Shown here: piece by piece, positions 1 through 64,000 of the stretch | How the letters are laid out: each line of letters begins with the position of its first letter | How positions within the stretch are numbered: position 1 is the first letter of the stretch | Assembly: GCF_036417845.1 (NCBI RefSeq) | Contig: NC_090015.1 | Span: forward strand, 1 to 64,000 | Length of the DNA stretch: 64,000 nucleotides | Source: Apteryx mantelli | Lineage: Eukaryota | Direction: 5' to 3' | Translations under genes and position numbers: made by a program | Notes under the pieces: model-generated | Database searches by the model: none | Told to the model about the DNA's origin: nothing | The model's input: only the letters and a program-made list of their open reading frames with translations

Positions 1-840
1 TCTGGGGGCTCTATAGGGTGCTGGAGGGTGTCGGGGGGCTCTATAGGGTGCCGGGGGGGTGTTGGGGGCTCTATAGAGCCCTCGGGGGTGTCGGGGGGCT
101 CTCTAGGGTGTCGGGGGTCTCTATAGGCTGCTGGAGGCTCTATAGAGCCCTAGGGGTGTCGGGGGGCTCTCTAGGGTGTCGGGGGTCTCTATAGGGCACT
201 GGGGGGGGTGTCAGGGGTCTCTATAGGGTGCTGGGGGGCTCTATAGAGCCGGGGGGGTGTGTCGGGGGGCTCCCTAGAGCGCCAGGAGAGTGTCAGGGGT
301 CTCTATAGGGTGCTGGGGGGTGTCGGGGCTCTTTAGGGTCTCGGGGGGCTCTATAGGGTGCCGGGGGGGTGTTGGGGGCTCTATAGAGCCCTCGGGGGTG
401 TCGGGGGGCTCTCTAGGGTGTTGGGGGGCTCTATAGGGTGCTGGGGGGCTCTATAGGGCCTGGAGGGTGTCGGGGGGTCTCTATAGGGTGCTGGGTGGCT
501 CTATACGGCTGGCGGGGCGTCAGGGGTCTCTATAGGGTGCCGGGGGGGTGTTGGGGGCTCTATAGAGCCCTCGGGGGCGTCGGGGGGCTCTCTAGGGTGT
601 CGGGGGGGCTCTATAGGGTGCTGGGGGGCTCTATAGGGCCTGGAGGGTGTCGGGGTCTCTCTAGGGTGCTGGGGGGCTCCATACGGCTGGCGGGGCGTCA
701 GGGGTCTCTATAGGGCGTCGGGGGGCTCTCTAGGGTGTCAAGGGTCTCTATAGGGTGCCAGGGGGGTGTTGGGGGCTCTATAGAGCCCTCGGGGGCGCCG
801 GGGGGCTCTATAGGGCGCCGGGGGAGTCTCTATAGGGTGC
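1..840. repeat. Minisatellite of about 20-bp units containing a CTATAG core (gggggctctatagggtgctgg / ggtgtcggggggctctctagggtgtc), with about 180-bp higher-order periodicity
   Basis: Direct reading: the block at 1-110 recurs at 350-430 and at 530-600. Confidence 0.9.
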
Positions 841-908
841 TACGGGGCGGGTGGGGGGTCCCTCACTCCCCCCCACCCCGTGGTGGCACCGCGGCGGTGA
901 CGGCGCAG

Positions 909-1131
909 GCTGGTGCTGGGCCCCGTGCGCATGGTGACGGTGCCGGCGCGTCACTACTGCGTCGTCCTGAACCCGGTGGCGCGCGGTGGCAACGACGGTG
1001 ACGGTGACGACGACGGTGACGGTGACGTGCTGCTGGACGGCGCGGGGCAGGCGCGCCTGCGGCACGGCGACCTCGAGGTGCGCCTGGCCCGCGAGCCCTT
1101 CGCCCTCTACCCCGGCGAGCGCCTCCAGCAG
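909..1131 (+). CDS. MVP: MVP internal coding exon ([75 protein letters not shown]); acceptor AG 907-908, donor GT 1132-1133; 3' phase 0
   Basis: Translation aligns to vertebrate MVP '[27 protein letters not shown]...[29 protein letters not shown]'. An in-frame TGA at 898-900 means the exon cannot start further upstream. A clean GT donor follows, and the next exon continues the MVP alignment. The frame matches ORF 913..1200. Confidence 0.85.
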
Positions 1132-1133
1132 GT

Positions 1134-2630
1134 ACCTATAGCCCCTCCCTATAGCCCCCCCTATAGCCCCCCCTATAGAGCCCCTATAGAGCCTCTATAG
1201 CGCCCATCCGCCTGCCGCCCCGGGCGCCGGTTCCTATAGTCTCCATAGACTCCGCGTAGTTCCTATAGCTGCCCATCGCCCGCTCTGTTCTTTGTAGAGT
1301 CCCCTATAGCTCCTATAGATTTTATCATCTTTTCCAGCATGTATAGACACCTATGGCCCCCATAAGCTCTCTTGTAGTTCCTTGATCTTCGACGGTTCCT
1401 ATAGGACCTATAGCTTTCGCAGGCTCTCGTCGGGCCCCGCGGTGGCCTATAGTATCCGTCACCGCCGTGGCTCCCTATAGCCGCCCGTGGGCTCCTATAG
1501 CTCTTCCAGGATCCCTTTTCCTCCATAGGCTTTTTGGTTGCCTCGGGGTCTCTTATAGCTTCTATAATCTCCATGGTTTTCCTGTAGCTTTCTATAGTAT
1601 GTGTTGGTTCTTCTATAGGTTCCATAATTCTGATATGGTTTCCTATGTGCTTTATAGTCTTTCTATAGGCTCTAACCCACCCCTGCGTTGCTGCAGGTCC
1701 TATAGGCTCCCTAACACCGCCGTGGTCTCCTATAGCCCTTACGGCTCCTCCGCGGTGTCCTATAGGCTCGGTAACGCCACCGTGGTCTCCTATAGCCCTT
1801 ACGGCTCCTCCGCGGTGTCCTATAGGCTCCGTACCGCCGCCGGGGTCTCCTATAGCCCTTAGGGCTCCTCCACGGTGTCCTATAGGCTCGGTAACGCCAC
1901 CGTGGTCTCCTATAGCCCTTACGGCTCCTCCGCGGTGTCCTATAGGCTCCGTACCGCCGCCGGGGTCTCCTATAGCCCTTAGGGCTCCTCCACGGTGTCC
2001 TATAGGCTCGGTAACGCCACCGTGGTCTCCTATAGCCCTTACGGCTCCTCCGCGGTGTCCTATAGGCTCCGTACCGCTGCCGGGGTCTCCTATAGCCCTT
2101 AGGGCTCCTCCGCGGTGTCCTATAGGCTCCCTGTAGCCCCTCTAGCCACGCGTGGCCTCCTATAGGTTCTCCAGGCCCCATTGCCCCCTCTGGCCCTTCC
2201 GTGGGCTCCTATAGCTCCTATAGGCTCCGTGACACCTTGTGGGCTCCAATAGCTCCTCTAGGCCCCAGGGTCCCCTATAGCCCCTCTAGTTCCCCTCTAA
2301 GGTTTGCTATAGGTCCTATAGGGTTCATGAACCCATATAGGTGCTTTAGCCACCCCATGGGCACCTATAGGTCCTATAGGGTTCATGAACCCATATAGGT
2401 GCTTTAGCCACCCCATGGGCACCTATAGGTCCTATAGGGTTCATGAACCCATATAGGTGCTTTAGCCACCCCATGGGCACCTATAGGTCCTATAGGGTCC
2501 ATAAGTCTCCCATGGTTTCTTGTGGGACCTACAACTTCTTCATGGTCTTCTATAGGCTCCACGATCTTCTTTAGATCTTCTATATGTGTCGGTGGCTCCT
2601 ATAGCTCTTATAGGCTTTGTAAAACCTGCA
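1134..2630. repeat. Mixed CTATAG-containing tandem repeats in MVP intron 1. These comprise an 11-12-bp cctatagcccc run at 1134-1200, a 60-bp unit repeated about 8 times at 1690-2150, and a 60-bp unit repeated 3 times at 2320-2500
   Basis: tcctataggctccgtaacgccaccgtggtctcctatagcccttacggctcctccgcggtg recurs, and gttcatgaacccatataggtgctttagccaccccatgggcacctataggtcctatagg is repeated 3 times. Confidence 0.9.
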
Positions 2631-2639
2631 GGCACCTAT

Positions 2640-5600
2640 AGCCACCCGTGTCCCTGGCGTCCCCCCATGTCCCCAGGGTGTCACCTCGATGTCACCTGCA
2701 TCCCTGGTGTCCCCCCGTGTCCTCAGGGTGTCACCCTGTCACCTGGGTGTCACCTCCATCCCTGGTGTCACCTCCATCCCTGGTGTCCCCCATGTCCCTG
2801 GTGTCCCCCCATCCGTGGTGTCCCCCCATCCGTGGTGTCCCTCCGTCCTTGGTGTCCCTCCATCCCTGGTGTCCCCCATGTCCCTGGTGTCCCTCCATAC
2901 CTGGTGTCACCTCCATCCCTGATGTTCTTCCATCTCTGGTGTCCCTCCATCCCTGGTGTCCCCCATGTCCCTGGTGTTCCTCCACACCTGGTGTCACCTC
3001 CATCCCTGATGTTCTTCCATCTCTGGTGTTCCTCCATCCCTGGTGTCCCCCATGTCCCTGGTGTCCCCCCATCCGTGACGTCCCCTCATGCCCGGTGTCC
3101 CCCCGGCAGGACGTGACGCCGCTGCAGGTGGTGCTGGCCGACACGGCGCTGCGTCCCTGCTCCCCGCGTCCCCCGGGCGTCCCCCCCACGTCCCCCGGGT
3201 GTCCCCTGCTCCATCCGTGGTGTCCCTCCATCCTTAGTGTTCCTCTGTCCTTGGTGTCCCCCCATGTCCCTGGTGTCCCCCATGTCCCTGGTGTCTCTCC
3301 ATCTGTGGTGTCTCTCCATCCATGCTGTCCCCCCATCCGTGGTGTTCCTCCATCCGTGGTGTCCCCCATGTCCCTGGTGTCCCCCATGTCCCTGGTGTCC
3401 CCCCGTCCCTGGTGTCCCCCCGTCCCTGGTGTCCCCCCATCCCTGGTGTCATCTCCATCCCTGGTGTCATCTCCATCCCTGGTGTCCCCCATGTCCCTGG
3501 TGTCCCCCCATCCGTGGTGTCCCTCCGTCCTTGGTGTCCCTCCATCCCTGGTGTCCCCCATGTCCTTGGTGTCCCTCCATCCATGACGTCCCCTCATGCC
3601 CAGTGTCCCCCCGGCAGGACGTGACACCGCTGCAGGTGGTGCTGGCCGACACGGCCCTGCGTCCCTGCTCCCCGCATCCCCCGGGCGTCCCCCTCTCCAT
3701 CCCTGGTGTCCCCCCATCCTTGGTGTCCCCCCATCCTTAGTATCCCTCCATCCGTGGTGTCCCCCATGTCCCTGGTGTTCCCCCATCCCTGGTCTTCCTC
3801 CATCCGTGGTGTCCCCTCATCCGTGGTGTCCCCTCATCCGTGGTGTCCCCCATGTCCCTGGTGTCCCCCCATCCGGGGTGTCCCCCATTTCCCTGATGTT
3901 TCTCCATTCCTGGTGTCCCTCCATCCATGGTGTCCCCCATATCCCTGGTGTCCCACCATCCGTGGCGTCCCCTCATCCCTGGTGTCCCCCGTGTCCCTGG
4001 TGTCCCCCGTGTCCCTGGTGTCCCCCGTGTCCCTGGTTTCCCCCATGTCCCTGGTTTCCACCATGTCCCTGGTGTCCCCCCATCCCTGATGTTCCTCCAT
4101 CCCTGATGTCCCTCCATCCCTGATGTCTCTCCATCCGTGGTGTCCCCCTATCCGTGGTGTCCCCCATGTCCCTGGTGTCCCTCTGTGACGTCCCCTCATC
4201 CCTGGTGTCCCCCCGGCAGGACGTGACGCCGCTGCAGGTGGTGCTGGCCGACACGGCGCTGCGTCCCTGCTCCCTGCGTCCCCCGGGCGTCCCCCCCACG
4301 TCCCCTGGGTGTCCCCTGCTCCATCCGTGGTGTCCCTCCATCCTTAGTGTTCCTCCATCCCTGGTGTCCCCCATCCTTAGTATCCCTCCATCCGTGGTGT
4401 CCCTCCATCCGTGGTGTCCCCCATGTCCCTGGTGTTCCCCCATCCCTGGTCTTCCCCCATCCCTGGTGTCCCTCATCCGTGGTGTCCCCCCATGTCCCTG
4501 GTGTCCCCCCATGTCCCTGGTGTCTCCCATGTCCCTGGTGTCTCCCATGTCCCTGGTGTTCCTCCATCCATGGTGTCTCCCATGTCTCTGGTGTCCCTCC
4601 ATACCTGGTGTCCCCCATGTCCCTGGTGTCTCTCCATCTGTGGTGTCTCTCCATCCATGGTGTCCCCCCATCCGTGGTGTCCCCCATTTCCCTGATGTTC
4701 CTCCATTCCTGGTGTCCCTCCATCCCTGGTGTCCCCCATATCCCTGGTGTCCCTCCATCCGTGGTGTCCCCCATGTCCCTGGTTTCCCTCCATCCGTGGT
4801 GTCCCCCCATCCCTGGAGTTCCTCCATCGCTGGTGTTCCTCCATCCCTGGTGTCCCCCATATCCCTGGTGTCCCTCCATCCGTGGTGTCCCCCATGTCCC
4901 TGGTTTCCCTCCATCTGTGGTGTCCCCCCATCCCTGGAGTTCCTCCATCGCTGGTGTTCCTCCATCCCTGGTGTCCCCCATGTCCCTGGTGTCTCTCCAT
5001 CCCTGGTGTTCCTCCATCCATGGTGTCCCCCATGTCCCTGGTGTCTCTCCATCTGTGGTGTCTTTCCATCCCTGGTTTCCCTCCATCCATGGTGTCCCTC
5101 CATCCGTGGTGTCACCTCCATCCCTGATGTCCCTCTATCCCTGATGTCCCCTCATGCCCGGTGTCCCCCCGGCAGGATGTGACGCCGCTGCAGGTGGTGC
5201 TGGCTGACACGGCGCTGCGTCCCTGCTTTCTGCGTCCCCTGGGTGTCCCCACTCCATCCCTGGTGTCCCTCCATCCTTGGTGTCCCCCCATCCTTAGTGT
5301 TCCTCCATGTCCCTGGTGTTCCTCCATGTCCCTGGTGTTCCTCCATGTCCTTGGTGTTCCTCCATGTCCTTGGTGTCCCCCCATCCCTGGTGTCCCCCCA
5401 TCCCTGGTGTCCCTCCATCCGTGGTGTCCCCCATGTCCCTGGTGTCCCCCCATCCCTGATGTTCCTCCATCCCTGATGTTCCTCCATCCCTGATGTCCCT
5501 CCATCCGTGGTGTCCCCCATGTCCCTGGTGTCCCCCCATCCCTGATGTTCCTCCATCCCTGGTGTTCCTCCATCCGTGGTGTCCCCCATGTCCCTGGTGT

Positions 5601-5650
5601 CACCTCCATCCCTGATGTCTCTCCATCCCTGATGTCCCCTCACGCCCGGT
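2640..5650. repeat. Minisatellite of about 24-27-bp units (ccctggtgtcccccatgtccctggtgtccctccatccgtggtgtcc), organised into 500-960-bp higher-order units that carry the exon-2 junction copies
   Basis: Direct reading. Many reciprocal-strand spurious ORFs (PWCPPCPWC / GHGGHQGWRDTRD). Confidence 0.9.
3080..5260 (+). other. Four truncated copies of the exon-2 junction (acceptor plus the first 50 nt of the exon beginning at 5663), embedded in the intronic repeat; copies begin at 3109, 3618, 4219 and 5176
   Basis: The string ccccggcag|gacgtgacgccgctgcaggtggtgctggccgacacggc(g/c)ctgcgtc recurs nearly identically. After ctgcgtc the copies diverge (ccctgctcc...) where the real exon continues tccgcgccctgctcgac. 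Confidence 0.85.
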
Positions 5651-5662
5651 GTCCCCCGGCAG

Positions 5663-5786
5663 GACGTGACGCCGCTGCAGGTGGTGCTGGCCGACACGGC
5701 GCTGCGTCTCCGCGCCCTGCTCGACTTCGTGGCCCGGGACGGCAGCCGCTTCGTGGCCGGTGATGAGTGGCTCTTCGAAGGTCCCG
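5663..5786 (+). CDS. MVP: MVP coding exon ([42 protein letters not shown]); AG 5661-5662, donor GT 5787-5788; 3' phase 1
   Basis: Near-identical to MVP '[22 protein letters not shown]...[12 protein letters not shown]'. The frame continues from the previous exon. Donor is gtacgc. Confidence 0.9.
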
Positions 5787-5872
5787 GTACGCGGCGGACG
5801 GGGGGGGGGGACGCGCCCCAGGGTGGGGGACACCACCCACCCCGGTGACACCGTGTCCCCGTCCCCGCCAAG

Positions 5873-6004
5873 GCACCTACATCCCCCGCAAGGAGGTGGA
5901 GGTGGCCGAGACGCTGCAGGCCACCGTCATCGGGCCCAACCAGGCCGTGCGGCTGCGGGCGCGCAAGGAGTGCGTCGACCGCGAGGGCGTCCGCCGCGTC
6001 ACAG
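5873..6004 (+). CDS. MVP: MVP coding exon ([45 protein letters not shown]); AG 5871-5872, donor GT 6005-6006; phase 1 at both ends
   Basis: Matches MVP '[44 protein letters not shown]'. A split Gly codon joins it to the previous exon across a short 86-bp intron. Confidence 0.9.
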
Positions 6005-7990
6005 GTGACCCCCCCTGGCACCCATGGGTGCTCCTGGGACCCTCCTGCACCCTTGGGAGCTCCTGGGACCCCCCAGCACCTGTGGGTGCTCCTGGGACCC
6101 TCCTGCACCCTTGGGAGCTCCTGGGACCCACCAACACCCATGGGAGCTCCTGGGAGCTTCTGGGACCCCTGGGACCCCCCAGCACCCATGGGAGCTCCTG
6201 GGATCCTCCTGCACCTGTGGGTGCTCCTGGGACCCCCCAGCACCCATGGGAGCTCCTGGGACCCTCCTGCACCCATGGGAGCTCCTGGGACCCTCCTGCA
6301 CCCATGGGAGCTCCTGGGAGCTTCTGGGACCCCTGGGACCCCCCAGCACCCATGGGAGCTCCTGGGATCCTCCTGCACCTGTGGGTGCTCCTGGGACCCC
6401 CCAGCACCCATGGGAGCTCCTGGGACCCTCCTGCACCCATGGGAGCTCCTGGGAGCTTCTGGGACCCCTGGGACCCCCCAGCACCCATGGGAGCTCCTGG
6501 GACCCTCCTGCACCTGTGGGTGCTCCTGGGAGCCTCCTGCACCCTTGGGAGCTCCTGGGACCCCCCTGCACCCTTGGAAGCCCCCCAGCACCCATGGGAG
6601 CTCCTGGGAGTTCTTGGGACCCCTGGGACCCTCCTGCACCCTTGGGAGCTCCTGGGACCCTCCTGCACCCATGGGAGCTCCTGGGAGCTTCTGGGACCCC
6701 TGGGACCCCCCAGCACCCATGGGAGCTCCTGGGATCCTCCTGCACCCGTGGGAGCTCCTGGGAGCTCTTGGGACCCCTGGGACCCCCCTGCACCCATGGG
6801 AGCTCTTGGGACCCCTGAGACCCCCCTGCACCCGTGGGTGCTCCTGGGATCCTCCTGCACCCCTGGGAGCTCCTGGGAGCTCTTGGGACCCCTGGGACCC
6901 TCCCTGCACCCATGGGAGCTCCTGGGATCCTCCTGCACCCATGGGAGCTCCTGGGAGCTCCTGGGACCCCTGGGACCCCCCTGCACCCATGGGAGCTCCT
7001 GGCACCCCCCAGCACCCATGGGAGCTCCTGGGATCCTCCTGCACCCTTGGGAGCTCCTGGGAGCTCTTGGGACCCCTGGGACCCTCCCTGCACCCATGGG
7101 AGCTCTTGGGACCCTCCTGCACCCTTGGGAGCTCCTGGGAGCTCTTGGGACCCCTGGGACCCCCCAGCACCCATGGGAGCTCCTGGGACCCTCCTGCACC
7201 CCTGGGAGCTCCTGGGAGCTCTTGAGACCCCTGGGACCCCCCAGCACCCATGGGAGCTCCTGGGACCCCCCTGCACCCATGGGAGCTCCTGGGACCCTCC
7301 TGCACCCCTGGGAGCTCTTGGGAGCTCTTGGGACTCCTGGGACCCTCCCTGCACCCATGGGAGCTCCTGGGATCCTCCTGTACCTTTGGGAGCTCCTGGG
7401 AGCTCTTGAGACCCCTGGGACCCCCCAGCACCCATGGGAGCTCCTGGGACCCCCCTGCACCCATGGGAGCTCCTAGGAGCTCTTGGGACCCCTGGGATCC
7501 TCCCTGCACCCTTGGGAGCTCCTGGGAGCTCCTGGGACCCCTGGGACCCTCCCTGCACCCATGGGAGCTCCTGGGATCCTCCTGCACCCTTGGGAGCTCC
7601 TGGGAGCTCTTGGGACCCCTGGGACCCTCCCTGCACCCATGGGAGCTCTTGGGACCCTCCTGCACCCTTGGGAGCTCCTGGGAGCTCTTGGGACCCCTGG
7701 GACCCCCCAGCACCCATGGGAGCTCCTGGGATCCTCCTGCACCCATGGGAGCTCCTGGGACCCCCCTGTGCCCATGGGACCCCCCCAGCACCCATGGGAG
7801 CCCCCATGGGACCCCCTGCACCTGTGGAAGCCCCCAGCACCCATGGGTGCTCCTGGGAGCCCGCTGCACCCCTGGGAGCTCCTGGGACCCCCCTGCACCC
7901 CTGGGAGGCCCCCAGCACCCCTGGGAGCCCCTGGGATCCCCCCCGCACCCTTGGGATCCCACGGCCCCCCCTAGCACCCCTGGGACCCTC
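6005..7990. repeat. Tandem repeat of about 30-60-bp units (ctcctgggaccctcctgcacccatgggagctcctgggagcttctgggacccctgggaccccccagcacccatgggag), starting at the exon-3 donor
   Basis: Direct reading. Confidence 0.9.
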
Positions 7991-9190
7991 ATCCTTGGCC
8001 CAGCACCCTTGGGACCCCACGACCTCTCTAGGACCCCCTTGTCCCACCCCCAGCACCCTTGGGACCCCCCAGCACCCCCCCAGCACCCCCTTGTCCCACC
8101 CCGCAGCACCCCTAGGCCCCCCTTGTCCCACCCCCAGCACCCTTGGGACCCCCCAGCACCCTTGGGACCCCCTTGTCCCACCCCACAGCACCCTTGGGAC
8201 CCCCCAGCACCCTTGGGACCCCCTTGTCCCACCCCCAGCACCCTTGGGACCCCCCAGCACCCTTGGGACCTCCTTGTCCCACCCACAGCACCCTTGGGAC
8301 CCCCCAGCACCCCTAGGCCCCCCTTGTCCCCCCCCCAGCACCCTTGGGACCCCCCAGCACCCCTAGGCCCCCCTTGTCCCACCCCCAGCACCCTTGGGAC
8401 CCCCCAGCACCCTTGGGACCCCCTTGTCCCACCCCACAGCACCCTTGGGACCCCCCAGCACCCTTGGGACCCCCTTGTCCCACCCCAGCACCCTTGGGAC
8501 CCCCCAGCACCCCTAGGCCCCCCTTGTCCCCCCCCCAGCACCCTTGGGACCCCCCAGCACCCTTGGGACCCCCTTGTCCCACCCCACAGCACCCTTGGGA
8601 CCCCCCAGCACCCTTGGGACCCCCTTGTCCCACCCCCAGCACCCTTGGGACCCCCCAGCACCCTTGGGACCCCCTTGTCCCACCCCCAGCACCCTTGGGA
8701 CCCTCCAGCACCCTTGGGACCCCCTTGTCCCACCCCAGCACCCTTGGGACCCCCCAGCACCCCTAGGCCCCCCTTGTCCCCCCCCCAGCACCCTTGGGAC
8801 CCCCCAGCACCCTTGGGACCCCCTTGTCCCACCCCCAGCACCCTTGGGACCCTCCAGCACCCTTGGGACCCCCTTGTCCCACCCCAGCACCCTTGGGACC
8901 CCCCAGCACCCCTAGGCCCCCCTTGTCCCCCCCCCAGCACCCTTGGGACCCCCCAGCACCCTTGGGACCCCCTTGTCCCACCCCACAGCACCCTTGGGAC
9001 CCCCCAGCACCCTTGGGACCCCCTTGTCCCCCCCCCAGCACCCTTGGAACCCTCAACACCTGTAGGAACCTCCAACACCCATAAGACCCCCAGGCTCCCA
9101 CCACCCACAGGACCCCCCCCAGCACCCACAACACCCCCCCAGCACCCTTGGGACCCCCCCCAGCACCCTTGGGACCCCCCCACCCAGCAC
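7990..9190. repeat. Tandem repeat of about 55-60-bp units (ccccagcacccttgggaccccccagcacccttgggacccccttgtcccac), with about 200-250-bp higher-order periodicity
   Basis: ORFs 8344..8766, 8544..8915 and 8794..9084 encode nearly the same peptide. Confidence 0.9.
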
Positions 9191-9203
9191 CCCCTGCCCC
9201 CAG

Positions 9204-9298
9204 GCGAGGAGTGGCTGGTGAAGCGGGTGGGCGCCTACCTGCCCGGCGTCTACGAGGAGGTCCTCGACGTGGTGGACGCCATCGTCCTCACCGAGAAG
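9204..9298 (+). CDS. MVP: MVP coding exon ([31 protein letters not shown]); AG 9202-9203, donor GT 9299-9300
   Basis: Matches MVP '[31 protein letters not shown]'. The phase is consistent with the neighbouring exons. Confidence 0.9.
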
Positions 9299-9398
9299 GT
9301 ACCCGCCGGCACCCACGGGTGACCCCCACCCCACCCCACCCCACCCCACGGTGGTGGCAGCGGCGTCACCCACCTGGCCACCCGTCACCCCCCCCCAG

Positions 9399-9635
9399 AA
9401 AGCCCTGCACCTTCGGGCGACGAGGACCTTCCGGGACGCCCAGGGCACGGTGCGACGCACGGGCGAGGAGTGGCTGGTGACGCAGGAGCAGAGCGACGCC
9501 TACGTCCCCGACGTCTTCGAGGAGGTGGTGGCCCAGGTGGCCGTCACCACCCTGGGGCCCCGCCAGTACTGCGTCGTCCTCGACCCCGTGGGGCCCGACG
9601 GCAAGCCCCAGCTGGGCCAGCAGCGCGTCGTCAAG
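9399..9635 (+). CDS. MVP: MVP coding exon ([79 protein letters not shown]); AG 9397-9398, donor GT 9636-9637
   Basis: Matches MVP '[28 protein letters not shown]...[30 protein letters not shown]'. It is separated from the previous exon by a 100-bp repeat-free intron. Confidence 0.9.
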
Positions 9636-9639
9636 GTGG

Positions 9640-11350
9640 GGGCCCCGACCCGTCAGTGGTGGGTGGGAGGTGGACCTCCGAGGAGGTGGCCGCAGGTGGC
9701 CCTGAGGGACCTCAACGGGCTCCTGAGGGATCAGGGTGGCACCGAGGGACCCTAAGGTGGCCCTGAAGGACCTCAACGGGCTCCTGAGGGGTCTGAGGAG
9801 GCCTCAAGGGATCTCAGTGGACCCCTAAGGTGGCCCTGAGGGACCTCAACGGGCTCCTGAGGGATCAGGGTGGCACCGAGGGACCCTAAGGTGGCCCTGA
9901 GGGAACTCATTGGGCTCCTGAAGGGTCTGAGGAGGCCTCAAGAGATCTCGATGGACCCCTAAGGTGGCCCCGAGGGGCTCAGGGTGGCTCCAAGGGACCC
10001 TAAGGTGGCCCTGAGGGATCTGAGGAGGCCTCAAGGGATCTGAGGAGGCCTCAAGGGATCTCAGTGGACCCCTAAGGTGGCCCTGAGGGACCTCAACGGG
10101 CTCCTGAGGGGTCAGGGTGGCACCGAGGGACCCTAAGGTGGCCCTGAGGGAACTCAACGGGCTCCTGAGGGGTCTGAGATGGCCCCAAGGGATCTGAGGA
10201 GGCCTCAAGGGATCTCGATGGACCCCTAAGGTGGCCCCGAGGGGCTCAGGGTGGCCCCGAGGGACCCTAAGGTGGCCCTGAGGGGTCTGAGGTGGCCCCG
10301 AGGGATCTGAGAAGGCCTCAAGGGATCTCAGTGGACCCCTAAGGTGGCCCTGAGGGACCTCAACGGGCTCCTGAGGGGTCAGGGTGGCACCAAGGGACCC
10401 TAAGGTGGCCCTGAGAGATCTGAGGAGGCCTCAAGGGATCTCAATGGACCCCTAAGGTGGTCCTGAGGGGTCAGGGTGGCACTGAGGGACCCTAAGGTGG
10501 CCCTGAGGGGTTTGAGGAGGCCTCAAGGGATCTCAGTGGATCCCTAAGGTGGCCCCGAGGGGCTCAGGGTGGCACTGAGGGACCCTAAGGTGGCCCTGAG
10601 AGATCTGAGGAGGACTCAGGGGATCTCGATGGACCCCTAAGGTGTCCCCACGGGGCTCAGGGTGGCTCCAAGGGACCCTAAGGTGGCCCTGAGGGGTCTG
10701 AGGTGGCCACAAGGGATTTGAGGAGGCCTCAAGGGATCTCAGTGGATCCCTAAGGTGGCCCCGAGGGGCTCAGGGTGGCACTGAGGGACCCTAAGGTGGC
10801 CCTGAGGGATCTGAGGAGGACTCAGGGGATCTCGATGGACCCCTAAGGTGGCCCTGAGGGGCTCAGGGTGGCTCCAAGGGACCCTAAGGTGGCCCTGAGG
10901 GGTCTGAGGTGGCCACAAGGGATTTGAGGAGGCCTCAAGGGATCTCGATGGACCCCTAAGGTGGCCCCAAGGGGCTCAGGGTGGCCCCAAGGGACCTAAG
11001 GTGGCCCTGAGGGATCTGAGGAGGCCTCAAGGGATCTCGATGGACCCCTAAGGTGGCCCCAAGGGGCTCAGGGTGGCACTGAGGGACCCTAAGGTGGCCT
11101 TGAGTGGGCTGAGGAGACCTCACAGGATCTCAGTGGATCCCTAAGGTGTCCCCACGGGGCTCAGGGTGGCCCTGAGGGACCCGAATGGACATCTAAGGTG
11201 GCCTCAAGGGACCCTTAAGTGGTCCAGAGGAGCTCAGGGTGGCCCAGACTGACCCCTAAGGTGGCCCCGAGGGGCTCAAGGTGGCCCCAAAGCTCCCTGA
11301 GGTGGCCTCAAGGAGGCCTGAGGGGGTCGCAAGGGACCCCACCGTGTCAG
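9640..11350. repeat. Tandem repeat of about 60-70-bp units (ccctaaggtggccctgagggacctcaacgggctcctgaggggtcagggtggcaccgagggac) with higher-order structure
   Basis: Direct reading. Confidence 0.85.
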
Positions 11351-12480
11351 CGACGTGTCTCCCTGACATCCCACTGTCCCCGCCGTGTCGGTGACACGTC
11401 CCCATGGCGTCCCCGTGTCCCCGCCATGCTGGTGACACATCGTCATGGTGTCCCCACCATGCCAGCGGTGTCCCCATGGTGTCCCCATGTCCCCACCATG
11501 CCGGCGACATCTCCCCATGGCATCCCTGCATCCCCACCATGCCATTGAGACGTCCCCATGGTGTCCCCATGTCCCCGCCATGCCGGTGACATGTCCCCAT
11601 GGTGTCCCCGTGTCCCCTCCATGCCGGCGACATCTCCCCATGGCATCCCTGCATCCCCACCATGCCATTGAGACGTCCCCATGGCGTCCCCGTGTCCCCG
11701 CCATGCTGGTGACACATCGTCATGGTGTCCCCACCATGCCAGCGGTGTCCCCATGGTGTCCCCATGTCCCCACCATGCCGGCGACATCTCCCCATGGCAT
11801 CCCTGCATCCCCACCATGCCATTGAGACGTCCCCATGGTGTCCCCATGTCCCCGCCATGCCGGTGACATGTCCCCATGGTGTCCCCGTGTCCCCTCCATG
11901 CCGGCGACATCTCCCCATGGCATCCCTGCATCCCCACCATGCCATTGAGACGTCCCCATGGCGTCCCCGTGTCCCCGCCATGCTGGTGACACGTCCCCAT
12001 GGTGTCCCCCCCATGCCAGCGGCACGTCCCCATGGTGTCCCCATGTCCCCTCCATGCCAGTGACAGCTCCCCATGGCATCCCTGCATCCCCACTGTGCCA
12101 TTGAGATGTCCCCATGGTGTCCCCATGTCCCCCCCATGCCAGTGGCACGTCCCCATGGTGTCCCATGTCCCCACCATGCTGGCGACATCTCCCCATGGCA
12201 TCCCTGCATCCCCACCGTGCCATTGAGATGTCCCCATGGTGTCCCCGTGTCCCCGCCATGCTGGTGACACGTCCCCACAGTGTCCCCACCATGCCATTGA
12301 GACGTCCCCATGGTGTCCCCATGTCCCCACCAAGCCGGCGACATCTCCCCGTGACATCCCTGCCTCCCCGCCACCCTGGTGACACGTCCCCGTGGCGTCC
12401 CCATGTCCACTCCGTGCTGGTGACACGTCCCCGTAGTGTCCCCACCACGCCAGCGGCACGTCCCCATGGTGTCCCCGTGG
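11350..12480. repeat. Tandem repeat with a 277-bp higher-order period built from about 36-bp gtccccatggtgtccccatgtccccgccatgc units
   Basis: ORFs 11404..11589 and 11681..11866 are identical and offset by 277 bp. Confidence 0.9.
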
Positions 12481-12489
12481 TGTCCCCAG

Positions 12490-12615
12490 GGCGAGAAGTC
12501 CTTCTTCCTGCGGCCGGGCGAGCGTCTCCAGGCCGGCATCCAGGACGTCTACGTGCTGGCCGAGGACGAGGGGCTGCTGCTCCAGGCCCTGCAGACCCTC
12601 ACCCACCCCGACGAG
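12490..12615 (+). CDS. MVP: MVP coding exon ([42 protein letters not shown]); AG 12488-12489, donor GT 12616-12617
   Basis: Matches MVP '[41 protein letters not shown]'. Confidence 0.88.
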
Positions 12616-12619
12616 GTGC

Positions 12620-13745
12620 CCGGGGGGGCAACTGGGGACCCGGGGGGGCAACTGGGAGCCTGGGGGGGCAACTGGAGGTCCTGGGGGCAACTGGGGGCCC
12701 TGGGGGCAACTGGGACCTTGGGGTGGCAACTGGAGGTCCTGGGGGCAACTGGGAGCTTGGAGGAGGCAACTGGAGGTTCTGGGGGCATCTGGGAGCTTGG
12801 AGGAGGCAACTGGGACCTTGTGGGGGCAACTTGGGGTCTGGGGGGGCAACTGGGACCCTGGAGCTGCAACTGGGAGCTTGGAGGAGGCAACTGGAGGTCC
12901 TGGGGGCAACTGGGACTCTGGGGGGGCAACTGGAGGTTCTGGGGGCAACTGGAAGCTTGGAGGAGGCAACTGGGACCTTGGGGTGGCAACTGGAGGCCTG
13001 GGGGGCAACTGGGGACCGGGGGGGGCAACTGGGACTCTGGGGGGGCAACTGGGGGTTCTGGAGGCAACTGGGAGCTTGGAGGAGGCAACTGGGACCTTGT
13101 GGGGGCAACTTGGGGTCTGGGGGGGCAACTGGGACTCTGGGGGGGCAACTGGGAGCTTGGAGGAGGCAACTGGGACCTTGTGGGGGCAACTTGGGGTCTG
13201 GGTGGGTAACTGGGACTCGGGGGGGGGCAACTGGGAGCCTGGGGGGGCAACTGGAGGTCCTGGAGGCAACTGGGAGTTTGGAGGAGGCAACTGGGGGTCT
13301 GAGGGGCAACTGGGGACCGAGGGGGGCAACTGGGGACCTGGGGGGGCAACTGGAGGCCCTGGGGGCAACTGGGGACCGAGGGGGGCAACTGGAGGCCTGG
13401 GGGGCAACTGGGGACTGAGGGGGGCAACTGGGAGCTTGGAGGAGGCAACTGGGACCTTGTGGGGGCAACTTGGGGTCTGGGGGGGCAACTGGGACTCCGG
13501 GGGGGGCAACTGGGAGCCTGGGGGGGCAACTGGAGGTCCTGGGGGCAACTGGAGGCCTGGGGGGGCAACTGGGAGCCTGGGGGGGGCAACTGGAGGTCCT
13601 GGGGGCAACTGGGAGCTTGGAGGGGGCAACTGGGACCTTGTGGTGGCAACTGGGGACCCCGGGGGGCAACTGGGACTCTGGGGGGGCAACTGGGACCTTG
13701 TGGGGGCAACTTGGGGTCTGGGGGGGCAACTGGAGGTTTGGTGGG
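12620..13745. repeat. Minisatellite of about 20-21-bp units (gggggcaactgggagcctgg / ggaggaggcaactgggaccttgt)
   Basis: Direct reading. Confidence 0.9.
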
Positions 13746-14800
13746 TGCCACGGTGACGCCCCGGGGAGGACGGAGGTGACATCATGGTGTCCCCACGTTG
13801 ACATGGGCGACGTGGCCGCGGCCGGGGTGTCCGGGCTGGTGCCACCTCCACGTCCTTGTGGGCACCATGGTGCCACCACCACGTCCCTGTGGGTGCCAAG
13901 GTGCCACCACCACGTCCTTATGGGCGCCATGGTGATGCCACCACATCTTTACGGGTGCCATGGTGATGCCACCACGTCCTTATGGGTGCCAAGGTGATGC
14001 CACCACCATGTCCCTGTGGGTGCCATGGTGATGCCACCACGTCCTTATGGGCACTGAGGTGCCACCACCACATCTGTATGGATGCCAAGGTGCCACCTCC
14101 ATGTCCTTGTGGGCACCATGGTGATGCCACCACGTCTTTGTGGGTGCCAAGGTGCCACCACCACATCCTTGTGGGCGCCGAGGTGCCACCTCCACATCCC
14201 TGTGGGTGCCAAGGTGATGCCACCACCATGTCCTTGTGGGTGCCAAGGTGCCACCTCCACATCCGTATGGGTGCCAAGGTGCCACCTCCACGTCCCTATG
14301 GGTGCCATGGTGATGCCACCACGTCCCTACGGGCGCCACGGTGCCACCACCACATCCCTATGGGTGCCATGGTGATGCCACCACGTCCTTATGGGCGCCG
14401 AGGTGCCACCACCACATCCCTGTGGGCGCCATGGTGATGCCACCACGTCCCTATGGGTGCCAAGGTGATGCCACCACTTCCTTATGGGCGCCGAGGTGCC
14501 ACCACCACATCTGTATGGGTGCCAAGGTGCCACCTCCATGTCCTTATGGGCACTGAGGTGCCACCACCACGTCCCTATGGGTGCCATGGTGATGCCACCA
14601 CGTCCTTGTGGGCGCCGAGGTGCCACCTCCACATCCGTATGGGTGCCAAGGTGATGCCACCACGTCCTTATGGGCGCCGAGGTGCCACCACCACATCCCT
14701 ATGGGTGCCAAGGTGCCACCACCACGTCCTTGTGGGCGCCGAGGTGCCACCACCACGTCCCTCTGGGCGCCACGCTGATGCCACCACATCCTTATGGGCG
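13745..14800. repeat. Tandem repeat of about 30/60-bp units (gtgccaccaccacgtccttatgggcgccatggtgatgccaccacgtccctatgg)
   Basis: Direct reading. Confidence 0.9.
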
Positions 14801-14865
14801 CCGTGCCGGGGGTGGCGGGGGGTGGCGGGTGCCACGCGACGGTGACGCGCCGCTGTCCCCCGCAG

Positions 14866-15024
14866 GGCGGCGCGGAGGTGACGCGGCGGGCGGGCGAGCG
14901 CTGGCTGGCCCGCGGTCCCCTCGAGTACGTGCCGCCGGCCGAGGTGACCGTGCTGGAGCGACGCCGCGCCGTGGCCCTGGGCGAGGGCGAGGGCATCTAC
15001 GTGCGCGACATCCGCACCGGCAAG
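14866..15024 (+). CDS. MVP: MVP coding exon ([53 protein letters not shown]); AG 14864-14865, donor GT 15025-15026
   Basis: Matches MVP '...[47 protein letters not shown]'. Confidence 0.88.
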
Positions 15025-15039
15025 GTTGGGACCGCCCCC

Positions 15040-17700
15040 CCCGCGGCCCCTATAGAGCCCCTATAGGGTCCCTATAGAGTCCCCAACCCCCCGAGACCCC
15101 CTGGACCCCCTGGAGTCCCTATAGATCTTCTTGAACGTTCTGGAGCCCCTATAGATGTCCTACAGACCCCCGTAACTCCCTGCAGACATCTCCAGGACAC
15201 TCTCATGACCCTTATGGAGCTCCTGTAGAGCCCCTATGGAGCCCCTATGGAGTCCCTATGGAGTCTCCAACCCCCTGAGACCCCCTGGAGGCCCTGGAGG
15301 CCCTATAGACCTTCTTGAACCTCCTGGAGCCCCTATAGACGTCCTACAGACCCCCGTAGCTCCCTGCAGACATCTCCAGGATACCTTCATGACCCTATGG
15401 AGCCCCTATAGAGTCCCTATAGAGTCCCCAACCCCCCTGAGACCCCCTGGAGCCCCTGGAGGCCCTATAGACCTTCTTGAACCTCCTGGAGCCCCTATAA
15501 ACGTCATACAGACCCCCGTAACTCCCTGCAGACATCTCCAGGACACCCTCATGACCTTATGGAGGCCCTATAGAGTCCCTATGGAGTCCCCAACTCCCTG
15601 AGACCCCCTGGAGCCCCTGGAGTCCCTATAGACCTTCTTGAACCTCCTGGAGTCCCTATAGATGTTCTACAGACCCCTGTAGCTCCTTGCAGACATCTCC
15701 AGGACACCCTCATGACCCTATGGAGGCCCTATAGAGTCCCTATAGAGTCCCCAACCCCCCTGAGACCCCCTGGAGGCCCTGGAGGCCCTATAGACCTTCT
15801 TGAACCTTCTGGAGCCCCTATAGATGTCCTACAGACCCCCCATAGCTCCGTACAGACATCTCCAGGACGCCCTCATGACCCTTATGGAGCCCCTGTAGAG
15901 CTCCTATGGAGCCCCTACGGAGTCTCCAACCCCCTGAGACCCCCTGGAGGCCCTGTAGTCCCTATGGACGTCCCAACCCCCTGGAGCTCCTATAGAGCTC
16001 CCACAGCCCTTACAGACCCCTGTAACTCCCTATGGACACTCTCAGGACACCCGTGCGGCCCCTATGGAGTCCCCAACCCCCCGAGACCCCCTGGAGGCCC
16101 TGGAGGCCCTATAGACCTTCTTGAACCTCCTGGAGCCCCTATAGATGTCCTACAGACCCCTGTAACCCCCTACAGACACCCCCAGGACACCCTCATGACC
16201 CTATAGAGCCCCTATGGAGTCCCTATAGAGTCCCCAACCCCCCGAGACCCCCTGGAGGCCCTGGAGCCCCTATAGACCTTCTTGAACCTCCTGGAGCCCC
16301 TATAGATGTCCTACAGACCCCCGTAGCTCCTTACAGACATCTCCAGGACACCCTCATGACCCTATAGAGCCCCTATGGAGTCCCTATAGAGTCCCCAACC
16401 CCCCGAGACCCAATGAGACCCCCTGGAGCCCCTATAGACCTTCCCGAACCTCCTGGAGCCCCTATAGATGTCCTACAGACCCCCGTAACTCCCTGCAGAC
16501 ATCTCCAGGACACCCTCGCGACCCTATGGAGCCCCTGTAGAGCCCCTATGGAGTCTCCAACCCCCTGAGAGCCCCTGGAGGCCCTATAGACCTTCTTGAA
16601 CCTCCTGGAGCCCCTATAGATGTCCTACAGAACCCCATAACTCCCTGCAGACATCTCCAGGACACCCTCGCGACCCTATGGAGCTCCTGTAGAGCCCCTA
16701 TGGAGCCCCTATGGAGTCCCTATGGAGTCTCCAACCCCCTGAGACCCCCTGGAGCCCCTGGAGCCCCTATAGACCTTCTTGAACCTCTTGGAGCCCCTAT
16801 AGACGTCCTACAGACCCCCGTAGCTTCCTGCAGACATCTCCAGGACACCCTCATGACCCTATGGAGCCCCTATAGAGTCCCTATGGAGTCCCCAACCCCC
16901 TGAGACCCAATGAGACCCCCTGGAGCCCCTATAGACCTTCTTGAACCTTCTGGAGCCCCTATAGATGTCCTACAGACCCCCGTAGCTCCGTACAGACATC
17001 TCCAGGACGCCCTCATGACCCTATGGAGCCCCTGTAGAGCCCCTATGGAACCCCTATGGAGTCTCCAACCCCCTGAGACCCCCTGGAGCCCCTATAGACC
17101 TTCTTGAACCTCCTGGAGCCCCTATAGACATCATGCAGACCCCCATAGCTCCCTGCAGACATCTGCAGGACACCCTCATGACCCTGTAGAGCCCCTGTGG
17201 AGCCTCTATGGAGTCCCCAACCCCCCTGAGACCCCCTGGAGGCCCTATAGACCTTCCCGAACCTTCTGGAGCCCCTATAGACATCATGCAGACCCCCATA
17301 GCTCCCTACAGACATCTGCAGGACACCCTCATGACCCTGTAGAGCCCCTATGGAGCCCCTATGGAGTCTCCAACCCCCTGAGACCCCCCTGGAGCCCCTA
17401 TAGTCCCTATGGACCTTCCCGAACCTCCTGGAGCCCCTATAGATGTCCTACAGACCCCCATAACTCCTTGCAGACATCTCCAGGACACCCTCGCGACCCT
17501 ATGGAGCCCCTGTAGAGACCCTATGGAGCCCCTATGGAGCCCCCAACCCCCTGAGAGCCCCTGGAGCCCCTATAGATCTCCTATAGACCTCCCCAACCCC
17601 CTGGAGCCCCTATAGATCTCCTATAGGTCTCTGTAACCCCCTACAGACGCCCCCAGGACGCTCTCGTGACCCTATAGAGCACCTATAGGGTCCCTATAGA
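15040..17700. repeat. Satellite of about 160-bp units repeated about 16 times, rich in CTATAG (cccctatagagtccctatagagtccccaaccccctgagaccccctggaggccctatagaccttcttgaacctcctggagcccctatagatgtcctacagacccccgtagctccctgcagacatctccaggacaccctcatgaccctatggag); starts at the exon-7 donor
   Basis: ORFs 15236.., 15712.., 16700.., 16910.. and 17409.. encode the same peptide family. Confidence 0.9.
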
Positions 17701-19300
17701 GCCCCCAGCACCCTGGAGCCCCTATAGACCCCCCCAGCCCCCTCCCAGTGCATCCCAGTGGCTCCCAGTGCTCCCAGTCCTTCCCAGTCCCCCCCAGCCC
17801 TCTCCCAGTCCCTTCCCAGTGCTCCCAGTCCCCTCCCAGTCTCCTCCCAGTCCCTTCCCAGTGCTCCCAGTCCCCCCCAGTCCCCTCCCAGTCCCCTCCC
17901 AGTGCCCCCCAGCGGCTCCCAGTCCCTCCCCGTCCCCCCCAGCCCCCTCCCAGTGCCTCCCAGTGCCTCCCAGTGCCTCCCAGCACCTCCCAGTGCCTCC
18001 CAGTCCCCCCCAGCGCTCTCCCAGTGCCTCCCAGTGCCTCCCAGCACCTCCCAGTGCCTCCCAGTCCCCCCCAGCGCTCTCCCAGTGCCTCCCAGCACCT
18101 CCCAGTCCCCCCAGTCCCCCCCAGTCCTTCCCAGTCCCTCCCAGTGCCTCCCAGTGCCTCCCAGTGCCTCCCAGTGCCCCCCAATCCCCCCCAGCCCCCT
18201 CCCAGTGCCTCCCAGTCCCCTCCCAGTCCCTCCCAGTGCCTCCCAGTGCCTCCCAGTCCCCCCCAGCACTCTCCCAGCGCCTCCCAGCGCCTCCCAGTGC
18301 CTCCCAGTGCCTCCCAGTCCCCCCAGCGCTCTCCCAGTGCCTCCCAGTGCCTCCCAGTCCCCTCCCAGTGCCTCCCAGTCCCCTCCTAGTGCCTCCCAGT
18401 CCCCTCCCAGTGCCTCCCAGTCCCCCCCAGCGCTCTCCCAGTGCCTCCCTGTCCCCTCCCAGTGCCTCCCAGCGCCCTCCCAGTGCTTCCAGTGCCTCCC
18501 AGCACCCTCCCAGTCCCTCCCAGTGCCTCCTAGTGCCCCCCAGCACCCCTCCCAGTGCCTCCCAGCTCCTTCCCAGTGCCTCCCAGTCCCCCCCACTCCC
18601 CTCCCAGTGCTCCCAGTGCCTCCCAGCCTCCTCCCAGTGCCCCCCAGCCCCCCTCCCAGTCCCCTCCCAGCACCCTCAGTGCCCCTTCCCAGTACTCCCA
18701 GTCCCCCCCAGCCCCTCCCAGTGCCTCCCAGTGCCTCCCAGTCCCCCCCAGTACCCCCCAGTACCTCCCAGTCCCCTCCCAGTGCCTCCCAGCGCCTCCC
18801 AGCGCCCTCCCAGTATCCTCCCAGTCCCCCCCAGTCCCTCCCAGTGCCTCCCAGTCCCCTCCCAGTGCCTCCCAGCCCCCTCCCAGTCCCCCCCAGTACC
18901 TCCCAGTCCCCTCCCAGTGCCTCCCAGTGCCTCCCAGCGCCCTCCCAGTACCCTCCCAGTCCCCCCCAGTCCCTCCCAGTGCCTCCCAGTCCCCTCCCAG
19001 TCCCCTCCCAGCCCCCTCCCAGTCCCCTCCCAGTGCCTCCCAGTCCCCCCCAGTCCCCCCCAGTACCTCCCAGTCCCCTCCCAGTGCTCCCAGTCCCTCC
19101 CAGTGCCTCCCAGTCCCCCCCAGCGCTCTCCCAGTGCCTCCCAGTCCCCTCCCAGTGCCTCCCAGTGCCTCCCAGTACCTCCCAGTCCCCCCCACCCCCC
19201 CCAGTGCCTCCCAGTCCCCCCCACTCCCCTCCCAGCACCTCCCAGTCCCCCCCAGTCCCCTCCCAGTGCCTCCCAGCGCCTCCCAGTTCCCAGCGCCCCC
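17700..19300. repeat. Microsatellite-like repeat of 11-12-bp units (cctcccagtgc / cctcccagtcccc), ending at the exon-8 acceptor
   Basis: Direct reading. Confidence 0.9.
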
Positions 19301-19303
19301 CAG

Positions 19304-19569
19304 GTGCGGGCGGTGGTGGGCCAGACCTACATGCTGACGGCGACGGAGGAGCTGTGGGAGAAGGAGCTGGCGCCCGGCGTGGAGGCGCTGCTGGCGGCCG
19401 CCCGCGACCCCCGGGGCCAGCGCGGGGCCACCGCCGGGGACATCGGGGACGTCGGGGACGACGCCGGGGACACGGCGGGGCGGCGGCGCGACCGCACGCG
19501 GGCCGTCACCTTCCGCGTGCCCCACAACGCCGCCATGCAGCTCTACGACTACCGGGAGCGGCGGGCGCG
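19304..19569 (+). CDS. MVP: MVP coding exon ([88 protein letters not shown]+cg); AG 19302-19303, donor GT 19570-19571 (gtgagc); 3' phase 2
   Basis: Matches MVP '[30 protein letters not shown]...[25 protein letters not shown]'. It contains an in-frame GGGGAC(A/G)TC repeat (GDIGDVGDD) related to the downstream intronic satellite. Confidence 0.85.
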
Positions 19570-20949
19570 GTGAGCGGGGACGTTGGGGACATCGGGGACA
19601 TCGGGGAGGTTGGGGGCATCAGGGACATCTGGGACGTGGAGGACATCAGAGATGTTGGGGGTGTCAGGGATGTCGGGGACATTGGGGACATCAGGGATGT
19701 TGGGGACATCTGGGACATGGAGGACATCAGAGACGTTGGGGATGTTGGGGACGTCGGGGACATCGGGGGTGTTGGGGACGTCGGGGAGGTTGGGGGCGTC
19801 AGGGACATCTGGGACCTGGAGGACATCAGAGACGTTGGGAATATTGGGGATGTTGGGGACATCTGGGACGTGGAGGACATCAGGGACGTTGGGGATGTTG
19901 GGGACGTTGGGATGTCGGGGACATTGGGGACATCTGGGACGTGGAGGACATCAGGGACGGGGACGTTGGGGACCTCAGGGACATCTGGGACCTGGAGGAC
20001 ATCAGAGACGTTGGGGATGTTGGGGATGTTGGGGGCGTTGGGGACATCTGGGACATAGAGGACATCAGAGACGTTGGGGATGTTGGGGACATTGGGGACA
20101 TGGAGGACATCAGAGATGGGGATGTTGGGGACATTGGGGACATCTGGGACATGGAGGACATCAGGGACATTGGGGATGTTGGGGGCTTTGGGGATATGGA
20201 GGACATCAGAGACGTTGGGGATGTTGGGGATGTGGGGGACATCTGGGACCTGGAGGACATCAGAGACGTTGGGGATGTTGGGAGCATTGGGGACATGGAG
20301 GACATCAGAGATGGGGATGTTGGGGACATTGGGGACATCTGGGACATGGAGGACATCAGGGACATTGGGGATGTTGGGGACATTAAGGGGCATCAGGGAC
20401 ATCAGGGACTTGGAGGACATCAGAGACGTTGGGGACGTTGGGGGCGTCAGGGACGTCGGGGACATGGAGGACATCAGGGACTTTGGGGTTGTTGGGGACA
20501 TCAGGGACGTTGGGGACATCTGGGACACGGAGGACATCAGAGATGGGGACATTGGGGATGTCAGGGACATTGGGGACATCTGGGACACAGAGGACATCAG
20601 GGACGTTGGGGGACGTTGGGGGCGTCAGGGACATCTGGGACATGGAGGACATCAGAGACGGGGATGGTGGGGACGTTGGGGATGTTGGAGACATCTGGGA
20701 CATGGATGGCATCAGAGACAGGGACATTGGGGACATCTGGGACATGGAGGACATCTGAGACGTTGGGGATGTTGGGGACATCAGGGACATTGGGGATGTT
20801 GGGGACGTTGAGGACATCGGGGACATCAGGGACATCTGGGACATGGAGGACATCAGGGACATTGGGGCTGTCGGGGATGTTGGGGACGTTGGGGGTGTTG
20901 GGGACATGTGGGACATGGAGGACATCAGAGATGGGGATGGCGGGGACGT

Positions 20950-21080
20950 TGGGGACGCCGTTGGGGACACGGGGGACGCGGCGGGGCGGCGGCGCGACCG
21001 CACGCGGGCCGTCACCTTCCGCGTGCCCCACAACGCCGCCATGCAGCTCTACGACTACCGGGAGCGGCGGGCGCGGTGAG
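20950..21080 (+). other. Copy of the exon-8 3' end plus donor (…[35 protein letters not shown]|gtgagcgggg), inside the intron-8 satellite
   Basis: About 125 nt identical to 19445-19575, including the gtgagc donor, but lacking the 5' two-thirds of the exon. Confidence 0.85.
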
Positions 21081-23444
21081 CGGGGACGTTGGGGACATCG
21101 GGGACATCGGGGAGGTTGGGGGCATCAGGGACATCTGGGACGTGGAGGACATCAGAGATGTTGGGGGTGTCAGGGATGTCGGGGACATTGGGGACATCAG
21201 GGATGTTGGAGACATCTGGGACATGGAGGACATCAGAGACGTTGGGGATGTTGGGGACGTCGGGGACATCGGGGGTGTTGGGGACGTCGGGGAGGTTGGG
21301 GGCGTCAGGGACATCTGGGACCTGGAGGACATCAGAGACGTTGGGAATATTGGGGATGTTGGGGACATCTGGGACGTGGAGAACATCAGAGACATTGGGG
21401 ATGTTGGGGACATGGGGGACATTGGGGACATCAGGGACATGGAGGACATCAGGGACATTGGGGATGTTGGGGATGTTGGGGACATCTGGGACATGGAGGA
21501 CATCAGGGACGTTGGGGATGGTGGGGACGTTGGGGACATCTGGGACATGGAGGACATCAGGGATGCTGGGGACATTGGGGAGGTTGGGGATGTTGGGGAC
21601 ATCTGGGACATGGAGGACATCAGGGACATTGGGGCTGTCGGGGATGTCAGGGATGTTGGGGACGTTGGGGGCGTTGGGGACATGTGGGACATGGAGGACA
21701 GCAGAGACGTTGGGGATGTTGGGGACGTTAAGGGGCATCAGGGACATCAGGGACATGGAGGACATCAGAGACGGGGATGTTGGGGACATTGGAGGTGTCG
21801 GGGACATCTGGGACATGGAGGACATCAGAGATGTTGGGGACATTGGGGAGGTTGGGGATGTTGGGAACGTTGGGGACATCAGGGACATTGGGGACATCTG
21901 GGACCTGGAGAACATCAGAGACGTTGGGAATATTGGGGACGTCGGGGACATCTGGGATCTGGAGGACATCAGAGACGTTGGAGATGTTGGGGGCGTTGGG
22001 GACATTGGAGACATGGAGGACATCAGGGACGTTGGGGACATTGGGGATGTTGGGAACATGGAGGACATCAGGGACATTGGGGCTGTTGGGGACGTTGGGG
22101 ATGTCAGGGACGTTGGGGACATCTGGGACCTGGAGGACATCAGAGACGTTGGGGATGTTGGGGACATTGGGGACATGGAGGACATCAGAGATGGGGATGT
22201 TGGGGACATTGGGGACATCTGGGACATGGAGGACATCAGAGACGTTGGGGATGTTGGGAGCATTGGGGACATGGAGGACATCAGGGACATTGGGGATGTT
22301 GGGGACATTAAGGGGCATCAGGGACATCAGGGACTTGGAGGACATCAGAGACGTTGGGGACGTTGGGGGCGTCAGGGACGTCGGGGACATGGAGGACATC
22401 AGGGACGTTGGGGATGTTGGGGACATCAGGGACGTTGGGGACATCTGGGACACGGAGGACATCAGAGACGGGGACATTGGGGATGTCAGGGACATTGGGG
22501 ACATCTGGGACACAGAGGACATCAGGGACGTTGGGGACATCGGGGTCGTTGGGGACATCTGGGACGTGGAGGACATCAGGGACGTTGGGGATGTTGGGAG
22601 CATTGGGGACATGGAGGACATCAGGGACATTGGGCCTGTTGGGGACGTTGGGGACGTTGGGGACATCTGGGACATGGAGGACATCAGGGACGTTGGGGAT
22701 GTTGGGGACATTGGAGGTGTTGGGGACATCTGGGACATGGAGGACATCAGAGACGGGGACATTGGGGATGTTGGGGACGTTGGGGACATCAGGGACATGG
22801 AGGACATCAGGGACGTTGGGATGTTGGGGGCATTGGGGACATCGGGGACATGGAGAACATCAGAGACGTTGGGGACATTGGGGACGTTGGGGACATCGGG
22901 GACACAGAGGACATCAGGGACGTTGGGGATGTTGGGGACGTTGGGGACATCTGGGACGTGGAGGACATCAGGGACGTTGGGGATGTTGGGGACATCAGGG
23001 ACGTTGGGGACATCTGGGACACGGAGGACATCAGAGATGGGGACATTGGGGATGTCAGGGACATTGGGGACATCTGGGACACAGAGGACATCAGGGACGT
23101 TGGGGACGTCGGGGGCGTCAGGGACATCTGGGACATGGAGGACATCAGAGACGGGGATGGTGGGGACGTTGGGGATGTTGGAGACATCTGGGACATGGAT
23201 GGCATCAGAGACAGGGACATTGGGGACATCTGGGACATGGAGGACATCTGAGACGTTGGGGATGTTGGGGACATCAGGGACATTGGGGATGTTGGGGACG
23301 TTGAGGACATCGGGGACATCAGGGACATCTGGGACATGGAGGACATCAGGGACATTGGGGCTGTCGGGGATGTTGGGGACGTTGGGGGTGTTGGGGACAT
23401 GTGGGACATGGAGGACATCAGAGATGGGGATGGCGGGGACGTTG

Positions 23445-23575
23445 GGGACGCCGTTGGGGACACGGGGGACGCGGCGGGGCGGCGGCGCAACCGCACGCGG
23501 GCCGTCACCTTCCGCGTGCCCCACAACGCCGCCATGCAGCTCTACGACTACCGGGAGCGGCAGGCGCGGTGAGCG
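23445..23575 (+). other. Second copy of the exon-8 3' end plus donor, carrying two substitutions (D>N and R>Q)
   Basis: Same 125-nt block with cgcaaccgc and cggcaggcgcgg variants. The donor gtgagc lies at 23569. Confidence 0.85.
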
Positions 23576-24399
23576 GGGACGTTGGGGACATCGGGGACAT
23601 CGGGGAGGTTGGGGGCATCAGGGACATCTGGGACGTGGAGGACATCAGAGATGTTGGGGGTGTCAGGGATGTCGGGGACATTGGGGACATCAGGGATGTT
23701 GGAGACATCTGGGACATGGAGGACATCAGGGACGTTGGGGATGTTGGGGACATTGGGATGTCGGGGACATTGGGGACATCTGGGACATGGAGGACATCAG
23801 AGACAGGGATGTTGGGGACCTCAAGGATATCTGGGACCTGGAGGACATCAGAGATGTTGGGGATGTTGGGGATGTTGGGGGCGTTGGGGACATCTGGGAC
23901 ATGGAGAACATCAGGGACATTGGGGATGTTGGGGGCTTTGGGGATATGGAGGACATCAGAGACGTTGGGAACGTTGGGGATGTTGGGGACATCTGGGACG
24001 TGGAGGACATCAGGGACGGGGACGTTGGGGACGTTGGGGACATCTGGGACATGGAGGACATCAGAGACATTGGGCCTGTTGGGGACGTTGGGGATGTTGG
24101 GGACATCTGGGACATGGAGGACATCAGAGACATTGGGCCTGTTGGGGACATTAAGGGGCATCAGGGACATCAGGGACTTGGAGGACATCAGAGACGTTGG
24201 GGACGTTGGGGGCGTTGGGGACATCGGGGACTTGGAGGACATCAGAGATGTTGGGGATGTCGGGGACGTTGGGGATGTTGGGGACATCTGGGACAGGGAC
24301 ATCTGGGACACGGAGGACATCAGGGACGTTGGGGACGTTGGGGACGTCGGGGCTGTTGGGGATGTCGGGGACGTTGAGGACATCATGGATGTCCATGGC

Positions 24400-27300
24400 G
24401 CTGGTGCCACCGGGGGGGGGGGCACGTGTGTGGGTGCGTGTGACCTGCGTGTGGGTGCGTGTGGGGGCACGTGACACCCACGTGACACCCGTGTGGGTGC
24501 GTGTGACACACATGTAGGTGCGTGTGACCTGCGTGTGGGTGCGTGTGACACCCGTGTTGGTGCGCGTGACGTGTGTGGGTGCCTATAACACACGTGTGGG
24601 TGCGTGACATTGCGTGTGGGTGCGTGTGACGTGTGTGGGTGCGTGTGACCCACGTGTGGGTGCATGTGGGTGCGTGTGGGGGGGCGTGACACCTGTGTGA
24701 CACCCGTGTGGGCGCGTGTGACCCGTGTGTGGGTCTGTGTGGGTGCGTGTGACACCCGTGTGGGTGCGTGTGGGTGTGTGTGACCCACATGTGGGTGTGT
24801 GCGACCTGTGTGTGGGTGCGTGTGGCCCGCGTGTGGGCCCGTGTGACACCCGTGGGTGCGTGTGACACGCATGTGGATGCGTGTAGGTGCGTGTGACCCA
24901 CGTGTGGGGGCATGTGGGGGTGCGTGACACCTGTGTGACACCCGTGTGGGTGCGTGTGACACACGTGTGGGTGCGTGTGACACATGTGGGTGCGTGTGAC
25001 CCATGTGTGTGTGCGTGTGACACACGTGGGTGCGTGTGAAATGCATGTGGCTGCGTGTGACCCACGTGTGGGTGTGTGTGACACACGTGTGGGTGCGTGT
25101 GGGTGCGTGTGACACCCATGTGGGTGCGTGTGACCTGCGTGTGGGTGCATGTGACCCACGTGTGGGTGCGTGTGACACGTGTGGGTGCGTGTGGGTGCAT
25201 GTGACACCCATGTGGGTGCGTGTGACCCGTGTGTGGGCCTGTGTGACCACTGTGGGTGCGTGTGACACACGTGTGGGTGCGTGTGACGTGGGAGTGGGTG
25301 CGTGTGACCTGCGTGTGGGTGCGTGTGACCCACGTGTGGGTGTGTGTGACCCACATGTGGCTGCATGTGACACCCGTGTGGGTGTGTGTGACCCACGTGT
25401 GGGGGCATGTGACCCACGTGTGGGGGCGTGTGGGGGCGCATGACACCTGTGTGACACCCGTGTGGGTGTGTGTGACCTGTGTGTGGGTGCGTGTGGGTGC
25501 GTGTGACACGTGTGGGTGTGTGTGACACCCGTGTGGGTGCGTGTGACCTGCGTGTGGGTGGGTGGGACACACGTGCGGGTGCGTGTAAAATGCGTGTGGG
25601 TGCGTGTGACACACATGTGGGGGTGTGTGACACGTGTGTGGGTGCGTGTGGGTGCGTGTGACACCTATGTGGGTGCATGTGACCTGCGTGTGGGTGCGTG
25701 TGACACGTGTGTGGGTGTGTGTGGGTGCGTGGGACCCGCATGTGGGTGCGTGTGACCTGCGTGTGGGCCTGTGTGACCCCCGTGGGCGCGTGTAACACGC
25801 GTGTGGGTGCGTGTAACACGTGTGTGGGTGCGTGTGACCTGCGTGTGGGCCCATGTGACCCCTGTGGACGCGTGTAACACACGTGTGGGTGCGTGTGGGT
25901 GTGTGTGACCCACGTGTGGGTGCGTGTGACCTGCGTGTGGGCCTGTGTGACCCCCGTGGGTGTGTGCAACATGCGTGTGGGGGCGTGTGACCCACGTGTG
26001 GGGGCGTGTGGGGGCGCATGACACCTGTGTGACACCCGTGTGGGTGCGTGTGACCTGTGTGTGGGTGCGTGTGGGTGTGTGTGACACGTGTGGGTGTGCG
26101 TGACCCACGTGTGGGTGTGTGTGACCTGCGTGTGGGTGGGTGGGACACACGTGGGTGCGTGTAAAATGCGTGTGGGTGCGTGTGACCCGCGTGTGGGTGT
26201 GTGACACGTGTGTGGGTGCGTGTGGGTGCGTGTGACACCCATGTGGGTGCGTGTGACCTGCGTGTGGGTGCATGTGACCCGCGTGTGGGTGCGTGTGACC
26301 TGCGTGTGGGCCCGTGTGACCCCCGTGGGTGCGTGTAACACGCGTGTGGGTGCGTGTGGGTGCGGGTGACCCACGTGTGGGTGCGTGTGACCTGCGTGTG
26401 GGCCTGTGTGACCCCCGTGGGTGGGTGCAACACGCGTGTGGGTGCGTGTGATGCGCGTGTGGCTGCGTGTGACCCCTGTGTGGCTGCGTGTGGGGACGCG
26501 TGACACCCGTGGGACCCCCGTGGGGTGACCCCCGTGTCCCCCGTGTCCCCACGCAGGGTGGTGCTGGGCCCCGAGCTGGCGCTGCTGGCGCCCGGCGAGC
26601 AGCCCACGGCGCCGTCCCTCTCCGGGGGGGGACACGTGTGACCCCCGCGTGGGTGCGTGTGACACCTGTGGGGTGACACGTCACGCGTGTGGGTGCGTGT
26701 GACATGTGTATGGGTGCGTGGGAGACGTGTGGGTGCGTGTGACCCGTATGTGGGTGTGGGTGACCTGCGTGTGGGTCCATGTGACACACACGTGGGTGCG
26801 TGTGACATGCGTGTGGGTGCGTGTGACGTGGGAGTGGGTGCGTGTGACCTGCGTGTGGGTGCGTGTGACCCACGTGTGGGGGTGTGTGGGGGCGCATGAC
26901 ACCTGTGTGACACCCGTGTGGGTGCGTGTGACCTGCGTGTGGGTGCGTGTGGGTGTGTGTGACACGTGTGGGTGTGCGTGACCCACGTGTGGGTGTGTGT
27001 GACCTGCGTGTGGGTGGGTGGGACACACGTGCGGGTGCGTGTGAAATGCGTGTGGGTGCGTGTGACCCACATGTGGGGGTGTGTGACGCGTGTGTGGGTG
27101 CGTGTGGGTGCGTGTGACACCTATGTGGGTGCATGTGACCTGCGTGTGGGGGCGTGTGACCCGCGTGTGGGTGCGTGACATGTGTGTGGGTGTGTGTGGG
27201 TGCGTGGGACCCGCGTGTGGGTGCGTGTGACCTGCGTGTGGGCCTGTGTGACCCCCGTGGGTGCGTGTAACACGCGTGTGGGTGCGTGTAACACGTGTGT

Positions 27301-28160
27301 GGGTGCGTGTGACCTGCGTGTGGGCCCGTGTGACCCCCGTGGGCGCGTGTAACACACGTGTGGGTGCGTGTGGGTGCGTGTGACCCATGTGTGGGTGCGT
27401 GTGACCGGCGCGTGGGTGCGTGTGGGTGCGTGTGACGTGGGTGTGGGTGCGTGTGGGTGCATGTGACATGCATGTGGGTGCGCGTGACCCCCGTGGGGTG
27501 ACCCCCGTGTCCCCCCCACCCACGCAAGGTGGTGCTGGGCCCCGAGCTGGCGCTGCTGGCGCCCGGCGAGCAGCCCACGGCGCCGTCCCTCTCCGGGGTG
27601 GGACGCGTGTGACCCCCGTGGGGACCCGCGTGGGTGCGTGTGACCCCCGTGGGGTGACCCCCGTGTCCCCCCCACCCACGCAGGGTGGTGCTGGGCCCCG
27701 AGCTGGCGCTGCTGGCGCCCGGCGAGCAGCCCACGGTGCTGTCCCTCTCCGGGGGGGGACGCGTGTGACCCCCGCGTGGGTGCGTGTGGGTGCGTGTGAC
27801 CCCCGTGGGGATGCGTGTGACCCCCGTGGGGTGACCCCCGTGTCCCCCGTGTCCCCACGCAGGGTGGTGCTGGGCCCCGAGCTGGCGCTGCTGGCGCCCG
27901 GCGAGCAGCCCACGGCGCCGTCCCTCTCCGGGGTGGGACACGTGTGACCCCCGTGGGGACCCGCGTGGGTGCGTGTGACCCCCGTGGGGTGACCCCCGTG
28001 TCCCCCGTGTCCCCACGCAGGGTGGTGCTGGGCCCCGAGCTGGCGCTGCTGGCGCCCGGCGAGCAGCCCACGGCGCCGTCCCTCTCCGGGGGGGGACGCG
28101 TGTGACCCCCGCGTGGGTGCGTGTGACCCCCGTGGGGTGACCCCCGTGTCCCCCGTGTCC
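24400..28160. repeat. GT-rich repeat of 9-30-bp units (gtgtgggtgcgtgtgacccacgtgtgggtgcgtgtgac), carrying the exon-9 junction copies near its 3' end
   Basis: Direct reading. The alternating purine-pyrimidine GT/GC character is evident. Confidence 0.9.
26530..28100 (+). other. Five truncated copies of the exon-9 acceptor plus its 5' 80 nt, starting at 26556, 27529, 27684, 27863 and 28021; they lie upstream of the real exon at 28169
   Basis: The string ccccacgcag|ggtggtgctgggccccgagctggcgctgctggcgcccggcgagcagcccacgg(c/t)gc(c/t)gtccctctccgggg recurs, with each copy diverging after ctctccgggg. The second copy has caag in place of cag. Confidence 0.85.
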
Positions 28161-28168
28161 CCACGCAG

Positions 28169-28366
28169 GGTGGTGCTGGGCCCCGAGCTGGCGCTGCTGG
28201 CGCCCGGCGAGCAGCCCACGGTGCTGTCCCTCTCCGGGGGACGCCCCAAGCGTCCCCACGCCCGCCGCGCCCTCTGCCTGCTGCTGGGCCCCGACTTCTG
28301 CGCCGACCTCGTGGCCATCGAGACCGCCGACCACGCCCGCCTCCAGCTCCAGCTCGCCTACAACTG
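28169..28366 (+). CDS. MVP: MVP coding exon ([68 protein letters not shown]); AG 28167-28168, donor GT 28367-28368; phase 2 at both ends
   Basis: Almost identical to MVP '[66 protein letters not shown]'. It is the last and only complete copy in a series of five upstream truncated copies. Confidence 0.88.
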
Positions 28367-28369
28367 GTG

Positions 28370-29690
28370 GGCGGGGCTTCGCGGGGGGGGCGGGGCTTGG
28401 CCCGCGGGGGCGGGTGGGGCTCGAGGGGGCGGGGGCTCATGTGGAGGAGGGCTGGGGGCTGGGGAGCTCCTAGGTGGGGAGAAGGGGAGGTGGGGCCTAG
28501 GGAGGGGGCGTGGCTTAACAGAGGAGGCAGGGTTTGTGGGCGGGGCTTGGACCTAGGGGTGGGGCTTGAGGGGGCGGGGCTCAGGGGAGGAGGTCTGGGG
28601 GAGGAGGTCTGGGGGCTGGGGTGCTCCCGGGTGGGGAGAAAGGGAGGTGGGGCCTAGGGAGGGGGCGTGGCTTAACACAGGAGGCGGGGATTGTGGGCGG
28701 GGCTTGGCCGCAGGGTGGGGCTTGAGGGGGCAGGGCTTATGGGAAGAGGTCTGGGGGAGGTGGGATGGGGCTGGGGAGCTCTTAGGTAGGGAGAAAGGGA
28801 GGTGGGGCCTAGGGAGGGGCGGGGCTTAAGCCAGGAGGCGGGGCTTGTGGGCGGGGTTTGGACCGGGGGGGCAGGACTTAGCCCAGGGGGGCGGCACTTG
28901 GCTCCAGCAGGGGGCTGGGGAGCTCCTAGGTAAGGAGAAAGGGAGGTGGACCCTGGGGAGGGGGTGTGGTTTAAGACAGGGGGTGGGGCTTGTGGGCGGG
29001 GTTCGGACAAGGGGGCGGGACTTAGCCCAGGGGGGCGGTGCTTGGTTCCAGTAGGGGACCAGGGAGCTGTGATGGGGCTGGGAAGCTCCCAGGTGGGGAG
29101 ACAGGGAGGCGGAGCCTGGGCAGGGGGTGGGGCTTAATCAAGGGGCAGGACTGGTGAGCAGAAGGGGGGTGGTGCTAGGTGGAAGGGGGCGTGGCTTGGT
29201 GGAAGGGGGCGTGGCTAGGTGGAAGGGGGCGTGGCCAGGGGATTCCACTCTGGTTTCTGCAAAGGGGGCCGAGCCTGGCAGGGGAAGGGGCAGGAAGGGG
29301 GGCGTGGCCTGGCGGTGGGGCGTGGCCTGAGGCGGGGGCGTGGCCAGGGGAAAGGGGGCGTGTGTTTGTAGGGGGCGTGGCCAGGGGATTCCGCTCTGGC
29401 TTCCTCAAAGGGGGCCGAGCCTGGCAGGGGAAGGGGCAGGAAAGGGGGGGGCGTGGCCTAGCATTTTAGGGGGGGCGTGCCCTGGCGGTGGGGCGTGTCT
29501 TGGCGGTGGGCGTGGCCAGGGGAAGGGGGCGTGGCCAGGGGAGAAGGGGGCGTGGCCTGGGGTGGCCGTAGGAGTTCTTACTGCTGCAAAGGACGGGAAG
29601 GAGAAGGAGCAGGAAAAAGGGGGGCGGGGCCTGGTGGGTGATGGGGGCGTGGCCCCGTGGCGCGGAGGGGGCGGGGACACTGAGGCCACG
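28370..29690. repeat. Degenerate GC-rich repeat of about 18-30-bp units (ggaagggggcgtggcc / ggggcgtggcctgg)
   Basis: Direct reading. Confidence 0.8.
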
Positions 29691-29700
29691 CCCCCCGCAG

Positions 29701-29839
29701 GCACTTCGAGGTGCCGGAGGCGCCGGAGGAGCTGGGCCGCCTCTTCAGCGTCCCCGACTTCGTGGGTGACGCCTGCAAGGCCCTGGCGTCCCGCGTGCGC
29801 GGCGCCGTCGCCGCCGTCTCCTTCGACGACTTCCACAAG
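29701..29839 (+). CDS. MVP: MVP coding exon ([47 protein letters not shown]); AG 29699-29700, donor GT 29840-29841
   Basis: Matches MVP '[48 protein letters not shown]'. The Trp codon is split with the previous exon. Confidence 0.88.
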
Positions 29840-29859
29840 GTGACGTCGTGTCCCGTCAC

Positions 29860-31640
29860 CGTGTGTCACCGCGCGTCACCCCGTGTCACCCCCCCGGGGC
29901 CTCCCGCCTCCTCCCGGCCGCGGCGCGGCACGGCCGCGGGTCTCCGCGTCGTCTCCCGGCGCCCCGTGTCACCCCCAGGTCATCCCGTCTCGCCCTCAGG
30001 TCATCACATGTCATCACCAGGTCATCCCGTGTCATCACTAGGTCATCCCGTGTCACCCCCAGGTCAACCCATGTCGTCACTAGGTCATCCCGTGTCACCC
30101 CTAGGTCAACACGTGTCACCCCTAGGTCATCCCATGTCATTGCCAGGTCATCCCGTGTCGCCCTCAGGTCATCATGTGTCATCACCAGGTCATCCCGTGT
30201 CATCACTAGGTCATCCCGTGTCACCCCTAGGTCAACCCGTGTCACCCCCAGGTCAACCCATGTCGTCACTAGGTCATTCCGTGTCACCCCTAGGTCAACA
30301 CGTGTCACCCCTAGGTCATCCCATGTCATTGCCAGGTCATCCCGTGTCCCCCCTAGGTCAACCTGTGTCACCCTCAGGTCAACCCGTGTCACCCCCAGGT
30401 CATCCCATGTCACCCCCATGTCATCCCATGTCATTGCCAGATCATCCCGTGTCACCCCCAGGTCATCCCGTGTCATTGCCAGGTCATCCCATGTCACCCT
30501 TAGGTCAACCCATGTCACCCTCAGGTCATCCCATGTCATCGCTAGGTCATCCCATGTCACCCCTAGGTCAACCTGTGTCACCCCCAGGTCATCCCAAGTC
30601 ATCGCTAGGTCATCCCATGTCATTGCCAGGTCATCCCGTGTCACCCCTAGGTCAACCCGTGTCACCCCCAGGTCATCCCACATCATCCCCAGGTCGTCCC
30701 CTGTCATTGCCAGGTCATCTCCTGGCACCCCATATCACCCCCAGGTCATCCCGTGTCACCGCTAGGTCATCCCGTGTCACCCCTGGGTCATCCCGTGTCA
30801 TCGCTAGGTCATCCCATGCCACCTCCAGATCATCCCGTGTCATCACCAGGTCATCTGGCACCTCCTGTCATTGCCAGGTCCTCCCATGTCATTGCCAGGT
30901 CATCCCCTGTCACCCCCGGGTCATCCCATGTCACCCCCAGGTTGCCCTGCGTCATTCCGTGTCGCTGCACGTCATCCCGTGTCATCCCCGGGTGTCCCCG
31001 CGTCACCCAACATTATTCCGCTGTCATCCTGTGTCACCACATGTCATCCCGTGTCACCACATGTCATCGCCGTGTCCCCTTGTGTCACCCCATGTCACCC
31101 CATGTTGTCCTGGGTCATCCCTGGGTCAACCCGTGTCACCCGGGGTTACTCTGTGTCACCTCAAGTCATCCCCATGTCATCCTGTGTCATCCCCATGTCA
31201 CTCCATGTCCCCCATGACATCCCTGTGTTGTCCCATGTCACCCCATGTCACTGCACGTCACCCTGTGTCAACCCCGTGTGTCCTCATGTCATCCCGTGTC
31301 AGCCTTGAGTCATCTTTTGTCACCCCATGTCATCGCGTGTCCACATTATGTCACCATATGTCATCCAGGTCACCCCATGTCCTGTGTCACTGTGTGTCAC
31401 GCCTGTGTCACCCCCCGTGTCCCCACGTCACCCCCACGACGCCTTGTGCCAGCCCGTGTCGTTCCTGCGTGTCCCCGTGTTGCTCCTTGTCCCCTTGTCC
31501 CCACCATGTCCCCGCTGTCCCAATGGCCTTGTGTCCCCTGGTGTCCCTGTGTCCCCAATGTGCCCTAATGTCCGTGGTGTCCCCAGTGCCCCCAACATCT
31601 CCAATGTCCCTGCTGTCCCCTAACTTCCCTGGTGTCCCCT
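29860..31640. repeat. Minisatellite of 21-bp units (ccaggtcatcccgtgtcaccc), grown from the exon-10 donor-proximal sequence gtgacgtcgtgtcccgtcacc
   Basis: Direct reading. The ORF 29848..30765 periodicity reads RSSRVTP. Confidence 0.9.
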
Positions 31641-33150
31641 AATGTCCCCAGAGCTCGAACCCCGTGATCTGCCCGGCCCTGTTCAGCTTCAGCGAGGCCC
31701 CATGTCCCCAATGTCCCCAATGTCCCCGACGTCCCCAATGTCCCTGATGTCCCCAATGCCCCCAATATCTCCAATGTCCCCGATGTCCCCAATGTCCCTG
31801 ATGTCCCTGATGTCCCCAATGTCCCCGACGTCCCCATCGTCCCTGATGTCCCCAATGCCCCCAATATCTCCAATGTCCCCGATGTCCCCAATGTCCCTGA
31901 TGTCCCTGATGTCCCCAACGTCCCTGATGTCCCCAATGCCCCCAATATCTCCAATGTCCCCGATGTCCCCAATGTCCCTGATGTCCCCGATGTCCCCAGA
32001 ACTCCAACCGGGTGATCTGCTCGGCCGTGTTCGGCTTCAACGAGGCCCCATGTCCCTAATGTCCCGTAATGTCCCCAATGCCCCGTAATGTCCCCGATGT
32101 CCCCAACATCCTCAATGTCCCCAATGTCCCCAACGTCCCCGATGTCCCCGACGTCCCCGCCGTCCCCAGAACTCCAACCGGGTGATCTGCTCGGCCGTGT
32201 TCGGCTTCGATGAGGCCCCGTGTCCATAATGTCCCGTAATGTCCCCAATGTCCCCAACATCCTCAATGTCCCCAATGTCCCCGATGTCCCTGATGTCCCT
32301 GACGTCCCCGCCGTCCCCAGAACTCCAACCGGGTGATCTGCTCGGCCACGTTCGGCTTCGACGAGGCCCCGTGTCCATAATGTCCCGTAATGTCCCCAAT
32401 GTCCCCAAGGTCCCCGACATCCCCAATGTCCCCGATGTCCTGACATCCCCGATGTCCCCAATGTCCCCGATGTCCCCAGAACTCCAACTGGGTGATCTGC
32501 TCGGCTGTGTTCGGCTTCGATGAGGCCCCGTGTCCCTAATGTCCTGTAATGTCCCCGATGTCCCAACGTCCCCAACGTCCCCAATGTCCTCAATGTCCCC
32601 AACATCCCTGATGTCCCCAACGTCCCTGATGTCCCCAGAACTCCAACCGGGTGATCTGCTCAGCCGTGTTCGGCTTCGACGAGGCCCCGTGTCCATAATG
32701 TCCCATGATGTCCCCAACATCCCTGATGGCCCTGATGTCCCCGACGTCCCTGATGTCCCCGATGTCCCTGATGTCCCCAACGTCCCTGCTGTCCCCAGAA
32801 CTCCAACCGGGTGATCTGCTCGGCCGTGTTCGGCTTCAACGAGGCCCCGTGTCCCTAATGTCCCATGATGTCCCCGATGTCCCCAACGTCCCTGATGTCC
32901 CCGATGTCCCCGACGTCCCCAACGTCCCCAGAACTCCAACCGGGTGATCTGCTCGGCCGTGTTCGGCTTCGACAAGACCCTATGTCCCTAATGTCCCGTA
33001 ATGTCCCCGATGTCCCGTAATGTCCCTGCTGTCCCCAACATCCTCAATGTCCCCAACGTCTCCGATGTCCCCGACATCCCTGATGTCCCCGATGTCCCCA
33101 GAACTCCAACCGGGTGATCTGCTCGGCCGTGTTCGGCTTCGACGAGGCCC
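31640..33150 (+). other. Nine copies of the exon-11 acceptor plus its 5' 50 nt (ccccag|aactccaaccgggtgatctgctcggccgtgttcggcttcgacgag), starting at 31652 (degenerate), 32000, 32170, 32321, 32480, 32639, 32799, 32932 and 33102
   Basis: Near-identical strings recur every 133-170 bp inside a higher-order repeat of 15-21-bp 'gatgtcccc' units. The copies continue gccccgtgtcc, whereas the real exon at 33253 continues ggcggccgcctgcgc. Confidence 0.85.
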
Positions 33151-33252
33151 CGTGTCCCTAATGTCCCGTAATGTCCCCAATGTCCCCAACGTCCCCGATG
33201 TCCCCGATGTCCCTGACGTCCCCGATGTCCCCAATGTCCCCGATGTCCCCAG

Positions 33253-33465
33253 AACTCCCAACCGGGTGATCTGCTCGGCCGTGTTCGGCTTCGACGAGGG
33301 CGGCCGCCTGCGCGAGCGCCTCCGCTTCGCCCCCAACGGCCTGGTGGTCACCAGCGTGGACATCCAGAGCGTGGAGCCCGTGGACCAGCGGACGCGCGAC
33401 GCCCTGCAGCGCAGCGTCCAGCTCGCCATCGAGATCGCCACCAACTCCCAGGAGGCCACCGCCAG
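33253..33465 (+). CDS. MVP: MVP coding exon ([70 protein letters not shown]-ag); AG 33251-33252, donor GT 33466-33467. Apparent +1 frameshift in a C-run near 33257-33259
   Basis: Matches MVP 'NSARIIRMAVFGFE...[47 protein letters not shown]'. The nine upstream truncated copies read aactccaaccgg in frame, whereas this copy reads aactcccaaccgg. Confidence 0.7.
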
Positions 33466-33469
33466 GTCC

Positions 33470-35300
33470 CGTGGCCCCGCGCGTCCCCGCGGGTCCCCAA
33501 GGGTCCCCCCCGTGTTGTCCCGCGTCCTCCTGTATCTCCCACCTTGCCCGTGTCTTGACCTTCCCATGTTCTCATGTATCTTCTCATGTCTTGCCATGTT
33601 CTCCATGTCCCCATGGGTCCCCGTGGGTCCCTCTCGTCCCCTATCCCCCACCTTGCCCATGTCCTGGTGGTCCCGTGTTCTCTCATGACCTGCCACGTCC
33701 CTCATGTCACCTCCATGTCCCCATGGGTCCCCAAGGGTCCCCCCCCGTGTTGTCCCGCGTCCTCCTGTATCCCCCACCTTGCCCGTGTCTTGATGTCCCC
33801 ATGTTCTCATGCATCTTCTCATGTCTTGCCACGTTCTTCATGTCACCTCCATGTCCCCATGGGTCCCCAAGGGTCCCCCTCGTGTTGTCCCACGTCCTCC
33901 CGTATCCCCCACCTTGCCCATGTCCTGGTGTCCCCATGTTCTCATGTATCTTCTCATGTCTTGCCATGTTCTCCATGTCACCTCCATGTCATCATGGGTC
34001 CCCAAGGGTCCCTCTCGTCCCCTATCCCACACCTTGCCCGTGTCCTGGTGGTCCCATGTTCTCATGTATCTTTTCCTGACCTGCCACGTCCCCCATGTCA
34101 CCTCCATGTCACCATGGGTCCCCGTGGGTCCCTCTCGTCCCCTATCCCCCACCTTGCCCATGTCCCGGTGGTTCCGTGTTCTCATGTATCTTCTCATGAC
34201 CTGCCACGTCCCCCGTGTCACCCCTATGTCCCCATGGGTCCCCAAGGGTCCCTCTCGTCCCCTATCCCCCACCTTGCCCATGTCCTGGTGGTCCCGTGTT
34301 CTCTCATGACCTGCCACGTCCCCCATGTCACCTCCATGTCACCATGGGTCCCCAAGGGTCCCCCCCGTGTTGTCCCGCGTTCTCCCATATCCCCCACTTT
34401 GCCCGTGTCTTGATGTCCCCATGTTCTCATGCATCTTCTCATGTCTTGCCATGTTCTCCATGTCACCTCCATGTCCCCATGGGTCCCCGTGGGTCCCTCC
34501 CGTGTTGTCCCGTGTCCTCCCGTATCCCCCACTTTGCCCGTGTCCTGGTGTCCCCATGTTCTCATGTATCTTCTCATGACCTGCCACATCCCCCATGTCC
34601 CCATGGGTCCCCAAGGGTCCCTCTCGTCCCCTATCCCCCACCTTGCCCGTGTCCCGGTGGTTCCGTGTTCTCATGTATCTTCTCATGACCTGCCACGTCC
34701 CCCTGTGTCACCCCTATGTCCCCATGGGTCCCCGTGGGTCCCTCTCGTCCCCTATCCCCCACCTTGCCCATGTCCTGGTGGTCCCATGTTCTCTCATGAC
34801 CTGCCACGTCCCTCATGTCACCTCCATGTCCCCATGGGTCCCCAAGGGTCCCCCCCGTGTTGTCCCGCGTCCTCCTGTATACCCCACCTTGCCCGTGTCC
34901 TGGTGTCCCCATGTTCTCATGCATCTTCTCATGTCCTGCCATGTTCTCCATGTCACCTCCATGTCATCATGGGTCCCCAAGGGTCCCTCTCGTCCCCTAT
35001 CCCCCACCTTGCCCGTGTCCTGGTGGTCCTGTGTCCTCATGTATCTTCTCATGACCTGCCACGTCCCCCGTGTCACCTCCATGTCATCATGGGTCCCCGT
35101 GGGTCCCTCTTGTCCCCTATCCCCCACCTTGCCCGTGTCCTGGTGGTCCTGTGTCCTCATGTATCTTTTCCTGACCTGCCACGTCCCCCATGTGACCTCC
35201 ATGTCCCCATGGGTCCCCGTGGGTCCCTCTTGTCCCCTATCCCCCACCTTGCCCGTGTCCTGGTGGTCCCGTGTCCTCATGTATCTTCTCCTGACCTGCC
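33470..35300. repeat. Satellite of about 120-bp units (…caccttgcccatgtcctggtggtcccgtgttctctcatgacctgccacgtccctcatgtcacctccatgtccccatgggtccccaagggtccc…), starting at the exon-11 donor
   Basis: Repeated peptide blocks appear in ORFs 33471.., 33574.. and 33809... Confidence 0.9.
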
Positions 35301-36230
35301 ACGTCCCTCATGTCACCTCCATGTCCCTCCATGTCCCCCCATGTCCTCCATGTCCCCCATGTCCCCCATGTCACCTCCATGTCCCTCCATGTCCCTCCAT
35401 GTCCCCCATGTCCCTCCATGTCCCCCCATGTCCCTCCATGTCCTTCCATGTCCCTCCATGTCCCATGTCCCCCATGTCCCCCCACGTCCCCCCACGTCCC
35501 CCCACGTCCCCCATGTCCCTCCATGTCCCCCCATGTCCATGTCCCCCCATGTCCCTCCATGTCCCACCATGTCCTCCATGTCCCTCCATGTCCCCCATGT
35601 CCCCCATGTCCCTCCATGTCCCCCCATGTCCCTCCATGTCCCCCCATGTCCCCCAAGTCCCCCCATGTCCCCCCCATGTCCCTCCATGTCCCTCCATGTC
35701 CCCCCATGTCCCCCCATGTCCCTCCATGTCCCCCCATGTCCCCCATGTCCCCCATGTCCCCCCATGTCCCCCCATGTCCCCCATGTCCCTCCATGTCCCT
35801 CCATGTCCCCCCATGTCCCCCCATGTCCCTCCATGTCCCCCACGTCCCCCCACGTCCCCCAAGTCCCTCCATGTCCCCCCATGTCCCTCCATGTCCCTCC
35901 ATGTCCCCCCATGTCCCCCATGTCCCCCATGTCCCCCATGTCCCTCCATGTCCCCCCATGTCCCTCCATGTCCCTCCATGTCCCCCCATGTCCCCCATGT
36001 CCCTCCATGTCCCTCCATGTCCCCCCATGTCCCACCATGTCCTCCATGTCCCTCCATGTCCCTCCATGTCCCCCATGTCCTTCCATGTCCTTCCATGTCC
36101 CCCCATGTCCCTCCATGTCCCTCCATGTTCTCCATATCCACGTCCACGTCCCCCCCATGTTCCCCATCCCCCCGCGTCCCCCCGCGCCCCACGTGTCCCC
36201 CTGCGTCCCCACGTGTCCCCCCGTGTCCCC
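35300..36230. repeat. Microsatellite of 9-10-bp units (ccatgtccc(t/c)), about 95 copies, ending at the exon-12 acceptor
   Basis: Direct reading. Confidence 0.9.
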
Positions 36231-36236
36231 TCGCAG

Positions 36237-36353
36237 GCAGGAAGCAGAGCGCCTGGCGCAGGAGGCCCGGGGTCGCCTCGAGCGGCAGCGGCTGCTCGAC
36301 CAGGCCGAGGCCGAACGGGCGCGTCGGGCCCTGCTCGAGCTCGAGGCCCTCAG
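36237..36353 (+). CDS. MVP: MVP coding exon (g-[38 protein letters not shown]-ag); AG 36235-36236, donor GT 36354-36355 (gtgagc)
   Basis: Matches MVP '[39 protein letters not shown]'. Confidence 0.88.
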
Positions 36354-36359
36354 GTGAGC

Positions 36360-36950
36360 CCTTCCCAGCATGCCCCGGGGCTCCTCCGCCTTCCCAGCGT
36401 GCCCCGGGGCAACTGCCTTCCCAGCATGCCCTGGGGCAACCACCCTCCCGGGGGACCTGGGCGCCCTCCGCTAGTCTAGACCATCTCAGGCTCCTCCACT
36501 ATCCCAGAATGCCCTGGGGGCCTTTGCTATCCCAGCATGCCCTAGGGCTCCTCTGCCTTCCCAGCATGCCCCGGGGCTCCTCCACCTTCCCAGCATGCCC
36601 TGGGGTTCCTCCACCTTCCCAGCATGCCCCGGGGCAACCACCCTCCCAGGGGACCTGGGCGCCCTCTGCTAGTCTAGACCATCTCCGGCTCCTCCACTAT
36701 CCCAGAATGCCCTGGGGGGGCCTCTGCTATCCCAGCGTGCCCCGGGGCTCCTCCACCTTCCCAGCATGCTCCGGGGCTCCTCTGCTATCCCAGCATGCCC
36801 TGGGGCCTTCAGCCATCCCAGCATGCCCTGGGTTCCTCCACCATCCCACCATGCCCCAGGGCCCCTCCACTATCCCAGCATCCCCCAGGGCTGCTCTGAT
36901 ATCCCAGCATGCACCAGGGCCCTCAGCCATCCCAGCATGCCCTGGGGCTC
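36360..36950. repeat. Tandem repeat of about 30-bp units (cccagcatgccc(c/t)ggggctcctccaccttc), with about 180-bp higher-order periodicity
   Basis: The blocks at 36361-36480 and 36541-36670 are near-identical. Confidence 0.85.
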
Positions 36951-37311
36951 CTCCGGGGGCAGAGCCACGTGTGTGTGGGGGGGGTGCCTTGGTGTGGGGG
37001 CGTGGCCTGAGGGAGGGCAGGTGCTGGGTGGGGGCGTGGCTTTGGCAGGGGGCGTGGCCTGGGGTGGCTGGCGCTCTGGAGGGGGGCGTGGCTTGGCGCA
37101 AGGGCTGGGTGGGGGTGGGCAGGGCTGGGCGTGGGGGGGCGTGGCTTGGCGGTGGGCGTGGCCCGGTGGGCGGGAACACCCCCAGGAGCAGGGGAGGTGG
37201 GAATGGAGCCCCTGGGCCAGGGGGAGGGGGGCTCCCGCAGCTCAGTTTGGGAGGGGGCGTGGCCTGGGGCGGGGGGGCGGGGTCACCTCGCGGTGACCCC
37301 GCCCCTTGCAG

Positions 37312-37438
37312 CGCGGCGGTGGAGAGCACGGGGGCGGCGCGGGCGGAGGCGCAGGCCCGGGCGGAGGCCGCCCGCATCGAGGGCGAAGCCGCCATCCTGC
37401 AGGCCAAGCTCAAGGCCGAGGCCGCCGCCATCGAGGCG
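37312..37438 (+). CDS. MVP: MVP coding exon (c-[42 protein letters not shown]); AG 37310-37311, donor GT 37439-37440
   Basis: Matches MVP '[42 protein letters not shown]'. Confidence 0.88.
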
Positions 37439-37439
37439 G

Positions 37440-38580
37440 TGCGTGCGGGGCGGGCGGGGGGCGGGGCTTGGCGGCGCGGGGGGCGGGGCTTGGCGGCGGG
37501 GGGGGCGACCGCGTGGCGGAGGGGGGGCGGGCAGGGTGGAGGGGGGGGGTGTCTGAGCGCGGCCACGCCCCCAGGGGGCGGGGCTGCCGCACGCGCAGGC
37601 GCGGTAGCCGCGGGGGGGGGGTGAAGGGGAGCGCGCAGGCGCAGTAGCCGCGGAAAGGGGGGGCGGCCAGGTGAGCGCGCAGGCGCAGTAGCCGCCGTGG
37701 GGGGGGCCGAGTGCGCAGGCGCGGTTGCCCGGGGGGGGGGCAAGGGGAGCGCGGAGGCGCAGTAGCCGCGGTGGGGGGGGGGGGGTTGAGTCGAGCGCGC
37801 AGGCGCAGAAGCCGCGGGGGGGGGGGGGTGAGGCGAGCGCGCAGGCGCAGTAGCGACGGTGGGGGGCGGCCAGAAGAGCGCGCAGGCGCAATAGCCGCGG
37901 GGGGGGGGGGTTGAGGGGAGCGCGCAGGCGCAGTAGCCACGTGGGGGGGGTTGAGGCGAGCGCGCAGGCGCAGTAGCCGCGGGGGGGTGGCAAGGGGAGC
38001 GCGCAGGCGCAGTAGCCGCGGTGGGGGGGGGGTTGAGTCGAGCGCGCAGGCGCAGAAGCCGCGGGGGGGGGGGTGAGGCGAGCGCGCAGGCGCAGTAGCG
38101 ACGGTGGGGGGGCGGCCAGAAGAGCGCGCAGGCGCAGTAGCCGCGGGGGGGGGGGGTTGAGGCGAGCGCGCAGGCGCAGTAGCCGCGGGGGGGGGGGGCA
38201 GGGCGGCAAGGGGAGCGCGCAGGCGCAGTAGCCACGTGGGGGGTTGAGGGGAGCGCGCAGGCGCAGTAGCCGGGGGGGTGAGGGGAGCGCGCAGGCGCAG
38301 TTGCCGCGGGGGGGGGGCTGAGGCGAGCACGCAGGCGCAGTAGCCGCGGAGGGGGGGGGGGGGGGGCGGCAAGGCGAGCGCGCAGGCGCAGTAGCTGCGG
38401 TGGGGGGGTGAGGCGAGCGCGCAGGCGCAGTAGCCGCGGGGGGGGGCTGAGGCGAGCGCGCAGGCGCAGTAGCCGCGGGGGGGGGGGAGAAGCGGCGGCC
38501 AGGGGAGAGCGCAGGCGCGGCAGGTTCGCCGGGCGCGGGGGGGGGGGGGGGAGGTGTCCCGCGGCGGGCGGGGCCGTGCC
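37440..38580. repeat. Tandem repeat of about 40-45-bp units (tgaggcgagcgcgcaggcgcagtagccgcg + G8-12) with a 240-bp higher-order period. The core GAGCGCGCAGGCGCAG matches the exon-14 5' region
   Basis: 37741-37980 equals 37981-38220. Every unit carries a G-run of 8-12 nt. Confidence 0.9.
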
Positions 38581-38612
38581 TGACGGCGGCCCCGCCCCCC
38601 CCCACCGCGCAG

Positions 38613-38802
38613 GAGGCGGAGCTGGCGCGGCTGGAGCGCGCGCAGGCGCAGGAGCTGCGGGTGCGGCGGGCGCGGGCGGAGGCGGAGGCGGCGCACGCGC
38701 AGGCCATGGCCGAGGTGGAGGGGGGGGCGCGTGCGCGACGTGGCCGCCGCCCTCGGCCCTGACGTCATCCGCGACATCGCGCGCGCCGGGCCCGAGCTCC
38801 AG
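38613..38802 (+). CDS. MVP: MVP coding exon (EAELARLERAQAQELRVRRARAEAEAAHAQAMAEVEGG[fs]RVRDVAAALGPDVIRDIARAGPELQ); AG 38611-38612, donor GT 38803-38804. Apparent +1 frameshift in the G7 run at 38721-38727
   Basis: Matches MVP '[63 protein letters not shown]'. The upstream frame (phase from 38613) and the downstream frame (from 38731) differ by one nucleotide across a 7-G run. Confidence 0.7.
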
Positions 38803-38804
38803 GT

Positions 38805-39420
38805 GGGCGGGGCCTCTGCGCGTGCGCGGGGGGGGGAACCGCGCGGTGGGGGGGCGGGGCCTGCGCGGTGGGGGGCGGGGCCATGGGGGGGTTGCCCCGG
38901 GGGTGGGGTCGCGGGGGGGTTGGGGTCCCAATGGGGGAGGGGCCCCAAAGGTGGTGGGCGGGACCTGGAGGGGGCGGGGTCTCCGTGGGTGGGGGCGTGG
39001 CCCTGGCGGGGGTGGGCGGGCCAAGAAGGGGGGGTCTCCCCACAGGAGCAGGGTCCAAGTGGGCTGGGCGGGGCCTCGGTGGGGGCGGGGCCTGAAGGGG
39101 AGTGGGTGGAGCACGAAGGGGGCACCCAATGGGGGTGGGGCCTCGAGGGGGGTCCCCAGGGGAGTGGGCGGGGCCTCGAGGCAGAGGTGGGGCCCGATGG
39201 GGGCGGGGCCTCCAAGGAGAGTGGGGCCTTGAAGGGGAGGGGCTCCCTCTGAGGGGCGTGACTTCTACTTGGGGGCGGGGCCAGGGGCAGCTCGCTCTCC
39301 CCCAGGGAGGGCGGGGGAGGCCGCCGGGGCGGGAAAGAGGGGAGGGGCGTGGCCCGTGGCTGGTGGGTGTGGCCTGAGGGGTGTGGCCCGAGGAGGGGGC
39401 GTGGCCTGAGAGGGGGCGTG
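38805..39420. repeat. Degenerate GC-rich repeat (gggcggggcctcgaggg / ggggcgtggcc) in MVP intron 14
   Basis: Direct reading. Confidence 0.6.
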
Positions 39421-39428
39421 TCCCACAG

Positions 39429-39566
39429 GTGAAGCTGCTGCAGGGCCTGGGGCTGCAGTCGACGCTCATCACCGACGGCGCCGCCCCCCTCAACCTCTTC
39501 GCCACCGCCCGGGGGCTCCTGGGGCTGGCCCCGCCCCCCGACCCCGCCCCCGGACACGCCCCCTGA
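39429..39566 (+). CDS. MVP: MVP terminal coding exon ([45 protein letters not shown]); AG 39427-39428; stop TGA 39564-39566
   Basis: Matches MVP C-terminus '[43 protein letters not shown]'. The frame matches ORF 39381..39566. Confidence 0.9.
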
Positions 39567-39596
39567 GCCCCCCGGGCTCCGCCCCCCCCGCTCGCC

Positions 39597-39602
39597 AATA
39601 AA
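39597..39602 (+). terminator. MVP: AATAAA polyadenylation signal of MVP (3'UTR about 39567-39620)
   Basis: Canonical aataaa lies 31 nt after the stop codon, followed by a GT-rich stretch (ggcagtgatgatgtcgtgg). Confidence 0.7.
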
Positions 39603-40150
39603 GGCGGCCCTTGGCAGTGATGATGTCGTGGCGGTGATGTCAGCGGTGGGGGCGGGGCACTGGGGGCGGGGTGTCACAGGATTGGGGGCTGGGCACTGTG
39701 ACGTCATCAAGGCGGGGCTGCTGCTGGCTGTGATGTCACAGCTCTGGGAGCGTGGCGACCAATGAGGTCGGGGCGGCGCACCCGGGCGTGATGTCATCAG
39801 CTTTGGGGGGGAGGGGGCCGGGGTGTGATGTCATGGCCCCGGGGGGGGGGGCGTTGGGGGCCGTGATGTCATAGGGCCGGGGGAGGGGGCGGGGCTGCGA
39901 TGTCGCAGGGCGGCGCCGGGGGCTGTGATGTCACCGGGCTGGGGCGTGACGTCACCAGGCTGCGGTGTGATGTCACCGGGGTGGGGGCGTGATGTCACCG
40001 GGCTGCGGTGTGATGTCACCGGGCTGGGACGCGACGTCGGGGTGGGGGGGGGGGGCAGCGCTGGGGGTCGTGATGTCACCAGGCTGCATGTGTGATGTCA
40101 CCGAGCTGGGGTGTGATGTCACCGAGCTGGGGCGTGATGTCACCAGGGTG
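39600..40150. repeat. Array of about 16 units of about 30-40 bp centred on GTGA(T/C)GTCA(C/T) (CRE-like TGACGTCA / TGATGTCA), in the convergent intergenic space
   Basis: gtgatgtcaccgggctgg, gcgtgacgtcaccaggctgcg and ctgtgacgtcatcaaggcgg recur. Confidence 0.85.
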
Positions 40151-40232
40151 GGGGAGGGGGGGGGCGGTGCGGGGGTCCCCGGACACCTGGGCCCCCCCCC
40201 GAAAACAGGACGCGGCGGCTCCCGAAGGCTCC

Positions 40233-40238
40233 TTTAAT
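40233..40238 (-). terminator. TLCD3B: Putative ATTAAA poly(A) signal for TLCD3B (implied 3'UTR about 40215-42032, running through the 42-bp satellite)
   Basis: Plus-strand tttaat is the only hexamer-variant signal I found between the TLCD3B stop (42033) and the MVP 3' end. I found no tttatt or tttaat in 40400-42033. Confidence 0.4.
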
Positions 40239-40286
40239 ACTGAGGTTATTGCTGCTGCGCGGGGGCCCCCCCCGGGGGGGGGGACG

Positions 40287-40312
40287 GACGGACGGACGGA
40301 CGGACCCAGGTG
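40287..40312. repeat. (GGAC)6 tetranucleotide microsatellite
   Basis: ggacggacggacggacggacggac. Confidence 0.9.
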
Positions 40313-40399
40313 TCCCCGGAGCCCCCCGGGGGGGCTGCTACTGTCCCGGGGGCACCCAAGGGTGCTCCTGGGGGGGGGGAGGGGCGTCACCGCCACCTG

Positions 40400-41900
40400 G
40401 GGAGCCGGGGGGGGGGGCTGCTACGGTCCTGGGGACAACCAAGGAGGGGGGGGGGCTGGGTGTCCTGGGGGCACCCATGGGTGCTCCTGGGGGGGGTCCC
40501 CACCCCTAGGATGGGTGCTGGACACCCTGAAGACATCTAAGGTGGCTTCTAGGGGGTGGTCACCACCCCTAGGACACCCCGGGGTGGGTGCTGGACACCC
40601 TGAAGACATCTAAGGTGGCTTCTGGGGGGTGGTCACCACCACTAGGACACCCTGGGGTGGGTGCTGGGTGCCCTAGGGGCACCCGTGGGGGCTCCTGGGA
40701 GATGGTCACCACCCCAGGACGCTACAAGGTGGGTCCTAAGTACGCTGGGGGCACCCAAGGGTGCTCCTGGGGGATGGGCAACATCTTGAGGGCGCCCAAG
40801 GGTGCTCGTAGGAGACGCCCACCACCCTGAGAACAAGCAGATGTGCTCCTGGGAGGCCCTGGAGACACCTAAAGGTGCTTCTAGGAGACGGCCACCACCC
40901 TGGTGACACCCAAGGGTGCTCCTAGGAGACGACCACCACCCTGAGAACACCCAAAAGTGCTTCTAGGAGATGACTACCACCCTCGTGACACCCAAGGGTG
41001 CTCCTAGAAGATGGCCACCACCTTGAGAACACCCAAGGGTGCTCCCGGGAGATGGTCTTCACCCTTGTGACACCCAAGGGTGCTCCTAGAAGATGGCCAC
41101 CACCCTGAGGACACCCAAGGGTGCTCCTAGGAGATGGCCACCACCTTGAGAACACCCAAGGGTGCTCCCAGGAGACAACCACCACCCTGGTGACACCCAA
41201 GGGTGCTCCTAAAAGATGGCCACCACCCTGAGGACACCCAAGGGCGCTCCCAGGAGATGGCCACCACTCTGAGAACACCCAAGGGTGCTCCCAGGAGATG
41301 GCCACCACCCTGGTGACACCCAACAGTGCTCCTATGAGACGACCACCACCCTGGTGACACCCAAGGGTGCTCCTAAAAGATGGCCACCACCCTGATGACA
41401 CCCAGAGGAGCTCCTAGAAGATGGCCACCACCCTGAGAACACCCAAAAGTGCTTCTAGGAGATGACCACCACCCTGGTGACACCCCAGGGTGCTCCTATG
41501 AGATAACCACCACTCTGGTGACACCCCAGGGTGCTCCTAAGAGACGACCACCACCCTGGTGACACCCCAGGGTGCTCCTATGAGATAACTACCACTCTGG
41601 TGACACCCAAGGGTGCTCCTAGGAGATGGCCACCACTCTGGTGACACCCAAGGGTGCTCCTAAGAGACAACCACCACCCTGGTGACACCCCAGGGTGCTC
41701 CTAGGAGATGGCCACCACTCTGGTGACACCCAAGGGTGCTCCTAGGAGATGGCCACCACTCTGGTGACACCCAAGGGTGCTCCTAAGAGACAACCATCAC
41801 CCTGGTGACACCCAAGGGTGCTCCTAGGAGATGGCCACCACTCTGGTGACACCCAAGGGTGCTCCTATGAGATACCCACCACCCTGGTGACACCCCCATG
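40400..41900. repeat. Satellite of about 42-bp units (gtgacacccaagggtgctcctaggagatggccaccaccctg) repeated about 35 times, within the presumed TLCD3B 3'UTR
   Basis: Direct reading. Confidence 0.9.
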
Positions 41901-42032
41901 GCGGGTCCTGGTCACCCCAGACACCCCCCCCCCCTCCCCCAAACCAGGGCTACACCCCCCCCACCCCCACCCCACCCACACCCCACCTCGCACCCCGACG
42001 GGCGCCGCAGCACCCCGGGGTGCCGGGCGGCA

Positions 42033-42293
42033 TCAGGGAGGCGCCGGTGGGCGGAAGAGGCGCCAGGCGCCGCGGCAGATGAGGCCGAACCAGTAGAGCT
42101 GGGGGGCGAGGAGGGCGGCGGCGGCAGCGTTGTAGGCAGCAGGCAGCGCCGCCGGCACCCGCAGCAGCGGCAGCCCCGCGTGGCGCCCGTAGGCCCAGTA
42201 CAGGTAAGGGAAGAGCAGCACCCGGCACCCGAAGAAGGTCACCAGCATGGCCAAGCCGTTGAGCTTGTGCAGCGCCGTGTGTTGCCGCTTGTA
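42033..42293 (-). CDS. TLCD3B: TLCD3B (FAM57B) terminal coding exon ([86 protein letters not shown])
   Basis: Minus-strand translation aligns to the TLC-domain protein FAM57B/TLCD3B C-terminus '...[48 protein letters not shown]...[21 protein letters not shown]'. The minus-strand acceptor cag lies at plus 42294-42296. The frame matches ORF 42033..42317(-). Confidence 0.85.
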   Translation of the reverse strand, partial: [86 protein letters not shown]

Positions 42294-42339
42294 CTGCCGG
42301 GTGAAGAGGGGGGACAACGGGGGACGCGGTCAGCGCGTA

Positions 42340-42900
42340 GGGGGTGGCCGGGGTCACCTCTATGGTCTCCCGAGGGATCCTGGTGGCCGGGGACCCTGGT
42401 TCACCCCTATGTTCTCCTGAGGGACCCGGGTGTCTGGTGGCCCCGATCCATCCCTACGTCCTCCTGAGGGACCCAGGTGTCCGGGGATCCTGGTGTCTGG
42501 TGGCCCCGATCCATCCCTACGTCCTCCCGAGGGACCCAGGTGTCCGGGGACCCTGGTTCACCCCTATGTTCTCCTGAGGAACCCGGGTGTCTGGTGGCCC
42601 CGATCCATCCCTACGTCCTCCCGAGGGACCCAGGTGGCCGGGGATCCTGGTTCACCCCTATGTTCTCCTGAGGAACCCGGGTGTCTGGTGGCCCCGATCC
42701 ATCCCTACGTCCTCCTGAGGGACCCAGGTGGCCAGGGACCCTGGTTCACCCCTATGTTCTCCTGAGGGACCCGGGTGTCTGGTGGCCCCGATCCATCCCT
42801 ACGTCCTCCCGAGGGACCCAGGTGGCCGGAGACCCAAGTGACCAGTGGCCCCGATCCACCCCACGTCTTCCCAAGGGACCCAGGCGTCCGGGCCCCACCC
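42340..42900. repeat. Tandem repeat of about 46/92-bp units (ctggtggccccgatccatccctacgtcctcctgagggacccaggtgtccgg…ggttcacccctatgttctcctgag), in the last TLCD3B intron
   Basis: ORFs 42344.., 42430.. and 42477.. share peptides. Confidence 0.85.
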
Positions 42901-42936
42901 CGCCCTCCCCCCGAGGGGCCCAGGCGTCCGGCTCAC

Positions 42937-43032
42937 CAGGATGAGCACCTTGCCGAGGCAGACGAAGGGGGTGCTCAGCTCCGCCATGAGGAGGCAGCCC
43001 AAGAAGAAGTCGCCCTTGCCCTGGCGCCACAG
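42937..43032 (-). CDS. TLCD3B: TLCD3B coding exon ([32 protein letters not shown]); 96 bp, phase 0 at both ends; minus-strand donor gtgagc
   Basis: Aligns to FAM57B '[32 protein letters not shown]'. It is flanked by cag|ctg on the acceptor side and ctg|gtgagc on the donor side on the minus strand. Confidence 0.8.
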
Positions 43033-43039
43033 CTGGGGA

Positions 43040-43760
43040 CACGAGGGGGGACACGGGGGGACACGGGGGGGGACACGGGTCACACGGGGGGGGGACACGG
43101 ACACAGGTCACAAGGGGGAACAGGAGGACATGGGTCACATGACGTGGAGGACACCACCAGGACGTGGGGTGGCCTACCCGGGTTGCCCCCATCCCCACGG
43201 TGTCCCCAAGGTGTCCCCAACCCCCTCCCAACTCACGGAGGCCACAGGGAAGCAGAGCAGCACCGTGGTGGCCACCTCCTTGCCATGGTGGTGGCCTCCC
43301 ATCCCGTGTTCCCCAAGAGGTTCCTCCATCCCCGAGCCATCTCTGTCCCCATGGTGTCCCCAGCTGCTGTCCCCACTCGATGGGGAAGCAGACGAGGACC
43401 ATGGTGGCCACCACGAGCCCATCCTCGCCGACGTGGTGGCCACCCATCCCGTGTCTCCAAGAGGTTCCTCCGTCTCCAAGCCATGCTGGTGCCCCCAGGG
43501 TGTCCCCAACCCCCGTCCCCACTCATGGTGACCACGAGGACGCAGACGAGCACCACGGTGGCCACCACGAGAACGTCCCCGCCGAGGTGGTGGCCCCCCA
43601 ACGCCACGTCCCCAAGAAGGTTCCTCCGCCCCCCCCAAGCCCCGTCCCCACGGGGAAGCAGACGAGCACCACGGCGGCCACCACGAGACCATCCCCGCCA
43701 CGGTGGTGGCCCTCCATGCCACGTCCCCAAGAAGGTTCCTCCATCCCCGTCCCCTACTCA
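43040..43760. repeat. Tandem repeat of about 130-150-bp units derived from the TLCD3B exon end and donor
   Basis: See the TLCD3B copy feature above. Recurrent strings are gaagcagacgagcaccacgg(c/t)ggccaccacgag. Confidence 0.75.
43225..43700 (-). other. Four degenerate copies of the TLCD3B exon 3' end plus donor (…LVCFPVAA|gtgagt), in the adjacent intron at plus 43225-43290, 43355-43420, 43510-43580 and 43625-43700
   Basis: Minus-strand strings such as ctgctctgcttccctgtggcctccgtgagttgg, ctgcgtcctcgtggtcaccatgagtgggg and ctcgtctgcttccccgtggggacgg recur at a period of about 130-150 bp. Confidence 0.7.
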
Positions 43761-43761
43761 C

Positions 43762-43981
43762 GGCGGCCACGGGGAAGCAGACGAGCACCATGGCGGCGTG
43801 GTGGAGCACCATGAGCAGGTCCTTGCGGAGGTAGGCGGCGGCGGCGGCCCGCAGCGACGGCGGTGGCCCGGCCTCGTGGCCCTTGACGCGTCCCCGGTGC
43901 CAGTGGCAGAGGAACATGGCGTAGACGTCGTAGACGAAGTAGGGCACCGCGAACTCCGGGTAGGCGCCCGCCAGCCAGTGC
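43762..43981 (-). CDS. TLCD3B: TLCD3B coding exon (g-HWLAGAYPEFAVPYFVYDVYAMFLCHWHRGRVKGHEAGPPPSLRAAAAAYLRKDLLMVLHHAAMVLVCFPVAA); minus-strand donor gtgagt. The 5' (acceptor) boundary is uncertain
   Basis: Aligns to FAM57B 'QHWLSSAYTQFAVPYFIYDIYAMFLCHWH...YLHKEFLMVLHHAAMVLVCFP'. The conserved HH motif of the TLC domain is present. The open frame continues upstream into the 58-bp satellite, so I inferred the acceptor at 'acag|g' (plus 43981-43983). Confidence 0.65.
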
Positions 43982-43989
43982 CTGTCCCC

Positions 43990-46900
43990 AAAAATGACGT
44001 CAGGGGACCCAGGCGTCCGGGAGGGACCCAGGCGTCCGGGCAGGGACCCGGGTGTCCAGGGGACCCGGGTGTTTGGTGGCCTCGTGGCCACCATCTCCCC
44101 TGGTTTCACTCTACATCTGGGTCATCTTCAAGGGACCCAGGCGTCCGGGGAGACTCGTGTCACCTCTAGAGGGACCAGGCGTCCGGGAGGGGCCCAGGCG
44201 TCCGGGGAGTCTCGCGTCACCTCTAGGGGGACCCGGGCGTCCGGGAGGGGCCCAGGCGTCCGGGGAGTCTCGCGTCACCTCTAGGGGGACCCGGGCGTCC
44301 GGGAGGGGCCCAGGCGTCCGGGGAGCCTCGCGTCACCTCTAGGGGACCCGGGCGTCCGGGAGGGGCCCAGGCGTCCGGGGAGTCTCGCGTCACCTCTAGG
44401 GGGACCCGGGCGTCCGGGAGGGGCCCAGGCGTCCGGGGAGTCTCGCGTCACCTCCAGGGGGACCCGGGCGTCCGGGAGGGGCCCAGGCGTCCGGGGAGCC
44501 TCGCATCACCTCTAGGGGGACCCGGGCGTCCGGGAGGGGCCCAGGCGTCCGGGGAGTCTCGCGTCACCTCTAGAGGGACCCGGGCGTCCGGGAGGGGCCC
44601 AGGCGTCCGGGGAGTCTCGCGTCACCTCTAGAGGGACCCGGGCGTCCGGGAGGGGCCCAGGCGTCCGGGGAGTCTCGCGTCACCTCTAGGGGCACCCGGG
44701 CGTCCGGGAGGGGCCCAGGCGTCCGGGGAGTCTCGCGTCACCTCTAGGGGGACCCGGGCGTCCGGGAGGGGCCCAGGCGTCCGGGGAGTCTCGCGTCGCC
44801 TCTAGGGGGACCCGGGCGTCCGGGAGGGGCCCAGGCGTCCGGGGAGTCTCGCGTCACCTCTAGGGGGACCCGGGCGTCCGGGAGGGGCCCAGGCGTCCGG
44901 GGAGTCTCGCGTCACCTCTAGGGGGACCCGGGCGTCCGGGAGGGGCCCAGGCGTCCGGGGAGTCTCGCGTCACCTCTAGGGGGACCCGGGCGTGCTGGAG
45001 GGGCCCAGGCGTCCGGGGAGTCTCGCGTCGCCTCTAGGGGGACCCGGGCGTCCGGGAGGGGCCCAGGCGTCCGGGGAGTCTCGCGTCGCCTCTAGGGGGA
45101 CCCGGGCGTCCGGGAGGGGCCCAGGCGTCCGGGGAGCCTCGCGTCACCTCTAGGGGGACCCGGGCGTCCGGGAGGGGCCCAGGCGTCCGGGGAGCCTCGT
45201 GTCACCTCTAGGGGGGCCCGGGCGTCCGGGAGGGGCCCAGGCGTCCGGGGAGTCTCGCGTCACCTCTAGGGGGACCCGGGCGTCCGGGAGGGGCCCAGGC
45301 GTCCGGGGAGTCTCCTGTCACCTCTAGGGGCACCCGGGCGTCCGGGAGGGGCCCAGGCGTCCGGGGAGTCTCGCGTCACCTCTAGGGGACCCGGGCGTGC
45401 GGGAGGGGCCCAGGCGTCCGGGGAGTCTCGCGTCACCTCTAGGGGGACCCGGGCGTCCGGGAGGGGCCCAGGCGTCCGGGGAGCCTCGCGTCACCTCTAG
45501 GGGGACCCGGGCGTCCGGGAGGGGCCCAGGCGTCCGGGGAGTCTCGCGTCACCTCTAGAGGGACCCGGGCGTCCGGGAGGGGCCCAGGCGTCCGGGGAGC
45601 CTCGCGTCACCTCTAGAGGGACCCGGGCGTCCGGGAGGGGCCCAGGCGTCCGGGGAGTCTCGCGTCACCTCTAGGGGGACCCGGGCGTCCGGGAGGGGCC
45701 CAGGCGTCCGGGGAGTCTCGCGTCACCTCTAGGGGGACCCGGGCGTCCGGGAGGGGCCCAGGCGTCCGGGGAGTCTCGCGTCGCCTCTAGGGGGACCCGG
45801 GCGTCCGGGAGGGGCCCAGGCGTCCGGGGAGTCTCGCGTCACCTCTAGGGGGACCCGGGCGTCCGGGAGGGGCCCAGGCGTCCGGGGAGTCTCGCGTCAC
45901 CTCTAGGAGACCCGGGCGTCCGGGAGGGGCCCAGGCGTCCGGGGAGTCTCGCGTCACCTCTAGGGGGACCCGGGCGTCCGGGAGGGGCCCAGGCGTCCGA
46001 GGAGTCTGGCGTCACCTCTAGGGGGACCCGGGCGTCCGGGAGGGGCCCAGGCGTCCGGGGAGTCTCGCGTCACCTCTAGGGGGACCCGGGCGTCCGGGAG
46101 GGGCCCAGGCGTCCGGGGAGTCTCGCGTCACCTCTAGGGGGACCCGGGCGTCCGGGAGGGGCCCAGGCGTCCGGGGAGTCTCGCGTCACCTCTAGGGGGA
46201 CCCGGGCGTCCGGGAGGGGCCCAGGCGTCCGGGGAGTCTCGCGTCACCTCTAGAGGGACCCAGGTGTCCGGGAGGGGCCCAGGCGTCCGGGGAGTCTCGC
46301 GTCGCCTCTAGGGGGACCCGGGCGTCCGGGAGGGGCCCAGGCGTCCGGGGAGTCTCGCGTCACCTCTAGGGGGACCCGGGCGTCCGGGAGGGGCCCAGGC
46401 GTCCGAGGAGTCTGGCGTCACCTCTAGGGGGACCCGGGCGTCCGGGAGGGGCCCAGGCGTCCGGGGAGTCTCGCGTCACCTCTAGGGGGACCCGGGCGTC
46501 CGGGAGGGGCCCAGGCGTCCGGGGAGTCTCGCGTCACCTCTAGGAGACCCGGGCGTCCGGGAGGGGCCCAGGCGTCCGGGGAGTCTCGCGTCACCTCTAG
46601 AGGGACCCAGGCGTGCGGGAGGGGCCCAGGCGTCCGGGGAGTCTCGCGTCACCTCTAGAGGGACCCAGGCGTGCGGGAGGGGCCCAGGCGTCCGGGGAGT
46701 CTCGCGTCACCTCTAGGGGGACCCGGGCGTCCGGGAGGGGCCCAGGCGTCCGGGGAGTCTCGCGTCACCTCTAGGGGGACCCAGGTGTCCGAGAGGGGCC
46801 CAGGCGTCCGGGGAGTCTCGCGTCACCTTTACGGGGACCCAGGAGTCCGGGAGGGGCCCAGGCGTCCGGGGAGTCTCGCGTCGCCTCTAGGGGGACCCGG

Positions 46901-49900
46901 GTGTCCGGGAGGGGCCCAGGCGTCCGGGGAGGGGCCCAGGCGTCCGGGGAGTCTCGCGTCACCTCTAGGGGGACCCGGGCGTCCGGGAGGGGCCCAGGCG
47001 TCCGGGGAGTCTCGCGTCACCTCTAGGGGACCCGGGCGTCCGGGAGGGGCCCAGGCGTCTGGGGAGCCTCGTGTCACCTCTAGAGGGGCCCAGGCGTCCG
47101 GGGAGTCTGGCGTCACCTCTAGGGGGACCCGGGCGTCCGGGAGGGGCCCAGGCGTCTGGGGAGCCTCGTGTCACCTCTAGAGGGGCCCAGGCGTCCGGGG
47201 AGTCTGGCGTCACCTCTAGGGGGACCCGGGCGTCCGGGAGGGGCCCAGGCGTCTGGGGAGCCTCGTGTCACCTCTAGAGGGGCCCAGGCGTCCGGGGAGT
47301 CTGGCGTCACCTCTAGGGGGACCCGGGCGTCCGGGAGGGGCCCAGGCGTCCGGGGGGTCTCGCGTCACCTCTAGAGGGGCCCAGGCGTCCGGGGAGTCTG
47401 GCGTCACCTCTAGGGGGACCCGGGCGTCCGGGAGGGGCCCAGGCGTCTGGGGAGCCTCGTGTCACCTCTAGAGGGGCCCAGGCGTCCGGGGAGTCTCGCG
47501 TCACCTCTAGAGGGACCCGGGCGTCCGGGAGGGGCCCAGGCGTCCGGGGAGCCTCGCGTCACCTCTAGGGGGACCCGGGCGTGCGGGAGGGGCCCAGGCG
47601 TCCGGGGAGTCTCGTGTCACCTCTAGGGGGACCCAAGTGTCCGGGAGGGGCCCAGGCGTCCGGGGAGTCTCGCGTCACCTCTAGGGGGACCCGGGCGTGC
47701 GGGAGGGGCCCAGGCGTCCGGGGAGTCTCGCGTCACCTCTAGGGGGACCCGGGCGTGCGGGAGGGGCCCAGGCGTCCGGGGAGTCTCGTGTCACCTCTAG
47801 GGGGACCCGGGCGTCCGGGAGGGGCCCAGGCGTCCGGGGAGTCTCGCGTCACCTCTAGAGGGACCCGGGCGTCCGGGAGGGGCCCAGGCGTCCGGGGAGT
47901 CTCGTGTCACCTCTAGGGGGACCCGGGCGTCCGGGAGGGGCCCAGGCGTCCGGGGAGTCTCGCGTCACCTCTAGGGGGACCCGGGCGTCCGGGAGGGGCC
48001 CAGGCGTCCGGGGAGCCTCGCGTCACCTCTAGGGGGACCCGGGCGTCCGGGAGGGGCCCAGGCGTCCGGGGAGTCTCGCGTCACCTCTAGGGGGACCCGG
48101 GCGTCCGGGAGGGGCCCAGGCGTCCGGGGAGTCTCGCGTCACCTCTGGGGGGACCCGGGCGTCCGGGAGGGGCCCAGGCGTCCGGGGAGTCTCGCGTCAC
48201 CTCTAGAGGGGCCCAGGCGTCCGGGGAGTCTCGCGTCACCTCTGGGGGGACCCGGGCGTCCGGGAGGGGCCCAGGCGTCCGGGGAGTCTCGCGTCACCTC
48301 TAGGGGGACCCGGGCGTCCGGGAGGGGCCCAGGCGTCCGGGGAGCCTCGCGTCACCTCTAGGGGGACCCGGGCGTCCGGGAGGGGCCCAGGCGTCCGGGG
48401 AGTCTCGCGTCACCTCTAGGGGGACCCAGGCGTCCGGGAGGGGCCCAGGCGTCCGGGGAGTCTCGCGTCACCTCTAGGGGGACCCGGGCGTCCGGGAGGG
48501 GCCCAGGCGTCCGGGGAGTCTCGCGTCACCTCTAGGGGGACCCGGGCGTCCGGGAGGGGCCCAGGCGTCAGGGGAGTCTGGCGTCACCTCTAGGGGGACC
48601 CGGGCGTCCGCGAGGGGCCCAGGCGTCCGGGGAGCCTCGCGTCACCTCTAGGGGGACCCGGGCGTCCGGGAGGGGCCCAGGCGTCCGGGGAGTCTCGCGT
48701 CACCTCTAGGGGGACCCGGGCGTCCGGGAGGGGCCCAGGCGTCCGGGGAGTCTCGCGTCGCCTCTACGGGGACCCGGGCGTCCGGGAGGGGCCCAGGCGT
48801 CCGGGGAGTCTCGCGTCACCTCTAGAGGGACCCGGGCGTCCGGGAGGGGCCCAGGCGTCCGGGGAGTCTCGCGTCACCTCTAGGGGGACCCGGGCGTCCG
48901 GGAGGGGCCCAGGCGTCCGGGGAGCCTCGCGTCACCTCTAGGGGGACCCGGGCGTCCGGGAGGGGCCCAGGCGTCCGGGGAGTCTCGCGTCACCTCTAGG
49001 GGGACCCGGGCGTCCGGGAGGGGCCCAGGCGTCCGGGGAGTCTCGCGTCACCTCTAGGGGGACCCGGGCGTCCGGGAGGGGCCCAGGCGTCCGGGGAGCC
49101 TCGCGTCGCCTCTAGGGGGACCCGGGCGTCCGGGAGGGGCCCAGGCGTCCGGGGAGTCTCGCGTCACCTCTAGAGGGACCCGGGCGTCCGCGAGGGGCCC
49201 AGGCGTCCGGGGAGTCTCGCGTCGCCTCTAGGGGACCCGGGCGTCCGGGAGGGGCCCAGGCGTCCGGGGAGCCTCGCGTCACCTCTAGGGGGACCCGGGC
49301 GTCCGGGAGGGGCCCAGGCGTCCGGGGAGTCTCGCGTCACCTCTAGGGGGACCCGGGCGTCCGGGAGGGGCCCAGGCGTCCGGGGAGTCTCGCGTCACCT
49401 CTAGGGGGGCCCAGGCGTCCGGGGAGTCTCGCGTCACCTCTAGGGGGACCCGGGCGTCCGGGAGGGGCCCAGGCGTCCGGGGAGTCTCGCGTCACCTCTA
49501 GGGGGGCCCAGGCGTCCGGGGAGTCTCGCGTCACCTCTAGGGGGACCCGGGCGTCCGGGAGGGGCCCAGGCGTCCGGGGAGTCTCGCGTCACCTCTAGGG
49601 GGACCCAGGTTTCCGGGAGGGGCCCAGGCGTCCGGGGAGTCTCGCGTCACCTCTAGGGGGACCCGGGCGTCCGGGAGGGGCCCAGGCGTCCGGGGCATCT
49701 CGCGTCACCTCTAGGGGGACCCGGGCGTGCGGGAGGGGCCCAGGCGTCCGGGGAGTCTCGCGTCACCTCTAGGGGGACCCGGGCGTCCGGGAGGGGCCCA
49801 GGCGTCCGGGGAGTCTCGCGTCACCTCTAGGGGACCCGGGCGTCCGGGAGGGGCCCAGGCGTCCGGGGAGCCTCGCGTCACCTCTAGGGGGGCCCGGGCG

Positions 49901-52900
49901 TCCGGGAGGGGCCCAGGCGTCCGGGGAGTCTCGCGTCACCTCTAGGGGGACCCGGGCGTCCGGGAGGGGCCCAGGCGTCCGGGGAGTCTCGCGTCACCTC
50001 TAGGGGGACCCGGGCGTCCGGGAGGGGCCCAGGCGTCCGGGGAGTCTCGCGTCACCTCTGGGGGGACCCGGGCGTGCGGGAGGGGCCCAGGCGTCCGGGG
50101 AGTCTCGCGTCACCTCTAGGGGGACCCGGGCGTCCGGGAGGGGCCCAGGCGTCCGGGGAGTCTCGCGTCACCTCTAGGGGGACCCGGGCGTCCGAGGGGG
50201 GCCCAGGCGTCCGGGGAGTCTCGCGTCACCTCTAGGGGGACCCGGGCGTCCGGGAGGGGCCCAGGCGTCCGGGGAGCCTCGCGTCACCTCTAGGGGGACC
50301 CGGGCGTCCGGGAGGGGCCCAGGCGTCCGGGGAGTCTCGCGTCACCTCTAGGGGGACCCGGGCGTCCGGGAGGGGCCCAGGCGTCCGGGGAGCCTCGCGT
50401 CACCTCTAGGGGGACCCGGGCGTCCGGGAGGGGCCCAGGCGTCCGGGGAGTCTCGCGTCACCTCTAGGGGGACCCGGGCGTCCGGGAGGGGCCCAGGCGT
50501 CCGGGGAGCCTCGCGTCACCTCTAGAGGGGCCAGGCGTCCGCGGAGTCTCGCGTCACCTCTAGGGGACCCAGGTGTCCGGGGAGTCTCGTGTCATCTCTA
50601 GGGGACCCAGGTGTCCGGGGAGTCTCGTGTCACCTCTAGGGGGACCCGGGCGTCCGGGAGGGGCCCAGGCGTCCGCGGAGTCTCGCGTCACCTCTAGGGG
50701 ACCCAGGTGTCCGGGGAGTCTCGTGTCATCTCTAGGGGACCCAGGTGTCCGGGGAGTCTCGCGTCACCTCTAGGGGGACCCGGGCGTCCGGGAGGGGCCC
50801 AGGCGTCCGGGGAGTCTCGCGTCATCTCTAGGGGACCCAGGTGTCCGGGGAGTCTCGTGTCACCTCTAGGGGGACCCGGGCGTCCGGGAGGGGCCCAGGC
50901 GTCCGGGGAGTCTCGCGTCACCTCTAGAGGGACCAGGTGTCCGTGAGGGGCCCAGGTGTCCGGGAGGGGCCCAGGCGTCCGGGGAGCCTCGCGTCACCTC
51001 TAGGGGGACCCGGGCGTCCGGGAGGGGCCCAGGCGTCCGGGGAGTCTCGCGTCACCTCTAGAGGGACCCGGGCGTCCGGGAGGGGCCCAGGCGTCCGGGG
51101 AGTCTCGCGTCACCTCTAGGGGGACCCGGGCGTCCGGGAGGGGCCCAGGCGTCCGGGGAGTCTCGCGTCACCTCTAGGGGGACCCGGGCGTCCGGGAGGG
51201 GCCCAGGCGTCCGGGGAGTCTGGCGTCACCTCTACGGGGACCCGGGCGTCCGGGAGGGGCCCAGGCGTCCGGGGAGTCTCGCGTCACCTCTAGAGGGACC
51301 CGGGCGTCCGGGAGGGGCCCAGGCGTCCGGGGAGTCTCGCGTCACCTCTAGGGGGACCCGGGCGTCCGCGAGGGGCCCAGGCGTCCGGGGAGCCTCGCGT
51401 CACCTCTAGGGGGACCCGGGCGTCCGGGAGGGGCCCAGGCGTCCGGGGAGTCTCGCGTCACCTCTAGGGGGACCCGGGCGTCCGGGAGGGGCCCAGGCGT
51501 CCGGGGAGTCTCGCGTCACCTCTAGGGGGACCCGGGCGTCCGGGAGGGGCCCAGGCGTCCGGGGAGTCTCGCGTCACCTCTAGGGGGACCCGGGCGTCCG
51601 GGAGGGGCCCAGGCGTCCGGGGAGTCTCGCGTCACCTCTAGGGGGACCCGGGCGTCCGGGAGGGGCCCAGGCGTCCGGGGAGCCTCGCGTCACCTCTAGG
51701 GGGGCCCGGGTGTCCGGGAGGGGCCCAGGCGTCCGGGGAGCCTCGCGTCACCTCTGAGGGGACCCGGGCGTGCGGGAGGGGCCCAGGCGTCCGGGGAGCC
51801 TCGCGTCACCTCTAGGGGGACCCGGGCGTCTGGGAGGGGCCCAGGCGTCCGGGGAGTCTCGCGTCACCTCTAGGGGGACCCGGGCGTCCGGGAGGGGCCC
51901 AGGCGTCCGGGGAGTCTCGCGTCACCTCTAGGGGGACCCGGGCGTCCGGGAGGGGCCCAGGCGTCCGGGGAGTCTCGCGTCACCTCTAGGGGGACCCGGG
52001 CGTCCGGGAGGGGCCCAGGCGTCCGGGGAGTCTTGCGTCACCTCTAGGGGGACCCGGGCGTCCGGGAGGGGCCCAGGCGTCCGGGGAGCCTCGCGTCGCC
52101 TCTAGGGGGACCCGGGCGTCCGGGAGGGGCCCAGGCGTCCGGGGAGCCTCGCGTCACCTCTAGGGGCACCCGGGCGTCCGGGAGGGGCCCAGGCGTCCGG
52201 GGAGTCTCGCGTCACCTCTAGAGGGACCCGGGCGTCCGCGAGGGGCCCAGGCGTCCGGGGAGTCTCGCGTCGCCTCTAGGGGACCCGGGCGTCCGGGAGG
52301 GGCCCAGGCGTCCGGGGAGTCTCGCGTCACCTCTAGGGGGACCCGGGCGTCCGGGAGGGGCCCAGGCGTCCGGGGAGTCTCGCGTCACCTCTAGGGGGGC
52401 CCAGGCGTCCGGGGAGTCTCGCGTCACCTCTAGGGGGACCCGGGCGTCCGGGAGGGGCCCAGGCGTCCGGGGAGTCTCCTGTCACCTCTAGGGGGACCCG
52501 GGCGTCCGGGAGGGGCCCAGGCGTCCGGGGAGTCTCGCGTCACCTCTAGGGGGACCCGGGCGTCCGGGAGGGGCCCAGGCGTCCGGGGAGTCTCGCGTCA
52601 CCTCTAGGGGGACCCGGGCGTCTGGGAGGGGCCCAGGCGTCCGGGGAGTCTCGCGTCACCTCTAGGGGGCCCAGGCGTCCGGGAGGGGCCCAGGCGTCCG
52701 GGGAGTCTCGCGTCACCTCTAGGGGGACCCGGGCGTCCGGGAGGGGCCCAGGCGTCCGGGGAGTCTCGCGTCACCTCTAGGGGGACCCGGGCGTCCGGGA
52801 GGGGCCCAGGCGTCCGGGGAGTCTCGCGTCACCTCTAGAGGGACCCGGGCGTCCGGGAGGGGCCCAGGCGTCCGGGCAGTCTCGCGTCACCTCTAGGGGG

Positions 52901-55900
52901 ACCCGGGCGTCCGGGAGGGGCCCAGGCGTCCGGGGAGTCTCGCGTCGCCTCTAGGGGGACCCGGGCGTCCGGGAGGGGCCCAGGCGTCCGGGGAGTCTCG
53001 CGTCACCTCTAAGGGGACCCGGGCGTCCGCGAGGGGCCCAGGTGTCCGGGGAGTCTCGCGTCACCTCTGGGGGGACCCGGGCGTCCGGGAGGGGCCCAGG
53101 CGTCCGGGGAGTCTCGCGTCACCTCTAGGGGGACCCGGGCGTCCGGGAGGGGCCCAGGCGTCCGGGGAGTCTCGCGTCACCTCTAGGGGGACCCGGGCGT
53201 CCGGGAGGGGCCCAGGCGTCCGGGGAGTCTCGCGTCACCTCTAGGGGGGCCCAGGCGTCCGGGGAGTCTCGCGTCACCTCTAGGGGGACCCGGGCGTCCG
53301 GGAGGGGCCCAGGCGTCCGGGGAGTCTCCTGTCACCTCTAGGGGGACCCAGGTTTCCGGGAGGGGCCCAGGCGTCCGGGGAGTCTCGCGTCACCTCTAGG
53401 GGGACCCGGGCGTCCGGGAGGGGCCCAGGCGTCCGGGGCATCTCGCGTCACCTCTAGGGGGACCCGGGCGTGCGGGAGGGGCCCAGGCGTCCGGGGAGTC
53501 TCGCGTCACCTCTAGGGGACCCGGGCGTCCGGGAGGGGCCCAGGCGTCCGGGGAGTCTCGCGTCACCTCTAGGGGGACCCGGGCGTGCGGGAGGGGCCCA
53601 GGCGTCCGGGGAGTCTCGCGTCACCTCTAGGGGGCCCAGGCGTCCGGGAGGGGCCCAGGCGTCCGGGGAGTCTCGCGTCACCTCTAGGGGGACCCGGGCG
53701 TCCGGGAGGGGCCCAGGCGTCCGGGGAGTCTCGCGTCACCTCTAGGGGGACCCGGGCGTCCGGGAGGGGCCCAGGCGTCCGGGGAGTCTCGCGTCACCTC
53801 TAGGGGACCCGGGCGTCCGGGAGGGGCCCAGGCGTCCGGGGAGTCTCGCGTCACCTCTAGGGGGACCCGGGCGTCCGGGAGGGGCCCAGGCGTCCGGGGA
53901 GTCTCGCGTCACCTCTAGGGGGGCCCGGGCGTCCGGGAGGGGCCCAGGCGTCCGGGGAGTCTCGCGTCACCTCTAGGGGACCCGGGCGTCTGGGAGGGGC
54001 CCAGGTGTCCGGGGAGGGGCCCAGGCGTCCGGGGAGTCTCGCGTCACCTCTAGGGGACCCGGGCGTCCGGGAGGGGCCCAGGCGTCCGGGGAGCCTCGCG
54101 TCACCTCTAGGGGGACCCGGGCGTCCGGGAGGGGCCCAGGCGTCCGGGGAGTCTCGCGTCACCTCTAGGGGGACCCGGGCGTCCGGGAGGGGCCCAGGCG
54201 TCCGGGGAGTCTCGCGTCACCTCTAGGGGGACCCGGGCGTCCGGGAGGGGCCCAGGCGTCCGGGGAGTCTCGCGTCACCTCTAGGGGGACCCGGGCGTCC
54301 GGGAGGGGCCCAGGCGTCCGGGGAGTCTCGCGTCACCTCTAGGGGGACCCGGGCGTCCGGGAGGGGCCCAGGCGTCCGGGGAGTCTCGCGTCACCTCCGG
54401 GGGGACCCGGGCGTGCGGGAGGGGCCCAGGCGTCCGGGGAGTCTCGCGTCACCTCTAGGGAGACCCGGGCGTCCGGGAGGGGCCCAGGCGTCCGGGGAGT
54501 CTCGCGTCACCTCTAGGGGGACCCGGGCGTCCGGGAGGGGCCCCAGGCGTCCGGGGAGTCTCGCGTCACCTCTGGGGGGACCCGGGCGTCCGGGAGGGGC
54601 CCAGGCGTCCGGGGAGTCTCGCGTCACCTCTAGGGGGACCCGGGCGTCCGGGAGGGGCCCAGGCGTCCGGGGAGTCTCGCGTCACCTCTAGGGGGACCCG
54701 GGCGTCCGGGAGGGGCCCAGGCGTCCGGGGAGTCTCGCGTCACCTCTAGGGGGACCCGGGCGTCCGGGAGGGGCCCAGGCGTCCGGGGAGCCTCGCGTCA
54801 CCTCTAGGGGACCCGGGCGTCCGGGAGGGGCCCAGGCGTCCGGGGAGTCTGGCGTCACCTCTAGGGGGACCCGGGCGTCCGGGAGGGGCCCAGGCGTCCG
54901 GGGAGTCTCGCGTCACCTCTAGGGGGACCCGGGCGTGCGGGAGGGGCCCAGGCGTCCGGGGAGTCTCGCGTCACCTCTAGGGGGACCCGGGCGTCCGGGA
55001 GGGGCCCAGGCGTCCGGGGAGTCTCGCGTCACCTCTAGGGGGACCCGGGCGTCCGCGAGGGGCCCAGGCGTCCGGGGAGTCTCGCGTCACCTCTAGGGGA
55101 CCCGGGCGTCCGGGAGGGGCCCAGGCGTCCGGGGAGTCTGGCGTCACCTCTAGGGGGACCCGGGCGTCCGGGAGGGGCCCAGGCGTCCGGGGAGTCTCGC
55201 GTCACCTCTAGGGGGACCCGGGCGTCCGGGAGGGGCCCAGGCGTCCGGGGAGTCTCGCGTCACCTCTAGGGGGACCTAGGAGTCCGGGAGGGGCCCAGGC
55301 GTCCGGGGAGTCTCCTGTCACCTCTAGGGGGACCCGGGCGTCCGGGAGGGGCCCAGGCGTCCGGGCAGTCTCGCGTCACCTCTAGGGGGACCCGGGCGTC
55401 CGGGAGGGGCCCAGGCGTCCGGGGAGCCTCGCGTCACCTCTAGGGGGACCCGGGCGTGCGGGAGGGGCCCAGGCGTCCGGGGAGCCTCGCGTCACCTCTA
55501 GAGGGACCCGGGCGTCCGGGAGGGGCCCAGGCGTCCGGGGAGCCTCGCGTCACCTCTAGGGGACCCGGGCGTGCGGGAGGGGCCCAGGCGTCCGGGGAGT
55601 CTCGCGTCACCTCTAGGGGGACCCGGGCGTCCGGGAGGGGCCCAGGCGTCCGGGAGGGGCCCAGGCGTCCGGGGAGCCTCGCGGTCACCTCTAGGGGGAC
55701 CCGGGCGTCCGGGAGGGGCCCAGGCGTCCGGGGAGCCTCGCGTCACCTCTAGGGGGACCCGGGCGTCCGGGAGGGGCCCAGGCGTCCGGGGAGTCTCGCG
55801 TCACCTCTAGGGGGACCCGGGCGTCCGGGAGGGGCCCAGGCGTCCGGGGAGTCTCGCGTCACCTCTAGGGGGACCCGGGCGTCCGGGAGGGGCCCAGGCG

Positions 55901-58900
55901 TCCGGGGAGTCTCGCGTCACCTCTAGGGGGACCCGGGCGTCCGGGAGGGGCCCAGGCGTCCGGGGAGTCTCGCGTCGCCTCTAGGGGGACCCGGGCGTCC
56001 GGGAGGGGCCCAGGCGTCCGGGGAGTCTCGCGTCACCTCTAGGGGGACCCGGGCGTCCGGGAGGGGCCCAGGCGTCCGGGAGGGGCCCAGGCGTCCGGGG
56101 AGCCTCGCGTCACCTCTAGGGGGACCCGGGCGTCCGGGAGGGGCCCAGGCGTCCGGGGAGCCTCGCGTCACCTCTAGGGGGACCCGGGCGTCCCGGAGGG
56201 GCCCAGGCGTCCGGGGAGTCTCGCGTCACCTCTAGGGGGACCTGGGCGTCCGGGAGGGGCCCAGGCGTCCGGGGAGTCTGGCGTCACCTCTAGGGGGACC
56301 CGGGCGTGCGGGAGGGGCCCAGGCGTCCGGGGAGTCTCGCGTCACCTCTAGGGGGACCCGGGCGTCCGGGAGGGGCCCAGGCGTCCGGGAGGGGCCCAGG
56401 CGTCCGGGGAGCCTCGCGTCACCTCTAGGGGGACCCGGGCGTCCGGGAGGGGCCCAGGCGTCCGGGGAGCCTCGCGTCACCTCTAGGGGGACCCGGGCGT
56501 CCGGGAGGGGCCCAGGCGTCCGGGGAGTCTCGCGTCGCCTCTAGGGGGACCCGGGCGTGCGGGAGGGGCCCAGGCGTCCGGGGAGTCTCGCGTCACCTCT
56601 AGGGGGACCCGGGCGTCCGGGAGGGGCCCAGGCGTCCGGGAGGGGCCCAGGCGTCCGGGGAGCCTCGCGTCACCTCTAGGGGGACCCGGGCGTCCGGGAG
56701 GGGCCCAGGCGTCCGGGGAGTCTCGCGTCACCTCTAGGGGGACCCGGGCGTCCGGGAGGGGCCCAGGCGTCCGGGGAGGCTGGCGTCACCTCTAGGGGGA
56801 CCCGGGCGTCCGGGAGGGGCCCAGGCGTCCGGGGAGCCTCGCGTCACCTCTAGGGGGACCCGGGCGTCCGGGAGGGGCCCAGGCGTCCGGGGCGTCTCGC
56901 GTCAACTCTGGGGGGACCCGGGCGTGCGGGAGGGGCCCAGGTGTCCGGGGAGTCTCGCGTCACCTCTAGGGGGACCCAGGTGTCCGGGAGGGGCCCAGGC
57001 GTCCGGAGGGGCCCAGGCGTCCGGGGAGTCTCGCGTCACCTCTAGGGGGACCCAGGCGTCCGGGAGGGGGCCCAGGCGTCCGGGAGGGGCCCAGGCGTCC
57101 GGGGAGTCTCGCGTCACCTCTAGGGGGACCCGGGCGTCCGGGAGGGGCCCAGGCGTCCGGGGAGTCTCGCGTCACCTCTAGGGGACCCGGGCGTCCGGGA
57201 GGGGCCCAGGCGTCCGGGGAGTCTCGCGTCACCTCTAGGGGGACCCGGGCGTCCGGGAGGGGCCCAGGCGTCCGGGGAGTCTCGCGTCACCTCTAGGGGG
57301 ACCCGGGCGTCCGGGAGGGGCCCAGGCGTCCGGGGAGTCTCGCGTCACCTCTGGGGGGACCCGGGCGTCCGGGAGGGGCCCAGGCGTCCGGGGAGTCTCG
57401 CGTCACCTCTAGGGGGACCCGGGCGTCCGGGAGGGGCCCAGGCGTCCGGGGAGTCTCGCGTCACCTCTAGGGAGGGACCCGGGCGTCCGGGAGGGGCCCA
57501 GGCGTCCGGGGAGCCTCGCGTCACCTCTAGAGGGACCCAGGTGTCCGGGAGGGGCCCAGGCGTCCGGGGAGTCTCGCGTCACCTCTAGGGGGACCCGGGC
57601 GTCCGGGAGGGGCCCAGGCGTCCGGGGAGCCTCGCGTCACCTCTAGGGGGACCCGGGCGTCCGGGAGGGGCCCAGGCGTCCGGGGAGTCTCGCGTCACCT
57701 CTAGAGGGACCCGGGCATCCGGGAGGGGCCCAGGCGTCCGGGGAGCCTCGCGTCACCTCTAGAGGGACCCAGGTGTCCGGGAGGGGCCCAGGTGTCCGGG
57801 GAGTCTCGCGTCACCTCTAGAGGGACCTGGGCGTCCCGGAGGGGCCCAGGCGTCCGGGGAGTCTCGCGTCACCTCTAGAGGGACCCGGGCATCTGGGAGG
57901 GGCCCAGGCGTCCGGGGAGTCTCGCGTCACCTCTAGGGGGACCCGGGCGTCCGGGAGGGGCCCAGGCGTCCGGGGAGTCTCGCGTCACCTCTAGAGGGAC
58001 CAGGTGTCCGGGAGGGGCCCAGGTGTCCGGGAGGGGCCCAGGCGTCCGGGGAGTCTCGCGTCACCTCTAGGGGGACCCGGGCGTCCGGGAGGGGCCCAGG
58101 CGTCCGGGGAGTCTCGCGTCACCTCTAGGGGGACCCGGGCGTCCGGGAGGGGCCCAGGCGTCCGGGGAGTCTCGCGTCACCTCTAGGGGGACCCGGGCGT
58201 CCGGGAGGGGCCCAGGCGTCCGGGGAGTCTCGCGTCACCTCTAGGGGGACCCGGGCGTCCGGGAGGGGCCCAGGCGTCCGGGGAGTCTGGCGTCACCTCT
58301 AGAGGGACCCGGGCGTCCGGGAGGGGCCCAGGCGTCCGGGGAGTCTCGCGTCACCTCTGGGGGGACCCGGGCGTCCGGGAGGGGCCCAGGCGTCCGGGGA
58401 GCCTCGCGTCACCTCTAGGGGGACCCGGGCGTCCGGGAGGGGCCCAGGCGTCCGGGGAGTCTCGCGTCACCTCTGGGGGGACCCGGGCGTCCGGGAGGGG
58501 CCCAGGCGTCCGGGGAGTCTCGCGTCACCTCTAGGGGGACCCGGGGCGTCCGGGAGGGGCCCAGGCGTCCGGGGAGTCTCGCGTCACCTCTGGGGGGACC
58601 CGGGCGTCCGGGAGGGGCCCAGGCGTCCGGGGAGTCTCGCGTCACCTCTAGGGGGACCCGGGCGTCCGGGAGGGGCCCAGGCGTCCGGGGAGTCTCGCGT
58701 CACCTCTAGGGGGACCCGGGCGTCCGGGAGGGGCCCAGGCGTCCGGGGAGTCTCGCGTCACCTCTAGGGGGACCCGGGCGTCCGGGAGGGGCCCAGGCGT
58801 CCGGGGAGTCTCGCGTCACCTCTAGGGGGACCCGGGCGTCCGGGAGGGGCCCAGGCGTCCGGGGAGTCTCGCGTCACCTCGAGGGGCACCCGGGCGTGCG

Positions 58901-61900
58901 GGAGGGGCCCAGGCGTCCGGGGAGTCTCGCGTCACCTCTAGGGGGACCCGGGCGTCCCGGAGGGGCCCAGGCGTCCGGGGAGTCTCGCGTCACCTCTAGG
59001 GGGACCCAGGTGTCCGGGAGGGGCCCAGGCGTCCGGGGAGTCTCGCGTCACCTCCAGGGGAACCCGGGCGTCCGGGAGGGGCCCAGGCGTCCGGGCAGTC
59101 TCGCGTCACCTCTAGGGGGACCCGGGCGTCCGGGAAGGGCCCAGGCGTCCGGGGAGTCTCGCGTCACCTCTAGGGGGACCCGGGTGTCCGGGAGGGGCCC
59201 AGGCGTCCGGGAGGGGCCCAGGCGTCCGGGGAGTCTCGCGTCACCTCTAGGGGGACCCGGGCGTCCGGGAGGGGCCCAGGCGTCCGGGGAGTCTCGCGTC
59301 ACCTCTAGGGGGACCCGGGCGTGCGGGAGGGGCCCAGGCGTCCGGGGAGTCTCGCGTCACCTCTAGGGGGACCCGGGCGTCCGGGAGGGGCCCAGGCGTC
59401 CGGGGAGCCTCGCGTCACCTCTAGAGGGGCCCAGGCGTCCGGGGAGCCTCGCGTCACCTCTAGAGGGACCCAGGTGTCCGGGAGGGGCCCAGGCGTCCGG
59501 GGAGTCTCGCGTCACCTCTAGGGGACCCGGGCGTCCGGGAGGGGCCCAGGCGTCCGGGGAGTCTCGCGTCACCTCTAGGGGGACCCGGGCGTCCGGGAGG
59601 GGCCCAGGCGTCCGGGGAGTCTCGCGTCACCTCTAGAGGGACCCGGGCGTCCGGGAGGGGCCCAGGCGTCCGGGGAGTCTCGCGTCACCTCTAGGGGGAC
59701 CCGGGCGTCCGGGAGGGGCCCAGGCGTCCGGGGAGTCTCGCGTCACCTCTAGGGGGACCCGGGTGTCCCGGAGGGGCCCAGGCGTCCGGGGAGTCTCGCG
59801 TCGCCTCTAGAGGGGCCCAGGCGTGCGGGAGGGGCCCAGGCGTCCGGGGAGTCTCGCGTCACCTCTAGGGGGACCCGGGCGTCCGGGAGGGGCCCAGGCG
59901 TCCGGGGAGTCTCGCGTCACCTCTAGAGGGACCCACGTGTCCGGGAGGGGCCCAGGCGTCCGGGGAGTCTCGCGTCACCTCTAGAGGGACCCGGGCGTCC
60001 GGGAGGGGCCCAGGCGTCCGGGGAGTCTCGCGTCACCTCTAGGGGCACCCGGGCGTCCGGGAGGGGCCCAGGCGTCCGGGGAGTCTCGCGTCACCTCTAG
60101 GGGGACCCGGGTGTCCGGGAGGGGCCCAGGCGCCCGGGGAGTCTCGCGTCACCTCTAGGGGGGCCCAGGCGTCCGGGGAGTCTCGCATCACCTCTAGGGG
60201 GACCCGGGCGTCCGGGAGGGGCCCAGGCGTCCGGGGAGCCTCGCGTCACCTCTAGGGGGACCCGGGCGTCCGGGAGGGGCCCAGGCGTCCGGGGAGTCTC
60301 GCGTCACCTCTAGGGGGACCCGGGCGTCCGGGAGGGGCCCAGGCGTCCGGGGAGTCTCGCGTCACCTCTAGGGGGACCCAGGTGTCCGGGAGGGGCCCAG
60401 GCGTCCGGGGAGTCTCGCGTCACCTCTAGGGGGACCCGGGCGTCCGGGAGGGGCCCAGGCGTCCGGGGAGTCTCGCGTCGCCTCTAGGGGGACCCGGGCG
60501 TCCGGGAGGGGCCCAGGCGTCCGGGGAGTCTCGCGTCACCTCTAGAGGGACCAAGGCGTCCGGGAAGGGCCCAGGCGTCCGGGGAGTCTCGCGTCACCTC
60601 TAGGGGGACCCGGGCGTCCGGGAGGGGCCCAGGCGTCCGGGGAGGCTCGCGTCACCTCTAGGGGGACCCGGGCGTCCGGGAGGGGCCCAGGCGTCCGGGG
60701 AGTCTGGCGTCACCTCTAGGGGGACCCGGGCGTCCGGGAGGGGCCCAGGCGTCCGGGGAGTCTCGCGTCACCTCTAGGGGGACCCGGGCGTCCGGGAGGG
60801 GCCCAGGCGTCCGGGGCGTCTCGCGTCAACTCTGGGGGGACCCGGGCGTGCGGGAGGGGCCCAGGTGTCCGGGGAGTCTCGCGTCACCTCTAGGGGGACC
60901 CAGGTGTCCGGGAGGGGCCCAGGCGTCCGGGAGGGGCCCAGGCGTCCGGGGAGTCTCGCGTCACCTCTAGGGGGACCCAGGCGTCCGGGAGGGGCCCAGG
61001 CGTCCGGGAGGGGCCCAGGCGTCCGGGGAGTCTCGCGTCACCTCTAGGGGGACCCGGGCGTCCGGGAGGGGCCCAGGCGTCCGGGGAGTCTCGCGTCACC
61101 TCTGGGGGGACCCGGGCGTGCGGGAGGGGCCCAGGCGTCCGGGGAGTCTCGCGTCACCTCTAGGGGGACCCGGGCGTGCGGGAGGGGCCCAGGCGTCCGG
61201 GGAGTCTCGCGTCACCTCTAGGGGGACCCGGGCGTCCGGGAGGGGCCCAGGCGTCCGGGGAGTCTCGCGTCACCTCTAGAGGGACCCGGGCGTCCGGGAG
61301 GGGCCCAGGCGTCCGGGGAGTCTCGCGTCACCTCTAGGGGGACCCGGGCGTCCGGGAGGGGCCCAGGCGTCCGGGGAGTCTCGCGTCACCTCTAGGGGGA
61401 CCCGGGCGTCCGGGAGGGGCCCAGGCGTCCGGGGAGTCTCGCGTCACCTCTAGGGGGACCCGGGCGTCCGGGAGGGGCCCAGGCGTCCGGGGAGTCTCGC
61501 GTCACCTCTAGGGGGACCCGGGCGTCCGGGAGGGGCCCAGGCGTCCGGGGAGTCTCGCGTCACCTCTAGAGGGGCCCGGGCGTCCGGGAGGGGCCCAGGC
61601 GTCCGGGGAGTCTCGTGTCACCTCTAGAGGGGCCCAGGCGTCCGGGGAGTCTCGCGTCACCTCTAGGGGGACCCGGGCGTCCGGGAGGGGCCCAGGCGTC
61701 CGGGGAGTCTCGCGTCACCTCTAGAGGGACCCGGGCGTCCGGGAGGGGCCCAGGCGTCCGGGGAGCCTCGCATCACCTCTGGGGGGACCTGGGCGTCCGG
61801 GAGGGGCCCAGGCGTCCGGGGAGCCTCGCGTCACCTCTAGGGGGACCCGGGCGTCCGGGAGGGGCCCAGGCGTCCGGGGAGTCTCGCGTCACCTCTAGGG

Positions 61901-64000
61901 GGACCCGGGCGTCCGGGAGGGGCCCAGGCGTCCGGGGAGCCTCGCGTCACCTCTAGGGGGACCCGGGCGTCCGGGAGGGGCCCAGGCGTCCGGGGAGTCT
62001 CGCGTCACCTCTAGGGGGACCAAGGTGTCCGGGAGGGGCCCAGGCGTCCGGGGAGCCTCGCGTCACCTCTAGGGGGACCCGGGCGTGCGGGAGGGGCCCA
62101 GGCGTCCGGGGAGCCTCGCGTCACCTCTAGGGGGACCCGGGCGTCCGGGAGGGGCCCAGGCGTCCGGGGAGTCTCGCGTCACCTCTAGGGGGACCAAGGT
62201 GTCCGGGAGGGGCCCAGGCGTCCGGGGAGCCTCGCGTCACCTCTAGGGGGACCCGGGCGTGCGGGAGGGGCCCAGGCGTCCGGGGAGTCTCGCGTCACCT
62301 CTAGGGGGACCCGGGCGTCCGGGAGGGGCCCAGGCGTCCGGGGAGTCTCGTGTCACCTCTAGAGGGGCCCAGGCGTCCGGGGAGCCTCGCGTCACCTCTA
62401 GGGGGACCCGGGCGTCCGGGAGGGGCCCAGGCGTCCGGGGAGCCTCGCGTCACCTCTAGGGGGACCCGGGCGTCCGGGAGGGGCCCAGGCGTCCGGGGAG
62501 TCTCGCGTCACCTCTAGGGGGACCAAGGTGTCCGGGAGGGGCCCAGGCGTCCGGGGAGCCTCGCGTCACCTCTAGGGGGACCCGGGCGTGCGGGAGGGGC
62601 CCAGGCGTCCGGGGAGTCTCGCGTCACCTCTAGGGGGACCCGGGCGTCCGGGAGGGGCCCAGGCGTCCGGGGAGCCTCGCGTCACCTCTAGAGGGACCCG
62701 GGCGTCCGGGAGGGGCCCAGGCGTCCGGGGAGTCTCGCGTCACCTCTAGGGGGACCCGGGCGTCCGGGAGGGGCCCAGGCGTCCGGGGAGTCTCGCGTCA
62801 CCTCTAGGGGGACCCGGGCGTGCGGGAGGGGCCCAGGCGTCCGGGGAGTCTCGCGTCACCTCTAGGGGACCCGGGCGTGCGGGAGGGGCCCAGGCGTCCG
62901 GGGAGTCTCGCGTCACCTCTAGGGGGACCCAGGCGTCCGGGAGGGGCCCAGGCGTCCGGGGAGCCTCGCGTCACCTCTAGGGGGACCCGGGCGTGCGGGA
63001 GGGGCCCAGGCGTCCGGGGAGTCTCGCGTCACCTCCGGGGGGACCCGGGCGTGCGGGAGGGGCCCAGGCGTCCGGGGAGTCTCGCGTCACCTCTAGGGGG
63101 ACCCGGGCGTCCGGGAGGGGCCCAGGCGTCCGGGGAGTCTCGCGTCACCTCTAGGGGGACCCGGGCGTCCGGGAGGGGCCCAGGCGTCCGGGGAGTCTCG
63201 CGTCACCTCTGGGGGGACCCGGGCGTGCGGGAGGGGCCCAGGCGTCCGGGGAGTCTCGCGTCACCTCTAGGGGGACCCGGGCGTCCGGGAGGGGCCCAGG
63301 CGTCCGGGGAGTCTCGCGTCACCTCTAGAGGGACCCAGGTGTCCGGGAGGGGCCCAGGCGTCCGGGGAGTCTCGCGTCACCTCTAGGGGGACCCGGGCGT
63401 CCGGGAGGGGCCCAGGCGTCCGGGGAGTCTCGCGTCACCTCTAGAGGGGCCCGGGCGTCCGGGAGGGGCCCAGGCGTCCGGGGAGTCTCGTGTCACCTCT
63501 AGAGGGGCCCAGGCGTCCGGGGAGTCTCGCGTCACCTCTAGAGGGGCCCGGGCGTCCGGGAGGGGCCCAGGCGTCCGGGGAGTCTCGCGTCACCTCTAGA
63601 GGGACCCAGGTGTCCGGGAGGGGCCCAGGCGTCCGGGGAGTCTCGCGTCACCTCTAGGGGGACCCGGGCGTCCGGGAGGGGCCCAGGCGTCCGGGGAGCC
63701 TCGCGTCACCTCTAGGGGGACCCGGGCGTCCGGGAGGGGCCCAGGCGTCCGGGGAGTCTCGCGTCACCTCTAGGGGGACCCGGGCGTCCGGGAGGGGCCC
63801 AGGCGTCCGGGGAGTCTCGCGTCACCTCTAGAGGGACCCAGGTGTCCGGGAGGGGCCCAGGCGTCCGGGGAGTCTCGCGTCACCTCTAGGGGGACCCAGG
63901 TGTCCGGGAGGGGCCCAGGCGTCCGGGGAGTCTCGCGTCACCTCTAGGGGGACCCAGGTGTCCGGGAGGGGCCCAGGCGTCCGGGGAGTCTCGCGTCACC
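43990..64000. repeat. Satellite array of at least 20 kb built from a 58-bp unit (ctagggggacccgggcgtccgggaggggcccaggcgtccggggagtctcgcgtcacct), at least 340 copies, continuing past the window end. A 97-bp higher-order sub-domain lies at about 47040-47500
   Basis: The ctagggggac anchor recurs at 58-bp steps (44223, 44281, ...). The unit is an internal 20-bp half-duplication (gggacccgggcgtccgggag / gggcccaggcgtccggggag) plus tctcgcgtcacctcta. ORFs 47071, 47168 and 47265 show the 97-bp period. Confidence 0.95.

Follow-up and report, generated by a model that had tools for sequence, protein, structure and literature searches.

A probable lineage-specific 27-nt tandem-duplication insert in a coding exon of a palaeognath MVP gene

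Exon 3 of the MVP gene contained in the window (by which we mean the whole 64-kb stretch of DNA analyzed here) carries a short Asp- and Gly-rich tandem repeat, and the encoded protein has nine residues more than its orthologues at this point. This is probably a genuine, lineage-specific, in-frame insert of 27 nt that arose by tandem duplication in an intact palaeognath MVP gene, and that is tolerated (neutral or nearly neutral) rather than adaptive. The insert is known from one assembly of one individual.

Results

Architecture of the repeat

The original prediction was of a (GGTGAC)n hexanucleotide expansion lying in frame within an MVP coding exon. The string it quoted is present exactly, on the plus strand at 991–1026 (aacgacggtgacggtgacgacgacggtgacggtgac), where it takes the form AACGAC(GGTGAC)2 GACGAC(GGTGAC)2 and is read as the codons AAC GAC GGT GAC GGT GAC followed by GAC GAC GGT GAC GGT GAC. 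It is not, however, a simple hexanucleotide run. There are two 18-nt units, each with two copies of GGTGAC, differing in a single A/G position (AAC vs. GAC). Tandem Repeats Finder (TRF) reports both periodicities: period 6 at 994–1027 (5.7 copies, 85% matches, score 54) and period 18 at 984–1027 (2.4 copies, 92% matches, score 74). The better description is of two imperfect 18-nt units – a two-level arrangement of 6 + 18 nt – with no pure (GGTGAC)n run. The repeat and the sequences related to it are:

991–1008, plus strand: tandem repeat, unit 1, AACGACGGTGACGGTGAC, encoding NDGDGD
1009–1026, plus strand: tandem repeat, unit 2, GACGACGGTGACGGTGAC, encoding DDGDGD
994–1020, plus strand: insertion without counterpart in orthologues, 27 nt encoding DGDGDDDGD, from protein and codon alignments
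933–944, plus strand: one-mismatch copy of the repeat dimer, GGTGACGGTGCC, coding for the conserved MVTVP motif and present also in emu, ostrich and rhea

The position of the gap inside the repeat is arbitrary: MAFFT places it at 994–1020 and HMMER after the Arg that aligns to rat Arg67. Across the 64 kb the 12-mer GGTGACGGTGAC has exact matches only at 997 and 1015; outside the MVP exon (909–1131) there is one unrelated site with one mismatch, at 40386. Within the exon, GGTGACGGTG occurs at 933–942, 55 nt upstream of the repeat and inside the conserved MVTVP codons, a copy that the relatives share. The repeat is the top TRF match of the spliced coding sequence, and a score of at least 74 was obtained in 6 of 300 codon shuffles: by statistics alone the excess is moderate, and the case is carried mainly by the comparison with orthologues and by codon usage.

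The repeat lies in an intact MVP gene

Exons were located by tblastn, the probe being a human MVP sequence used for no other purpose. This gave 15 exons on the plus strand between 909 and 39566. The first coding exon (residues 1–41) is upstream of the window, and the N-terminus therefore lies outside the data. The exons are:

909–1131, plus strand: MVP coding exon (exon 3), which holds the repeat; mammalian residues 42–106, the end of R1 plus R2
5663–5786, plus strand: next exon after the repeat exon (DVTPLQVV...EGPG)
5873–6004, plus strand: MVP exon
9204–9298, plus strand: MVP exon
9399–9635, plus strand: MVP exon
12490–12615, plus strand: MVP exon
14866–15024, plus strand: MVP exon
19304–19569, plus strand: MVP exon with a second G/D-rich low-complexity stretch at 19436–19480, in a loop that is disordered in solved vaults
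28169–28366, plus strand: MVP exon, start of the shoulder domain
29701–29839, plus strand: MVP exon
33253–33465, plus strand: MVP exon, its frame broken in the assembly by one extra C at about 33257
36237–36353, plus strand: MVP exon, cap helix
37312–37438, plus strand: MVP exon
38613–38802, plus strand: MVP exon with a G8 run at 38720–38727, one base over frame
39429–39566, plus strand: last coding exon, with the stop codon

The boundaries of the repeat exon are canonical (acceptor cag/G at 908/909, donor CAG/gta at 1131/1132) and the repeat is in frame. Compared by phmmer with PDB sequences, the exon translation matches residues 42–106 of rat, mouse and human MVP (E 7.5e-23 to 3.6e-21), with a gap of nine residues in the mammalian sequences; searched on its own against Pfam it matches Vault_2 (E 1.1e-20). 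These matches and the splice frame bear out the placement of the repeat, with its 12 encoded residues, in frame within an MVP coding exon. Over the whole model all 28 internal splice sites are canonical (every acceptor AG, every donor GT). The GGTGAC units resemble the gene's own GTGAC-type donors, which are found at the exons ending at 6004 and 29839.

Two exons, as written in the assembly, are out of frame by a single base. The extra C near 33257 gives TCCCAAC in the exon vs. TCCAAC in three partial copies of its start that lie upstream. Once the two extra bases are removed the gene encodes a colinear MVP of 826 aa with no in-frame stops, and the protein around both breaks is identical to that of emu. 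All five Pfam domains are recovered in the full product: Vault (4.1e-66), MVP_shoulder (1.4e-48), Vault_2 (4.2e-31), Vault_3 (5.4e-26) and Vault_4 (1.4e-15). With a dN/dS of 0.22 (emu) and 0.20 (ostrich), the gene is under purifying selection; for the exons downstream of the first frame break the ratio is 0.10–0.125. Base-calling errors, or else very recent events, are the simplest account of the two breaks, which show that the base-level accuracy of the assembly is imperfect.

Among vertebrates the insert is confined to the window

A homology search with the 75-aa exon alone returned no protein match, while the full-length reconstructed MVP returned 2637. Since vertebrate MVPs do exist in the database, the empty result reflects the sensitivity limit for a short low-complexity query. 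The closest proteins are those of emu (92% identity over 99% of the query), ostrich (91%) and rhea (89%, partial); identity to neognath MVPs is 77–83%, and to reptile MVPs about 70%. In a neighbor-joining tree the window MVP, a single copy at its locus, groups with the palaeognaths. Synonymous divergence (dS) from emu, ostrich and rhea is 0.155–0.19, compared to 0.11–0.17 among those three: the window thus represents a fourth deep palaeognath lineage, about as far from each of the three as any two of these lie apart. On this measure cassowary is an unlikely source, and a kiwi or a tinamou a possible one.

When 29 orthologues ranging from gar to chimpanzee are aligned by MAFFT, the nine extra residues occur in the window MVP alone. 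The length of the segment running from the Cys of RHYC to the GQ that precedes xxLxH was then compared over the 118 of the best 120 database matches in which it could be measured, a sample comprising three palaeognaths, neognaths, reptiles, amphibians, lungfish, coelacanth and ray-finned fishes. Among these the segment is 19 residues long in 113 and 20 residues long in five, vs. 28 in the window; the insert is absent from 118 of 118. The claim that the repeat occupies a place where other vertebrate MVPs are shorter is thus upheld. The original prediction had also said what would count against it, namely orthologues sharing the DG-rich segment as an ancient conserved feature: none of the 118 has it.

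The same picture holds at the DNA level. In a codon alignment of the window with emu, ostrich, rhea, ptarmigan and a cuckoo, the loop reads CGG GGT CCA ACG GGA GCT GTG in the neognaths, CGG GCG CCC GGC GGG GAG ACG in emu, ostrich and rhea, and CGC GGT GGC AAC [27 nt] GGT GAC GTG in the window. GGTGAC is absent from the loop of emu, ostrich, rhea and the two neognaths in this alignment, and the sequences flanking the 27 nt align perfectly to the orthologues. Because emu, ostrich and rhea are without the insert at the DNA level, it is lineage-specific and not ancient.

Insertions of this size are rare in the protein. Between residues 45 and 815, insertions of at least five residues number six among 121 vertebrate MVPs, and the R2 insert of the window is the only clean case inside a structured repeat domain. 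Three of the five others resemble intron read-through in gene models; there is also a five-residue acidic insert in opossum (Monodelphis), and another consists of the window MVP's own extra residues in the known disordered loop. In a broader set of 111 diverse MVPs, each representing one cluster at 50% identity, 84 have a segment of 18–20 residues and 21 have one of more than 20, some of the latter perhaps being annotation artifacts; elsewhere in eukaryotes, therefore, the site accepts insertions. In many fishes and amphibians the loop is already acidic (e.g., RDDDDDV in gar).

Position in the protein fold

AlphaFold2, given the first 270 residues and 34 aligned orthologues, produced a model with a mean pLDDT of 78. 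Residues 28–36 (NDGDGDDDG) have pLDDT below 50 and lie between a strand at 15–20 (HYCVVL) and paired beta-bridges at 23/25 and 40/42, which places the insert at a beta-hairpin turn. Foldseek matches the model to R1–R7 of mouse MVP (3GNF) with E 3.7e-29 and TM 0.69. Internal repeat homology aligns RHYCVVLNP of the window to RHYCVILDP of R6; read with the structural description of Querol-Audi et al. (2009, PMC2752026), the alignment places the site in the beta2–beta3 loop of R2.

According to that description, beta2–beta3 is the most variable loop among the MVP repeats, and in R2 it is long, reaches over R1 and forms part of the R1–R2 interface. Lateral contacts in the vault wall are made by the beta1–beta2 and beta3–beta4 loops plus the linker (PMC2752026). 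In R3 and R4 the corresponding loop forms an acidic, exposed hairpin; both hairpins were once predicted to be EF hands, but the structures contain neither Ca2+ nor an EF-hand fold (PMC2752026). In the predicted model the insert is at the tip of the beta2–beta3 hairpin loop of repeat domain R2, and the turn would lengthen from about 5–6 to about 14–15 residues. The additional residues would probably form a floppy, solvent-exposed tip, leaving the R2 fold and the wall contacts intact. Nonetheless, nine residues inserted into an R1-contacting loop that is otherwise of fixed length in vertebrates could have structural consequences. The structural literature describes contacts for R1 and for PARP4 on R3–R5; none was found for R2 residues 64–75.

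These results qualify the earlier view that the acidic insert lies in an inter-repeat loop. The insert is acidic and its loop is at the R1–R2 interface, but the loop (beta2–beta3 of R2) is intra-domain: being within R2 and packing on R1, it is not strictly an inter-repeat linker.

Origin by local tandem duplication

If the two units are copies of one another, they should share codon choices that are otherwise uncommon in the gene. All four Gly codons inside the insert are GGT, whereas elsewhere in the gene GGC is used 41 times, GGG 19, GGT six and GGA twice (6 GGT of 68); four GGT codons would be expected with a probability of about 6e-5, if codons are independent. Similarly, GC3 is 0.667 inside the insert vs. 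0.968 outside. The shared GGT codons and the low GC3 mark the units as copies of each other, by slippage or tandem duplication; the codons suggest that the units have not yet been turned into GC-ending ones.

The insert would then have originated by local tandem duplication of a GGTGAC-based unit, through replication slippage or unequal exchange. Starting from a loop of about six residues (G-G-N-G-D-V), a doubling of GGTGAC would have given (GGTGAC)2; one GAC would then have been gained, and the resulting 18-nt block duplicated, with one subsequent A-to-G change. This order of steps is the simplest history of the repeat. The copy of GGTGACGGTGCC/GGTGACGGTG at 933 is, speculatively, a possible seed or template for the repeat.

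Two other routes were considered and set aside. Hairpin-driven slippage is without support: on both strands of 975–1045 the single-stranded DNA folds no better than shuffled sequence (z of -0.04 and +0.90). Nor did an intronic satellite spread into the exon, since none of the intronic arrays is built of GGTGAC and GGTGACGGTGAC is confined to the exon. The lack of relationship between GGTGAC and the intronic array units points instead to an independent small slippage or duplication event.

A repeat-rich locus

The region around MVP is extremely GC-rich and repetitive. Tandem repeats account for 89% of the window, covering 92.5% of intron bases and 6.6% of exon bases; TRF coverage of the MVP loci of the relatives is 83% in emu, 75% in ostrich and 87% in rhea. 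The gene spans more than 38.6 kb in the window, 29–32 kb in emu, ostrich and rhea and 10–14 kb in two neognaths. Some arrays in the window include copies of parts of exons, splice sites among them (the starts of the exons at 5663, 28169 and 33253, and the end of the exon at 19304–19569), and the loci of emu, ostrich and rhea contain 15–25 repeats of the 3' half of exon 3.

Expansions of this kind are known from genes on chicken dot chromosomes as 'sequence stuttering' or 'exon stuttering' (Genome Biol Evol 2026, PMC12954441). There the expansions stay between exons and leave the exon itself unaltered, and such loci differ in length among individual chickens (PMC12954441). MVP is not named in the parts of the text and supplements of that paper that were available. 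The emu gene is on a 3.3-Mb record and the ostrich gene on a 4.8-Mb record, sizes compatible with, but no proof of, a dot chromosome.

It had been claimed that the instability of the locus therefore reaches into coding sequence. The locus-wide part of this stands, with 89% of the window being tandem repeat; the 'therefore' is inferential, the GGTGAC unit being unlike those of the intronic arrays. The same instability may plausibly have intruded into coding sequence. The neutrality of the insert and its link to the instability of the locus are both matters that we infer.

Charge and motifs

The tip has seven Asp in the window, where emu and ostrich have one Glu and rhea has none, a net gain of six acidic residues per chain. 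Given that the vault consists of 78 chains (PMC13347060), this would amount to roughly 470 extra negative charges per particle, located near the waist. A regular-expression search of the whole protein found neither the EF-hand pattern PS00018 of PROSITE nor the RTX nonapeptide GGxGxDxUx. The insert does contain two DxDxDG matches (DGDDDG and DDDGDG); these are expected from the composition of any D/G repeat and thus carry little weight. Moreover, the model is predicted to be all-beta around the insert, which departs from a helix-loop-helix context.

PARP4 binds R3–R5 and NAD+ binds the shoulder (PMC12280208): neither site involves the loop that carries the insert. A search for evidence of function among motifs, fold and literature found none, and nothing specific to bird MVP or to an MVP insert of this kind was found in the literature. 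Removal of the insert by splicing, judged from the sequence, seems unlikely: a GTGAC-type donor used here would put the coding sequence out of frame, and the next AG downstream is too close for a vertebrate intron.

Alternative explanations

An artifact of assembly or sequencing, or an allele that is private to or heterozygous in the sequenced individual, could give the same observation. The gene contains two single-base frame errors (the extra C near 33257 and the G8 at 38720–38727) and the region is of the extremely GC-rich, repetitive type whose loci vary in length among chickens (PMC12954441). However, those errors are 1-nt indels of the homopolymer type, whereas a clean, ordered, in-frame segment of 27 nt is atypical of consensus error; it is also far below read length, and its flanks align perfectly to the orthologues. 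We consider this explanation unlikely. Less likely by some way is a pseudogene in decay, in which the insertion would be one among several lesions free of constraint. The two +1 frameshifts in the assembly as written are what such a gene might show, but the reading is rejected on dN/dS (0.10–0.125 downstream), on splice sites (28 of 28 canonical) and on domain integrity (five Pfam MVP domains intact), and removal of two bases leaves no in-frame stop and a protein identical to that of emu at both breaks. There is next to no chance that the segment is an ancient, DG-rich feature of MVP lost by mammals: no evidence in its favor was found, the nearest thing being an ancestral loop that is often acidic, and orthologue alignments, segment lengths and the codon alignment all refute it, the segment being absent from 118 of 118 vertebrate MVPs (of the best 120 matches).

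A further alternative concerns function. The acidic loop might be a gain kept by selection, as a Ca2+ site or as an electrostatic or partner-binding patch near the waist. The insert is at the same structural position as the acidic hairpins of R3 and R4, it has two DxDxDG matches, the sole substitution between its units (AAC to GAC) adds an Asp, the loop was acidic beforehand in many fishes and amphibians, and no other clean insertion of at least five residues is found in a structured repeat domain among the 121 vertebrate MVPs. Set against this, PS00018 and RTX matches are lacking and DxDxDG is trivial in a D/G repeat; crystal structures have neither an EF hand nor Ca2+ even at R3 and R4; identical GGT codons suggest recent copying and not a long-kept sequence; the closest relatives are without the insert; and the region is predicted to be disordered. 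A functional gain is accordingly judged improbable. An extension of the argument, in which stuttering is not strictly stopped at exon borders and a ring of 78 flexible Asp/Gly tips in the R1–R2 region near the waist could alter cation binding or pH-dependent opening, we regard as a long shot. The lineage-specific, tolerated tandem duplication remains the reading we favor.

Discussion

If the insert is real and fixed, then a hairpin of R2 (beta2–beta3) whose length is conserved in vertebrates accepts an acidic extension of nine residues. This would constitute a natural experiment, and one of use to vault engineering, where insertion-tolerant loops are sought. It would also mean that the extreme intron instability of avian dot chromosomes can now and then mark a coding exon without breaking its frame. 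Otherwise the insert belongs with ordinary low-complexity insertions specific to one lineage, and is most likely something that an extremely repeat-prone locus has produced and the protein tolerates, rather than a new function. The mechanism by which it arose (slippage or duplication) is commonplace.

Comparison with other known systems

As in other coding tandem repeats, the unit length is divisible by three, the copies hardly differ (even at synonymous positions), the repeat is lineage-specific and it falls in a loop with predicted disorder. It differs in being very short (36 nt) and imperfect, in having two periodicities, and in occupying a loop that is otherwise fixed in vertebrates.

Within MVP there are two points of comparison. 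The acidic beta2–beta3 hairpins of R3 and R4, implicated in PTEN binding, have the same topological position in the five-stranded repeat fold, and are likewise acidic, and solvent-exposed as the insert probably is; they are, however, ancient, conserved and ordered, whereas the R2 tip of the window is new, of low complexity and predicted to be disordered. The disordered loop at human residues 429–449 is, like the insert, rich in G and D, and varies in length among palaeognaths (19 residues in the window, GDLGDSGDNHGDAG in emu, GGDAGDGGDGDGGGGG in rhea); in both, low complexity is built from the same GC-rich codon families (GGN, GAC). That loop, in contrast, is unresolved in all solved structures and variable in every lineage, while elsewhere the R2 loop is ordered and of fixed length.

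With EF-hand-type loops the insert shares two DxDxDG matches and a following hydrophobic residue at the equivalent of position 8. It fails PS00018, though, lacks the acidic residue at position 12 and the flanking helices, and belongs to an all-beta domain.

The resemblance to stuttering lies in the setting: introns that are 92.5% tandem repeat, local arrays, and copies of exon edges with splice sites in the adjacent introns. The architecture of the locus is more striking than the insert, yet it is already described in the literature. The DG repeat itself is wholly inside an exon, alters the protein, is tiny and has a unit unrelated to the intronic arrays; being exonic and protein-altering, it is no instance of stuttering as defined, although it is in a stuttering locus. 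We would class it with the ordinary coding tandem repeats, as one that has arisen in such a locus.

Sequence of exon 3 around the insert

The in-frame GGTGAC-based repeat (991-1026) lies within exon 3 of MVP (909-1131), and the residues on either side of it (967-990 and 1027-1029) are those of neognaths, LNPVARG...V, whereas emu, ostrich and rhea have in common LHP(A/V)ARAPGG(E/A) at the same flank. Such neognath-like flanks would be odd if the window lineage nests among emu, ostrich and rhea: incomplete lineage sorting or parallel change may explain them, or they may follow the actual branching order. Exon 3 is also the MVP exon most diverged from emu: its 51 synonymous sites hold 18 synonymous differences, as compared to a gene-wide pS of 0.146. 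This divergence may stem from uncertainty of the alignment beside the gap, or from a locally raised mutation rate.

A second low-complexity, G/D-rich coding stretch is found at 19436-19480 (roughly GGG GAC NNN, period 9), and falls in an MVP loop (human 429-449) that solved vault structures leave unresolved. All four palaeognaths have a G/D-rich loop of variable length here, unlike neognaths and reptiles.

Copies of exon edges in MVP introns

In emu, ostrich and rhea the 3' half of exon 3, together with its donor, is tandemly repeated in the next intron (about 15-25 copies, with a period of ~150-155 bp):

Arrays of the exon 3 3' half in the following intron
6200-8605, emu locus L001
8351-12243, ostrich locus L002
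3243-6152, rhea locus L003

The intron after exon 3 of the window contains no array of the exon 3 3' half, and CCTATAG-type arrays stand in its place. Elsewhere in the window's MVP, intronic arrays carry copies of exon edges of two types: one joins an acceptor to 45-60 nt from the start of the next exon, the other joins the terminal ~85 nt of an exon to its donor gtgagc. These copies are predicted decoy splice sites; in one copy, at 27528, the acceptor has caa in place of cag.

Copies of exon edges in window introns
3110 and 4220 (plus diverged copies near 3615 and 5173), exon-start copies upstream of the true start at 5663
26557, 27528, 27684, 27863 and 28021, exon-start copies upstream of the true start at 28169
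about 32170, 32932 and 33102 (plus two diverged copies), exon-start copies upstream of the true start at 33253
21046-21075 and about 23486-23569, exon-end copies downstream of the exon end at 19569

Apparent frame breaks

At the start of the exon at 33253 the reading frame shows an apparent +1 frameshift (33253-33260): the true exon reads AACTCCCAACCG, whereas its three upstream decoy copies read AACTCCAACCG. The protein obtained after correction is identical to that of emu, ostrich and rhea. A consensus error probably accounts for the frameshift. In the penultimate coding exon the frame is likewise disrupted, here by a run of eight G (38720-38727); seven G would yield AEVEGGRVRDVAAALGPDVIRD, the same as in emu.

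Tandem repeat load and gene size

Tandem repeats (Tandem Repeats Finder (TRF), score of 50 or more) make up 89% of the whole window (1-64000), and within MVP they cover 92.5% of intron bases vs. 6.6% of exon bases. Downstream (3') of the gene an array of 58-bp units (GGGGCCCAGGCGTCCGGGGAGTCTCGCGTCACCTCTAGGGGGACCCGGGCGTCCGGGA), with a GC content of about 0.77 and constant GC skew, extends over more than 19 kb (44131-64000) and is truncated by the window's end. In the loci fetched from the relatives, TRF coverage totals 83% in emu, 75% in ostrich and 87% in rhea. The MVP gene spans more than 38.6 kb in the window, 29-32 kb in emu, ostrich and rhea, and 10-14 kb in two neognaths. The repeat load of the window's MVP locus is in keeping with the "sequence stuttering" described in the literature for avian dot chromosomes (PMC12954441).

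Follow-up and report, generated by a model that had tools for sequence, protein, structure and literature searches.

Partial exon-edge copies with splice acceptors in a satellite-filled intron of an avian MVP gene, a probable case of exon stuttering

The window (the whole stretch of 64,000 nucleotides that was analyzed; 69.5% GC) contains a gene that, as judged from its Vault repeats, its shoulder domain, and its orthology to vertebrate MVP, is MVP, in agreement with a previous sequence-only reading of this DNA. Its product matches the Pfam families Vault (7e-57) and MVP_shoulder (5e-47), plus Vault_2, Vault_3, and Vault_4, and its best protein matches are the MVPs of emu, ostrich, and rhea (84 to 86% identity), which are 91 to 93% identical among themselves; identity of the window product to neognath MVPs is 77%. 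The gene is neighbored by a TLC-domain gene in the window and by a kinesin gene in ostrich, neighbors that we take to fit the synteny of human 16p11.2. This is the region of ALDOA, which lies on chromosome 38 in chicken (PMC12954441). The records that carry the orthologous loci measure 3.3 Mb in emu and 4.8 Mb in ostrich. GC content, record size, and synteny may point, indirectly, to a dot-chromosome location of MVP. Tandem repeats make up 93% of the MVP introns in the window versus 7% of the exons, and an Rfam search of the whole window at gathering thresholds returned no RNA family.

The intron considered here (1132 to 5662, plus strand; 4,531 nt) follows the MVP exon at 910 to 1131 (plus strand; located by tblastn), which ends in ...PGERLQQ, has the donor CAG/GTACCT at 1132, and is present in no extra copies in the window according to a blastn screen. 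At the other end of the intron, an acceptor region (5629 to 5662) leads into a complete exon (5663 to 5786, plus strand; donor CCG/GTACGC, with the GT at 5787), whose open frame encodes a 41-residue Vault-repeat segment of MVP; the next MVP exon (5873 to 6004, plus strand, ending in ...RRVTG) confirms both the frame and the donor. The first 44 nt of exon 5663 to 5786, together with the 10 nt of acceptor that precede them, are 100% identical to rhea (a 54-nt blastn match). Tandem repeats cover 81% of the intron (TRF), being CCTATAG-type in the 5′ part and, in the 3′ part, a C-rich 17-nt satellite (2640 to 5657, plus strand; consensus CATCCCTGGTGTCCCCC, ~168 units, 73% matches). This 3 kb of low-complexity sequence has 64% GC, is poor in AG (20 AG in 3 kb), and carries 25 G-quadruplex motifs on its minus strand.

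Within the satellite lie four additional copies of the start of exon 5663 to 5786, each preceded by a copy of its acceptor and all on the plus strand. The 46-nt exon start, GACGTGACGCCGCTGCAGGTGGTGCTGGCCGACACGGCGCTGCGTC, has its real instance at 5663 to 5708. Copy 1 (3075 to 3155) joins a 35-nt acceptor region to exon nt 1 to 46 (3110 to 3155; 46/46 identical) and continues in a tail, designated type A, to ~3260; copy 2 (3583 to 3663; exon part 3618 to 3663, 44/46) has a different tail, type B; copy 3 (4185 to 4277; exon part 4220 to 4265, 46/46) again has a type-A tail; and copy 4 (5141 to 5221; exon part 5176 to 5221, 44/46) again has a type-B tail. With 0 to 2 mismatches in 46 nt, and no match to GACGTGACGCCGCTGCAGGTGGTGCTGGCCGACACGGCGCTGCGTC in 100 dinucleotide-preserving shuffles, the copies are real, and the sequence-only reading, which first described them, had located them and the exon (at 3109, 3618, 4219, 5176, and 5663) to within 1 nt. 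It also rightly called the polypyrimidine tract and AG near-identical: ~35 nt before the exon start, including the ...CCCCCGGCAG acceptor, are common to the copies, with 1 to 5 substitutions and a one-base difference in a C-run. Its figure of about 55 nt of exon was slightly generous, since clear homology stops at nt 46 and continues only possibly to ~nt 53 to 58; the blastn alignment of copy 3 reaches nt 58 at 94.8%, and a CCTGCTC motif in the tails, after a possible 7-nt deletion, may represent further exon homology. When the exon is compared with the upstream intron by blastn, the four copies score 75.0 to 91.6 bits (under settings that may differ from those of PMC12954441), and all matches start at exon nt 1. 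Similarity of the tails to the rest of the exon is weak (scores of 12 to 19, against a satellite background maximum of 12) and ambiguous, because the tail motif CCTGCTCC is also a variant of the satellite.

All four copies leave the exon at the same breakpoint and enter the same nonexonic tail start, CCTGCTCC..GCGTCCCC, and all four have CTCAT and C6 where the real acceptor region has CTCAC and C5. They also carry the CTGCGT variant of the window lineage, as opposed to CTGCGC in the ratites. Each copy is nevertheless set apart by substitutions of its own and by its flank. The tails group copies 1 and 3 against copies 2 and 4, whereas the upstream flanks group copies 1, 2, and 3 against copy 4 and the real exon, the flank of copy 4 being the nearest of the four to that of the real exon. 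Differences from the real exon and acceptor amount to 4/184 positions in the exon-derived part versus 13/136 in the intronic part (Fisher P of 0.005, which is nominal, the test not being robust when shared changes are counted repeatedly), and the contrast is not convincing when the two parts are compared by event count. The better-kept exon part of the copies could hint at gene conversion or at constraint.

The five sites are spaced at 508, 602, 956, and 487 bp and together span 2.6 kb (3110 to 5708). TRF reports only periods of 17, 52, and 69 at the array; self-alignments of at least 120 bp outside the ~200-bp cores are 80 to 92% identical at any register, and raised identity is limited to about −80 to +150 around each copy. 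A regular higher-order repeat is rejected, given the irregular spacing and the failure of self-blastn and anchored alignments to find one beyond the ~200-bp cores. As far as alignments can tell, the array is irregular and mosaic in its flanks, and "higher-order repeat," the term used in the sequence-only reading, holds only loosely.

Nor is the array singular. A blastn comparison of exons with introns finds edge copies at 4 of ~15 MVP exons in the window (the other three have 2, 5, and 8 copies), and the phenomenon is already published (PMC12954441). The second array (19304 to 23569, plus strand) comprises exon 19304 to 19569 and, on the donor side, two further instances of its final 136 nt (20941 to 21076 and 23434 to 23569; 91 to 93% identity), with donor GTGAGC. 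In the third (26556 to 28367, plus strand), the first 73 nt of exon 28168 to 28367 recur five times on the acceptor side, starting at 26556, 27528, 27683, 27862, and 28020 (97 to 100% identity). In the fourth (31999 to 33466, plus strand), the exon that begins at ~33253 has its first 48 nt repeated eight times on the acceptor side, at 31999, 32169, 32320, 32479, 32638, 32798, 32931, and 33101 (92 to 98% identity). These three arrays score 66 to 196 bits, above the published threshold of 42.1 bits. A C-run of the full-length exon in the fourth array contains a suspicious extra C, and the reading frame is kept in all eight of its copies.

Exon stuttering, or sequence stuttering, was described from genes on chicken dot chromosomes, such as in intron 18 of PHF8 (Hron et al. 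2026, Genome Biol Evol 18:evag038; PMC12954441). In that description, the source sequence lies ≤1 nt from an exon border, the exon part ranges from 20 to 187 nt (median, 36 nt), the copies number from 1 to 44 (median, 4), the arrays span 112 to 23,555 bp (median, 1,751 bp), and the maximum blastn score of shuffled controls is 42.1 bits. Stuttering affects 115 chicken genes and is polymorphic, individuals differing extensively in copy number and intron length, and 190 of the 236 chicken cases are on dot microchromosomes (PMC12954441). The first MVP array likewise consists of partial copies of an exon edge and its acceptor in the immediately upstream intron; the source is at the exon border, with homology running ~35 nt into the intron; four copies with an exon part of 46 to 58 nt, scoring above 42.1 bits, are spread over 2.6 kb; the intron is dense in tandem repeats; and the source exon and coding sequence are intact. 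On every feature of stuttering that sequence can address, the array is an instance of this known phenomenon and not a new kind of element. It resembles the chicken cases in its very GC-rich gene, its G4 motifs, and its near-median size and copy number. Unlike in the chicken screen, the gene is MVP (not named in the accessible parts of the text and supplements of PMC12954441) and the bird is closest to palaeognaths; moreover, the copies are 0.5 to 1 kb apart in an older 17-nt satellite, whereas the chicken array has a compact unit of ~150 bp.

In emu, ostrich, and rhea, too, a CATCCCTGGTGTCCCCC-type satellite adjoins the orthologous exon. No extra copies of the exon core were found in the MVP loci of these three ratites, Lagopus, or terrapin, the core being single-copy in each; the satellite must be older than the copies, because the ratites have it upstream of the exon without them. 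Comparable arrays are absent from Lagopus (10-kb gene) and terrapin (9 kb), the former absence being weak evidence because the assembly may have collapsed repeats. What the ratites do have are donor-side arrays in the same MVP intron (at 5046 to 7617 of the emu locus [L001], 7205 to 11255 of the ostrich locus [L002], and 2097 to 5149 of the rhea locus [L003]), in which the last ~78 nt of the upstream exon and the GT donor recur in 151- to 155-bp units, with 16 to 25 extra copies. All three ratites have these arrays starting from one and the same exon nucleotide, and the copies carry the exon variants of their own species. Like the window array, they place an exon edge and its splice site in tandem and leave the real exon intact; unlike it, they occupy the opposite end of the intron, have regular units, and are absent from the window. 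Given the 16 to 25 ratite copies on the donor side, both borders of this intron are evidently prone to stuttering. One exon border has also been hit independently in rhea and in the window, with different breakpoints.

We consider it probable that the window array arose by exon stuttering, in which the local instability of tandem repeats within an avian gene of very high GC content copied the exon edge and splice site into the repeat-filled intron. An old C-rich 17-nt satellite was already in place at the 3′ end of the intron, as it is in emu, ostrich, and rhea. A tandem duplication running from a point in the satellite to a point ~46 to 58 nt into the exon would then have left a fragment made of acceptor and exon start ahead of the intact exon, a product whose lineage specificity is apparent from the orthologous loci. 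Unequal exchange among copies would have brought their number to four (the A-B-A-B order of tails, together with the differently grouped upstream flanks, would require at least three events), and slippage of the 17-mers may subsequently have altered the spacing. The junction-spanning duplication proposed in the sequence-only reading is the simplest origin of the copies, but the same proposal had the satellite itself growing in this way, which is contradicted by the ratites, where the satellite is shared and the exon core is single; the copies appear to have been seeded into an older satellite.

At the level of the splice sites, the five acceptors are locally near-identical: all read CAG/GACGTG, with a candidate branch point (CUCAU or CUCAC) at about −22 and 68 to 73% pyrimidine. 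To describe them as five equivalent 3′ splice sites, as had been done, is apt locally but ignores exon context. Only after the last does the remainder of the exon, with its donor, follow, as had also been noted. By a rough position-weight matrix, that donor, the GT at 5787, outscores every other GT from the first copy to the end of the exon, and satellite GTs fall short of it by at least 2.6 bits. Exon definition should favor 5663, because no copy precedes a donor as good as the one at 5787. A CAG/GTGGTG found 18 nt inside each copy and the real exon is ~1 bit below the real donor on the same rough matrix, and an 18-nt in-frame micro-exon (DVTPLQ) might conceivably be produced from the copies through it. 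Use of copies 1, 2, 3, and 4 is predicted to lead to an in-frame stop after 158, 40, 320, and 105 codons, respectively, and such transcripts would probably be removed by nonsense-mediated decay. Most likely, the copies are passive by-products of tandem-repeat instability, passengers and not a device.

Among known classes of intronic splice sites, recursive splice sites are rejected: the sites read AG/GA, and YnAG/GTRAGT (AG followed by GT) would be needed. The decoy exons described in regulated unproductive splicing are conserved and carry both splice sites. The window copies resemble them as intronic exon-like fragments whose splice sites could engage the spliceosome unproductively and differ from them in lacking a good donor and in being lineage-specific. 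Apart from the 18-nt site, the rough matrix shows no donor matching the strength of 5787 at an exon-like distance from any copy, and this, along with the absence of the copies from five other sauropsid MVP loci, argues against a decoy or poison exon.

The harmlessness of the copies cannot be assumed, because a duplication of this type wrecked splicing in human FGG (PMC9052919). There, a pathogenic 403-bp tandem duplication of the exon 8-intron 8 junction resulted in a null allele, with mostly intron retention and frameshifts in a minigene (PMC9052919). As in the window, a tandem duplication extends over an exon border, doubles the splice site, and leaves a full exon and a partial copy; in contrast to the window, where multiple copies coexist with an apparently intact, conserved gene, the FGG duplication happened once, recently, and in an intron with few repeats.

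Exon-edge arrays, including the window copies, might alternatively be long-lived, affecting splicing kinetics or serving as conversion partners of the coding exon. This seems unlikely, although the shared start nucleotide and species-own variants of the ratite arrays suggest an array of the palaeognath ancestor that was kept in step by gene conversion, and the in-frame copies of the fourth window array, beside the extra C of their full-length exon, hint at a role as conversion partners.

That the copies are functional decoys is improbable in our assessment. Under this hypothesis, they would engage U2AF and U2, with the internal CAG/GTGGTG or weak satellite GTs as donors, and slow or divert the splicing of this intron, tuning MVP output through intron retention or unproductive splicing coupled to nonsense-mediated decay. 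It could accommodate the five near-identical 3′ splice sites, with their plausible branch points and the long AG-poor, pyrimidine-rich run upstream, the transcription of the copies before the real acceptor, the presence of CAG/GTGGTG 18 nt downstream in every copy, the better preservation of the exon-derived than of the intronic part, and the persistence, across ostrich, emu, and rhea, of donor-side arrays that share a breakpoint. However, the orthologous intron lacks the copies in emu, ostrich, rhea, Lagopus, and terrapin; lineages differ in how many copies they have, on which side, and with which breakpoint, as expected for neutral turnover; and the occurrence of the pattern at many exons, and in 115 chicken genes (PMC12954441), speaks for a mutational process and not for gene-specific regulation.

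Just as doubtful is the idea that ectopic gene conversion or template switching, as opposed to serial tandem duplication, spread the exon fragment into the satellite at several places. Such a process would account for the irregular spacing and for an exon part that is 96 to 100% identical while the surrounding satellite is ~80 to 88% identical at any register, and the species-specific exon variants shared by ratite copies could reflect ongoing conversion with the real exon. Against it, all four copies share CTCAT and C6, unlike the real acceptor region, and they share an exon breakpoint and tail start, and independent tracts would not end at one nucleotide four times; these shared states, breakpoint, and tail start fit one founding junction followed by amplification. 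An assembly artefact, with the tandem region expanded, collapsed, or mis-joined and the four copies unreal, is very improbable: the low-complexity satellite (3 kb, 64% GC, G4 motifs) is of a type that is hard to sequence, and the only full-length copy of the fourth-array exon contains that suspicious extra C, but each copy has private substitutions and a distinct flank, no stretch of ≥120 bp exceeds ~92% identity, unlike in false duplications, self-alignment of the array shows no long identical blocks suggestive of one, three other species have analogous arrays in independent assemblies, and chicken arrays were verified with raw nanopore reads (PMC12954441). Copy number, and even the exact spacing, could still be wrong as assembled.

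Read as exon stuttering, MVP provides a clean, multi-array example in a well-known gene outside chicken. Its four palaeognath-like loci go beyond the chicken description in that the intronic satellite predates the exon copies, one intron is hit at opposite ends in different lineages, the same exon border is hit independently with different breakpoints (rhea versus window), and one array looks to be tens of millions of years old. They also pose a splicing puzzle: one junction duplication abolishes human FGG expression, and here a conserved gene has 4 to 25 duplicated sites per intron, which would make MVP a convenient minigene model for the tolerance of duplicated splice sites. For annotation, stutter arrays carry a risk of wrongly called exons and of frameshifts. 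In emu and ostrich, the annotated MVP proteins include each stuttered segment once.

The array lies in the gene for MVP. A plus-strand gene running from about 910 to 39,540 was picked out by tblastn with a human MVP sequence that served solely as a probe. Its joined exon translations match the Pfam families Vault (7e-57), MVP_shoulder (5e-47), Vault_2, Vault_3, and Vault_4, and the closest database proteins are the MVPs of emu (84%), ostrich (84%), and Rhea pennata (86%), with neognath birds at ~77%. By these identities the source is a bird on a long branch, nearest to the palaeognaths and conceivably, as a guess, a tinamou. The exon of interest (5663-5786, plus strand) starts in phase 0 and ends at a CCG|GTACGC donor at 5787, and the next exon occupies 5873-6004 on the same strand. 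The window has a GC content of 69.5%, and tandem repeats cover 93% of the MVP introns versus 7% of the exons.

Upstream, within the intron at 1132-5662, a C-rich 17-nt satellite extends on the plus strand from ~2,640 to 5,657 of the inspected stretch (2,400-6,200; consensus CATCCCTGGTGTCCCCC; ~168 units with 73% matches by TRF) and is broken at four places by a non-satellite block; base composition at 2640-5662 is 43% C and 7.5% A. The 46-nt opening string of the exon recurs at 3110, 3618, 4220, and 5176 with 0, 2, 0, and 2 mismatches, has no further occurrence on either strand of the window, and found no match in 100 shuffles. The alignment shows that the ~35 nt preceding each copy, ending CCCCC(C)GGCAG, are common to all five sites, with the acceptor regions of the copies differing from the real one by 1 to 5 substitutions and, in C-run length, by a single C. 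Clear exon homology ends after nt 46 but may extend to nt 53-58. The sequence-only reading had claimed four extra copies of the acceptor and exon start: these are present at coordinates right to within 1 nt, so that its observation is confirmed, and its interpretation holds in part only.

Such structures have been described as “exon stuttering,” a subtype of “sequence stuttering,” in genes of chicken dot chromosomes, where a lateral part of an exon and the adjacent donor or acceptor are copied through the intron (Hron et al. 2026, Genome Biol Evol 18:evag038; PMC12954441). In that study, over 90% of sources sit no more than 1 base from an exon border, the stuttered exon part measures 20-187 nt (median, 36), copies number 1-44 (median, 4), and arrays span 112-23,555 bp (median, 1,751) (PMC12954441). 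The phenomenon affects 236 chicken introns in 115 genes (190 of the 236 on dot chromosomes); source exons stay intact, and intron length differs among individual chickens (PMC12954441). The authors state, without RNA data, that copies “create potential alternatively spliced transcripts,” and treat the mechanism only speculatively (PMC12954441). The window array agrees with exon stuttering in every feature that can be tested in sequence, and is an instance of a recently described phenomenon; what is new is the gene and the bird lineage. The systematic screen covered chicken alone, and neither the text nor the supplements searched mention MVP (PMC12954441). Tandem repeats are reported to account for more than 70% of dot-chromosome introns in zebra finch (preprint 10.1101/2025.10.17.683159). 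The window locus may lie on a dot chromosome, for which support is only indirect. The comparative points are modest additions that establish no new category: the satellite predates the copies, one intron was struck at its 5′ end in some lineages and at its 3′ end in another, one exon border acquired breakpoints independently more than once, and an array in the ratites is apparently ancient.

The comparison took in the MVP loci of emu (L001), ostrich (L002), rhea (L003), Lagopus (L004), and a terrapin (L005). The window's gene covers 38.6 kb or more, against ~29-32 kb in the three ratites (emu, ostrich, and rhea), ~10 kb for Lagopus, and 9 kb for the terrapin; the surplus in the window and the ratites is almost all intronic tandem repeat. 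In each of the three ratites, the same CCATCCCTGGTGTCCCC-type satellite directly precedes the orthologous exon, the exon core is single copy in each of the five loci, and the window copies carry the window-specific CTGCGT where ratites read CTGCGC. Together, these observations place the satellite before the copies, which arose in the lineage of the window species, and they contradict the proposal that the satellite grew by duplication of the intron-exon junction.

Within the array, self-blastn recovers no long near-identical blocks: HSPs of at least 120 bp show 80-92% identity in many registers, which is satellite background, and anchored alignments confine raised identity to a zone of roughly -80 to +150 at each copy. 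Relationships among the copies are mosaic. Copies 1 and 3 have downstream tails of type A (...CCCCCACGTCCCCYGGGTGTCCCCTGCTCCATCCGTGG...), and copies 2 and 4 have tails of type B. On the upstream side, the flanks read GTGACG in copies 1-3 and CTGATG in copy 4 and the real exon. CTCAT and a C6 run are common to all four copies, where the real site has CTCAC and C5. The simplest account, we infer, would be a single founding tandem duplication with one breakpoint in the exon and one in the satellite, then at least two unequal exchanges yielding the A-B-A-B order, and finally 17-mer expansion and contraction producing the uneven copy-to-copy-to-exon spacings (508, 602, 956, and 487 bp). The 3 kb of satellite holds 25 canonical G4 motifs on the minus strand (the MVP template) and none on the plus strand, which fits the published suggestion of replication stress at G4-rich DNA as a driver.

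Local splicing signals are nearly alike at all five 3′ splice sites, bearing out the near identity claimed for the acceptors: each has a candidate branch point (CUCAU/CUCAC) near -22, and pyrimidines make up 68-73% of positions -40 to -4. AG occurs 20 times in the 3 kb of satellite, seven of them within copies. By a rough 5′ splice-site matrix, good for ranking only, the highest-scoring GT from the first copy to the exon end is the real donor at 5787; CTG|GTGTCT sites of the satellite trail it by 2.6 bits or more, and the only near-equal site, within ~1 bit, is CAG|GTGGTG, which lies 18 nt past the acceptor in every copy and in the real exon (3128, 3636, 4238, 5194, and 5681). These sites would in principle permit in-frame 18-nt micro-exons (DVTPLQ). 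Joining the upstream exon (910-1131) to copy 1, 2, 3, or 4 and reading to 5786 gives a stop after 158, 40, 320, or 105 codons, respectively. Under exon definition, the acceptor copy on a full exon with a donor should win, and mis-spliced products would be expected to become NMD substrates. Each stuttered segment is single in the annotated emu and ostrich proteins, which, being gene models, are not proof but are consistent with this expectation. Some uncertainty over assembly accuracy and splicing outcome would still attach to the interpretation of the array.

The 5′ end of the same intron carries GTACCTATAGCCCC repeats in all four birds (the window species and the three ratites). There, the ratites have donor-side arrays with 16 (emu, L001 5046-7617), 25 (ostrich, L002 7205-11255), and 20 (rhea, L003 2097-5149) extra tandem copies of a 151- to 155-bp unit comprising the last ~78 nt of the upstream exon and its GT donor; the window contains no donor-side copies of that exon. 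The exon-derived part begins at the same nucleotides (CGGCTGCG) in all three ratites, and the intronic part and some exon variants differ by species, a pattern that suggests a single old event and subsequent evolution in concert.

Screening each exon against the window by blastn at the published 42.1-bit threshold revealed border-anchored copies at 4 of ~15 exons, all on the plus strand: the four acceptor-side copies of exon 5663-5786 (75-92 bits); two donor-side copies of the last 136 nt of exon 19304-19569, each with a GTGAGC donor; five acceptor-side copies (73 nt) of exon 28168-28367, at 26556-28092; and eight acceptor-side copies (48 nt) of an exon at ~33253, at 31999-33147. Rhea has 11 acceptor-side copies (L003 18446-20119) upstream of the homologue of exon 28168, with the breakpoint at ~nt 57 versus 73-82 in the window, so this border was struck independently in two lineages. 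Several diverged partial copies of the start of the ~33253 homologue occur in emu (L001 27510-28014) and resemble the window's eight both in breakpoint and in the sequence that follows the junction (CC(C)NGTGTCC); there are none in the ostrich or rhea loci. By these resemblances, emu and the window species may share this array by descent. The sole full-length copy of that exon reads CAG|AACTCCCAACCGG at 33250-33265, whereas the eight partial copies upstream all have AACTCCAACCGG and the three ratites have AACTCGAACCGG. Relative to the phase-0 donor at 29839/29840, the additional C puts the exon out of frame; it reflects either an assembly error in a homopolymer or a genuine frameshift of the full-length exon, with the partial copies keeping the intact sequence.

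Annotated ostrich MVP has an N-terminal extension (first 54 residues, MMSSSAP...) absent from the other species; it matches up to five tandem places (L002 1190-2165) and may be a gene-model artifact inside a repeat. A second tblastn match to the end of one MVP exon in the terrapin (L005 7871-8487) could represent one exon-edge copy outside birds, or else just overlapping HSPs. Just downstream of MVP, two minus-strand ORF fragments at 42036-44121 match the Pfam TLC domain (PF03798; 9.6e-11 and 4.5e-06), indicating a convergently oriented TLC-domain gene, which we take, from human 16p11.2 synteny, to be possibly TLCD3B/FAM57B. Beyond it, a GC-rich satellite with a 58-bp unit (GGGGCCCAGGCGTCCGGGGAGTCTCGCGTCACCTCTAGGGGGACCCGGGCGTCCGGGA; higher periods of 116 and 174 bp) occupies 19.9 kb or more (44131-64000), up to the window end.

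Follow-up and report, generated by a model that had tools for sequence, protein, structure and literature searches.

In the intron downstream of its exon 8, the MVP gene of Apteryx mantelli carries two further copies of the end of that exon together with its splice donor, both embedded in a G-rich minisatellite. Very probably this bird MVP gene has undergone exon stuttering, in which the local tandem-repeat instability of a GC-rich intron has dragged the exon edge along. The case is a new instance of an already described phenomenon, and the array unit within the exon may go beyond the published description.

Exon 8 and the arrays of its downstream intron

The window analysed is a 64-kb stretch with a GC content of 60-78%, and "exon 8" denotes the eighth MVP exon visible in it, as numbered by tblastn. 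The human MVP probe was used solely to locate exons. Exon 8 was confirmed independently of this probe: phmmer against PDB matched 19304-19569 to residues 398-479 of human MVP (E 7e-21), and Pfam assigned the segment to Vault_4/Vault_3. The best matches to the window were bird MVP exons, those of Rissa tridactyla among them; the protein search gave no match above 68% identity and no full-length MVP, and nine open reading frames of the window, looked up as exact sequences, were absent from the protein collection. The reading frame of exon 8 is intact. A sequence-only reading of this DNA had placed the real exon 8 donor at 19570, and its GT was confirmed at 19570-19571. The features of the exon 8 region are as follows.

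19304-19569, + strand: MVP exon 8 (phmmer vs PDB, Pfam, tblastn), with the acceptor ccccccAG at 19302-19303
19436-19480, + strand: in-frame tract (four GGGGAC-type units of 9/12 nt) within the loop that corresponds to rat MVP 429-448
19570-19575, + strand: real donor GTGAGC of exon 8 (GT at 19570-19571; TGA at 19571-19573 in the exon frame)
19575-24384, + strand: G-rich minisatellite (GGGGAYRTY)n, TRF period 9/18, a patchwork of 150-850-bp internal duplications
20413-21258, + strand: 846-bp block with copy 2, from which the second duplication arose; its repeat is 22907-23751 (98.2%, offset 2494)
20972-21081, + strand: copy 2, the final 104 nt of exon 8 plus GTGAGC (GT at 21076), with looser homology back to 20941
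23465-23574, + strand: copy 3, the final 104 nt of exon 8 plus GTGAGC (GT at 23569), with looser homology back to 23434
24423-27480, + strand: second, unrelated intron 8 array of GTGTGGGTGCGTGTGAC-type, TRF period 21/42

The first array starts about 6 nt beyond the end of exon 8 (+6/+7 of the intron) and comprises ~538 nine-nt copies over 4.8 kb, which places it among the minisatellites (VNTRs; unit of roughly 6-100 bp, span of 0.5 kb or more). The period of 18-21 bp proposed earlier has to be replaced by the 9/18 given by TRF. The commonest array 9-mer, GGGGACATC (59 copies), is also the first unit of the exonic tract. The array has a GC content of 60%, its internal duplications are 92-99% identical, and G-quadruplex motifs number 65 on its coding strand and 0 on the other. 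Dense G-quadruplex motifs, strongest on dot chromosomes, have been reported for bird introns and their minisatellites (bird non-B DNA preprint); the coding-strand density found here agrees with that report and was counted for exon stuttering. Together, the TRF arrays at 19575-24384 and from 24423 to about 28240 make up essentially the entire intron 8. The open reading frames of the array, on either strand, were rejected as genuine genes, since their one Pfam hit was a spurious collagen-type low-complexity match. Rfam gave no match in the 17-29 kb region.

The exon 8 tail and donor are duplicated twice

When exon 8 was compared with the window by blastn, matches were found at 20941-21082 (93% over 145 nt, with 3 gaps) and at 23434-23575 (92%), both on the same strand as the exon, in its downstream intron and inside the 4.8-kb GGGGAYRTY array. 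The ungapped cores pair 19466-19569 with 20972-21075 (99%, 198 bits) and with 23465-23568 (97%, 182 bits), and looser homology extends to ~135 nt back into exon 8. The sequence-only reading had described a double duplication of the exon 8 tail and donor within the minisatellite, 125 nt long and 1.5 and 4.0 kb downstream; this was borne out, with a core of 104 nt and offsets of 1506 nt (copy 2) and 3999 nt (copy 3). Homology continues beyond the donor, as revealed by self-blast: 19466-19905 matches 20972-21411 (98.9%), and 19466-19752 matches 23465-23751 (98.3%). The copies span the last exon base, the GTGAGC donor and 180-336 nt of intron. On its left, the duplicated block begins within the GGGGAC tract of the exon, where the copies have one extra 9-nt unit.

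Nearly all differences among the copies are transitions, including CpG to CpA, and copies 2 and 3 have derived states in common at 19472 and 19704, which indicates real mutation after duplication. Copy 3 is derived from copy 2, and the order of duplication is exon, copy 2, copy 3. The ~1% divergence between copies suggests that the events were recent.

Two successive out-of-register exchanges or replication slips would account for the duplicated tail. The first, in a 1506-bp register, would have taken place between the four exonic GGGGAC units and a similar unit of the intronic array, duplicating the final ~104-135 nt of exon 8 with the GTGAGC donor; the second, in a 2494-bp register, would have re-duplicated the 846-bp block that holds copy 2. 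The junction points to exon-intron repeat-unit homology as the trigger.

Exon-edge copies recur in four introns of the gene

Using blastn-short, we found 19 exon-edge copies in the gene, in four adjacent introns, each reaching up to the splice site; the maximum score obtained with shuffled introns of the gene (5 shuffles) was 34.2 bits. All 19 run in the same direction as their source exon and lie within TRF arrays, and 17 of them derive from three other exons and lie in their upstream introns:

3107-5221, + strand: four copies of the acceptor plus the first 49 nt of the exon starting at ~5663 (matches at 3107, 3615, 4217 and 5173)
26555-28092, + strand: exon 9 acceptor with the initial 71-74 nt of its exon, in five copies within intron 8, upstream of real exon 9 (matches at 26555, 27528, 27682, 27861 and 28019)
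28169-28366, + strand: real exon 9, human residues 479-545 (tblastn)
32004-33147, + strand: acceptor with ~49 nt of the exon starting at 33253, in eight copies within a AATGTCCCC-type array

The earlier reading treated the case as singular, but four introns of the gene show such copies, and the phenomenon was published in 2025/2026. The unit of the AATGTCCCC-type array is the reverse complement of the intron 8 unit. A shared-motif junction is clear at the exon 9 family (GGGGACGC), and no clear shared junction motif was found at the families of the exons starting at ~5663 and 33253; homology-driven exchange is thereby backed by junction sequence at two of the four families (exon 8 and exon 9). 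At 33257-33259 the exon reads CCC and all eight copies read CC, likely a 1-nt homopolymer discrepancy.

Comparison with published exon stuttering

Sequence or exon stuttering was described by Hron et al. (2026, Genome Biol Evol; PMC12954441) in avian dot-chromosome genes, with intron 18 of PHF8 as the chicken example. The copied exon parts measured 20-187 bp, with a median of 4 copies, in introns full of simple repeats; the source lay within 1 base of the exon border and included the splice site. A copy was defined there as a blastn-short match of at least 20 nt with a bit score above the shuffled-intron maximum (42.1). Extensive intron length variation among individuals was reported, and exons were unaltered, the repeats never crossing into coding sequence. 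MVP is not named in the main text or in two supplement files of that paper.

At MVP exon 8, same-strand copies of the exon edge lie in the adjacent intron and include the splice site, the scores are 198 and 182 bits versus the shuffled maximum of 34.2, and intron 8 is almost wholly covered by imperfect tandem repeats. As in the published cases, the exon edge and splice site are repeated directly in the adjacent intron within imperfect tandem repeats, several introns of one GC-rich gene are involved and consist almost entirely of arrays, and the published ranges cover both the copy lengths (42-104 nt) and the copy numbers (2-8). Unlike in those cases, the exon 8 copies are spaced 1.5 and 2.5 kb apart and form no tight cluster, and the MVP exon itself contains an in-frame array unit, where the paper reports unaltered exons. 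The exonic tract either departs from the published rule of no crossing into exons or is an independent coincidence. MVP is a well-resolved addition to a phenomenon described once so far, in that the order of events can be read from the sequence. KCTD13 and MAZ are neighbours of human MVP at 16p11.2. Both are placed on chicken chr38 (supplements of PMC12954441), as is ALDOA (main text). A dot-chromosome location of the present gene would fit these placements, the matches to bird MVP exons and the GC content of 60-78%.

The array unit is present within the coding sequence

It had been claimed that the array motif occurs in frame within exon 8, and indeed four GGGGAC units stand in frame at 19436, 19445, 19454 and 19466 (tract 19436-19480). 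The tract sits in the loop of MVP repeat 8, and the equivalent loop of rat MVP (429-448) is disordered (PMC3595041). Changes in the tract would be tolerated, because the surface loop is disordered and the unit amounts to three codons.

The exon 8 loop exceeds that of human MVP by 7 aa, in line with the earlier statement that this segment is longer than its mammalian counterpart. The GD tract is no more than a candidate for the insert: the loop is too diverged for reliable alignment, and MAFFT places the gap upstream of the tract. With so ambiguous an alignment, the net 15-nt difference could not be assigned to the tract itself. In the cross-species alignment, which had been proposed earlier, the loop was longer by 5 aa than those of four other birds. 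Motif-like sequence is present in other birds as well, Rissa exon 8 carrying GGAGACATC...GGACATTGGGG. Rissa has one exon 8 sequence, and no such array was found within 10 kb downstream of it. As to an origin of the array from ancestral intron sequence, the opening 150 nt of intron 8 of four other birds gave weak local-alignment scores against the array (z 3.0, 1.2, 3.4 and 2.2), and other birds have G-rich GGGATGT-type sequence at the intron start. The notion that the coding repeat and the intronic satellite are one sequence stands insofar as the block edge lies in the tract and the unit is common to both, but the direction in which the array "invades" the exon is not fixed, because other birds have both the motif-like exon sequence and the GGGATGT-type intron start.

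It is unlikely that GD tract and intronic array have nothing to do with each other, both being products of G-rich composition or independent slippage, with a breakpoint in the tract by chance. Such independence would agree with the partly similar exon sequence of other birds (GGAGACATC, GGACATTGGGG), which occurs without a large array, with the weak resemblance of their intron starts to the array (z 1.2-3.4), and with the coding microsatellites that other exons have of their own, e.g. (GGTGAC)n at 985-1026. However, each of 17 exonic 9-mers in succession (19435-19451) is found 7-59 times in intron 8, and no other exon-internal segment of the gene has 9-mers recurring in the adjacent intron in this manner. 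Furthermore, the exonic tract opens with the unit that is commonest in the array, at least four GGGGAC were obtained in only 65 of 100,000 shuffles of exon 8 (the other 14 exons have 0-1), and the tract of the copies runs unbroken into the array.

The left edge of the duplicated block, lying in the exonic tract, fits tract and array as one exchanging family, and judging from these sequences the tract probably exchanges with the array. If so, stuttering can alter the protein sequence, which would bear on the fast evolution and frequent loss of dot-chromosome genes. A stronger proposal, which we put forward tentatively and hold to be rather doubtful, is that stuttering reaches the coding sequence: exon and array units would be one family whose homology triggered the capture of the tail and rewrites the loop of MVP repeat 8 in 9-nt (3-codon) steps. 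If true, this would supply a counter-example to the published finding of unaltered exons, and would suggest a route by which dot-chromosome instability could remodel, and perhaps eventually destroy, proteins.

The extra donors are most likely by-products

The transcript had been said to carry three identical candidate donors, and this is essentially correct: from -20 to +20 the context of copy 2 is identical to that of the real donor, and copy 3 differs at one base. A TGA at 19571-19573 lies in frame just past the first donor, and four stops in total precede donor 2. An in-frame long exon ending at donor 2 (1506 is a multiple of 3, giving a 502-codon GD-rich insertion) was rejected on account of this TGA and the three further stops; a transcript that skipped the first donor would meet the TGA immediately. 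Within the array, no AG with more than 45% pyrimidines was found upstream of the decoy donors; most real acceptors have 65-80%. The extra donors would not be defined as exons, because they have no upstream acceptor. The in-frame TGA and the lack of a suitable upstream AG make an effect on the protein unlikely. From their sequence context, the extra donors are most likely by-products, passive and without splice function.

We consider it very unlikely that the duplicated donors and exon 9 acceptors are functional, whether as regulated alternative or decoy sites (e.g. producing NMD isoforms that tune the MVP level) or for U1 recruitment across the long G-rich intron. The near-identity of the three donors would be expected of functional sites, as would that of the acceptors: four of the five decoy acceptors have the 30-nt context of the real one, the fifth (27526) differing at a few bases. 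Behind two of the decoy acceptors lies a GTGGGA donor-like site, so that pseudo-exons of 69 nt (27529-27597) and 70 nt (27863-27932) could be formed, and Hron et al. mention potential alternative transcripts from such copies (PMC12954441). But recent duplication (~1% divergence) explains the identity of the sites without conservation, the decoy-donor products have an immediate stop, Rissa is without copies of the exon 8 tail, and in chicken such copy numbers differ among individuals (PMC12954441). An intron with three identical donors and six near-identical acceptors is a trap for annotation and for RNA-seq junction calling.

That a long-read assembler mis-expanded the low-complexity G-rich array and so falsely duplicated the exon-tail block is highly improbable: sequence that is G4-rich, 60% GC and full of 92-99% internal duplications is hard to sequence and assemble, the homopolymer discrepancy in the exon starting at 33253 means that the sequence may contain errors, and no independent sequence of the species was found, but the copies differ by transitions in a nested, tree-like pattern and not by homopolymer indels, three other introns are built alike, with 4, 5 and 8 copies, and in the published work the PHF8 example was checked against raw nanopore reads and 95% of the screened exon-stuttering introns were length-variable in such reads (PMC12954441).

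Relation to other repeat systems

With its short G-rich 9/18-bp unit, kb-scale array, higher-order duplications and strand asymmetry, the intron 8 array resembles classical GC-rich minisatellites. These evolve by unequal exchange, slippage and gene conversion. The same processes have been cited as a possible mechanism of stuttering (PMC12954441). Unlike classical VNTRs, the MVP array directly adjoins a splice site and contains captured exon sequence, and one such array fills nearly every MVP intron.

Coding minisatellites, or in-frame VNTRs, occur in disordered protein regions, as in mucin-type repeats. The exonic tract is like them in having a unit length that is a multiple of 3, a position in a disordered loop and a preserved frame; it is unlike them in comprising four units only and in having a non-coding array of the same unit 90 nt downstream. 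Finally, long vertebrate introns contain pseudo-exons and decoy sites of consensus quality that are presumably unused because exon definition fails. The MVP decoys are likewise of consensus quality and presumably unused, but whereas vertebrate decoys are chance matches, those of MVP are exact recent paralogues of real sites.

The exon-8 tail and its donor recur in an intronic array

The + strand of the window carries most of a vertebrate major vault protein (MVP) gene, from ~900 to a stop near 39565. The number of exon 8, as used in the sequence-only reading, is explained by its place: it ranks eighth among the MVP exons that can be seen in the window.

19304-19569, + strand: exon 8, human MVP residues 398-479 (PDB phmmer E 7e-21; Pfam Vault_4, Vault_3)
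19570-19571, + strand: GT of the exon-8 donor, in the context CG/GTGAGC

The closest sequences found were bird single-exon fragments with 63-68% protein identity, including a Rissa tridactyla NCBI entry. The GC content across the window is 60-78%, and each intron of the MVP gene is taken up by a tandem array of its own. On this basis the gene is treated as one from a bird.

When exon 8 was compared with the window by blastn, two extra matches were observed (20941-21082 and 23434-23575). Their ungapped cores comprise 104 exon bases plus the donor and are 99% (198 bits) and 97% (182 bits) identical, where shuffled introns reach at most 34 bits; this confirms that the exon tail and its donor recur twice within an intronic minisatellite. 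The common stretch is far longer than the sequence-only reading had seen: 19466-19905 matches 20972-21411 with 98.9% identity, 19466-19752 matches 23465-23751 with 98.3%, and 20413-21258 matches 22907-23751 with 98.2%. The three donors had been described as identical; from -20 to +20 this is so for donor 2 (of the copy at 20972), but the copy at 23465 (copy 3) differs at one base. A single array (19575-24384; units such as GGGGACATC, GGGGATGTT and GGGGACGTT) does enclose both tail copies, but with a period of 9/18 rather than the 18-21 bp proposed. G-quadruplex motifs number 65 on the coding strand of this array and 0 on the other, in keeping with the structure-prone DNA that has been discussed as possibly causing this kind of instability.

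The differences between copies and exon, and between the two copies, are nearly all transitions, a number of which turn CpG into CpA, and copies 2 and 3 have two derived states in common. As judged from the sequence, this pattern has the look of real mutation after duplication. The transitions and the common derived states give the order of events: the exon tail was duplicated once, in a 1506-bp register, and an 846-bp block with this first copy was then duplicated again, in a 2494-bp register. Since divergence is ~1%, both duplications appear to be recent. On its left side the duplicated block ends inside the exon's GGGGAC tract, and in the copies this tract has one additional 9-nt unit and then runs unbroken into the array. 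An out-of-register exchange or a replication slip, pairing an exonic with an intronic unit, probably produced the duplication.

The array motif inside exon 8

The array motif was also found in frame inside exon 8, as had been claimed. GGGGAC occurs there at 19436, 19445, 19454 and 19466, in a tract coding for 15 amino acids; when the exon was shuffled 100,000 times, only 65 shuffles reached at least four occurrences, and the 14 other exons contain 0 or 1. Seventeen consecutive 9-mers of the tract are each found 7-59 times in the intron next to it, a behaviour shown by no other segment internal to an exon of the MVP gene.

The tract position corresponds to rat MVP residues 429-448, a repeat-8 loop that is not visible in the crystal structure (PMC3595041). 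Compared with four other bird sequences, the loop has an extra 15 nt and a much stronger repeat character; none of the four has GGGGAC at this position, and Rissa has only GGAGACATC and GGACATTGGGG. The intron-8 starts of other birds resemble the array weakly (z 1.2-3.4), and the 10 kb downstream in Rissa contain no large array and no second exon-8 sequence. The array may have been seeded by the exon tract after the first duplication, the exon may have been converted by the array, or both may derive from a G-rich ancestral sequence. The interpretation given in the sequence-only reading is partly supported.

Another exon carries an in-frame microsatellite, (GGTGAC/GACGAC)n at 985-1026, which codes for 14 amino acids in a loop 9 aa longer than its human MVP equivalent. 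The neighbouring exons 8 and 9 have in common the unusually long words GAGCTGGCGCCCGGCG and GGCGCTGCTGGCG (19364-19396 and 28185-28209; at the protein level, ELAPG..ALLA and ELALLAPG).

Exon-edge copies in other introns

The exon-8 duplication, presented as a singular event, proved to be one of several. A blastn-short screen of each exon against the introns, modelled on Hron et al., revealed 19 exon-edge copies across four introns of the MVP gene.

3107-5221, + strand: 4 copies, taken from the acceptor end of the exon that begins near 5663
20972 and 23465, + strand: 2 copies of the exon-8 tail with donor
26555-28092, + strand: 5 copies of the exon-9 acceptor end (copied exon part 71-74 nt)
32004-33147, + strand: 8 copies, taken from the acceptor end of the exon that begins at 33253

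This brings intron 8 to a total of three donors and six acceptors. Four of the five exon-9 decoys (duplicated acceptors) have an identical 30-nt pyrimidine-rich acceptor context, and the fifth differs at a few bases.

The array upstream of exon 33253 (31698-33250) is built of AATGTCCCC/GATGTCCCC, which is the intron-8 unit in reverse complement. For GGGGAYRTY, 69 reverse matches were counted in this array and 178 forward matches in intron 8, with next to none elsewhere, and CGTCCCCGACGTCCCCGATGTCCCC, present three times in the array, agrees at 24/25 positions with the reverse-complemented exon-8 tract. One motif family in two arrays of opposite orientation sits uneasily with a strictly local origin. 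At 33253-33262 the authentic exon reads AACTCCCAAC, and all 8 intronic copies read AACTCCAAC. Given that the upstream exon ends in phase 0 (CACAAG/gt), the extra C of the exon shifts the frame; it is either an assembly homopolymer error or a real disabling mutation.

Comparison with exon stuttering

Sequence stuttering, or exon stuttering, was described by Hron et al. (Genome Biol Evol 2026, preprint 2025; PMC12954441) in chicken dot-chromosome genes, whose introns are full of imperfect, local tandem repeats. A lateral exon part with its splice site is copied to the adjacent intron in 115 genes and 236 introns (20-187 bp, median 4 copies, source no more than 1 base away from the border of the exon), and stuttering introns vary strongly in length between individuals (PMC12954441). 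MVP has the features tested, namely exon-edge copies, inclusion of the splice site and repeat-filled introns. In human, KCTD13 and MAZ are neighbours of MVP. The supplements place both on chicken chr38, and ALDOA is assigned to chr38 in the main text (PMC12954441); MVP is not named in the main text or in two supplement files of that work. The term exon stuttering was not found in the literature outside it. The MVP exon-8 case is a further example of a recently described kind, and the kind itself was already known. In contrast to MVP, where the array unit occurs four times inside exon 8, Hron et al. report that repeats never enter exons and that coding regions are intact (PMC12954441); the four exonic units may go beyond their description.

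Predicted consequences for splicing

The codon following the last full exon-8 codon is TGA (19571-19573), and three further stops precede donor 2; any transcript through donor 2 or 3 is therefore predicted to be truncated. Upstream of the decoy donors the array has no AG preceded by >45% pyrimidines (65-80% before most real MVP acceptors), so that these donors are not expected to be defined as internal exons. The extra exon-8 donors would most simply be by-products. The exon-9 decoys would be more worrying for the cell: two are followed by GGG/GTGGGA, a sequence similar to GTGGGC, the donor of the authentic exon 9, giving two candidate pseudo-exons.

27529-27597, + strand: 69 nt, keeps the frame, no stop
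27863-27932, + strand: 70 nt, shifts the frame

Other repeats and other birds

Beginning ~4.5 kb beyond the MVP stop, a satellite of at least 19.9 kb (44131-64000; 58-bp unit, higher-order periods 116/174, 77% GC, 274 G-quadruplex motifs on the + strand) runs off the window. At 40745-41895 there are 28 tandem copies of a 41-bp unit, CTGAGGACACCCAAGGGTGCTCCTAGGAGATGGCCACCACC, with the same period as the chicken CNM and PO41 repeats.

In Rissa tridactyla (GCA_028500815.1, 3650-10640) the MVP exons are compact, with introns <1 kb and no large arrays, and contain stops and a frameshift. Past exon 8 only degenerate exon-9-like pieces were observed (10449-10507, and 10566-10633, which contains a stop), and the following 10 kb hold no other MVP exon. 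In Rissa the gene may be in decay, or its assembly may be faulty. In Logan short-read contigs of another bird, among the matches listed (6 of 20), all six contigs with exon 8 stop ~350 bp downstream, which points to a repeat that resists assembly in the intron 8 of this bird as well.

Follow-up and report, generated by a model that had tools for sequence, protein, structure and literature searches.

Can an exon be spliced correctly when copies of its acceptor and opening bases lie one after another in the preceding intron, and where do such copies come from? We examined this in 64,000 nt of the palaeognath bird Apteryx mantelli (positions 1 to 64,000 of contig NC_090015.1; hereafter, the window), which has a GC content of 69%. 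The gene concerned encodes major vault protein (MVP). Its domains Vault, Vault_2, Vault_3, Vault_4, and MVP_shoulder (PF01505, PF17794, PF17795, PF17796, and PF11978) all scored above the Pfam cut-offs, and its closest protein-database matches were emu and ostrich MVP at 91% identity, with no nearer MVP in that database. An earlier, sequence-only reading of the window had called the exon in question exon 9. It is indeed the ninth MVP exon visible, but the first coding exon lies outside the window; the numbers below count visible exons.

Copies of an exon edge in MVP intron 8

The first base of exon 9 completes an Arg codon, and the exon encodes (R) plus 66 residues. Its tblastn alignments covered aa 479-545 of human MVP (82% identity) and aa 509-575 of emu MVP (98.5% identity), and Pfam Vault_3 and MVP_shoulder support the same assignment. 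Given the donor of exon 8, the acceptor that must be its partner is the one at 28168. The string GGTGGTGCTGGGCCCCGAGCTGGCGCTGCTGG, comprising 32 bases from the start of exon 9, has six exact matches in the window, all on the + strand (starts at 26557, 27528, 27684, 27863, 28021, and 28169); it was absent from 100 dinucleotide-preserving shuffles, and none is expected by chance. The sequence-only reading had listed these six copies of the acceptor and exon start with coordinates that were correct to within 1 base. Only the last is continuous with the remainder of the exon, which bears out its identification as the real one. The word decoy, which implies function, serves here as a putative label for the upstream acceptor copies (Table 1).

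Table 1. Exons, exon-edge copies, and repeat arrays of MVP in the window (a slash marks the splice junction).
Feature	Position	Strand	Details
Four copies of the acceptor and first 46 nt, exon 2	3110-5221	+	real exon starts at 5663
Exon 8	19304-19569	+	donor GCG/GTGAGC
9/18-bp minisatellite (GGGGACATT/GGGGACGTT)	19576-24383	+	5' part of intron 8
Donor copy of exon 8, last 104 nt	20972-21075	+	GTGAGC intact; 99% identity, 198 bits
Second donor copy of exon 8, last 104 nt	23465-23568	+	donor intact; 97% identity, 182 bits
GT-rich 21/42-bp minisatellite (CGTGTGGGTGCGTGTGAC...)	24423-27500	+	TRF; 3' third of intron 8
Decoy copy 1	26512-26628	+	T-A-P; exon positions 1-72, 97.2% identity, 127 bits
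Tandem array, ~156-bp period, 4.8 units	27474-28240	+	TRF and alignment
Decoy copy 2	27483-27598	+	T-A-P; CAG to CAA; 125 bits
Decoy copy 3	27639-27755	+	T-V-L; 72 exon-derived nt 100% identical to real exon; 143 bits
Decoy copy 4	27818-27933	+	T-A-P
Decoy copy 5	27976-28092	+	T-A-P
Exon 9 (real exon)	28169-28366	+	198 nt; acceptor CAG/, donor CTG/GTGGGC
Eight copies of the acceptor and ~first 47 nt, exon 11	32004-33147	+	real exon starts at 33253

All six copies have in common a block that starts near -45, around the branch point and polypyrimidine tract, and extends to exon position +71/72, or to ~+77 if a 3-base indel in a G run is tolerated. The earlier claim that the first 80 nt had been copied was right about the exon start and too generous about where the block stops. 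G-run lengths in the copies are themselves unreliable because the assembled coding sequence contains two probable +1 homopolymer errors (C3 versus C2 near 33258 and G8 versus G7 in emu near 38720). Within the unit, exon-derived sequence is 2.5-7x less variable than the remainder. This lower diversity could also reflect selection on the copies.

The copies differ in a small number of characters. ACGGTGCTG (T-V-L) is common to copy 3 and the real exon, and ACGGCGCCG (T-A-P) is found in the other four, as the sequence-only reading had described. Also as described, the acceptor of copy 2 is mutated, with CAA/G in place of CAG/G; its AG is thereby displaced one base downstream, and the sole AG, at 27527-27528, reads AG/GTGGTG. 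This copy runs straight into a donor-like GGG/GTGGGA, and the same donor-like motif lies 70 nt past the acceptor of copy 4. In copy 3 the pyrimidine tract is the variant CCCCCCCACCCACGCAG, more pyrimidine-rich than that of the real acceptor. Copy 1 is set apart from the others by ~0.85 kb of 21-bp minisatellite; its intron part is ~45 nt with a branch-point-like GTGAC, a C-rich tract, and the CAG at 26554-26556, followed by exon-derived bases at 26557-26628. Four of the six acceptor 23-mers (those of the real exon and of copies 1, 4, and 5) are identical, so scoring of acceptor strength, which had been proposed as a check, has no discriminating power and cannot separate the copies.

Repeat arrays and copies at other exon edges

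Intron 8 (~8.6 kb) is tiled by 9-, 21/42-, and 156-bp arrays. The motif of the 9/18-bp minisatellite is also that of a Gly-Asp-rich coding insert within exon 8. Copy 1 is embedded in the GT-rich minisatellite and the acceptor copies lie at its 3' end, in agreement with the setting and the ~150-180-bp spacing reported earlier: the last five acceptors are 156, 179, 158, and 148 bp apart (TRF period, 156), and the 156-bp array has the real intron/exon boundary as its final unit. Two units of this array form a 335-bp higher-order period (93%; TRF). This repeat, together with four-gamete incompatibilities among the characters of the copies, shows that exchange between copies is ongoing. More than one round of duplication, already suspected from the variants, is borne out by the same two observations, and the history of the copies includes recombination or gene conversion besides serial duplication.

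Is the duplication peculiar to exon 9, as the sequence-only reading had implied? We applied the screen of PMC12954441 (blastn-short; length, ≥20; >42.1 bits) and found 19 exon-edge copies in 3 of the 14 introns of the window, all of them in the intron adjoining their source exon. Bit scores were 125-143 for the five acceptor copies and 60-198 for all 19; the maximum in the shuffled-intron control was 28.2 bits, under the threshold. Beyond the five exon 9 copies, then, 14 more copies lie at three other exon edges of MVP, two of these copies in intron 8, and all 14 retain splice signals. The orthologs of rhea, emu, and ostrich behave in the same way as the gene described here, and exon stuttering has already been published (PMC12954441). 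The duplication is not a peculiarity of one exon.

Origin of the copies and choice of acceptor

Sequence stuttering, or exon stuttering, was described on chicken dot chromosomes (Genome Biol Evol 2026; PMC12954441). It affects 115 chicken genes, copies of the adjacent donor or acceptor included, with copy numbers of 1-44 (median, 4), blocks of tens to hundreds of bases, and within-population length variation as one of its three hallmarks. MVP resembles these cases in several respects. Intron 8 is almost entirely minisatellite in a GC-rich context, and a lateral part of a coding exon is repeated with its splice site, in direct tandem and strictly within the proximal intron. The five copies, all on the + strand, cover exon positions 1-71/72 at 97-100% identity; four retain CAG/, the fifth has it displaced by one base, and ~45 nt of upstream intron are shared. 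Copy numbers, counted here in one haplotype of one individual, fall inside the reported range. We put at about 0.8 the probability that the five copies arose through exon stuttering, that is, through local tandem-repeat expansion within an avian gene that is GC-rich and has its intron filled with minisatellite. The locus is a clear new example of a published avian phenomenon and not a new kind of element. It differs from the published chicken cases in its palaeognath host, and MVP was not found in the main text of PMC12954441 or in two of its supplementary files.

The repeated unit, ~150-180 bp long, contains 75-100 nt from the end of MVP intron 8, with its branch point, pyrimidine tract, and AG, followed by 72-77 nt from the start of the exon. 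We infer the following mutational mechanism. A founding tandem duplication would have had one breakpoint within the exon and the other within the intron. Such a duplication would leave one intact exon, 3'-most in the array, and truncated copies upstream in the intron. The unit would then have multiplied through slippage or unequal exchange, and recombination or gene conversion would keep mixing and homogenising the copies, which are probably passive by-products of repeat instability without a function of their own. Since the array terminates in the real exon edge, exchange between that edge and the unconstrained copies could import changes into a conserved protein.

How, then, is one acceptor chosen? 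The spliceosome has to make one product from a pre-mRNA in which the real acceptor is joined by three decoys of equal strength and by another decoy with a different tract, and intron 8 offers three identical donors as well. The mature mRNA must use the most downstream acceptor because it is the sole one joined to the rest of the exon; reading-frame logic and ortholog annotations both point to its use, and splicing to a decoy would mostly disrupt the frame. The choice may be made by exon definition, through the full coding exon and its real donor, with nonsense-mediated decay (NMD) clearing mis-spliced products. As four acceptor 23-mers are identical, local signals leave the advantage of the last one unexplained. 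Donor-like sites 70-106 nt past each decoy scored 0.96-1.44, inside the span of real MVP donors (-3.85 to 6.98; 2.42 for that of exon 9), with a position weight matrix that is indicative only.

Intron 8 parallels, in nature, both the classic experiments with duplicated splice sites and intron 7 of human F7, and it offers a natural test of how one among identical acceptors is picked. In F7, the first unit of a 37-bp VNTR spans the exon 7/intron 7 boundary, and the most upstream of 5-9 identical donors is chosen by 5'-to-3' scanning (PLoS Genet 2006; PMC1557585). In both genes, the terminal unit of a minisatellite is the real junction, several splice sites are identical to the authentic one (in MVP, the 23-mers of three decoys), and only the site attached to the full exon would yield a normal mRNA. 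MVP is the acceptor-side mirror image, with its productive site most downstream, contrary to the prediction of a simple "first site wins" rule; on the acceptor side, 5'-to-3' scanning gives the wrong answer. Its units are also longer, by a factor of ~4, and the phenomenon extends to the gene as a whole. A donor situation like that of F7 is found at both exon 8 donor copies and at exon 2 of emu, ostrich, and rhea. Introns can also arise when a stretch bearing splice signals is duplicated in tandem (Nat Commun 2011; PMC3265369). There, as in MVP, duplicated signals can stay invisible in the mRNA when the spliceosome removes the redundant copy, but that duplication lies within an exon and makes a new intron, whereas duplication across the boundary in MVP only lengthens an existing one.

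One alternative is that the copies act as functional decoys, the acceptors and perhaps the two donor copies engaging U2AF/U2 and U1 and throttling MVP through unproductive splicing and NMD or through intron retention. Decoy exons that promote intron retention are known from large introns (RNA 2018; PMC6097662), where they are defined by function: junction reads after NMD inhibition, minigene effects, and U2AF binding. The MVP copies share with them real-looking splice sites in a large (>1 kb) intron and predicted nonsense products. With acceptors equal to the real one and the donor-like sites downstream, they could be defined as short exons, and most inclusion or read-through products would meet a TGA within a few codons, like poison exons. 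The better conservation of their exon-derived part and the recurrence or persistence of exon-edge arrays over palaeognath lineages would also fit. We nonetheless regard a regulatory role as unlikely. Known decoy exons are conserved single cassettes, and the MVP copies are multicopy duplicates of a neighbouring exon edge, recognised from sequence alone. Their number, breakpoint, and presence vary between species in a manner that fits drift better, and the same structures at many exon edges and in the 115 chicken genes, where lengths vary strongly within populations, point to a mutational process. Gene conversion from a constrained real exon, or additional slippage in the intron part, which is internally repetitive, explains the conservation equally well.

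Could the copies instead reflect mis-assembly of a difficult GC-rich repeat? The two frame problems in the coding sequence mean that the assembly is not error-free, and sequencing through GC-rich repeats of this sort is a known difficulty (PMC6792250, PMC9021737). Mis-assembly is nonetheless very unlikely: homopolymer errors cannot produce 150-bp duplications, the copies differ by substitutions and indels structured in a higher-order pattern rather than by random noise, comparable arrays are present in independent assemblies of three other species, and the chicken arrays were confirmed by raw nanopore reads (PMC12954441). Least credible of all is that upstream copies are real cassette exons adding protein or that the true exon starts upstream. 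Copy 2 joined to GGG/GTGGGA or TGG/GTGCGT would give frame-restoring inserts of 69 or 105 nt, but these read out of frame as unrelated Arg/Trp/Pro-rich sequence in the conserved Vault_3-shoulder region, and every other combination ends at a TGA. Protein models of emu, ostrich, and rhea link exon 8 straight to the full exon, and vertebrate MVP proteins have no insertion at the exon 8/9 point. In practice, gene predictors and spliced aligners applied to newly completed bird genomes can be led astray by identical splice sites and pieces of exons within introns.

MVP arrays in other palaeognaths

The exon 9 acceptor array is present in two deep lineages: the five copies described here are matched by 11 in Rhea pennata (159-bp period), and emu and ostrich have none. 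Exon 2 donor copies, nearly all intact, number 16 in emu, 25 in ostrich, and 19 in rhea. The breakpoints of these donor arrays, at 82, 87, and 86 nt, respectively, lie within ~5 nt of one another, and a decoy-only variant is common to emu and ostrich. These data suggest an old exon 2 array kept uniform through concerted evolution, unlike the chicken expansions, which were inferred to be recent and species-independent, and some arrays may outlast by far what the chicken study proposed. A wider proposal, which we consider doubtful, is that MVP exon-edge arrays of palaeognaths are of old date and have persisted, and are not accidents of the recent past. The real exon edge would then evolve in concert with unconstrained intronic copies, and variants of the T-V-L to T-A-P type could enter the coding sequence. 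The spliceosome would follow a strict acceptor-side rule by which the last of identical acceptors wins, or it would use the upstream copies for regulated unproductive splicing; in either case, something new would be said about 3' splice-site choice in vivo.

The records that carry the MVP orthologs of emu and ostrich are 3.3 and 4.8 Mb long, the size of dot chromosomes, and the locus described here is probably on a dot chromosome too. Tandem repeats cover 87% of the MVP gene span in the window and 77-88% in emu, ostrich, and rhea; cover of the gene is 29% in a cuckoo, 15% in a ptarmigan, and 1.7% in a lizard.

MVP exons and the window's coding frame

Exons of the major vault protein (MVP) gene were mapped by tblastn, first with a human MVP sequence that served solely as a probe and next with emu MVP. 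This placed 15 exons on the plus strand, from 909 to ~39540, with GT-AG boundaries throughout. The assembled protein matched the Pfam families Vault, Vault_2, Vault_3, Vault_4 and MVP_shoulder. Its nearest matches in the protein search were emu and ostrich MVP (91% identity) and Rhea pennata MVP (89%), followed by neognath birds (78-84%) and other reptiles (~70%); no MVP above 91% identity was found in the protein database searched. At the nucleotide level, the exons were 92.6-93.3% identical to those of emu, ostrich and rhea, comparable to the distances among those three, and the window therefore represents a fourth deep palaeognath lineage.

The assembled coding sequence carries two +1 frame problems in homopolymer runs, which makes run lengths in the window unreliable. 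The real eleventh exon reads AACTCCCAACC at 33253-33262, and its eight upstream copies all read AACTCCAACC. Because the preceding exon closes in phase 0 (CAC AAG|gt), the additional C puts all coding sequence 3' of it out of frame; this C is probably a homopolymer assembly error but could be a real lesion. The fourteenth exon has eight G at 38713-38722 compared to seven in emu, giving the second frameshift (AEVEGG|RVRDVAAALGPD...), and is 95% identical to emu outside the G run. Could the gene be a pseudogene? Both problems are +1 changes in homopolymer runs, and the coding sequence is otherwise intact and conserved with GT-AG introns throughout; we rejected this idea and consider assembly error more likely, though not proven. 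Minus-strand coding was also rejected: open reading frames of 439-889 aa overlap the region in several frames, yet their products are repeat peptides of His/Thr/Pro/Arg, as is typical where CA-rich repeats are poor in stops, and the two that were scanned (889 and 545 aa) had no Pfam matches.

Copies of exon edges in intron 8 and in other introns

Intron 8 (19570-28168, 8.6 kb) is tiled by three tandem arrays, and copies of the acceptor and start of exon 9 lie in its 3' part. The 32-mer at the exon start occurs six times in the window, always on the plus strand (26557, 27528, 27684, 27863, 28021 and, for the real exon, 28169), and had no matches in 100 dinucleotide-preserving shuffles. The upstream copies described in the sequence-only reading are real and were rightly described; their number refers to one haplotype. 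When the copies were read and aligned, the common block extended from ~45 nt 5' of the acceptor (GTGACCCCCGTGGGGTGACCCCCGTGTCCCCC...CACGCAG) to exon position 71-72, or to ~77 when the alignment bridges a G run differing by 3 bases. The starts of the last five are separated by 156, 179, 158 and 148 bp, and TRF reported a 335-bp higher-order period (93% match) for the 156-bp array.

Features of the MVP gene and of its exon-edge copies in the window
Feature	Position	Strand	Remarks
Second-exon acceptor and first 46 nt, four copies	3110-5221		
Exon 8	19304-19569	+	Ends in the first two bases of the exon-9 Arg codon
9/18-bp array	19576-24383		Intron 8
Exon-8 end copies (last 104 nt)	20972-21075, 23465-23568		Intron 8; GTGAGC donor intact
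GT-rich 21/42-bp array	24423-27500		Intron 8
156-bp array	27474-28240		Intron 8; TRF
Real exon, ninth in the window	28169-28366	+	198 nt; opens on the third base of an Arg codon
Eleventh-exon acceptor and ~first 47 nt, eight copies	32004-33147		

Two further details of the earlier reading held when the copies were aligned. The acceptor of the second copy, 27528, is altered, with CAA replacing CAG and an AG remaining one base downstream. Copy 27684 alone has the T-V-L variant of the real exon (ACGGTGCTG), and the other four have T-A-P (ACGGCGCCG). Both differences between the variants are TpG/CpG transitions. Because MVP of human, emu, ostrich and rhea has the T-V-L state, the T-A-P state of the copies is derived and GC increasing.

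Copying is not special to exon 9, as the same gene has further sets. With the cut-offs that a published screen had used (blastn-short, length of at least 20, >42.1 bits), we found 19 exon-edge copies in 3 of 14 introns with scores of 60-198 bits, every one in the intron adjoining its source exon; the best score in shuffled introns, the control of that screen, was 28.2 bits. Two exon-8 donor copies share their intron with the acceptor copies, so that the identical splice sites of one intron comprise three donors and four acceptors.

Tandem-repeat-only introns are known from GC-rich "hidden" avian genes (PMC6792250; PMC9021737), and on the dot chromosomes of zebra finch, introns are >70% tandem repeats (bioRxiv 10.1101/2025.10.17.683159). 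A 2026 paper coined the term "sequence stuttering" for a process found in 236 introns of 115 chicken genes, where copy numbers range from 1 to 44 (median, 4) and lengths vary strongly within populations (PMC12954441). The structure in the window agrees with exon stuttering in every sequence-level criterion; it is an example of this recently published intron instability and not a new element. MVP was not found in the text of that paper or in the supplementary files examined. Somewhat beyond the literature that we read are evidence that some exon-edge arrays are common to deep palaeognath lineages and evolve in concert with the real exon, and a clean natural set-up for how one among several identical acceptors is chosen.

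Several other properties of these introns were recorded. Exon 8 codes at 19420-19480 for a Gly-Asp-rich insert made of GGGGACATC/GGGGACGTC units, and the 9-bp motif of this insert occupies the first 4.8 kb of the next intron (124 matches); the repeat seems to extend across the coding and the intronic part. The corresponding inserts of emu, ostrich and rhea are also GD-rich but different. In intron 8, the coding strand carries 77 G-quadruplex motifs and the template strand 6, and GC skew changes sign between adjacent introns (~-0.3 in most, +0.3 to +0.5 in intron 8). The unit lengths of most independent exon-edge arrays in the window and in the emu, ostrich and rhea loci are ~150-160 bp (148-179, 151-170, 155, 151 and 159), an apparent clustering near nucleosome length; the four second-exon copies, spaced ~500-950 bp apart, lie outside it.

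Choice among identical acceptors

Can the strength of the acceptors distinguish the real exon from its copies, as the sequence-only reading had proposed? The 23-mers (-20 to +3) at 26557, 27863 and 28021 are the same as the real one. With four of six identical, acceptor-strength scoring cannot separate real from decoy, and this check gives no discrimination. The tract of copy 27684 is richer in pyrimidine than that of the real acceptor, and copy 27528 has its AG shifted. Here, "decoy" is only a label, and a decoy function of the copies is hypothetical.

Donor-like sites (GGG|GTGGGA and TGG|GTGCGT) occur 70-106 nt 3' of each decoy. We scored donors with a generic PWM and with a PWM from the gene's own 14 donors, both indicative only; with the generic PWM, the donor-like sites score 0.96-1.44, the real exon-9 donor 2.42 and the real donors of MVP -3.85 to 6.98. 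One real MVP donor also has the hexamer GTGCGT. Use of a decoy acceptor, with or without these sites, mostly leads within a few codons to a TGA in the GTGTGAC motif. The 70-nt product of copy 27863 meets no early stop and puts the real exon out of frame, and inserts that restore the frame arise only from the shifted-AG copy 27528 and are read out of frame inside the copy. Since decoy products mostly stop or shift the frame, productive mRNA needs the most downstream acceptor. This frame logic, together with emu, ostrich and rhea protein models that join exon 8 to the full exon, suggests that the last acceptor (28168) is the one in use. The likely discriminators would be the real donor and the ~125 nt of coding exon that only the real copy retains, through exon definition, and nonsense-mediated decay could clear erroneous products.

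An older precedent on the donor side is the minisatellite in intron 7 of human F7, which has five to nine identical donors, only the most upstream of which is used, by 5'-to-3' scanning (PMC1557585). The acceptor arrays of the window would be the mirror case, with the productive site last. The decoy-exon model (PMC6097662) may be likened to the copies as a functional analogy only. Recursive splicing found no support: AG|GT is present only at copy 27528, where the rebuilt donor GCG|GTGGTG lacks the +5 G, and we regard it as a curiosity.

Arrays in other species and their history

We compared the window with the MVP loci of emu, ostrich, Rhea pennata, a cuckoo, a ptarmigan and a lizard. Tandem repeats cover 87% of the gene span in the window, 83% in emu, 77% in ostrich, 87.5% in rhea and 1.7% in the lizard; the neognath values, 29% in the cuckoo and 15% in the ptarmigan, may be lowered by assembly quality. 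The rhea has 11 copies 5' of exon 9 with a period of 159 bp, each keeping its ...CCCCGCAG acceptor intact, followed by 56 nt or more of exon before divergence. No exon-9 acceptor copies were found in the emu or ostrich MVP locus. The breakpoint lies at ~72-77 nt in the window versus ~56-66 nt in Rhea, and the junction sequences do not align. A multi-unit blastn match between the two (77%) comes mostly from the exon part, which is identical, and from GT-rich sequence of low complexity. The two arrays may have a common origin or separate ones.

The 3' end of exon 2 has additional copies in emu (16; L001, 6201-8605), ostrich (25; L002, 8351-12270) and rhea (19; L003, 3400-6041), with periods of 151-155 bp and exon-derived lengths of 82, 87 and 86 nt, respectively. 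In a subset checked directly, the CAG|GTACCTAT donor was intact except in one rhea copy. This array is absent from the window, though its intron opens with the same CCTATAG-type repeat. In each species, the copies carry the host's own synonymous states, and 11/16 emu and 10/25 ostrich copies have a decoy-only A-to-C variant that neither real exon shows. This pattern suggests that the array is old and undergoes concerted evolution with the edge of the real exon; recurrent GC-biased mutation and independent origin at a hotspot might also explain it.

How did the copies in the window arise? The earlier reading had proposed at least two rounds of duplication, with a phylogeny of the copies as a check. 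The 335-bp higher-order repeat supports repeated duplication; serial duplication alone does not suffice, as no single tree fits the 5' flank type, the G-run type, GACA/GACG and the T-V-L/T-A-P states. Two character pairs show all four combinations, and recombination, gene conversion or recurrent mutation must therefore have acted besides duplication. Diversity in exon-derived columns was lower than in other columns in the exon-9 arrays of the window (0.014 versus 0.094) and Rhea (0.010 versus 0.024) and in the eleventh-exon array of the window (0.057 versus 0.165). This fits conversion from the constrained real exon, and it fits equally selection, or more slippage together with less reliable alignment where the intron part is internally repetitive; the diversity values do not separate these explanations. 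GACGC, common to exon and repeat at the junction, is weak evidence of microhomology, as the motif has just 5 nt, the DNA is GC-rich and few instances occur in the upstream array.

In the cuckoo (Phaenicophaeus; L004, 10664-10717), one partial copy (18 aa, 72% identity) lies 5' of the eleventh-exon homologue and is possibly a neognath stutter at an early stage or in decay. A 58-bp satellite (AGGGGCCCAGGCGTCCGGGGAGTCTCGCGTCACCTCTAGGGGGACCCGGGCGTCCGGG; 77% GC) with higher-order periods of 116 and 174 bp fills ~20 kb of the window (44131-64000) and reaches its end; elsewhere, it matched only the emu flank, over a short stretch and weakly, with no match to the ostrich and rhea locus DNA compared. 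Directly 3' of MVP, 39645-42800 is homologous to the emu downstream flank. Conservation is strong in the block 42181-42305 (by tblastx, 90-92% at the protein level), which may belong to the neighboring TLC-domain gene, located on the minus strand in emu and ostrich.

Follow-up and report, generated by a model that had tools for sequence, protein, structure and literature searches.

In a palaeognath bird, the intron that precedes exon 11 of the major vault protein gene (MVP) carries tandem copies of that exon's own acceptor edge. We read this array, found in a 64,000-nucleotide stretch of Apteryx mantelli DNA (the window; positions 1 to 64,000 of contig NC_090015.1), with considerable confidence as exon stuttering in MVP intron 10, in which the founding event is old, eight of the nine copies are young and all would be passengers. 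Exon or sequence stuttering has been described in avian (chicken) dot-chromosome genes and affects 115 chicken genes (Hron et al., 2026, Genome Biol Evol 18:evag038; PMC12954441); the phenomenon is hence not new, and MVP is a further example of it.

Upstream of true exon 11 we found eight near-exact copies (0–3 mismatches over 51 nt) and a ninth that is old and degenerate; this bears out the nine tandem copies of the exon 11 acceptor and 5′ edge in the original prediction. Each copy has the form CCCCAG|AACTCCAACCGG...GACGAG, comprises the acceptor and the first 46 exon bases (rather than the 50 nt proposed earlier), reproduces the surroundings of the true acceptor from roughly -11 to +46, and shares the junction GACGAGG|CCCC, beyond which it diverges into satellite; exon fragment and 9-mer minisatellite together form repeat units of 133–170 bp, in keeping with the higher-order repeat that had been proposed. 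A search for CCCCAGAACTCCAACCGGGTGATCTGCTCGGCCGTGTTCGGCTTCGACGAG with up to three mismatches returned eight matches, all on the + strand and one at the first position of each near-exact copy, where none is expected by chance (100 dinucleotide-preserving shuffles), and TRF reported a 151-bp period in 9.0 copies at 31892–33299. From the first near-exact copy to the real exon, the spacing (170, 151, 159, 159, 160, 133, 170 and 151 bp) keeps to the predicted 133–170 bp, whereas the degenerate copy lies 348 bp from its neighbor.

The individual copies, all on the + strand, record their own history. The degenerate copy, d0 (CCCCAG|AGCTCGAACCCCGTG...; 31646–31697), differs from the window's copy consensus at 9 of 51 positions, translates as SSNPVICPALFSFSE and retains TCG, the state of the real exons in emu, ostrich and rhea; d1 to d8 share a window-specific TCC. 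Among these eight copies, each consisting of the acceptor and the 46-nt fragment, d1 (31994–32045; 170-bp unit) and d6 (32793–32844; 133-bp unit) carry D>N, d2 (32164–32215; 151-bp unit) a synonymous GAC>GAT, d3 (32315–32366) V>T, d4 (32474–32525) R>W with two synonymous changes, d5 (32633–32684) a synonymous TCG>TCA, and d7 (32926–32977) E>K, and d8 (33096–33147) equals both the copy consensus and the real exon minus its extra C (see below). The 13-letter peptide followed by (D/N)E, which every copy had been expected to encode, is thus present in five of the nine and altered in d0, d3, d4 and d7. Unit d1 is 89% identical to unit d7 and unit d2 91% identical to unit d8, and therefore block duplication is indicated. 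CCCCAG is intact in 9/9 window copies.

We identified the host gene by tblastn and a gene model. The predicted protein is ~93% identical to those of emu, ostrich and rhea, its top matches carry the name major vault protein (E = 0; 91–92% identity as tabulated by the search), and Pfam PF01505, PF17794, PF17795, PF17796 and PF11978 (Vault, Vault_2, Vault_3, Vault_4 and MVP_shoulder) all score above their cut-offs, so that vault repeat and shoulder domains coincide with vertebrate orthology, as the assignment to MVP demands. The model has 15 exons with AG/GT at every boundary (28/28 internal splice sites canonical). Exon 10 in window numbering (29701–29839, + strand) ends TTC CAC AAG|gt in phase 0, and the resulting FHK|NSNR junction between exons 10 and 11 is kept in five bird orthologues (emu, ostrich, rhea, ptarmigan and cuckoo). 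True exon 11 (33253–33465, + strand; acceptor cag| at 33250–33252, donor CAG|GTCCCG at 33466) is complete except that, as assembled, it measures 213 nt as against 212 nt in emu, ostrich, rhea and ptarmigan. The difference is one extra C in the CCC run at 33257–33259 (+ strand), where 8/8 young copies read TCC|AAC. The terminal copy, which starts at 33247, consequently reads AACTCCCAACCGG and not the string of the other copies, and the exon that had been called functional is shifted by one base relative to the phase-0 end of exon 10. A second +1 frameshift lies in a G8 run of exon 14 (38720–38727, + strand; 190 nt in the window as against 189 nt in orthologues); with both corrected, the MVP frame has no in-frame stop. 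Because neither insertion is present in the four orthologues, both are probably assembly errors.

Intron 10 (29840–33252, + strand; 3413 bp) is 78% covered by tandem repeats according to TRF, which across the MVP gene assigns 62–99% of the long introns and 6% of exons to such repeats. The exon fragments are held in a 9-mer minisatellite, (CCCC[A/G]A[T/C]GT)n, at 31470–33250 (+ strand), the reverse complement of an array in intron 8, (GGGGACATY)n. Tandem-repeat analysis also delimited a 10-mer minisatellite of the type TGTCACCCCA / CCCCAG|GTCATCC at 29960–31413 (+ strand), and 32 G4 motifs lie on the template (-) strand of the intron. The AG|GT junctions of the separate 10-mer array (CCCCAG|GTCATCC) make a poor donor.

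These features agree closely with published stuttering. We applied a screen in the manner of Hron et al. (blastn-short, proximal-intron matches 20 nt or longer, bit scores above a shuffled control, 42.1 in the paper) and obtained eight exon 11 matches of 60.0–83.8 bits, against a shuffled-intron maximum of 28.2; that the alignments begin at nt 6 is due solely to the real exon's extra C. The copies are direct, on the + strand, immediately upstream of exon 11 in a repeat-heavy intron, and their source starts at the exon border (published sources lie within about 1 base of it) with its splice site (CCCCAG| and exon nt 1–46), just as stuttering is defined by direct tandem copies of a lateral exon part and splice site running through the adjacent repeat-filled intron. 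A 46-nt exon part, nine copies and a 1.6-kb span all fall within the published ranges (20–187 bp, 1–44 copies and 112–23,555 bp; PMC12954441), and in both cases several introns of one gene are hit in a GC-rich, G4-rich context. Published stuttering also goes with a coding exon that stays intact, a position on a dot microchromosome and extensive within-species intron length polymorphism; for MVP, the assembled exon has its extra C, which is either an assembly error or a genuine lesion, and copy number varies between species. MVP differs in that its host is a palaeognath whereas the published set is from chicken, and in that the paper stresses independent, recent expansions whereas the MVP breakpoint is common to three species. 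MVP is not named in the main text of that study or in the part of its supplements covered here; the 16p11.2-syntenic genes SEZ6L2, MAZ and ALDOA are located on chicken dot chromosome 38 (PMC12954441), and the MVP orthologues lie on a 3.3-Mb chromosome record in emu (CM072418.1) and a 4.8-Mb record in ostrich (CM081617.1).

The same edge-copy pattern recurs on the + strand at three more exons of the window, and the exon 11 array is the largest of the four, as had been surmised when it was called the most extreme case. Exon 2, which starts at 5663, is preceded by four copies of its acceptor and 5′ 46–58 nt (3110–5221; starts 3110, 3618, 4220 and 5176); exon 9, which starts at 28169, has five copies of its acceptor and 5′ ~72 nt (26557–28092; starts 26557, 27528, 27684, 27863 and 28021); and exon 8 (19304–19569) is followed by two copies of its 3′ 136 nt with the donor gtgagc (20941–23569; 20941–21076 and 23434–23569).

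We compared the orthologous loci of four other birds (emu GCA_036370855.1 and rhea GCA_028389875.1 among the assemblies). Copies at the same exon edge number nine in the window, six in emu and 24 in rhea, and the array at this edge is absent in ostrich and ptarmigan. The exon breakpoint is identical in the window, emu and rhea, and almost every emu and rhea copy keeps CCCCAG; the array period is 133–170 bp in the window, 69–106 bp in emu and 87–89 bp in rhea. The shared edge and breakpoint, together with the absence of copies in ostrich and ptarmigan, therefore indicate that the locus is old and that its arrays turn over.

Within the window, the copies decay neutrally. Seven of nine variable sites are CpG transitions, which divide 3:4 into synonymous and non-synonymous, where neutrality predicts 5:7. 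Pairwise variability is 5.7% in the exon fragment and 10.9% in the flanks, but the exon part shows no significant reduction relative to the 40 nt that follow it (P = 0.2–0.3). The purifying selection for which the original prediction had suggested a test, with the exon portion set against flanking repeat, therefore leaves no sign in the window copies, either in the synonymous to non-synonymous split or in the exon part as compared with the next 40 nt. They have the appearance of neutral by-products of an expanding repeat, not of a new device.

Higher-order repeats in minisatellite and satellite arrays arise by unequal crossing-over and gene conversion. The MVP array resembles them in its composite unit (a unique segment and n short repeats), variable unit length, similarity between blocks of non-adjacent units (d1/d7 and d2/d8), diverged edge copy and species-specific homogenization, and differs in that its unique segment is a functional exon piece with an acceptor and its last unit is the working exon. 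We suggest that a tandem duplication, with one breakpoint in the G4-prone intronic 9-mer minisatellite and the other 46 nt into exon 11, set a partial exon (polypyrimidine tract, CAG acceptor and 46 exon bases) upstream of the intact one, and that subsequent unequal exchange, slippage or gene conversion, as is usual for minisatellite higher-order repeats, multiplied the unit (the fragment and a variable number of 9-mers) and kept it turning over. The founding event is old, since emu and rhea have the same breakpoint, the eight good copies are young and re-derived from the real exon, and all would be non-functional passengers decaying by CpG deamination. They may be tolerated because each lacks the remainder of the exon together with the donor. 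In translation, any copy used as an acceptor leads to a stop after 19 codons (...EAPCP*), and such transcripts would therefore be lost to nonsense-mediated decay (NMD). We consider it probable that the copies are not spliced into mRNA, as the annotated (predicted) emu and rhea proteins run FHK|NSNR directly across the junction with no copy-derived residues. Palaeognath MVP transcript contigs were absent among the matches listed in the protein collection, and a metagenome scan was empty.

Two rival explanations concern the assembly. If the extra C and the G8 run were genuine, MVP would be a very young pseudogene and the exon at the end of the array non-functional, a reading compatible with stuttering that we hold to be unlikely though not negligible. 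The assembled open reading frame is indeed broken at both sites and continuous only after deletion of one C and one G, and MVP-null mice are viable; yet both lesions add one base to a homopolymer run, as long-read consensus errors typically do, every one of the 28 internal splice sites is canonical, the corrected frame is free of stops, and four orthologues have 212-nt and 189-nt exons. Moreover, exons 11–14, which lie downstream of the first lesion, show in the corrected frame a dN/dS of 0.06–0.10 against emu and ostrich, as low as that between emu and ostrich themselves (0.13); against this stands the unusual proneness to loss of bird dot-chromosome genes (PMC12954441). It is scarcely credible that the whole array is an artefact in which assembly falsely multiplied one exon edge in a GC-rich, hard-to-sequence region. 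PacBio depth in dot-chromosome euchromatin is indeed low and error rates there are elevated (10.1101/2025.10.17.683159), and the two homopolymer frameshifts suggest that base-level errors may exist, but the copies are non-identical, with specific CpG transitions and 9-mers differing in number and type, the independent emu and rhea assemblies carry same-edge arrays, and chicken arrays of this kind were verified on raw nanopore reads (PMC12954441).

The other rivals grant the array a role in splicing. It is improbable, in our judgment, that the copies form a selected device, a maintained "splice-site sink" whose decoy 3′ splice sites bind U2AF/U2 non-productively and tune MVP output, either by slowing or detaining intron 10 removal, in the manner of decoy-exon intron retention, or by diverting part of the transcripts to NMD. 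The word decoy, by which the original prediction named the copies, presupposes a function that the present evidence does not support. Such a device would profit from the true acceptor context in each copy, including any exonic enhancers, and from the retention of AG in all window copies and, with few exceptions, in the 6 copies of emu and 24 of rhea at one exon edge in three palaeognath lineages, but this retention and persistence are equally explained by amplification from single founders. The substitutions, moreover, are neutral CpG decay with no coding or positional constraint, copy number (9, 6, 24, 0, 0), period and sequence vary by species, and intron 10 already offers 43 other pyrimidine-preceded AGs (of 74 AG dinucleotides), most of the pseudo-acceptors other than the copies deriving from the 10-mer minisatellite. 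Because other exons, including one with donor-side copies, and 115 chicken genes are hit, a mutational process is indicated, not design. Decoy exons have been found to favor intron retention (Parra et al., 2018, PMC6097662; Parra et al., 2020, PMC7373989), and like the MVP copies they are intronic non-productive sites that could engage the spliceosome, compete with authentic sites and, if used, yield NMD substrates; however, they are single conserved cryptic exons with 3′ and 5′ splice sites, both of them required, and demonstrated activity, whereas the MVP array consists of nine tandem acceptor-only copies, unconserved in number and sequence. The only plausible GT in each unit is a weak one at CGG|GTGATC, 12 nt into the fragment, and the copies, reading CAG|AACTCC, lack the YAG|GTRAGT of recursive splice sites. 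The caspase-2 element In100, reportedly described by Cote et al. in 2001 as an intronic decoy 3′ acceptor controlling an alternative exon, is said to share a branch site, pyrimidine tract and AG that are recognized but not productively used, and to differ as a single evolved regulatory element with neither a copy of a downstream exon edge nor a tandem repeat. Were the sink real, the kilobase-scale complementary G-rich array of intron 8 could mask or unmask the copies' pyrimidine tracts, and selection as well as mutational bias would account for the persistence of the array at exactly this edge in three lineages and for its re-seeding from the real exon. We give very little credence to the copies being real micro-exons, such as a 12-nt AACTCCAACCGG running from a copy acceptor to CGG|GTGATC and adding NSNR in frame. 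On a crude position weight matrix built from human frequencies, whose scores are only indicative, this GT is the best in every unit (0.59; median for GTs of the array region, -7.8) and within the range of real MVP donors (-3.9 to 7.0; exon 11 donor, -3.7). The same CGG|GTGATC is evidently unused inside real exon 11, however, a 12-nt exon normally requires dedicated enhancers, and none of five orthologue proteins (emu, ostrich, rhea, ptarmigan and cuckoo) has an extra NSNR, though emu and rhea have arrays.

Taken as exon stuttering, the MVP locus adds a new element to what has been published: three palaeognath species have arrays at one and the same exon edge, which shows that the locus has long persisted while its arrays turned over differently in each lineage.

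The major vault protein (MVP) gene carries, in its intron 10, a real and striking array of copies of the acceptor edge of exon 11, its exons being numbered within the window. A 51-nt string search allowing up to three mismatches, run after reading 31400–33700, returned eight + strand matches with 0–3 mismatches (the young copies d1–d8, starting at 31994, 32164, 32315, 32474, 32633, 32793, 32926 and 33096), where 100 dinucleotide-preserving shuffles give a chance expectation of 0. A ninth and older copy, d0, begins at 31646 and has 9 of the 51 positions altered; the tenth is the real exon, starting at 33253. TRF reports a 151-bp period with 9.0 copies over 31892–33299. Each unit is made up of CCCCAG and 46 exon bases, the last of them GACGAGG, followed by a 9-mer minisatellite, (CCCC[A/G]A[T/C]GT)n, and successive units measure 170, 151, 159, 159, 160, 133, 170 and 151 bp. 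Units resemble one another in blocks (d1 and d7 are 89% alike, d2 and d8 91%), a signature of block-wise unequal exchange. The original prediction of nine tandem decoy copies thus stands as a structural description, with eight near-exact copies, one degenerate copy and the real exon in 133–170-bp units, and is amended in detail: the exon-derived part, present in every copy, is 46 nt long and not 50; the regular recurrence holds from d1 to the real exon, the first gap, after d0, being 348 bp; the 13 residues followed by (D/N)E ascribed to each copy are encoded by five of the nine and not by the other four; and the real exon does end the array, with a string that differs by one extra C.

The copies do not appear to be constrained. 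Among d1–d8, nine sites vary within the 46-nt exon part, all of them transitions and seven of them at CpG; 12 CpG-transition sites are possible (5 synonymous, 7 non-synonymous). Pairs of copies differ by 5.7% within the exon part as compared to 10.9% in the following 40 nt, and the 19% found further upstream is inflated by register slippage of the 9-mer. Purifying selection, for which a comparison of the exon portion with the flanking repeat had been proposed, was rejected on account of this CpG decay, of the neutral split of the seven changed sites (3:4 observed, 5:7 possible), and of variable-site counts that do not differ significantly between exon part and flank (Fisher P = 0.2–0.3).

Searches by tblastn with a human MVP sequence as query, a gene model and Pfam place MVP, from its second coding exon onwards, at 909–39566 on the + strand. 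The model has 15 exons, of which the affected one is the eleventh, with AG/GT boundaries throughout, a TGA stop at 39564 and AATAAA at 39597. With the full-length protein as query, emu and ostrich were closest (91–92% identity in the search table, 93% in alignment); the lesser rhea reached 89% over a partial protein in the search table and 92% in alignment, and two aligned neognaths are 83–84% identical. These values place the source among palaeognath birds, as a species other than emu, ostrich or lesser rhea. A query of exons 9–12 alone gave turtles as best matches and no birds, whereas the full-length query reached the bird orthologues. The dS of the window sequence to emu and ostrich is at least that between emu and ostrich, which suggests a fast-evolving lineage. 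An ORF fragment at 43174–44109 on the − strand matches the Pfam TLC domain (PF03798, E = 4e-6) and probably represents an exon of a TLCD3B/FAM57B-like gene next door, a neighbour that would accord with 16p11.2-type synteny. Downstream of the genes, 44000–64000 is about 20 kb of tandem satellite of 76–78% GC in which ORF-like units (...GPRRPGSLASPLGGPGRPGGAQASGESRVTSRG...) recur. We rejected the idea of a structured RNA or of a known RNA family, since no Rfam family reached its gathering score anywhere in the window.

Copying of exon edges is a general pattern within MVP. A blastn comparison of all exons with the window, followed by inspection, located four copies of exon 2 (acceptor and 5' 46–58 nt), two of exon 8 (3' 136 nt and donor, downstream of that exon) and five of exon 9 (acceptor and 5' ~72 nt, 26557–28092); tandem repeats make up 62–99% of all long introns as compared to 6% of exons. 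The intron 10 array belongs to a recently published kind and is not a new one: 'sequence stuttering' or 'exon stuttering' was described in chicken dot-chromosome genes as imperfect tandem copies of an exon's lateral part and splice site inside the adjoining, repeat-filled intron, affecting 236 introns of 115 genes with exon parts of 20–187 bp, 1–44 copies and spans of 112–23,555 bp (Hron et al., Genome Biol Evol 2026, PMC12954441; preprint September 2025). Repeating the published screen on MVP (blastn-short, at least 20 nt, 42.1-bit threshold, shuffled control) recovered all four cases, in exons 2, 8, 9 and 11, the exon 11 copies scoring 60–84 bits against a shuffled maximum of 28.2. MVP is unnamed in the main text of that paper and in the supplements searched; its chr38 entries are EIF3C, MAZ, TUFM, ATP2A1, SPNS1, SLC5A2, MFAP4, KAT8, PPP4C and ALDOA (PMC12954441). 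On zebra finch dot chromosomes, more than 70% of intron sequence is tandem repeat, introns are G4-rich and sequencing depth is lowered (10.1101/2025.10.17.683159). Two short repeats lie within MVP exons: an in-frame (GACGGT)n at 984–1027, in exon 1, yields a 9-residue Asp/Gly-rich insertion missing from the five other bird MVPs aligned, and the 9-mer of the intron 8 and intron 10 arrays, in frame inside exon 8 (~19435–19475; GGGGACATCGGGGACGTCGGGGAC), encodes GDIGDVGD, a segment whose length and sequence differ among palaeognath and neognath MVPs. The latter indicates that stuttering-type repeats reach coding sequence too.

A tandem duplication bounded by a breakpoint within the 9-mer array and another at exon position +46 would leave the intact exon as the final unit, which is the arrangement observed and presumably the sole one tolerable to selection. 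The complement of the 9-mer is GGGG-N5, and the template strand of intron 10 holds 32 canonical G4 motifs, 23 of them inside the copy array; this load is consistent with the proposals of replication stress, repair or meiotic mis-alignment made for stuttering. The coding strand of intron 8 holds 66 G4 motifs, and the array of that intron, (GGGGACATY)n at 19576–24383, is the reverse complement of the (RATGTCCCC)n array of intron 10 (31470–33250). Comparison of the two arrays yielded HSPs on the minus strand only, at least 500 of them (up to 1.3 kb, 70% identity), so that exons 9–10 are flanked by kilobase-scale inverted repeats. These repeats could pair in pre-mRNA, and if they do, pyrimidine tracts might be masked, or exon skipping or back-splicing favoured.

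Every copy retains the true acceptor context, and beyond the 46 nt its reading frame runs into ...EAPCP-stop; exon 10 joined to a copy would therefore yield a premature stop, and under the usual rule such a transcript would undergo NMD. Pseudo-acceptors also occur elsewhere in intron 10: of its 74 AGs, 43 have an upstream stretch that is at least 70% pyrimidine, together with a pyrimidine at −3, most of these 43 sitting in the CCCCAG/GTCATCC 10-mer array. That string occurs dozens of times in 29960–31000, where AG abutting GT has the form of a recursive splice site with a poor donor; at the copies AG/GT is absent, which rules out recursive splice sites there. A 12-nt in-frame micro-exon is conceivable, since the top GT of each unit, CGG/GTGATC, lies 12 nt into the fragment and scores 0.59 by a crude donor matrix based on human frequencies, within the range of the real MVP donors (−3.9 to 7.0, the exon 11 donor CAG/GTCCCG reaching just −3.7); against it, such a micro-exon is seen in no orthologue protein, including those of emu and rhea, which both have arrays. 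Published decoy exons need two splice sites, and in this they differ from the intron 10 copies. The array offers a natural test of a spliceosome choosing the correct one among ten near-identical acceptors, and such arrays can mislead gene annotation and read mapping.

The real exon 11 reads AACTCCCAACCGG, with one C too many at 33257–33259. Exon 10 ends in phase 0 (...TTC CAC AAG/gt), FHK/NSNR(V/I/L)ICSAVFGF spans the exon 10/11 junction in turtles, fish, mammals and five birds, and all eight young copies read AAC TCC AAC CGG in the exon 10 frame. As assembled, exon 11 is one base longer, at 213 nt, than its 212-nt counterparts in emu, ostrich, rhea and ptarmigan. Exon 14 (38613–38802) holds a further +1, in a G8 run (38720–38727), and so reaches 190 nt where the emu, ostrich and ptarmigan exons have 189 nt, the contig of rhea stopping in exon 12; with one G fewer it gives AEVEGGRVRDVAAALGPD, matching other birds. 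The MVP ORF is continuous only with both the extra C and the extra G taken out. Splicing offers one candidate compensation for the extra C, extension of exon 10 by 5 nt to AC/GTCGTG, which we rejected as a poor donor that would insert VT, turn NS to TP and is supported by no orthologue. An exact 26-mer scan for the real exon in metagenome contigs gave no match. Very recent genuine lesions are an unlikely account of the two frameshifts. In the corrected frame, dN/dS across exons 11–14 is 0.06–0.10 against emu and ostrich, as low as that between emu and ostrich (0.13), and for this reason we consider both to be, probably, homopolymer consensus errors in a hard-to-sequence region. Two homopolymer frameshifts, one of them in the real copy of a repeated edge, need checking before any pseudogene call.

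For comparison, intron 10 was scanned by Hamming distance in the MVP locus of each of four other birds, namely emu, ostrich, lesser rhea and white-tailed ptarmigan. Against the nine exon 11 edge copies of the window (period 133–170 bp; eight young, one old), emu has six (69–106 bp, with 4–10 mismatches to the ancestral string), rhea 24 (87–89 bp, amplified from a single CpG-decayed founder), and ostrich and ptarmigan none, the ptarmigan intron being only about 520 bp long. In all three arrays, those of the window, emu and rhea, the exon fragment breaks off at the identical base (GACGAGG, then CC[C/T]C...GTCCCC); this common breakpoint argues for one founding duplication predating their split, with lineage-specific turnover after it. 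A window-specific TCC codon is present in d1–d8 and the real exon, while d0 retains TCG, as do the real exons of emu, ostrich and rhea, indicating that the eight present copies were made anew from the real exon once this codon had changed. In ostrich intron 10, a unit of ~91 bp (locus L002, 25300–25540) includes TGATCTGCTCG, which matches the exon 11 fragment over 11 nt; the unit has a period resembling that of the rhea and emu arrays, and it may be a strongly decayed remnant of exon 11 copies, a suggestion that we do not press as a claim. By contrast, exon 9 copies break off at ~nt 72 in the window and at ~nt 56 in rhea (11 copies; locus L003, 18445–20120), and thus arose independently. The 3' end (~79 nt) and donor of the second coding exon, exon 1 of the window (CAG/GTACCTATAG), recur at a period of ~150–155 bp in emu (16 copies; locus L001, 5200–7605), ostrich (26; L002, 7351–11243) and rhea (21; L003, 2243–5152); in the window none of these copies occurs, and only the intron repeat CCTATAGCCCC is present.

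What is new here is a palaeognath and MVP example of exon stuttering, evidence for an old locus with renewed copies, and two probable assembly frameshifts. Comparison across four palaeognath genomes shows that a single stuttering locus can survive for tens of millions of years through the loss, decay and renewal of its copies, and such persistence with renewal bears on the mechanism of the process and on its possible part in dot-chromosome gene loss.

Follow-up and report, generated by a model that had tools for sequence, protein, structure and literature searches.

Two one-base frameshifts in the assembled major vault protein gene of Apteryx mantelli: probable homopolymer-length errors in a repeat-rich locus

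Palaeognath MVP and the kiwi gene model

The closest described counterparts of the gene analysed here are the MVP orthologues of other palaeognaths (emu P0242, Struthio camelus P0243, Rhea pennata P0257 and the A. rowi fragment XP_025923713.1), which show about 91-99% protein identity, share the exon structure and the FDDFHK| junction with kiwi and, unlike the kiwi assembly, carry a frameshift at neither of the two sites considered below; the emu protein P0242 bears no low-quality flag. Consensus indel errors in long-read assemblies are known to yield frameshifted gene models, and the low-quality label of Gnomon marks exactly such indels (10.1101/2021.07.16.452324). The kiwi case resembles known homopolymer errors in that a single base of a C/G run is changed in a conserved coding sequence, in a GC-rich and repeat-dense region and with a second case in the same gene, and differs from them in that a C3 run is shorter than those usually miscalled. 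As in unitary pseudogenes, two frame-disrupting indels are present in the raw kiwi MVP, which, in contrast to such pseudogenes, keeps its splice sites, has no stop codon and shows no raised dN/dS, and whose lesion is not found in the sister species.

The window, i.e., the whole stretch of 64,000 nucleotides that was analysed, comes from the North Island brown kiwi, Apteryx mantelli, and contains most of its major vault protein (MVP) gene. The part of the gene inside the window (909-39566, forward strand) comprises 15 exons, with an AATAAA signal 3' of the stop codon. A human MVP probe was used in tblastn solely to locate the exons, and every junction was then read. Besides exons J, K and N, described in the next section, they are A (909-1131), B (5663-5786), C (5873-6004), D (9204-9298), E (9399-9635), F (12490-12615), G (14866-15024), H (19304-19569), I (28169-28366), L (36237-36353), M (37312-37438) and O (39429-39566, including the TGA stop), all on the forward strand. 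All 14 introns are bounded by GT and AG, and the phases are consistent except at the J-K junction and at a break within exon N; no stop codons, splice-site losses or other indels were found across the 15 exons. Exon K, which the initial annotation had numbered exon 11, is indeed the 11th MVP exon within the window, which is preceded by at least one more coding exon. The first coding exon of MVP is absent from positions 1-908, which open within a minisatellite of CTCTATAGGGTGC-type units belonging to an intron; this fits the RefSeq protein, which is 'partial' at the N-terminal end.

That RefSeq protein, XP_067171000.1 ('LOW QUALITY PROTEIN: major vault protein, partial [Apteryx mantelli]', 826 aa, 638-kb contig), agrees with the raw coding sequence up to residue 568 only. 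Once one C (33257) and one G (38720) are removed, the translation equals XP_067171000.1 exactly, plus a stop codon, with no sequence difference and with the same first residue (LVLGP...), encoded by the window's first exon. The window is the A. mantelli assembly annotated by RefSeq, and the RefSeq model already contains both one-base repairs; an exact look-up of XP_067171000.1 on the contigs gave no match, as expected of a product edited relative to the genome. The entry sits in the 90% cluster of the A. rowi MVP protein, and the corrected junction peptide matches 'major vault protein, partial [Apteryx rowi]' at 99% identity. Pfam recognised Vault (four stretches, 219 bits), Vault_2, Vault_3, Vault_4 and MVP_shoulder (residues 494-610) in the corrected protein, and in a phmmer search against PDB residues 3-820 aligned to human MVP 45-857 with 1158 bits. 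Over 99% of the query, corrected kiwi MVP is 92% identical to that of emu and 91% identical to that of ostrich; the exon order of the emu locus is collinear with kiwi MVP, as expected of bird MVP orthologues.

The extra C of exon K and the extra G of exon N

Exon J, the tenth in the window (29701-29839, forward strand), corresponds to residues 521-566 of P0121 and encodes 46 residues plus (W), ending in phase 0 with TTC CAC AAG|gtgacg (peptide ...FDDFHK). Exon K (33253-33465, forward strand) is present in one complete copy, whose assembled length is 213 nt versus 212 nt expected and which ends with CAG|gtcccg at 33465. By direct reading, positions 33245-33271 are gtccccag|AACTCCCAACCGGGTGATC, the exon start being ccccag|AACTCCCAACCGG at 33253, and a C3 run occupies 33257-33259 on the forward strand, where A. 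rowi and eight decoy copies have C2 and emu has CG. Exon J ends at 29839 in phase 0, and exon K is therefore thrown out of frame by +1. Both the surplus base in the only complete exon copy and the frame break across this boundary, as claimed by the initial annotation, are thus confirmed. The 13-mer AACTCCCAACCGG occurs in the window once, at 33253-33265, the CCC-containing k-mer AGAACTCCCAACCGG is likewise unique, and unique sequence follows 3' of the run (GACGAGGGCGG and GACGAGGGCGGCC, the latter at least 50 nt downstream). A transcript with CCC would have the J-K junction TTCCACAAG|AACTCCCAACC, and the MVP frame opens one base 3' of the frame read from the AG acceptor of exon K; the first frameshifted position is equivalent to human N594/S595, within the shoulder domain. 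Minus one C, the exon encodes MVP sequence up to ...NSQEATA(R).

Intron J-K (29840-33252, forward strand) consists nearly entirely of minisatellites, namely 21-nt CCCGTGTCACCCCCAGGTCAT units, then 9-nt CCCCAATGT units and then a tandem repeat of ~151-170 nt, which spans 31892-33299. The intron contains nine decoy acceptors in tandem (31646-33146, forward strand), each a partial copy that comprises the 3' splice site and the first ~50 nt of exon K; they start at 31646, 31994, 32164, 32315, 32474, 32633, 32793, 32926 and 33096. A search with the 47-nt acceptor plus exon start, allowing at most three mismatches, retrieved eight of these upstream copies, the ninth being the degenerate one at 31646. 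The C2 form, the 12-mer AACTCCAACCGG, has seven exact matches (32000, 32170, 32321, 32639, 32799, 32932 and 33102) versus 0 expected by chance; the eighth copy reads AACTCCAACTGG at 32480 and the degenerate ninth AGCTCGAACCCCG at 31652. The initial annotation had counted nine upstream copies with one common reading: the count was right and all nine are free of the extra C, but aactccaaccgg is found exactly in only seven of them. When the real exon was aligned with its nine copies and with its A. rowi and emu counterparts (12 sequences in all), the extra C appeared only in the real exon of the window. The motif CTCCAAC is shared by eight of the nine decoys, while the oldest (copy 1) retains the emu-like CTCGAAC, so the exon K start may first have been duplicated before TCG changed to TCC in kiwi.

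Contig PTFB01002646.1 of Apteryx rowi, from an independent assembly (GCA_003343035.1, locus L001), also carries the two exons of this junction together with the tandem array; in it exon K starts with ccccag|AACTCCAACCGG, has C2 and is otherwise identical at 212 of 212 positions. The earlier remark that the remaining ~200 nt of the exon are conserved is accordingly correct with respect to A. rowi, but does not extend to the upstream copies, which share the first ~50 nt only. The unique intron differs between the A. mantelli window and A. rowi by ~2%, therefore these are different species, and no other 1-bp indels were found between them in ~1.8 kb of it. Emu (Dromaius novaehollandiae, locus L003) has ccccag|AACTCGAACCGG at the start of exon K. 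Residues K566, N567, S568 and R570 do not vary among the aligned MVP proteins of kiwi, emu, ostrich, rhea, ptarmigan and human.

A second +1 frameshift, absent from the initial annotation, lies in exon N, the penultimate coding exon (38613-38802, forward strand), where a G8 run occupies 38720-38727 on the same strand and the frame switches from ...AMAEVEGG to RVRDVAAALGP.... Removal of one G restores AEVEGGRVRDVAAALGP, which is identical to emu in the protein alignment. Emu has G7 in frame at this site, and the tinamou Eudromia elegans (GCA_047922985.1, locus L002) has GGGGCGG (GAGGGGCGGCGCGTG). The tinamou locus informs the G-run site only, with exons D-I and K-M absent and 200 Ns present; its MVP model P0197 (314 aa; 10480-11360 of L002) jumps from exon C to exon N, and the locus is probably collapsed in this assembly.

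Consensus error, loss of function or frame rescue

What is observed is that the extra bases are present in the assembly and absent from the relatives, and that their removal gives a complete conserved MVP. On sequence comparison we put at about 0.78 the probability that C3 and G8 are two homopolymer-length consensus errors in a GC-rich, minisatellite-rich locus, so that the extra bases would be artefacts rather than real alleles. The true run at 33257-33259 would then be C2, C3 being a length miscount of the consensus, the G8 of exon N would be a second error of like kind, for G7, and the living gene would be intact, with ...FDDFHK|NSNRVICS... spliced in phase 0 as in other birds. The initial annotation likewise preferred a homopolymer-length error to a disabling mutation; the evidence that could be tested agrees with this preference and supports it, short of proof.

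Both lesions are +1 changes in C/G homopolymers, and the remaining exons and junctions are clean. The locus has ~69-69.5% GC and no Ns and is dense in C4/G4-rich minisatellites; the C3 site adjoins a G-quadruplex-prone (GGGGAYRTY)n minisatellite and the tandem decoy exon starts. Gaps or missing parts at this locus in the assemblies of A. rowi and tinamou show that it is hard to sequence. The features expected of a consensus error were found, i.e., a one-base change in a homopolymer, its absence from the paralogous copies and from relatives (these being other species, not the assembled individual), and no other decay. The low-quality label of RefSeq is not independent evidence, because it is based on protein alignment and not on reads, and it is silent on whether the genome base is wrong. 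Protein searches for a kiwi transcript, Logan or transcriptome ORF over exon K or N returned none, the only kiwi sequences retrieved being the genomic fragment of A. rowi and the RefSeq model of A. mantelli.

Some observations speak against an artefact. The C3 run is short for a homopolymer miscall, and in ~15 kb of 58-bp satellite a homopolymer is lengthened by one base in only 2 of ~260 units; the assembly otherwise having few 1-bp indels, two errors in a 2.5-kb coding sequence would require a locally raised error. The satellite and the A. rowi intron alignments were used for this comparison instead of neighbouring genes, which have no usable power as an error-rate control because only a TLC-domain fragment, the 41-nt repeat and the 20-kb satellite lie downstream of MVP. 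Furthermore, reads mis-mapped from the eight C2 decoys would push polishing towards C2, not C3, so a surviving C3 is not predicted by mis-mapping.

The rarity of 1-bp indels elsewhere in the assembly and this direction of the polishing bias both favour the view that the frameshifts are real and mark a very recent MVP loss-of-function allele or young pseudogene, either in A. mantelli or in the sequenced individual, which we consider unlikely. By this account slippage insertions turned C2 into C3 and G7 into G8, and the protein is truncated inside the shoulder domain, with loss of the cap-helix and cap-ring regions required for vault assembly. The extra bases do stand in the deposited consensus, and there are two disabling lesions within one gene. 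Loss of MVP would be tolerable, given that mice lacking Mvp are viable and that several eukaryotic lineages have lost their vaults; A. rowi and emu being different species, their intact state is compatible with a young mutation specific to A. mantelli.

Against a real allele stand, first of all, the estimates of constraint, obtained by the Nei-Gojobori method for the corrected kiwi coding sequence versus emu. The dN/dS was 0.27 for exons A-J (545 codons), 0.124 for exons K-O (256 codons) and 0.054 for exon K, i.e., the part downstream of the shift is at least as constrained as the part upstream, with no decay. Since constraint is kept downstream, the frameshift, if real, would be evolutionarily very young; relaxed constraint downstream of the lesion was not found versus emu, a result that a very young lesion would also fit. 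Apart from the extra C, exon K equals that of A. rowi although the introns are ~2% different, and the lesion is not shared with relatives, A. rowi being intact at the first site. Emu, ostrich and many Neoaves have an intact MVP, the 15 exons are otherwise undamaged, and two independent frameshifts accompanied by no other decay are improbable under neutral decay. The prior for consensus error in GC-rich avian genes is, moreover, much higher.

A third reading, in which CCC is real and the frame is rescued by an alternative donor GAC|gtcgtg, situated 5 nt 3' of the normal one (exon J end at 29844), or by ribosomal or transcriptional slippage, appears extremely improbable. The GT at 29845-29846 does stand in the restoring phase and forms the sole in-phase GT/AG combination near either splice site, but GAC|gtcgtg has almost nothing in common with the donor consensus MAG|GTRAGT, and the normal donor AAG|GTGACG is retained. 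Its use would insert V-T-T-P in place of the invariant N-S, no in-phase alternative acceptor exists around 33245-33265, and a slippery or stimulatory motif is absent. The relatives with C2 use the ordinary phase, and the G8 frameshift in exon N would be left unrepaired. The survey of alternative in-phase splice sites yielded this one weak donor (29844/29845) only, and it was rejected.

Exon-edge repeats and significance

In four MVP introns of kiwi, an exon edge and its splice site form part of a tandem repeat, which gives arrays of decoy splice sites beside the real ones. In addition to the exon K array, these are four copies of the 5' part of exon B (3107-5217), two extra copies of the 3' end of exon H (20993-21076 and 23486-23569), whose peptide begins R(D/N) and ends (R/Q)AR, and five copies of the 5' part of exon I (26555-28093). 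Like exon-edge repeats are present in the MVP introns of emu and tinamou, partly at different exons: emu L003 has ~17 copies of the 3' end of exon A with its donor (4201-6605) and two partial copies of the 5' end of exon K (26879-27014), and tinamou L002 has at least five copies of the acceptor plus the start of exon J (10500-11010).

Repeats also reach into the coding sequence. The 9-nt GGGGAYRTY, found in intron J-K in reverse complement as the GATGTCCCC units, forms a minisatellite inside coding exon H (19430-19480, 16 residues) that continues in the intron at 19575-19900, and exon A has a 14-residue insertion absent from emu, ostrich and human; the repeats of exons A and H are in-frame minisatellite expansions in coding sequence. 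Just 3' of the MVP polyadenylation signal stands a 41-nt tandem repeat of 28 copies (40745-41895), and from 44131 to the window end at 64000 there extends a GC-rich satellite of ~20 kb with 58-nt units (AGGGGCCCAGGCGTCCGGGGAGTCTCGCGTCACCTCTAGGGGGACCCGGGCGTCCGGG), higher-order periods of 116 and 174 nt and blocks that are 82-97% alike. Between them, an open frame on the minus strand (43177-44121) has a weak match to the TLC domain (PF03798, E 4.5e-6, profile positions 36-95) and is probably one exon of an opposite-strand TLC-domain gene, the rest of which was not found.

The extra C is most likely an ordinary matter of assembly quality, already flagged and repaired in the NCBI RefSeq annotation, and of little biological importance. 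If it is an artefact, the A. mantelli locus needs read-level correction at two positions, and gene models should take the repaired coding sequence; short-read polishing at the start of exon K is confounded by the eight near-identical decoy copies. If the extra C were real, it would represent a natural knockout of MVP, and hence of the vault, in a bird, which would be moderately interesting because the function of vaults is still unclear; that both +1 insertions are real and constitute a very young MVP null allele in kiwi or in the sequenced bird, a natural vertebrate vault knockout, strikes us as distinctly unlikely. The more interesting biology lies in the surrounding exon-edge repeats of the kiwi, emu and tinamou MVP introns.
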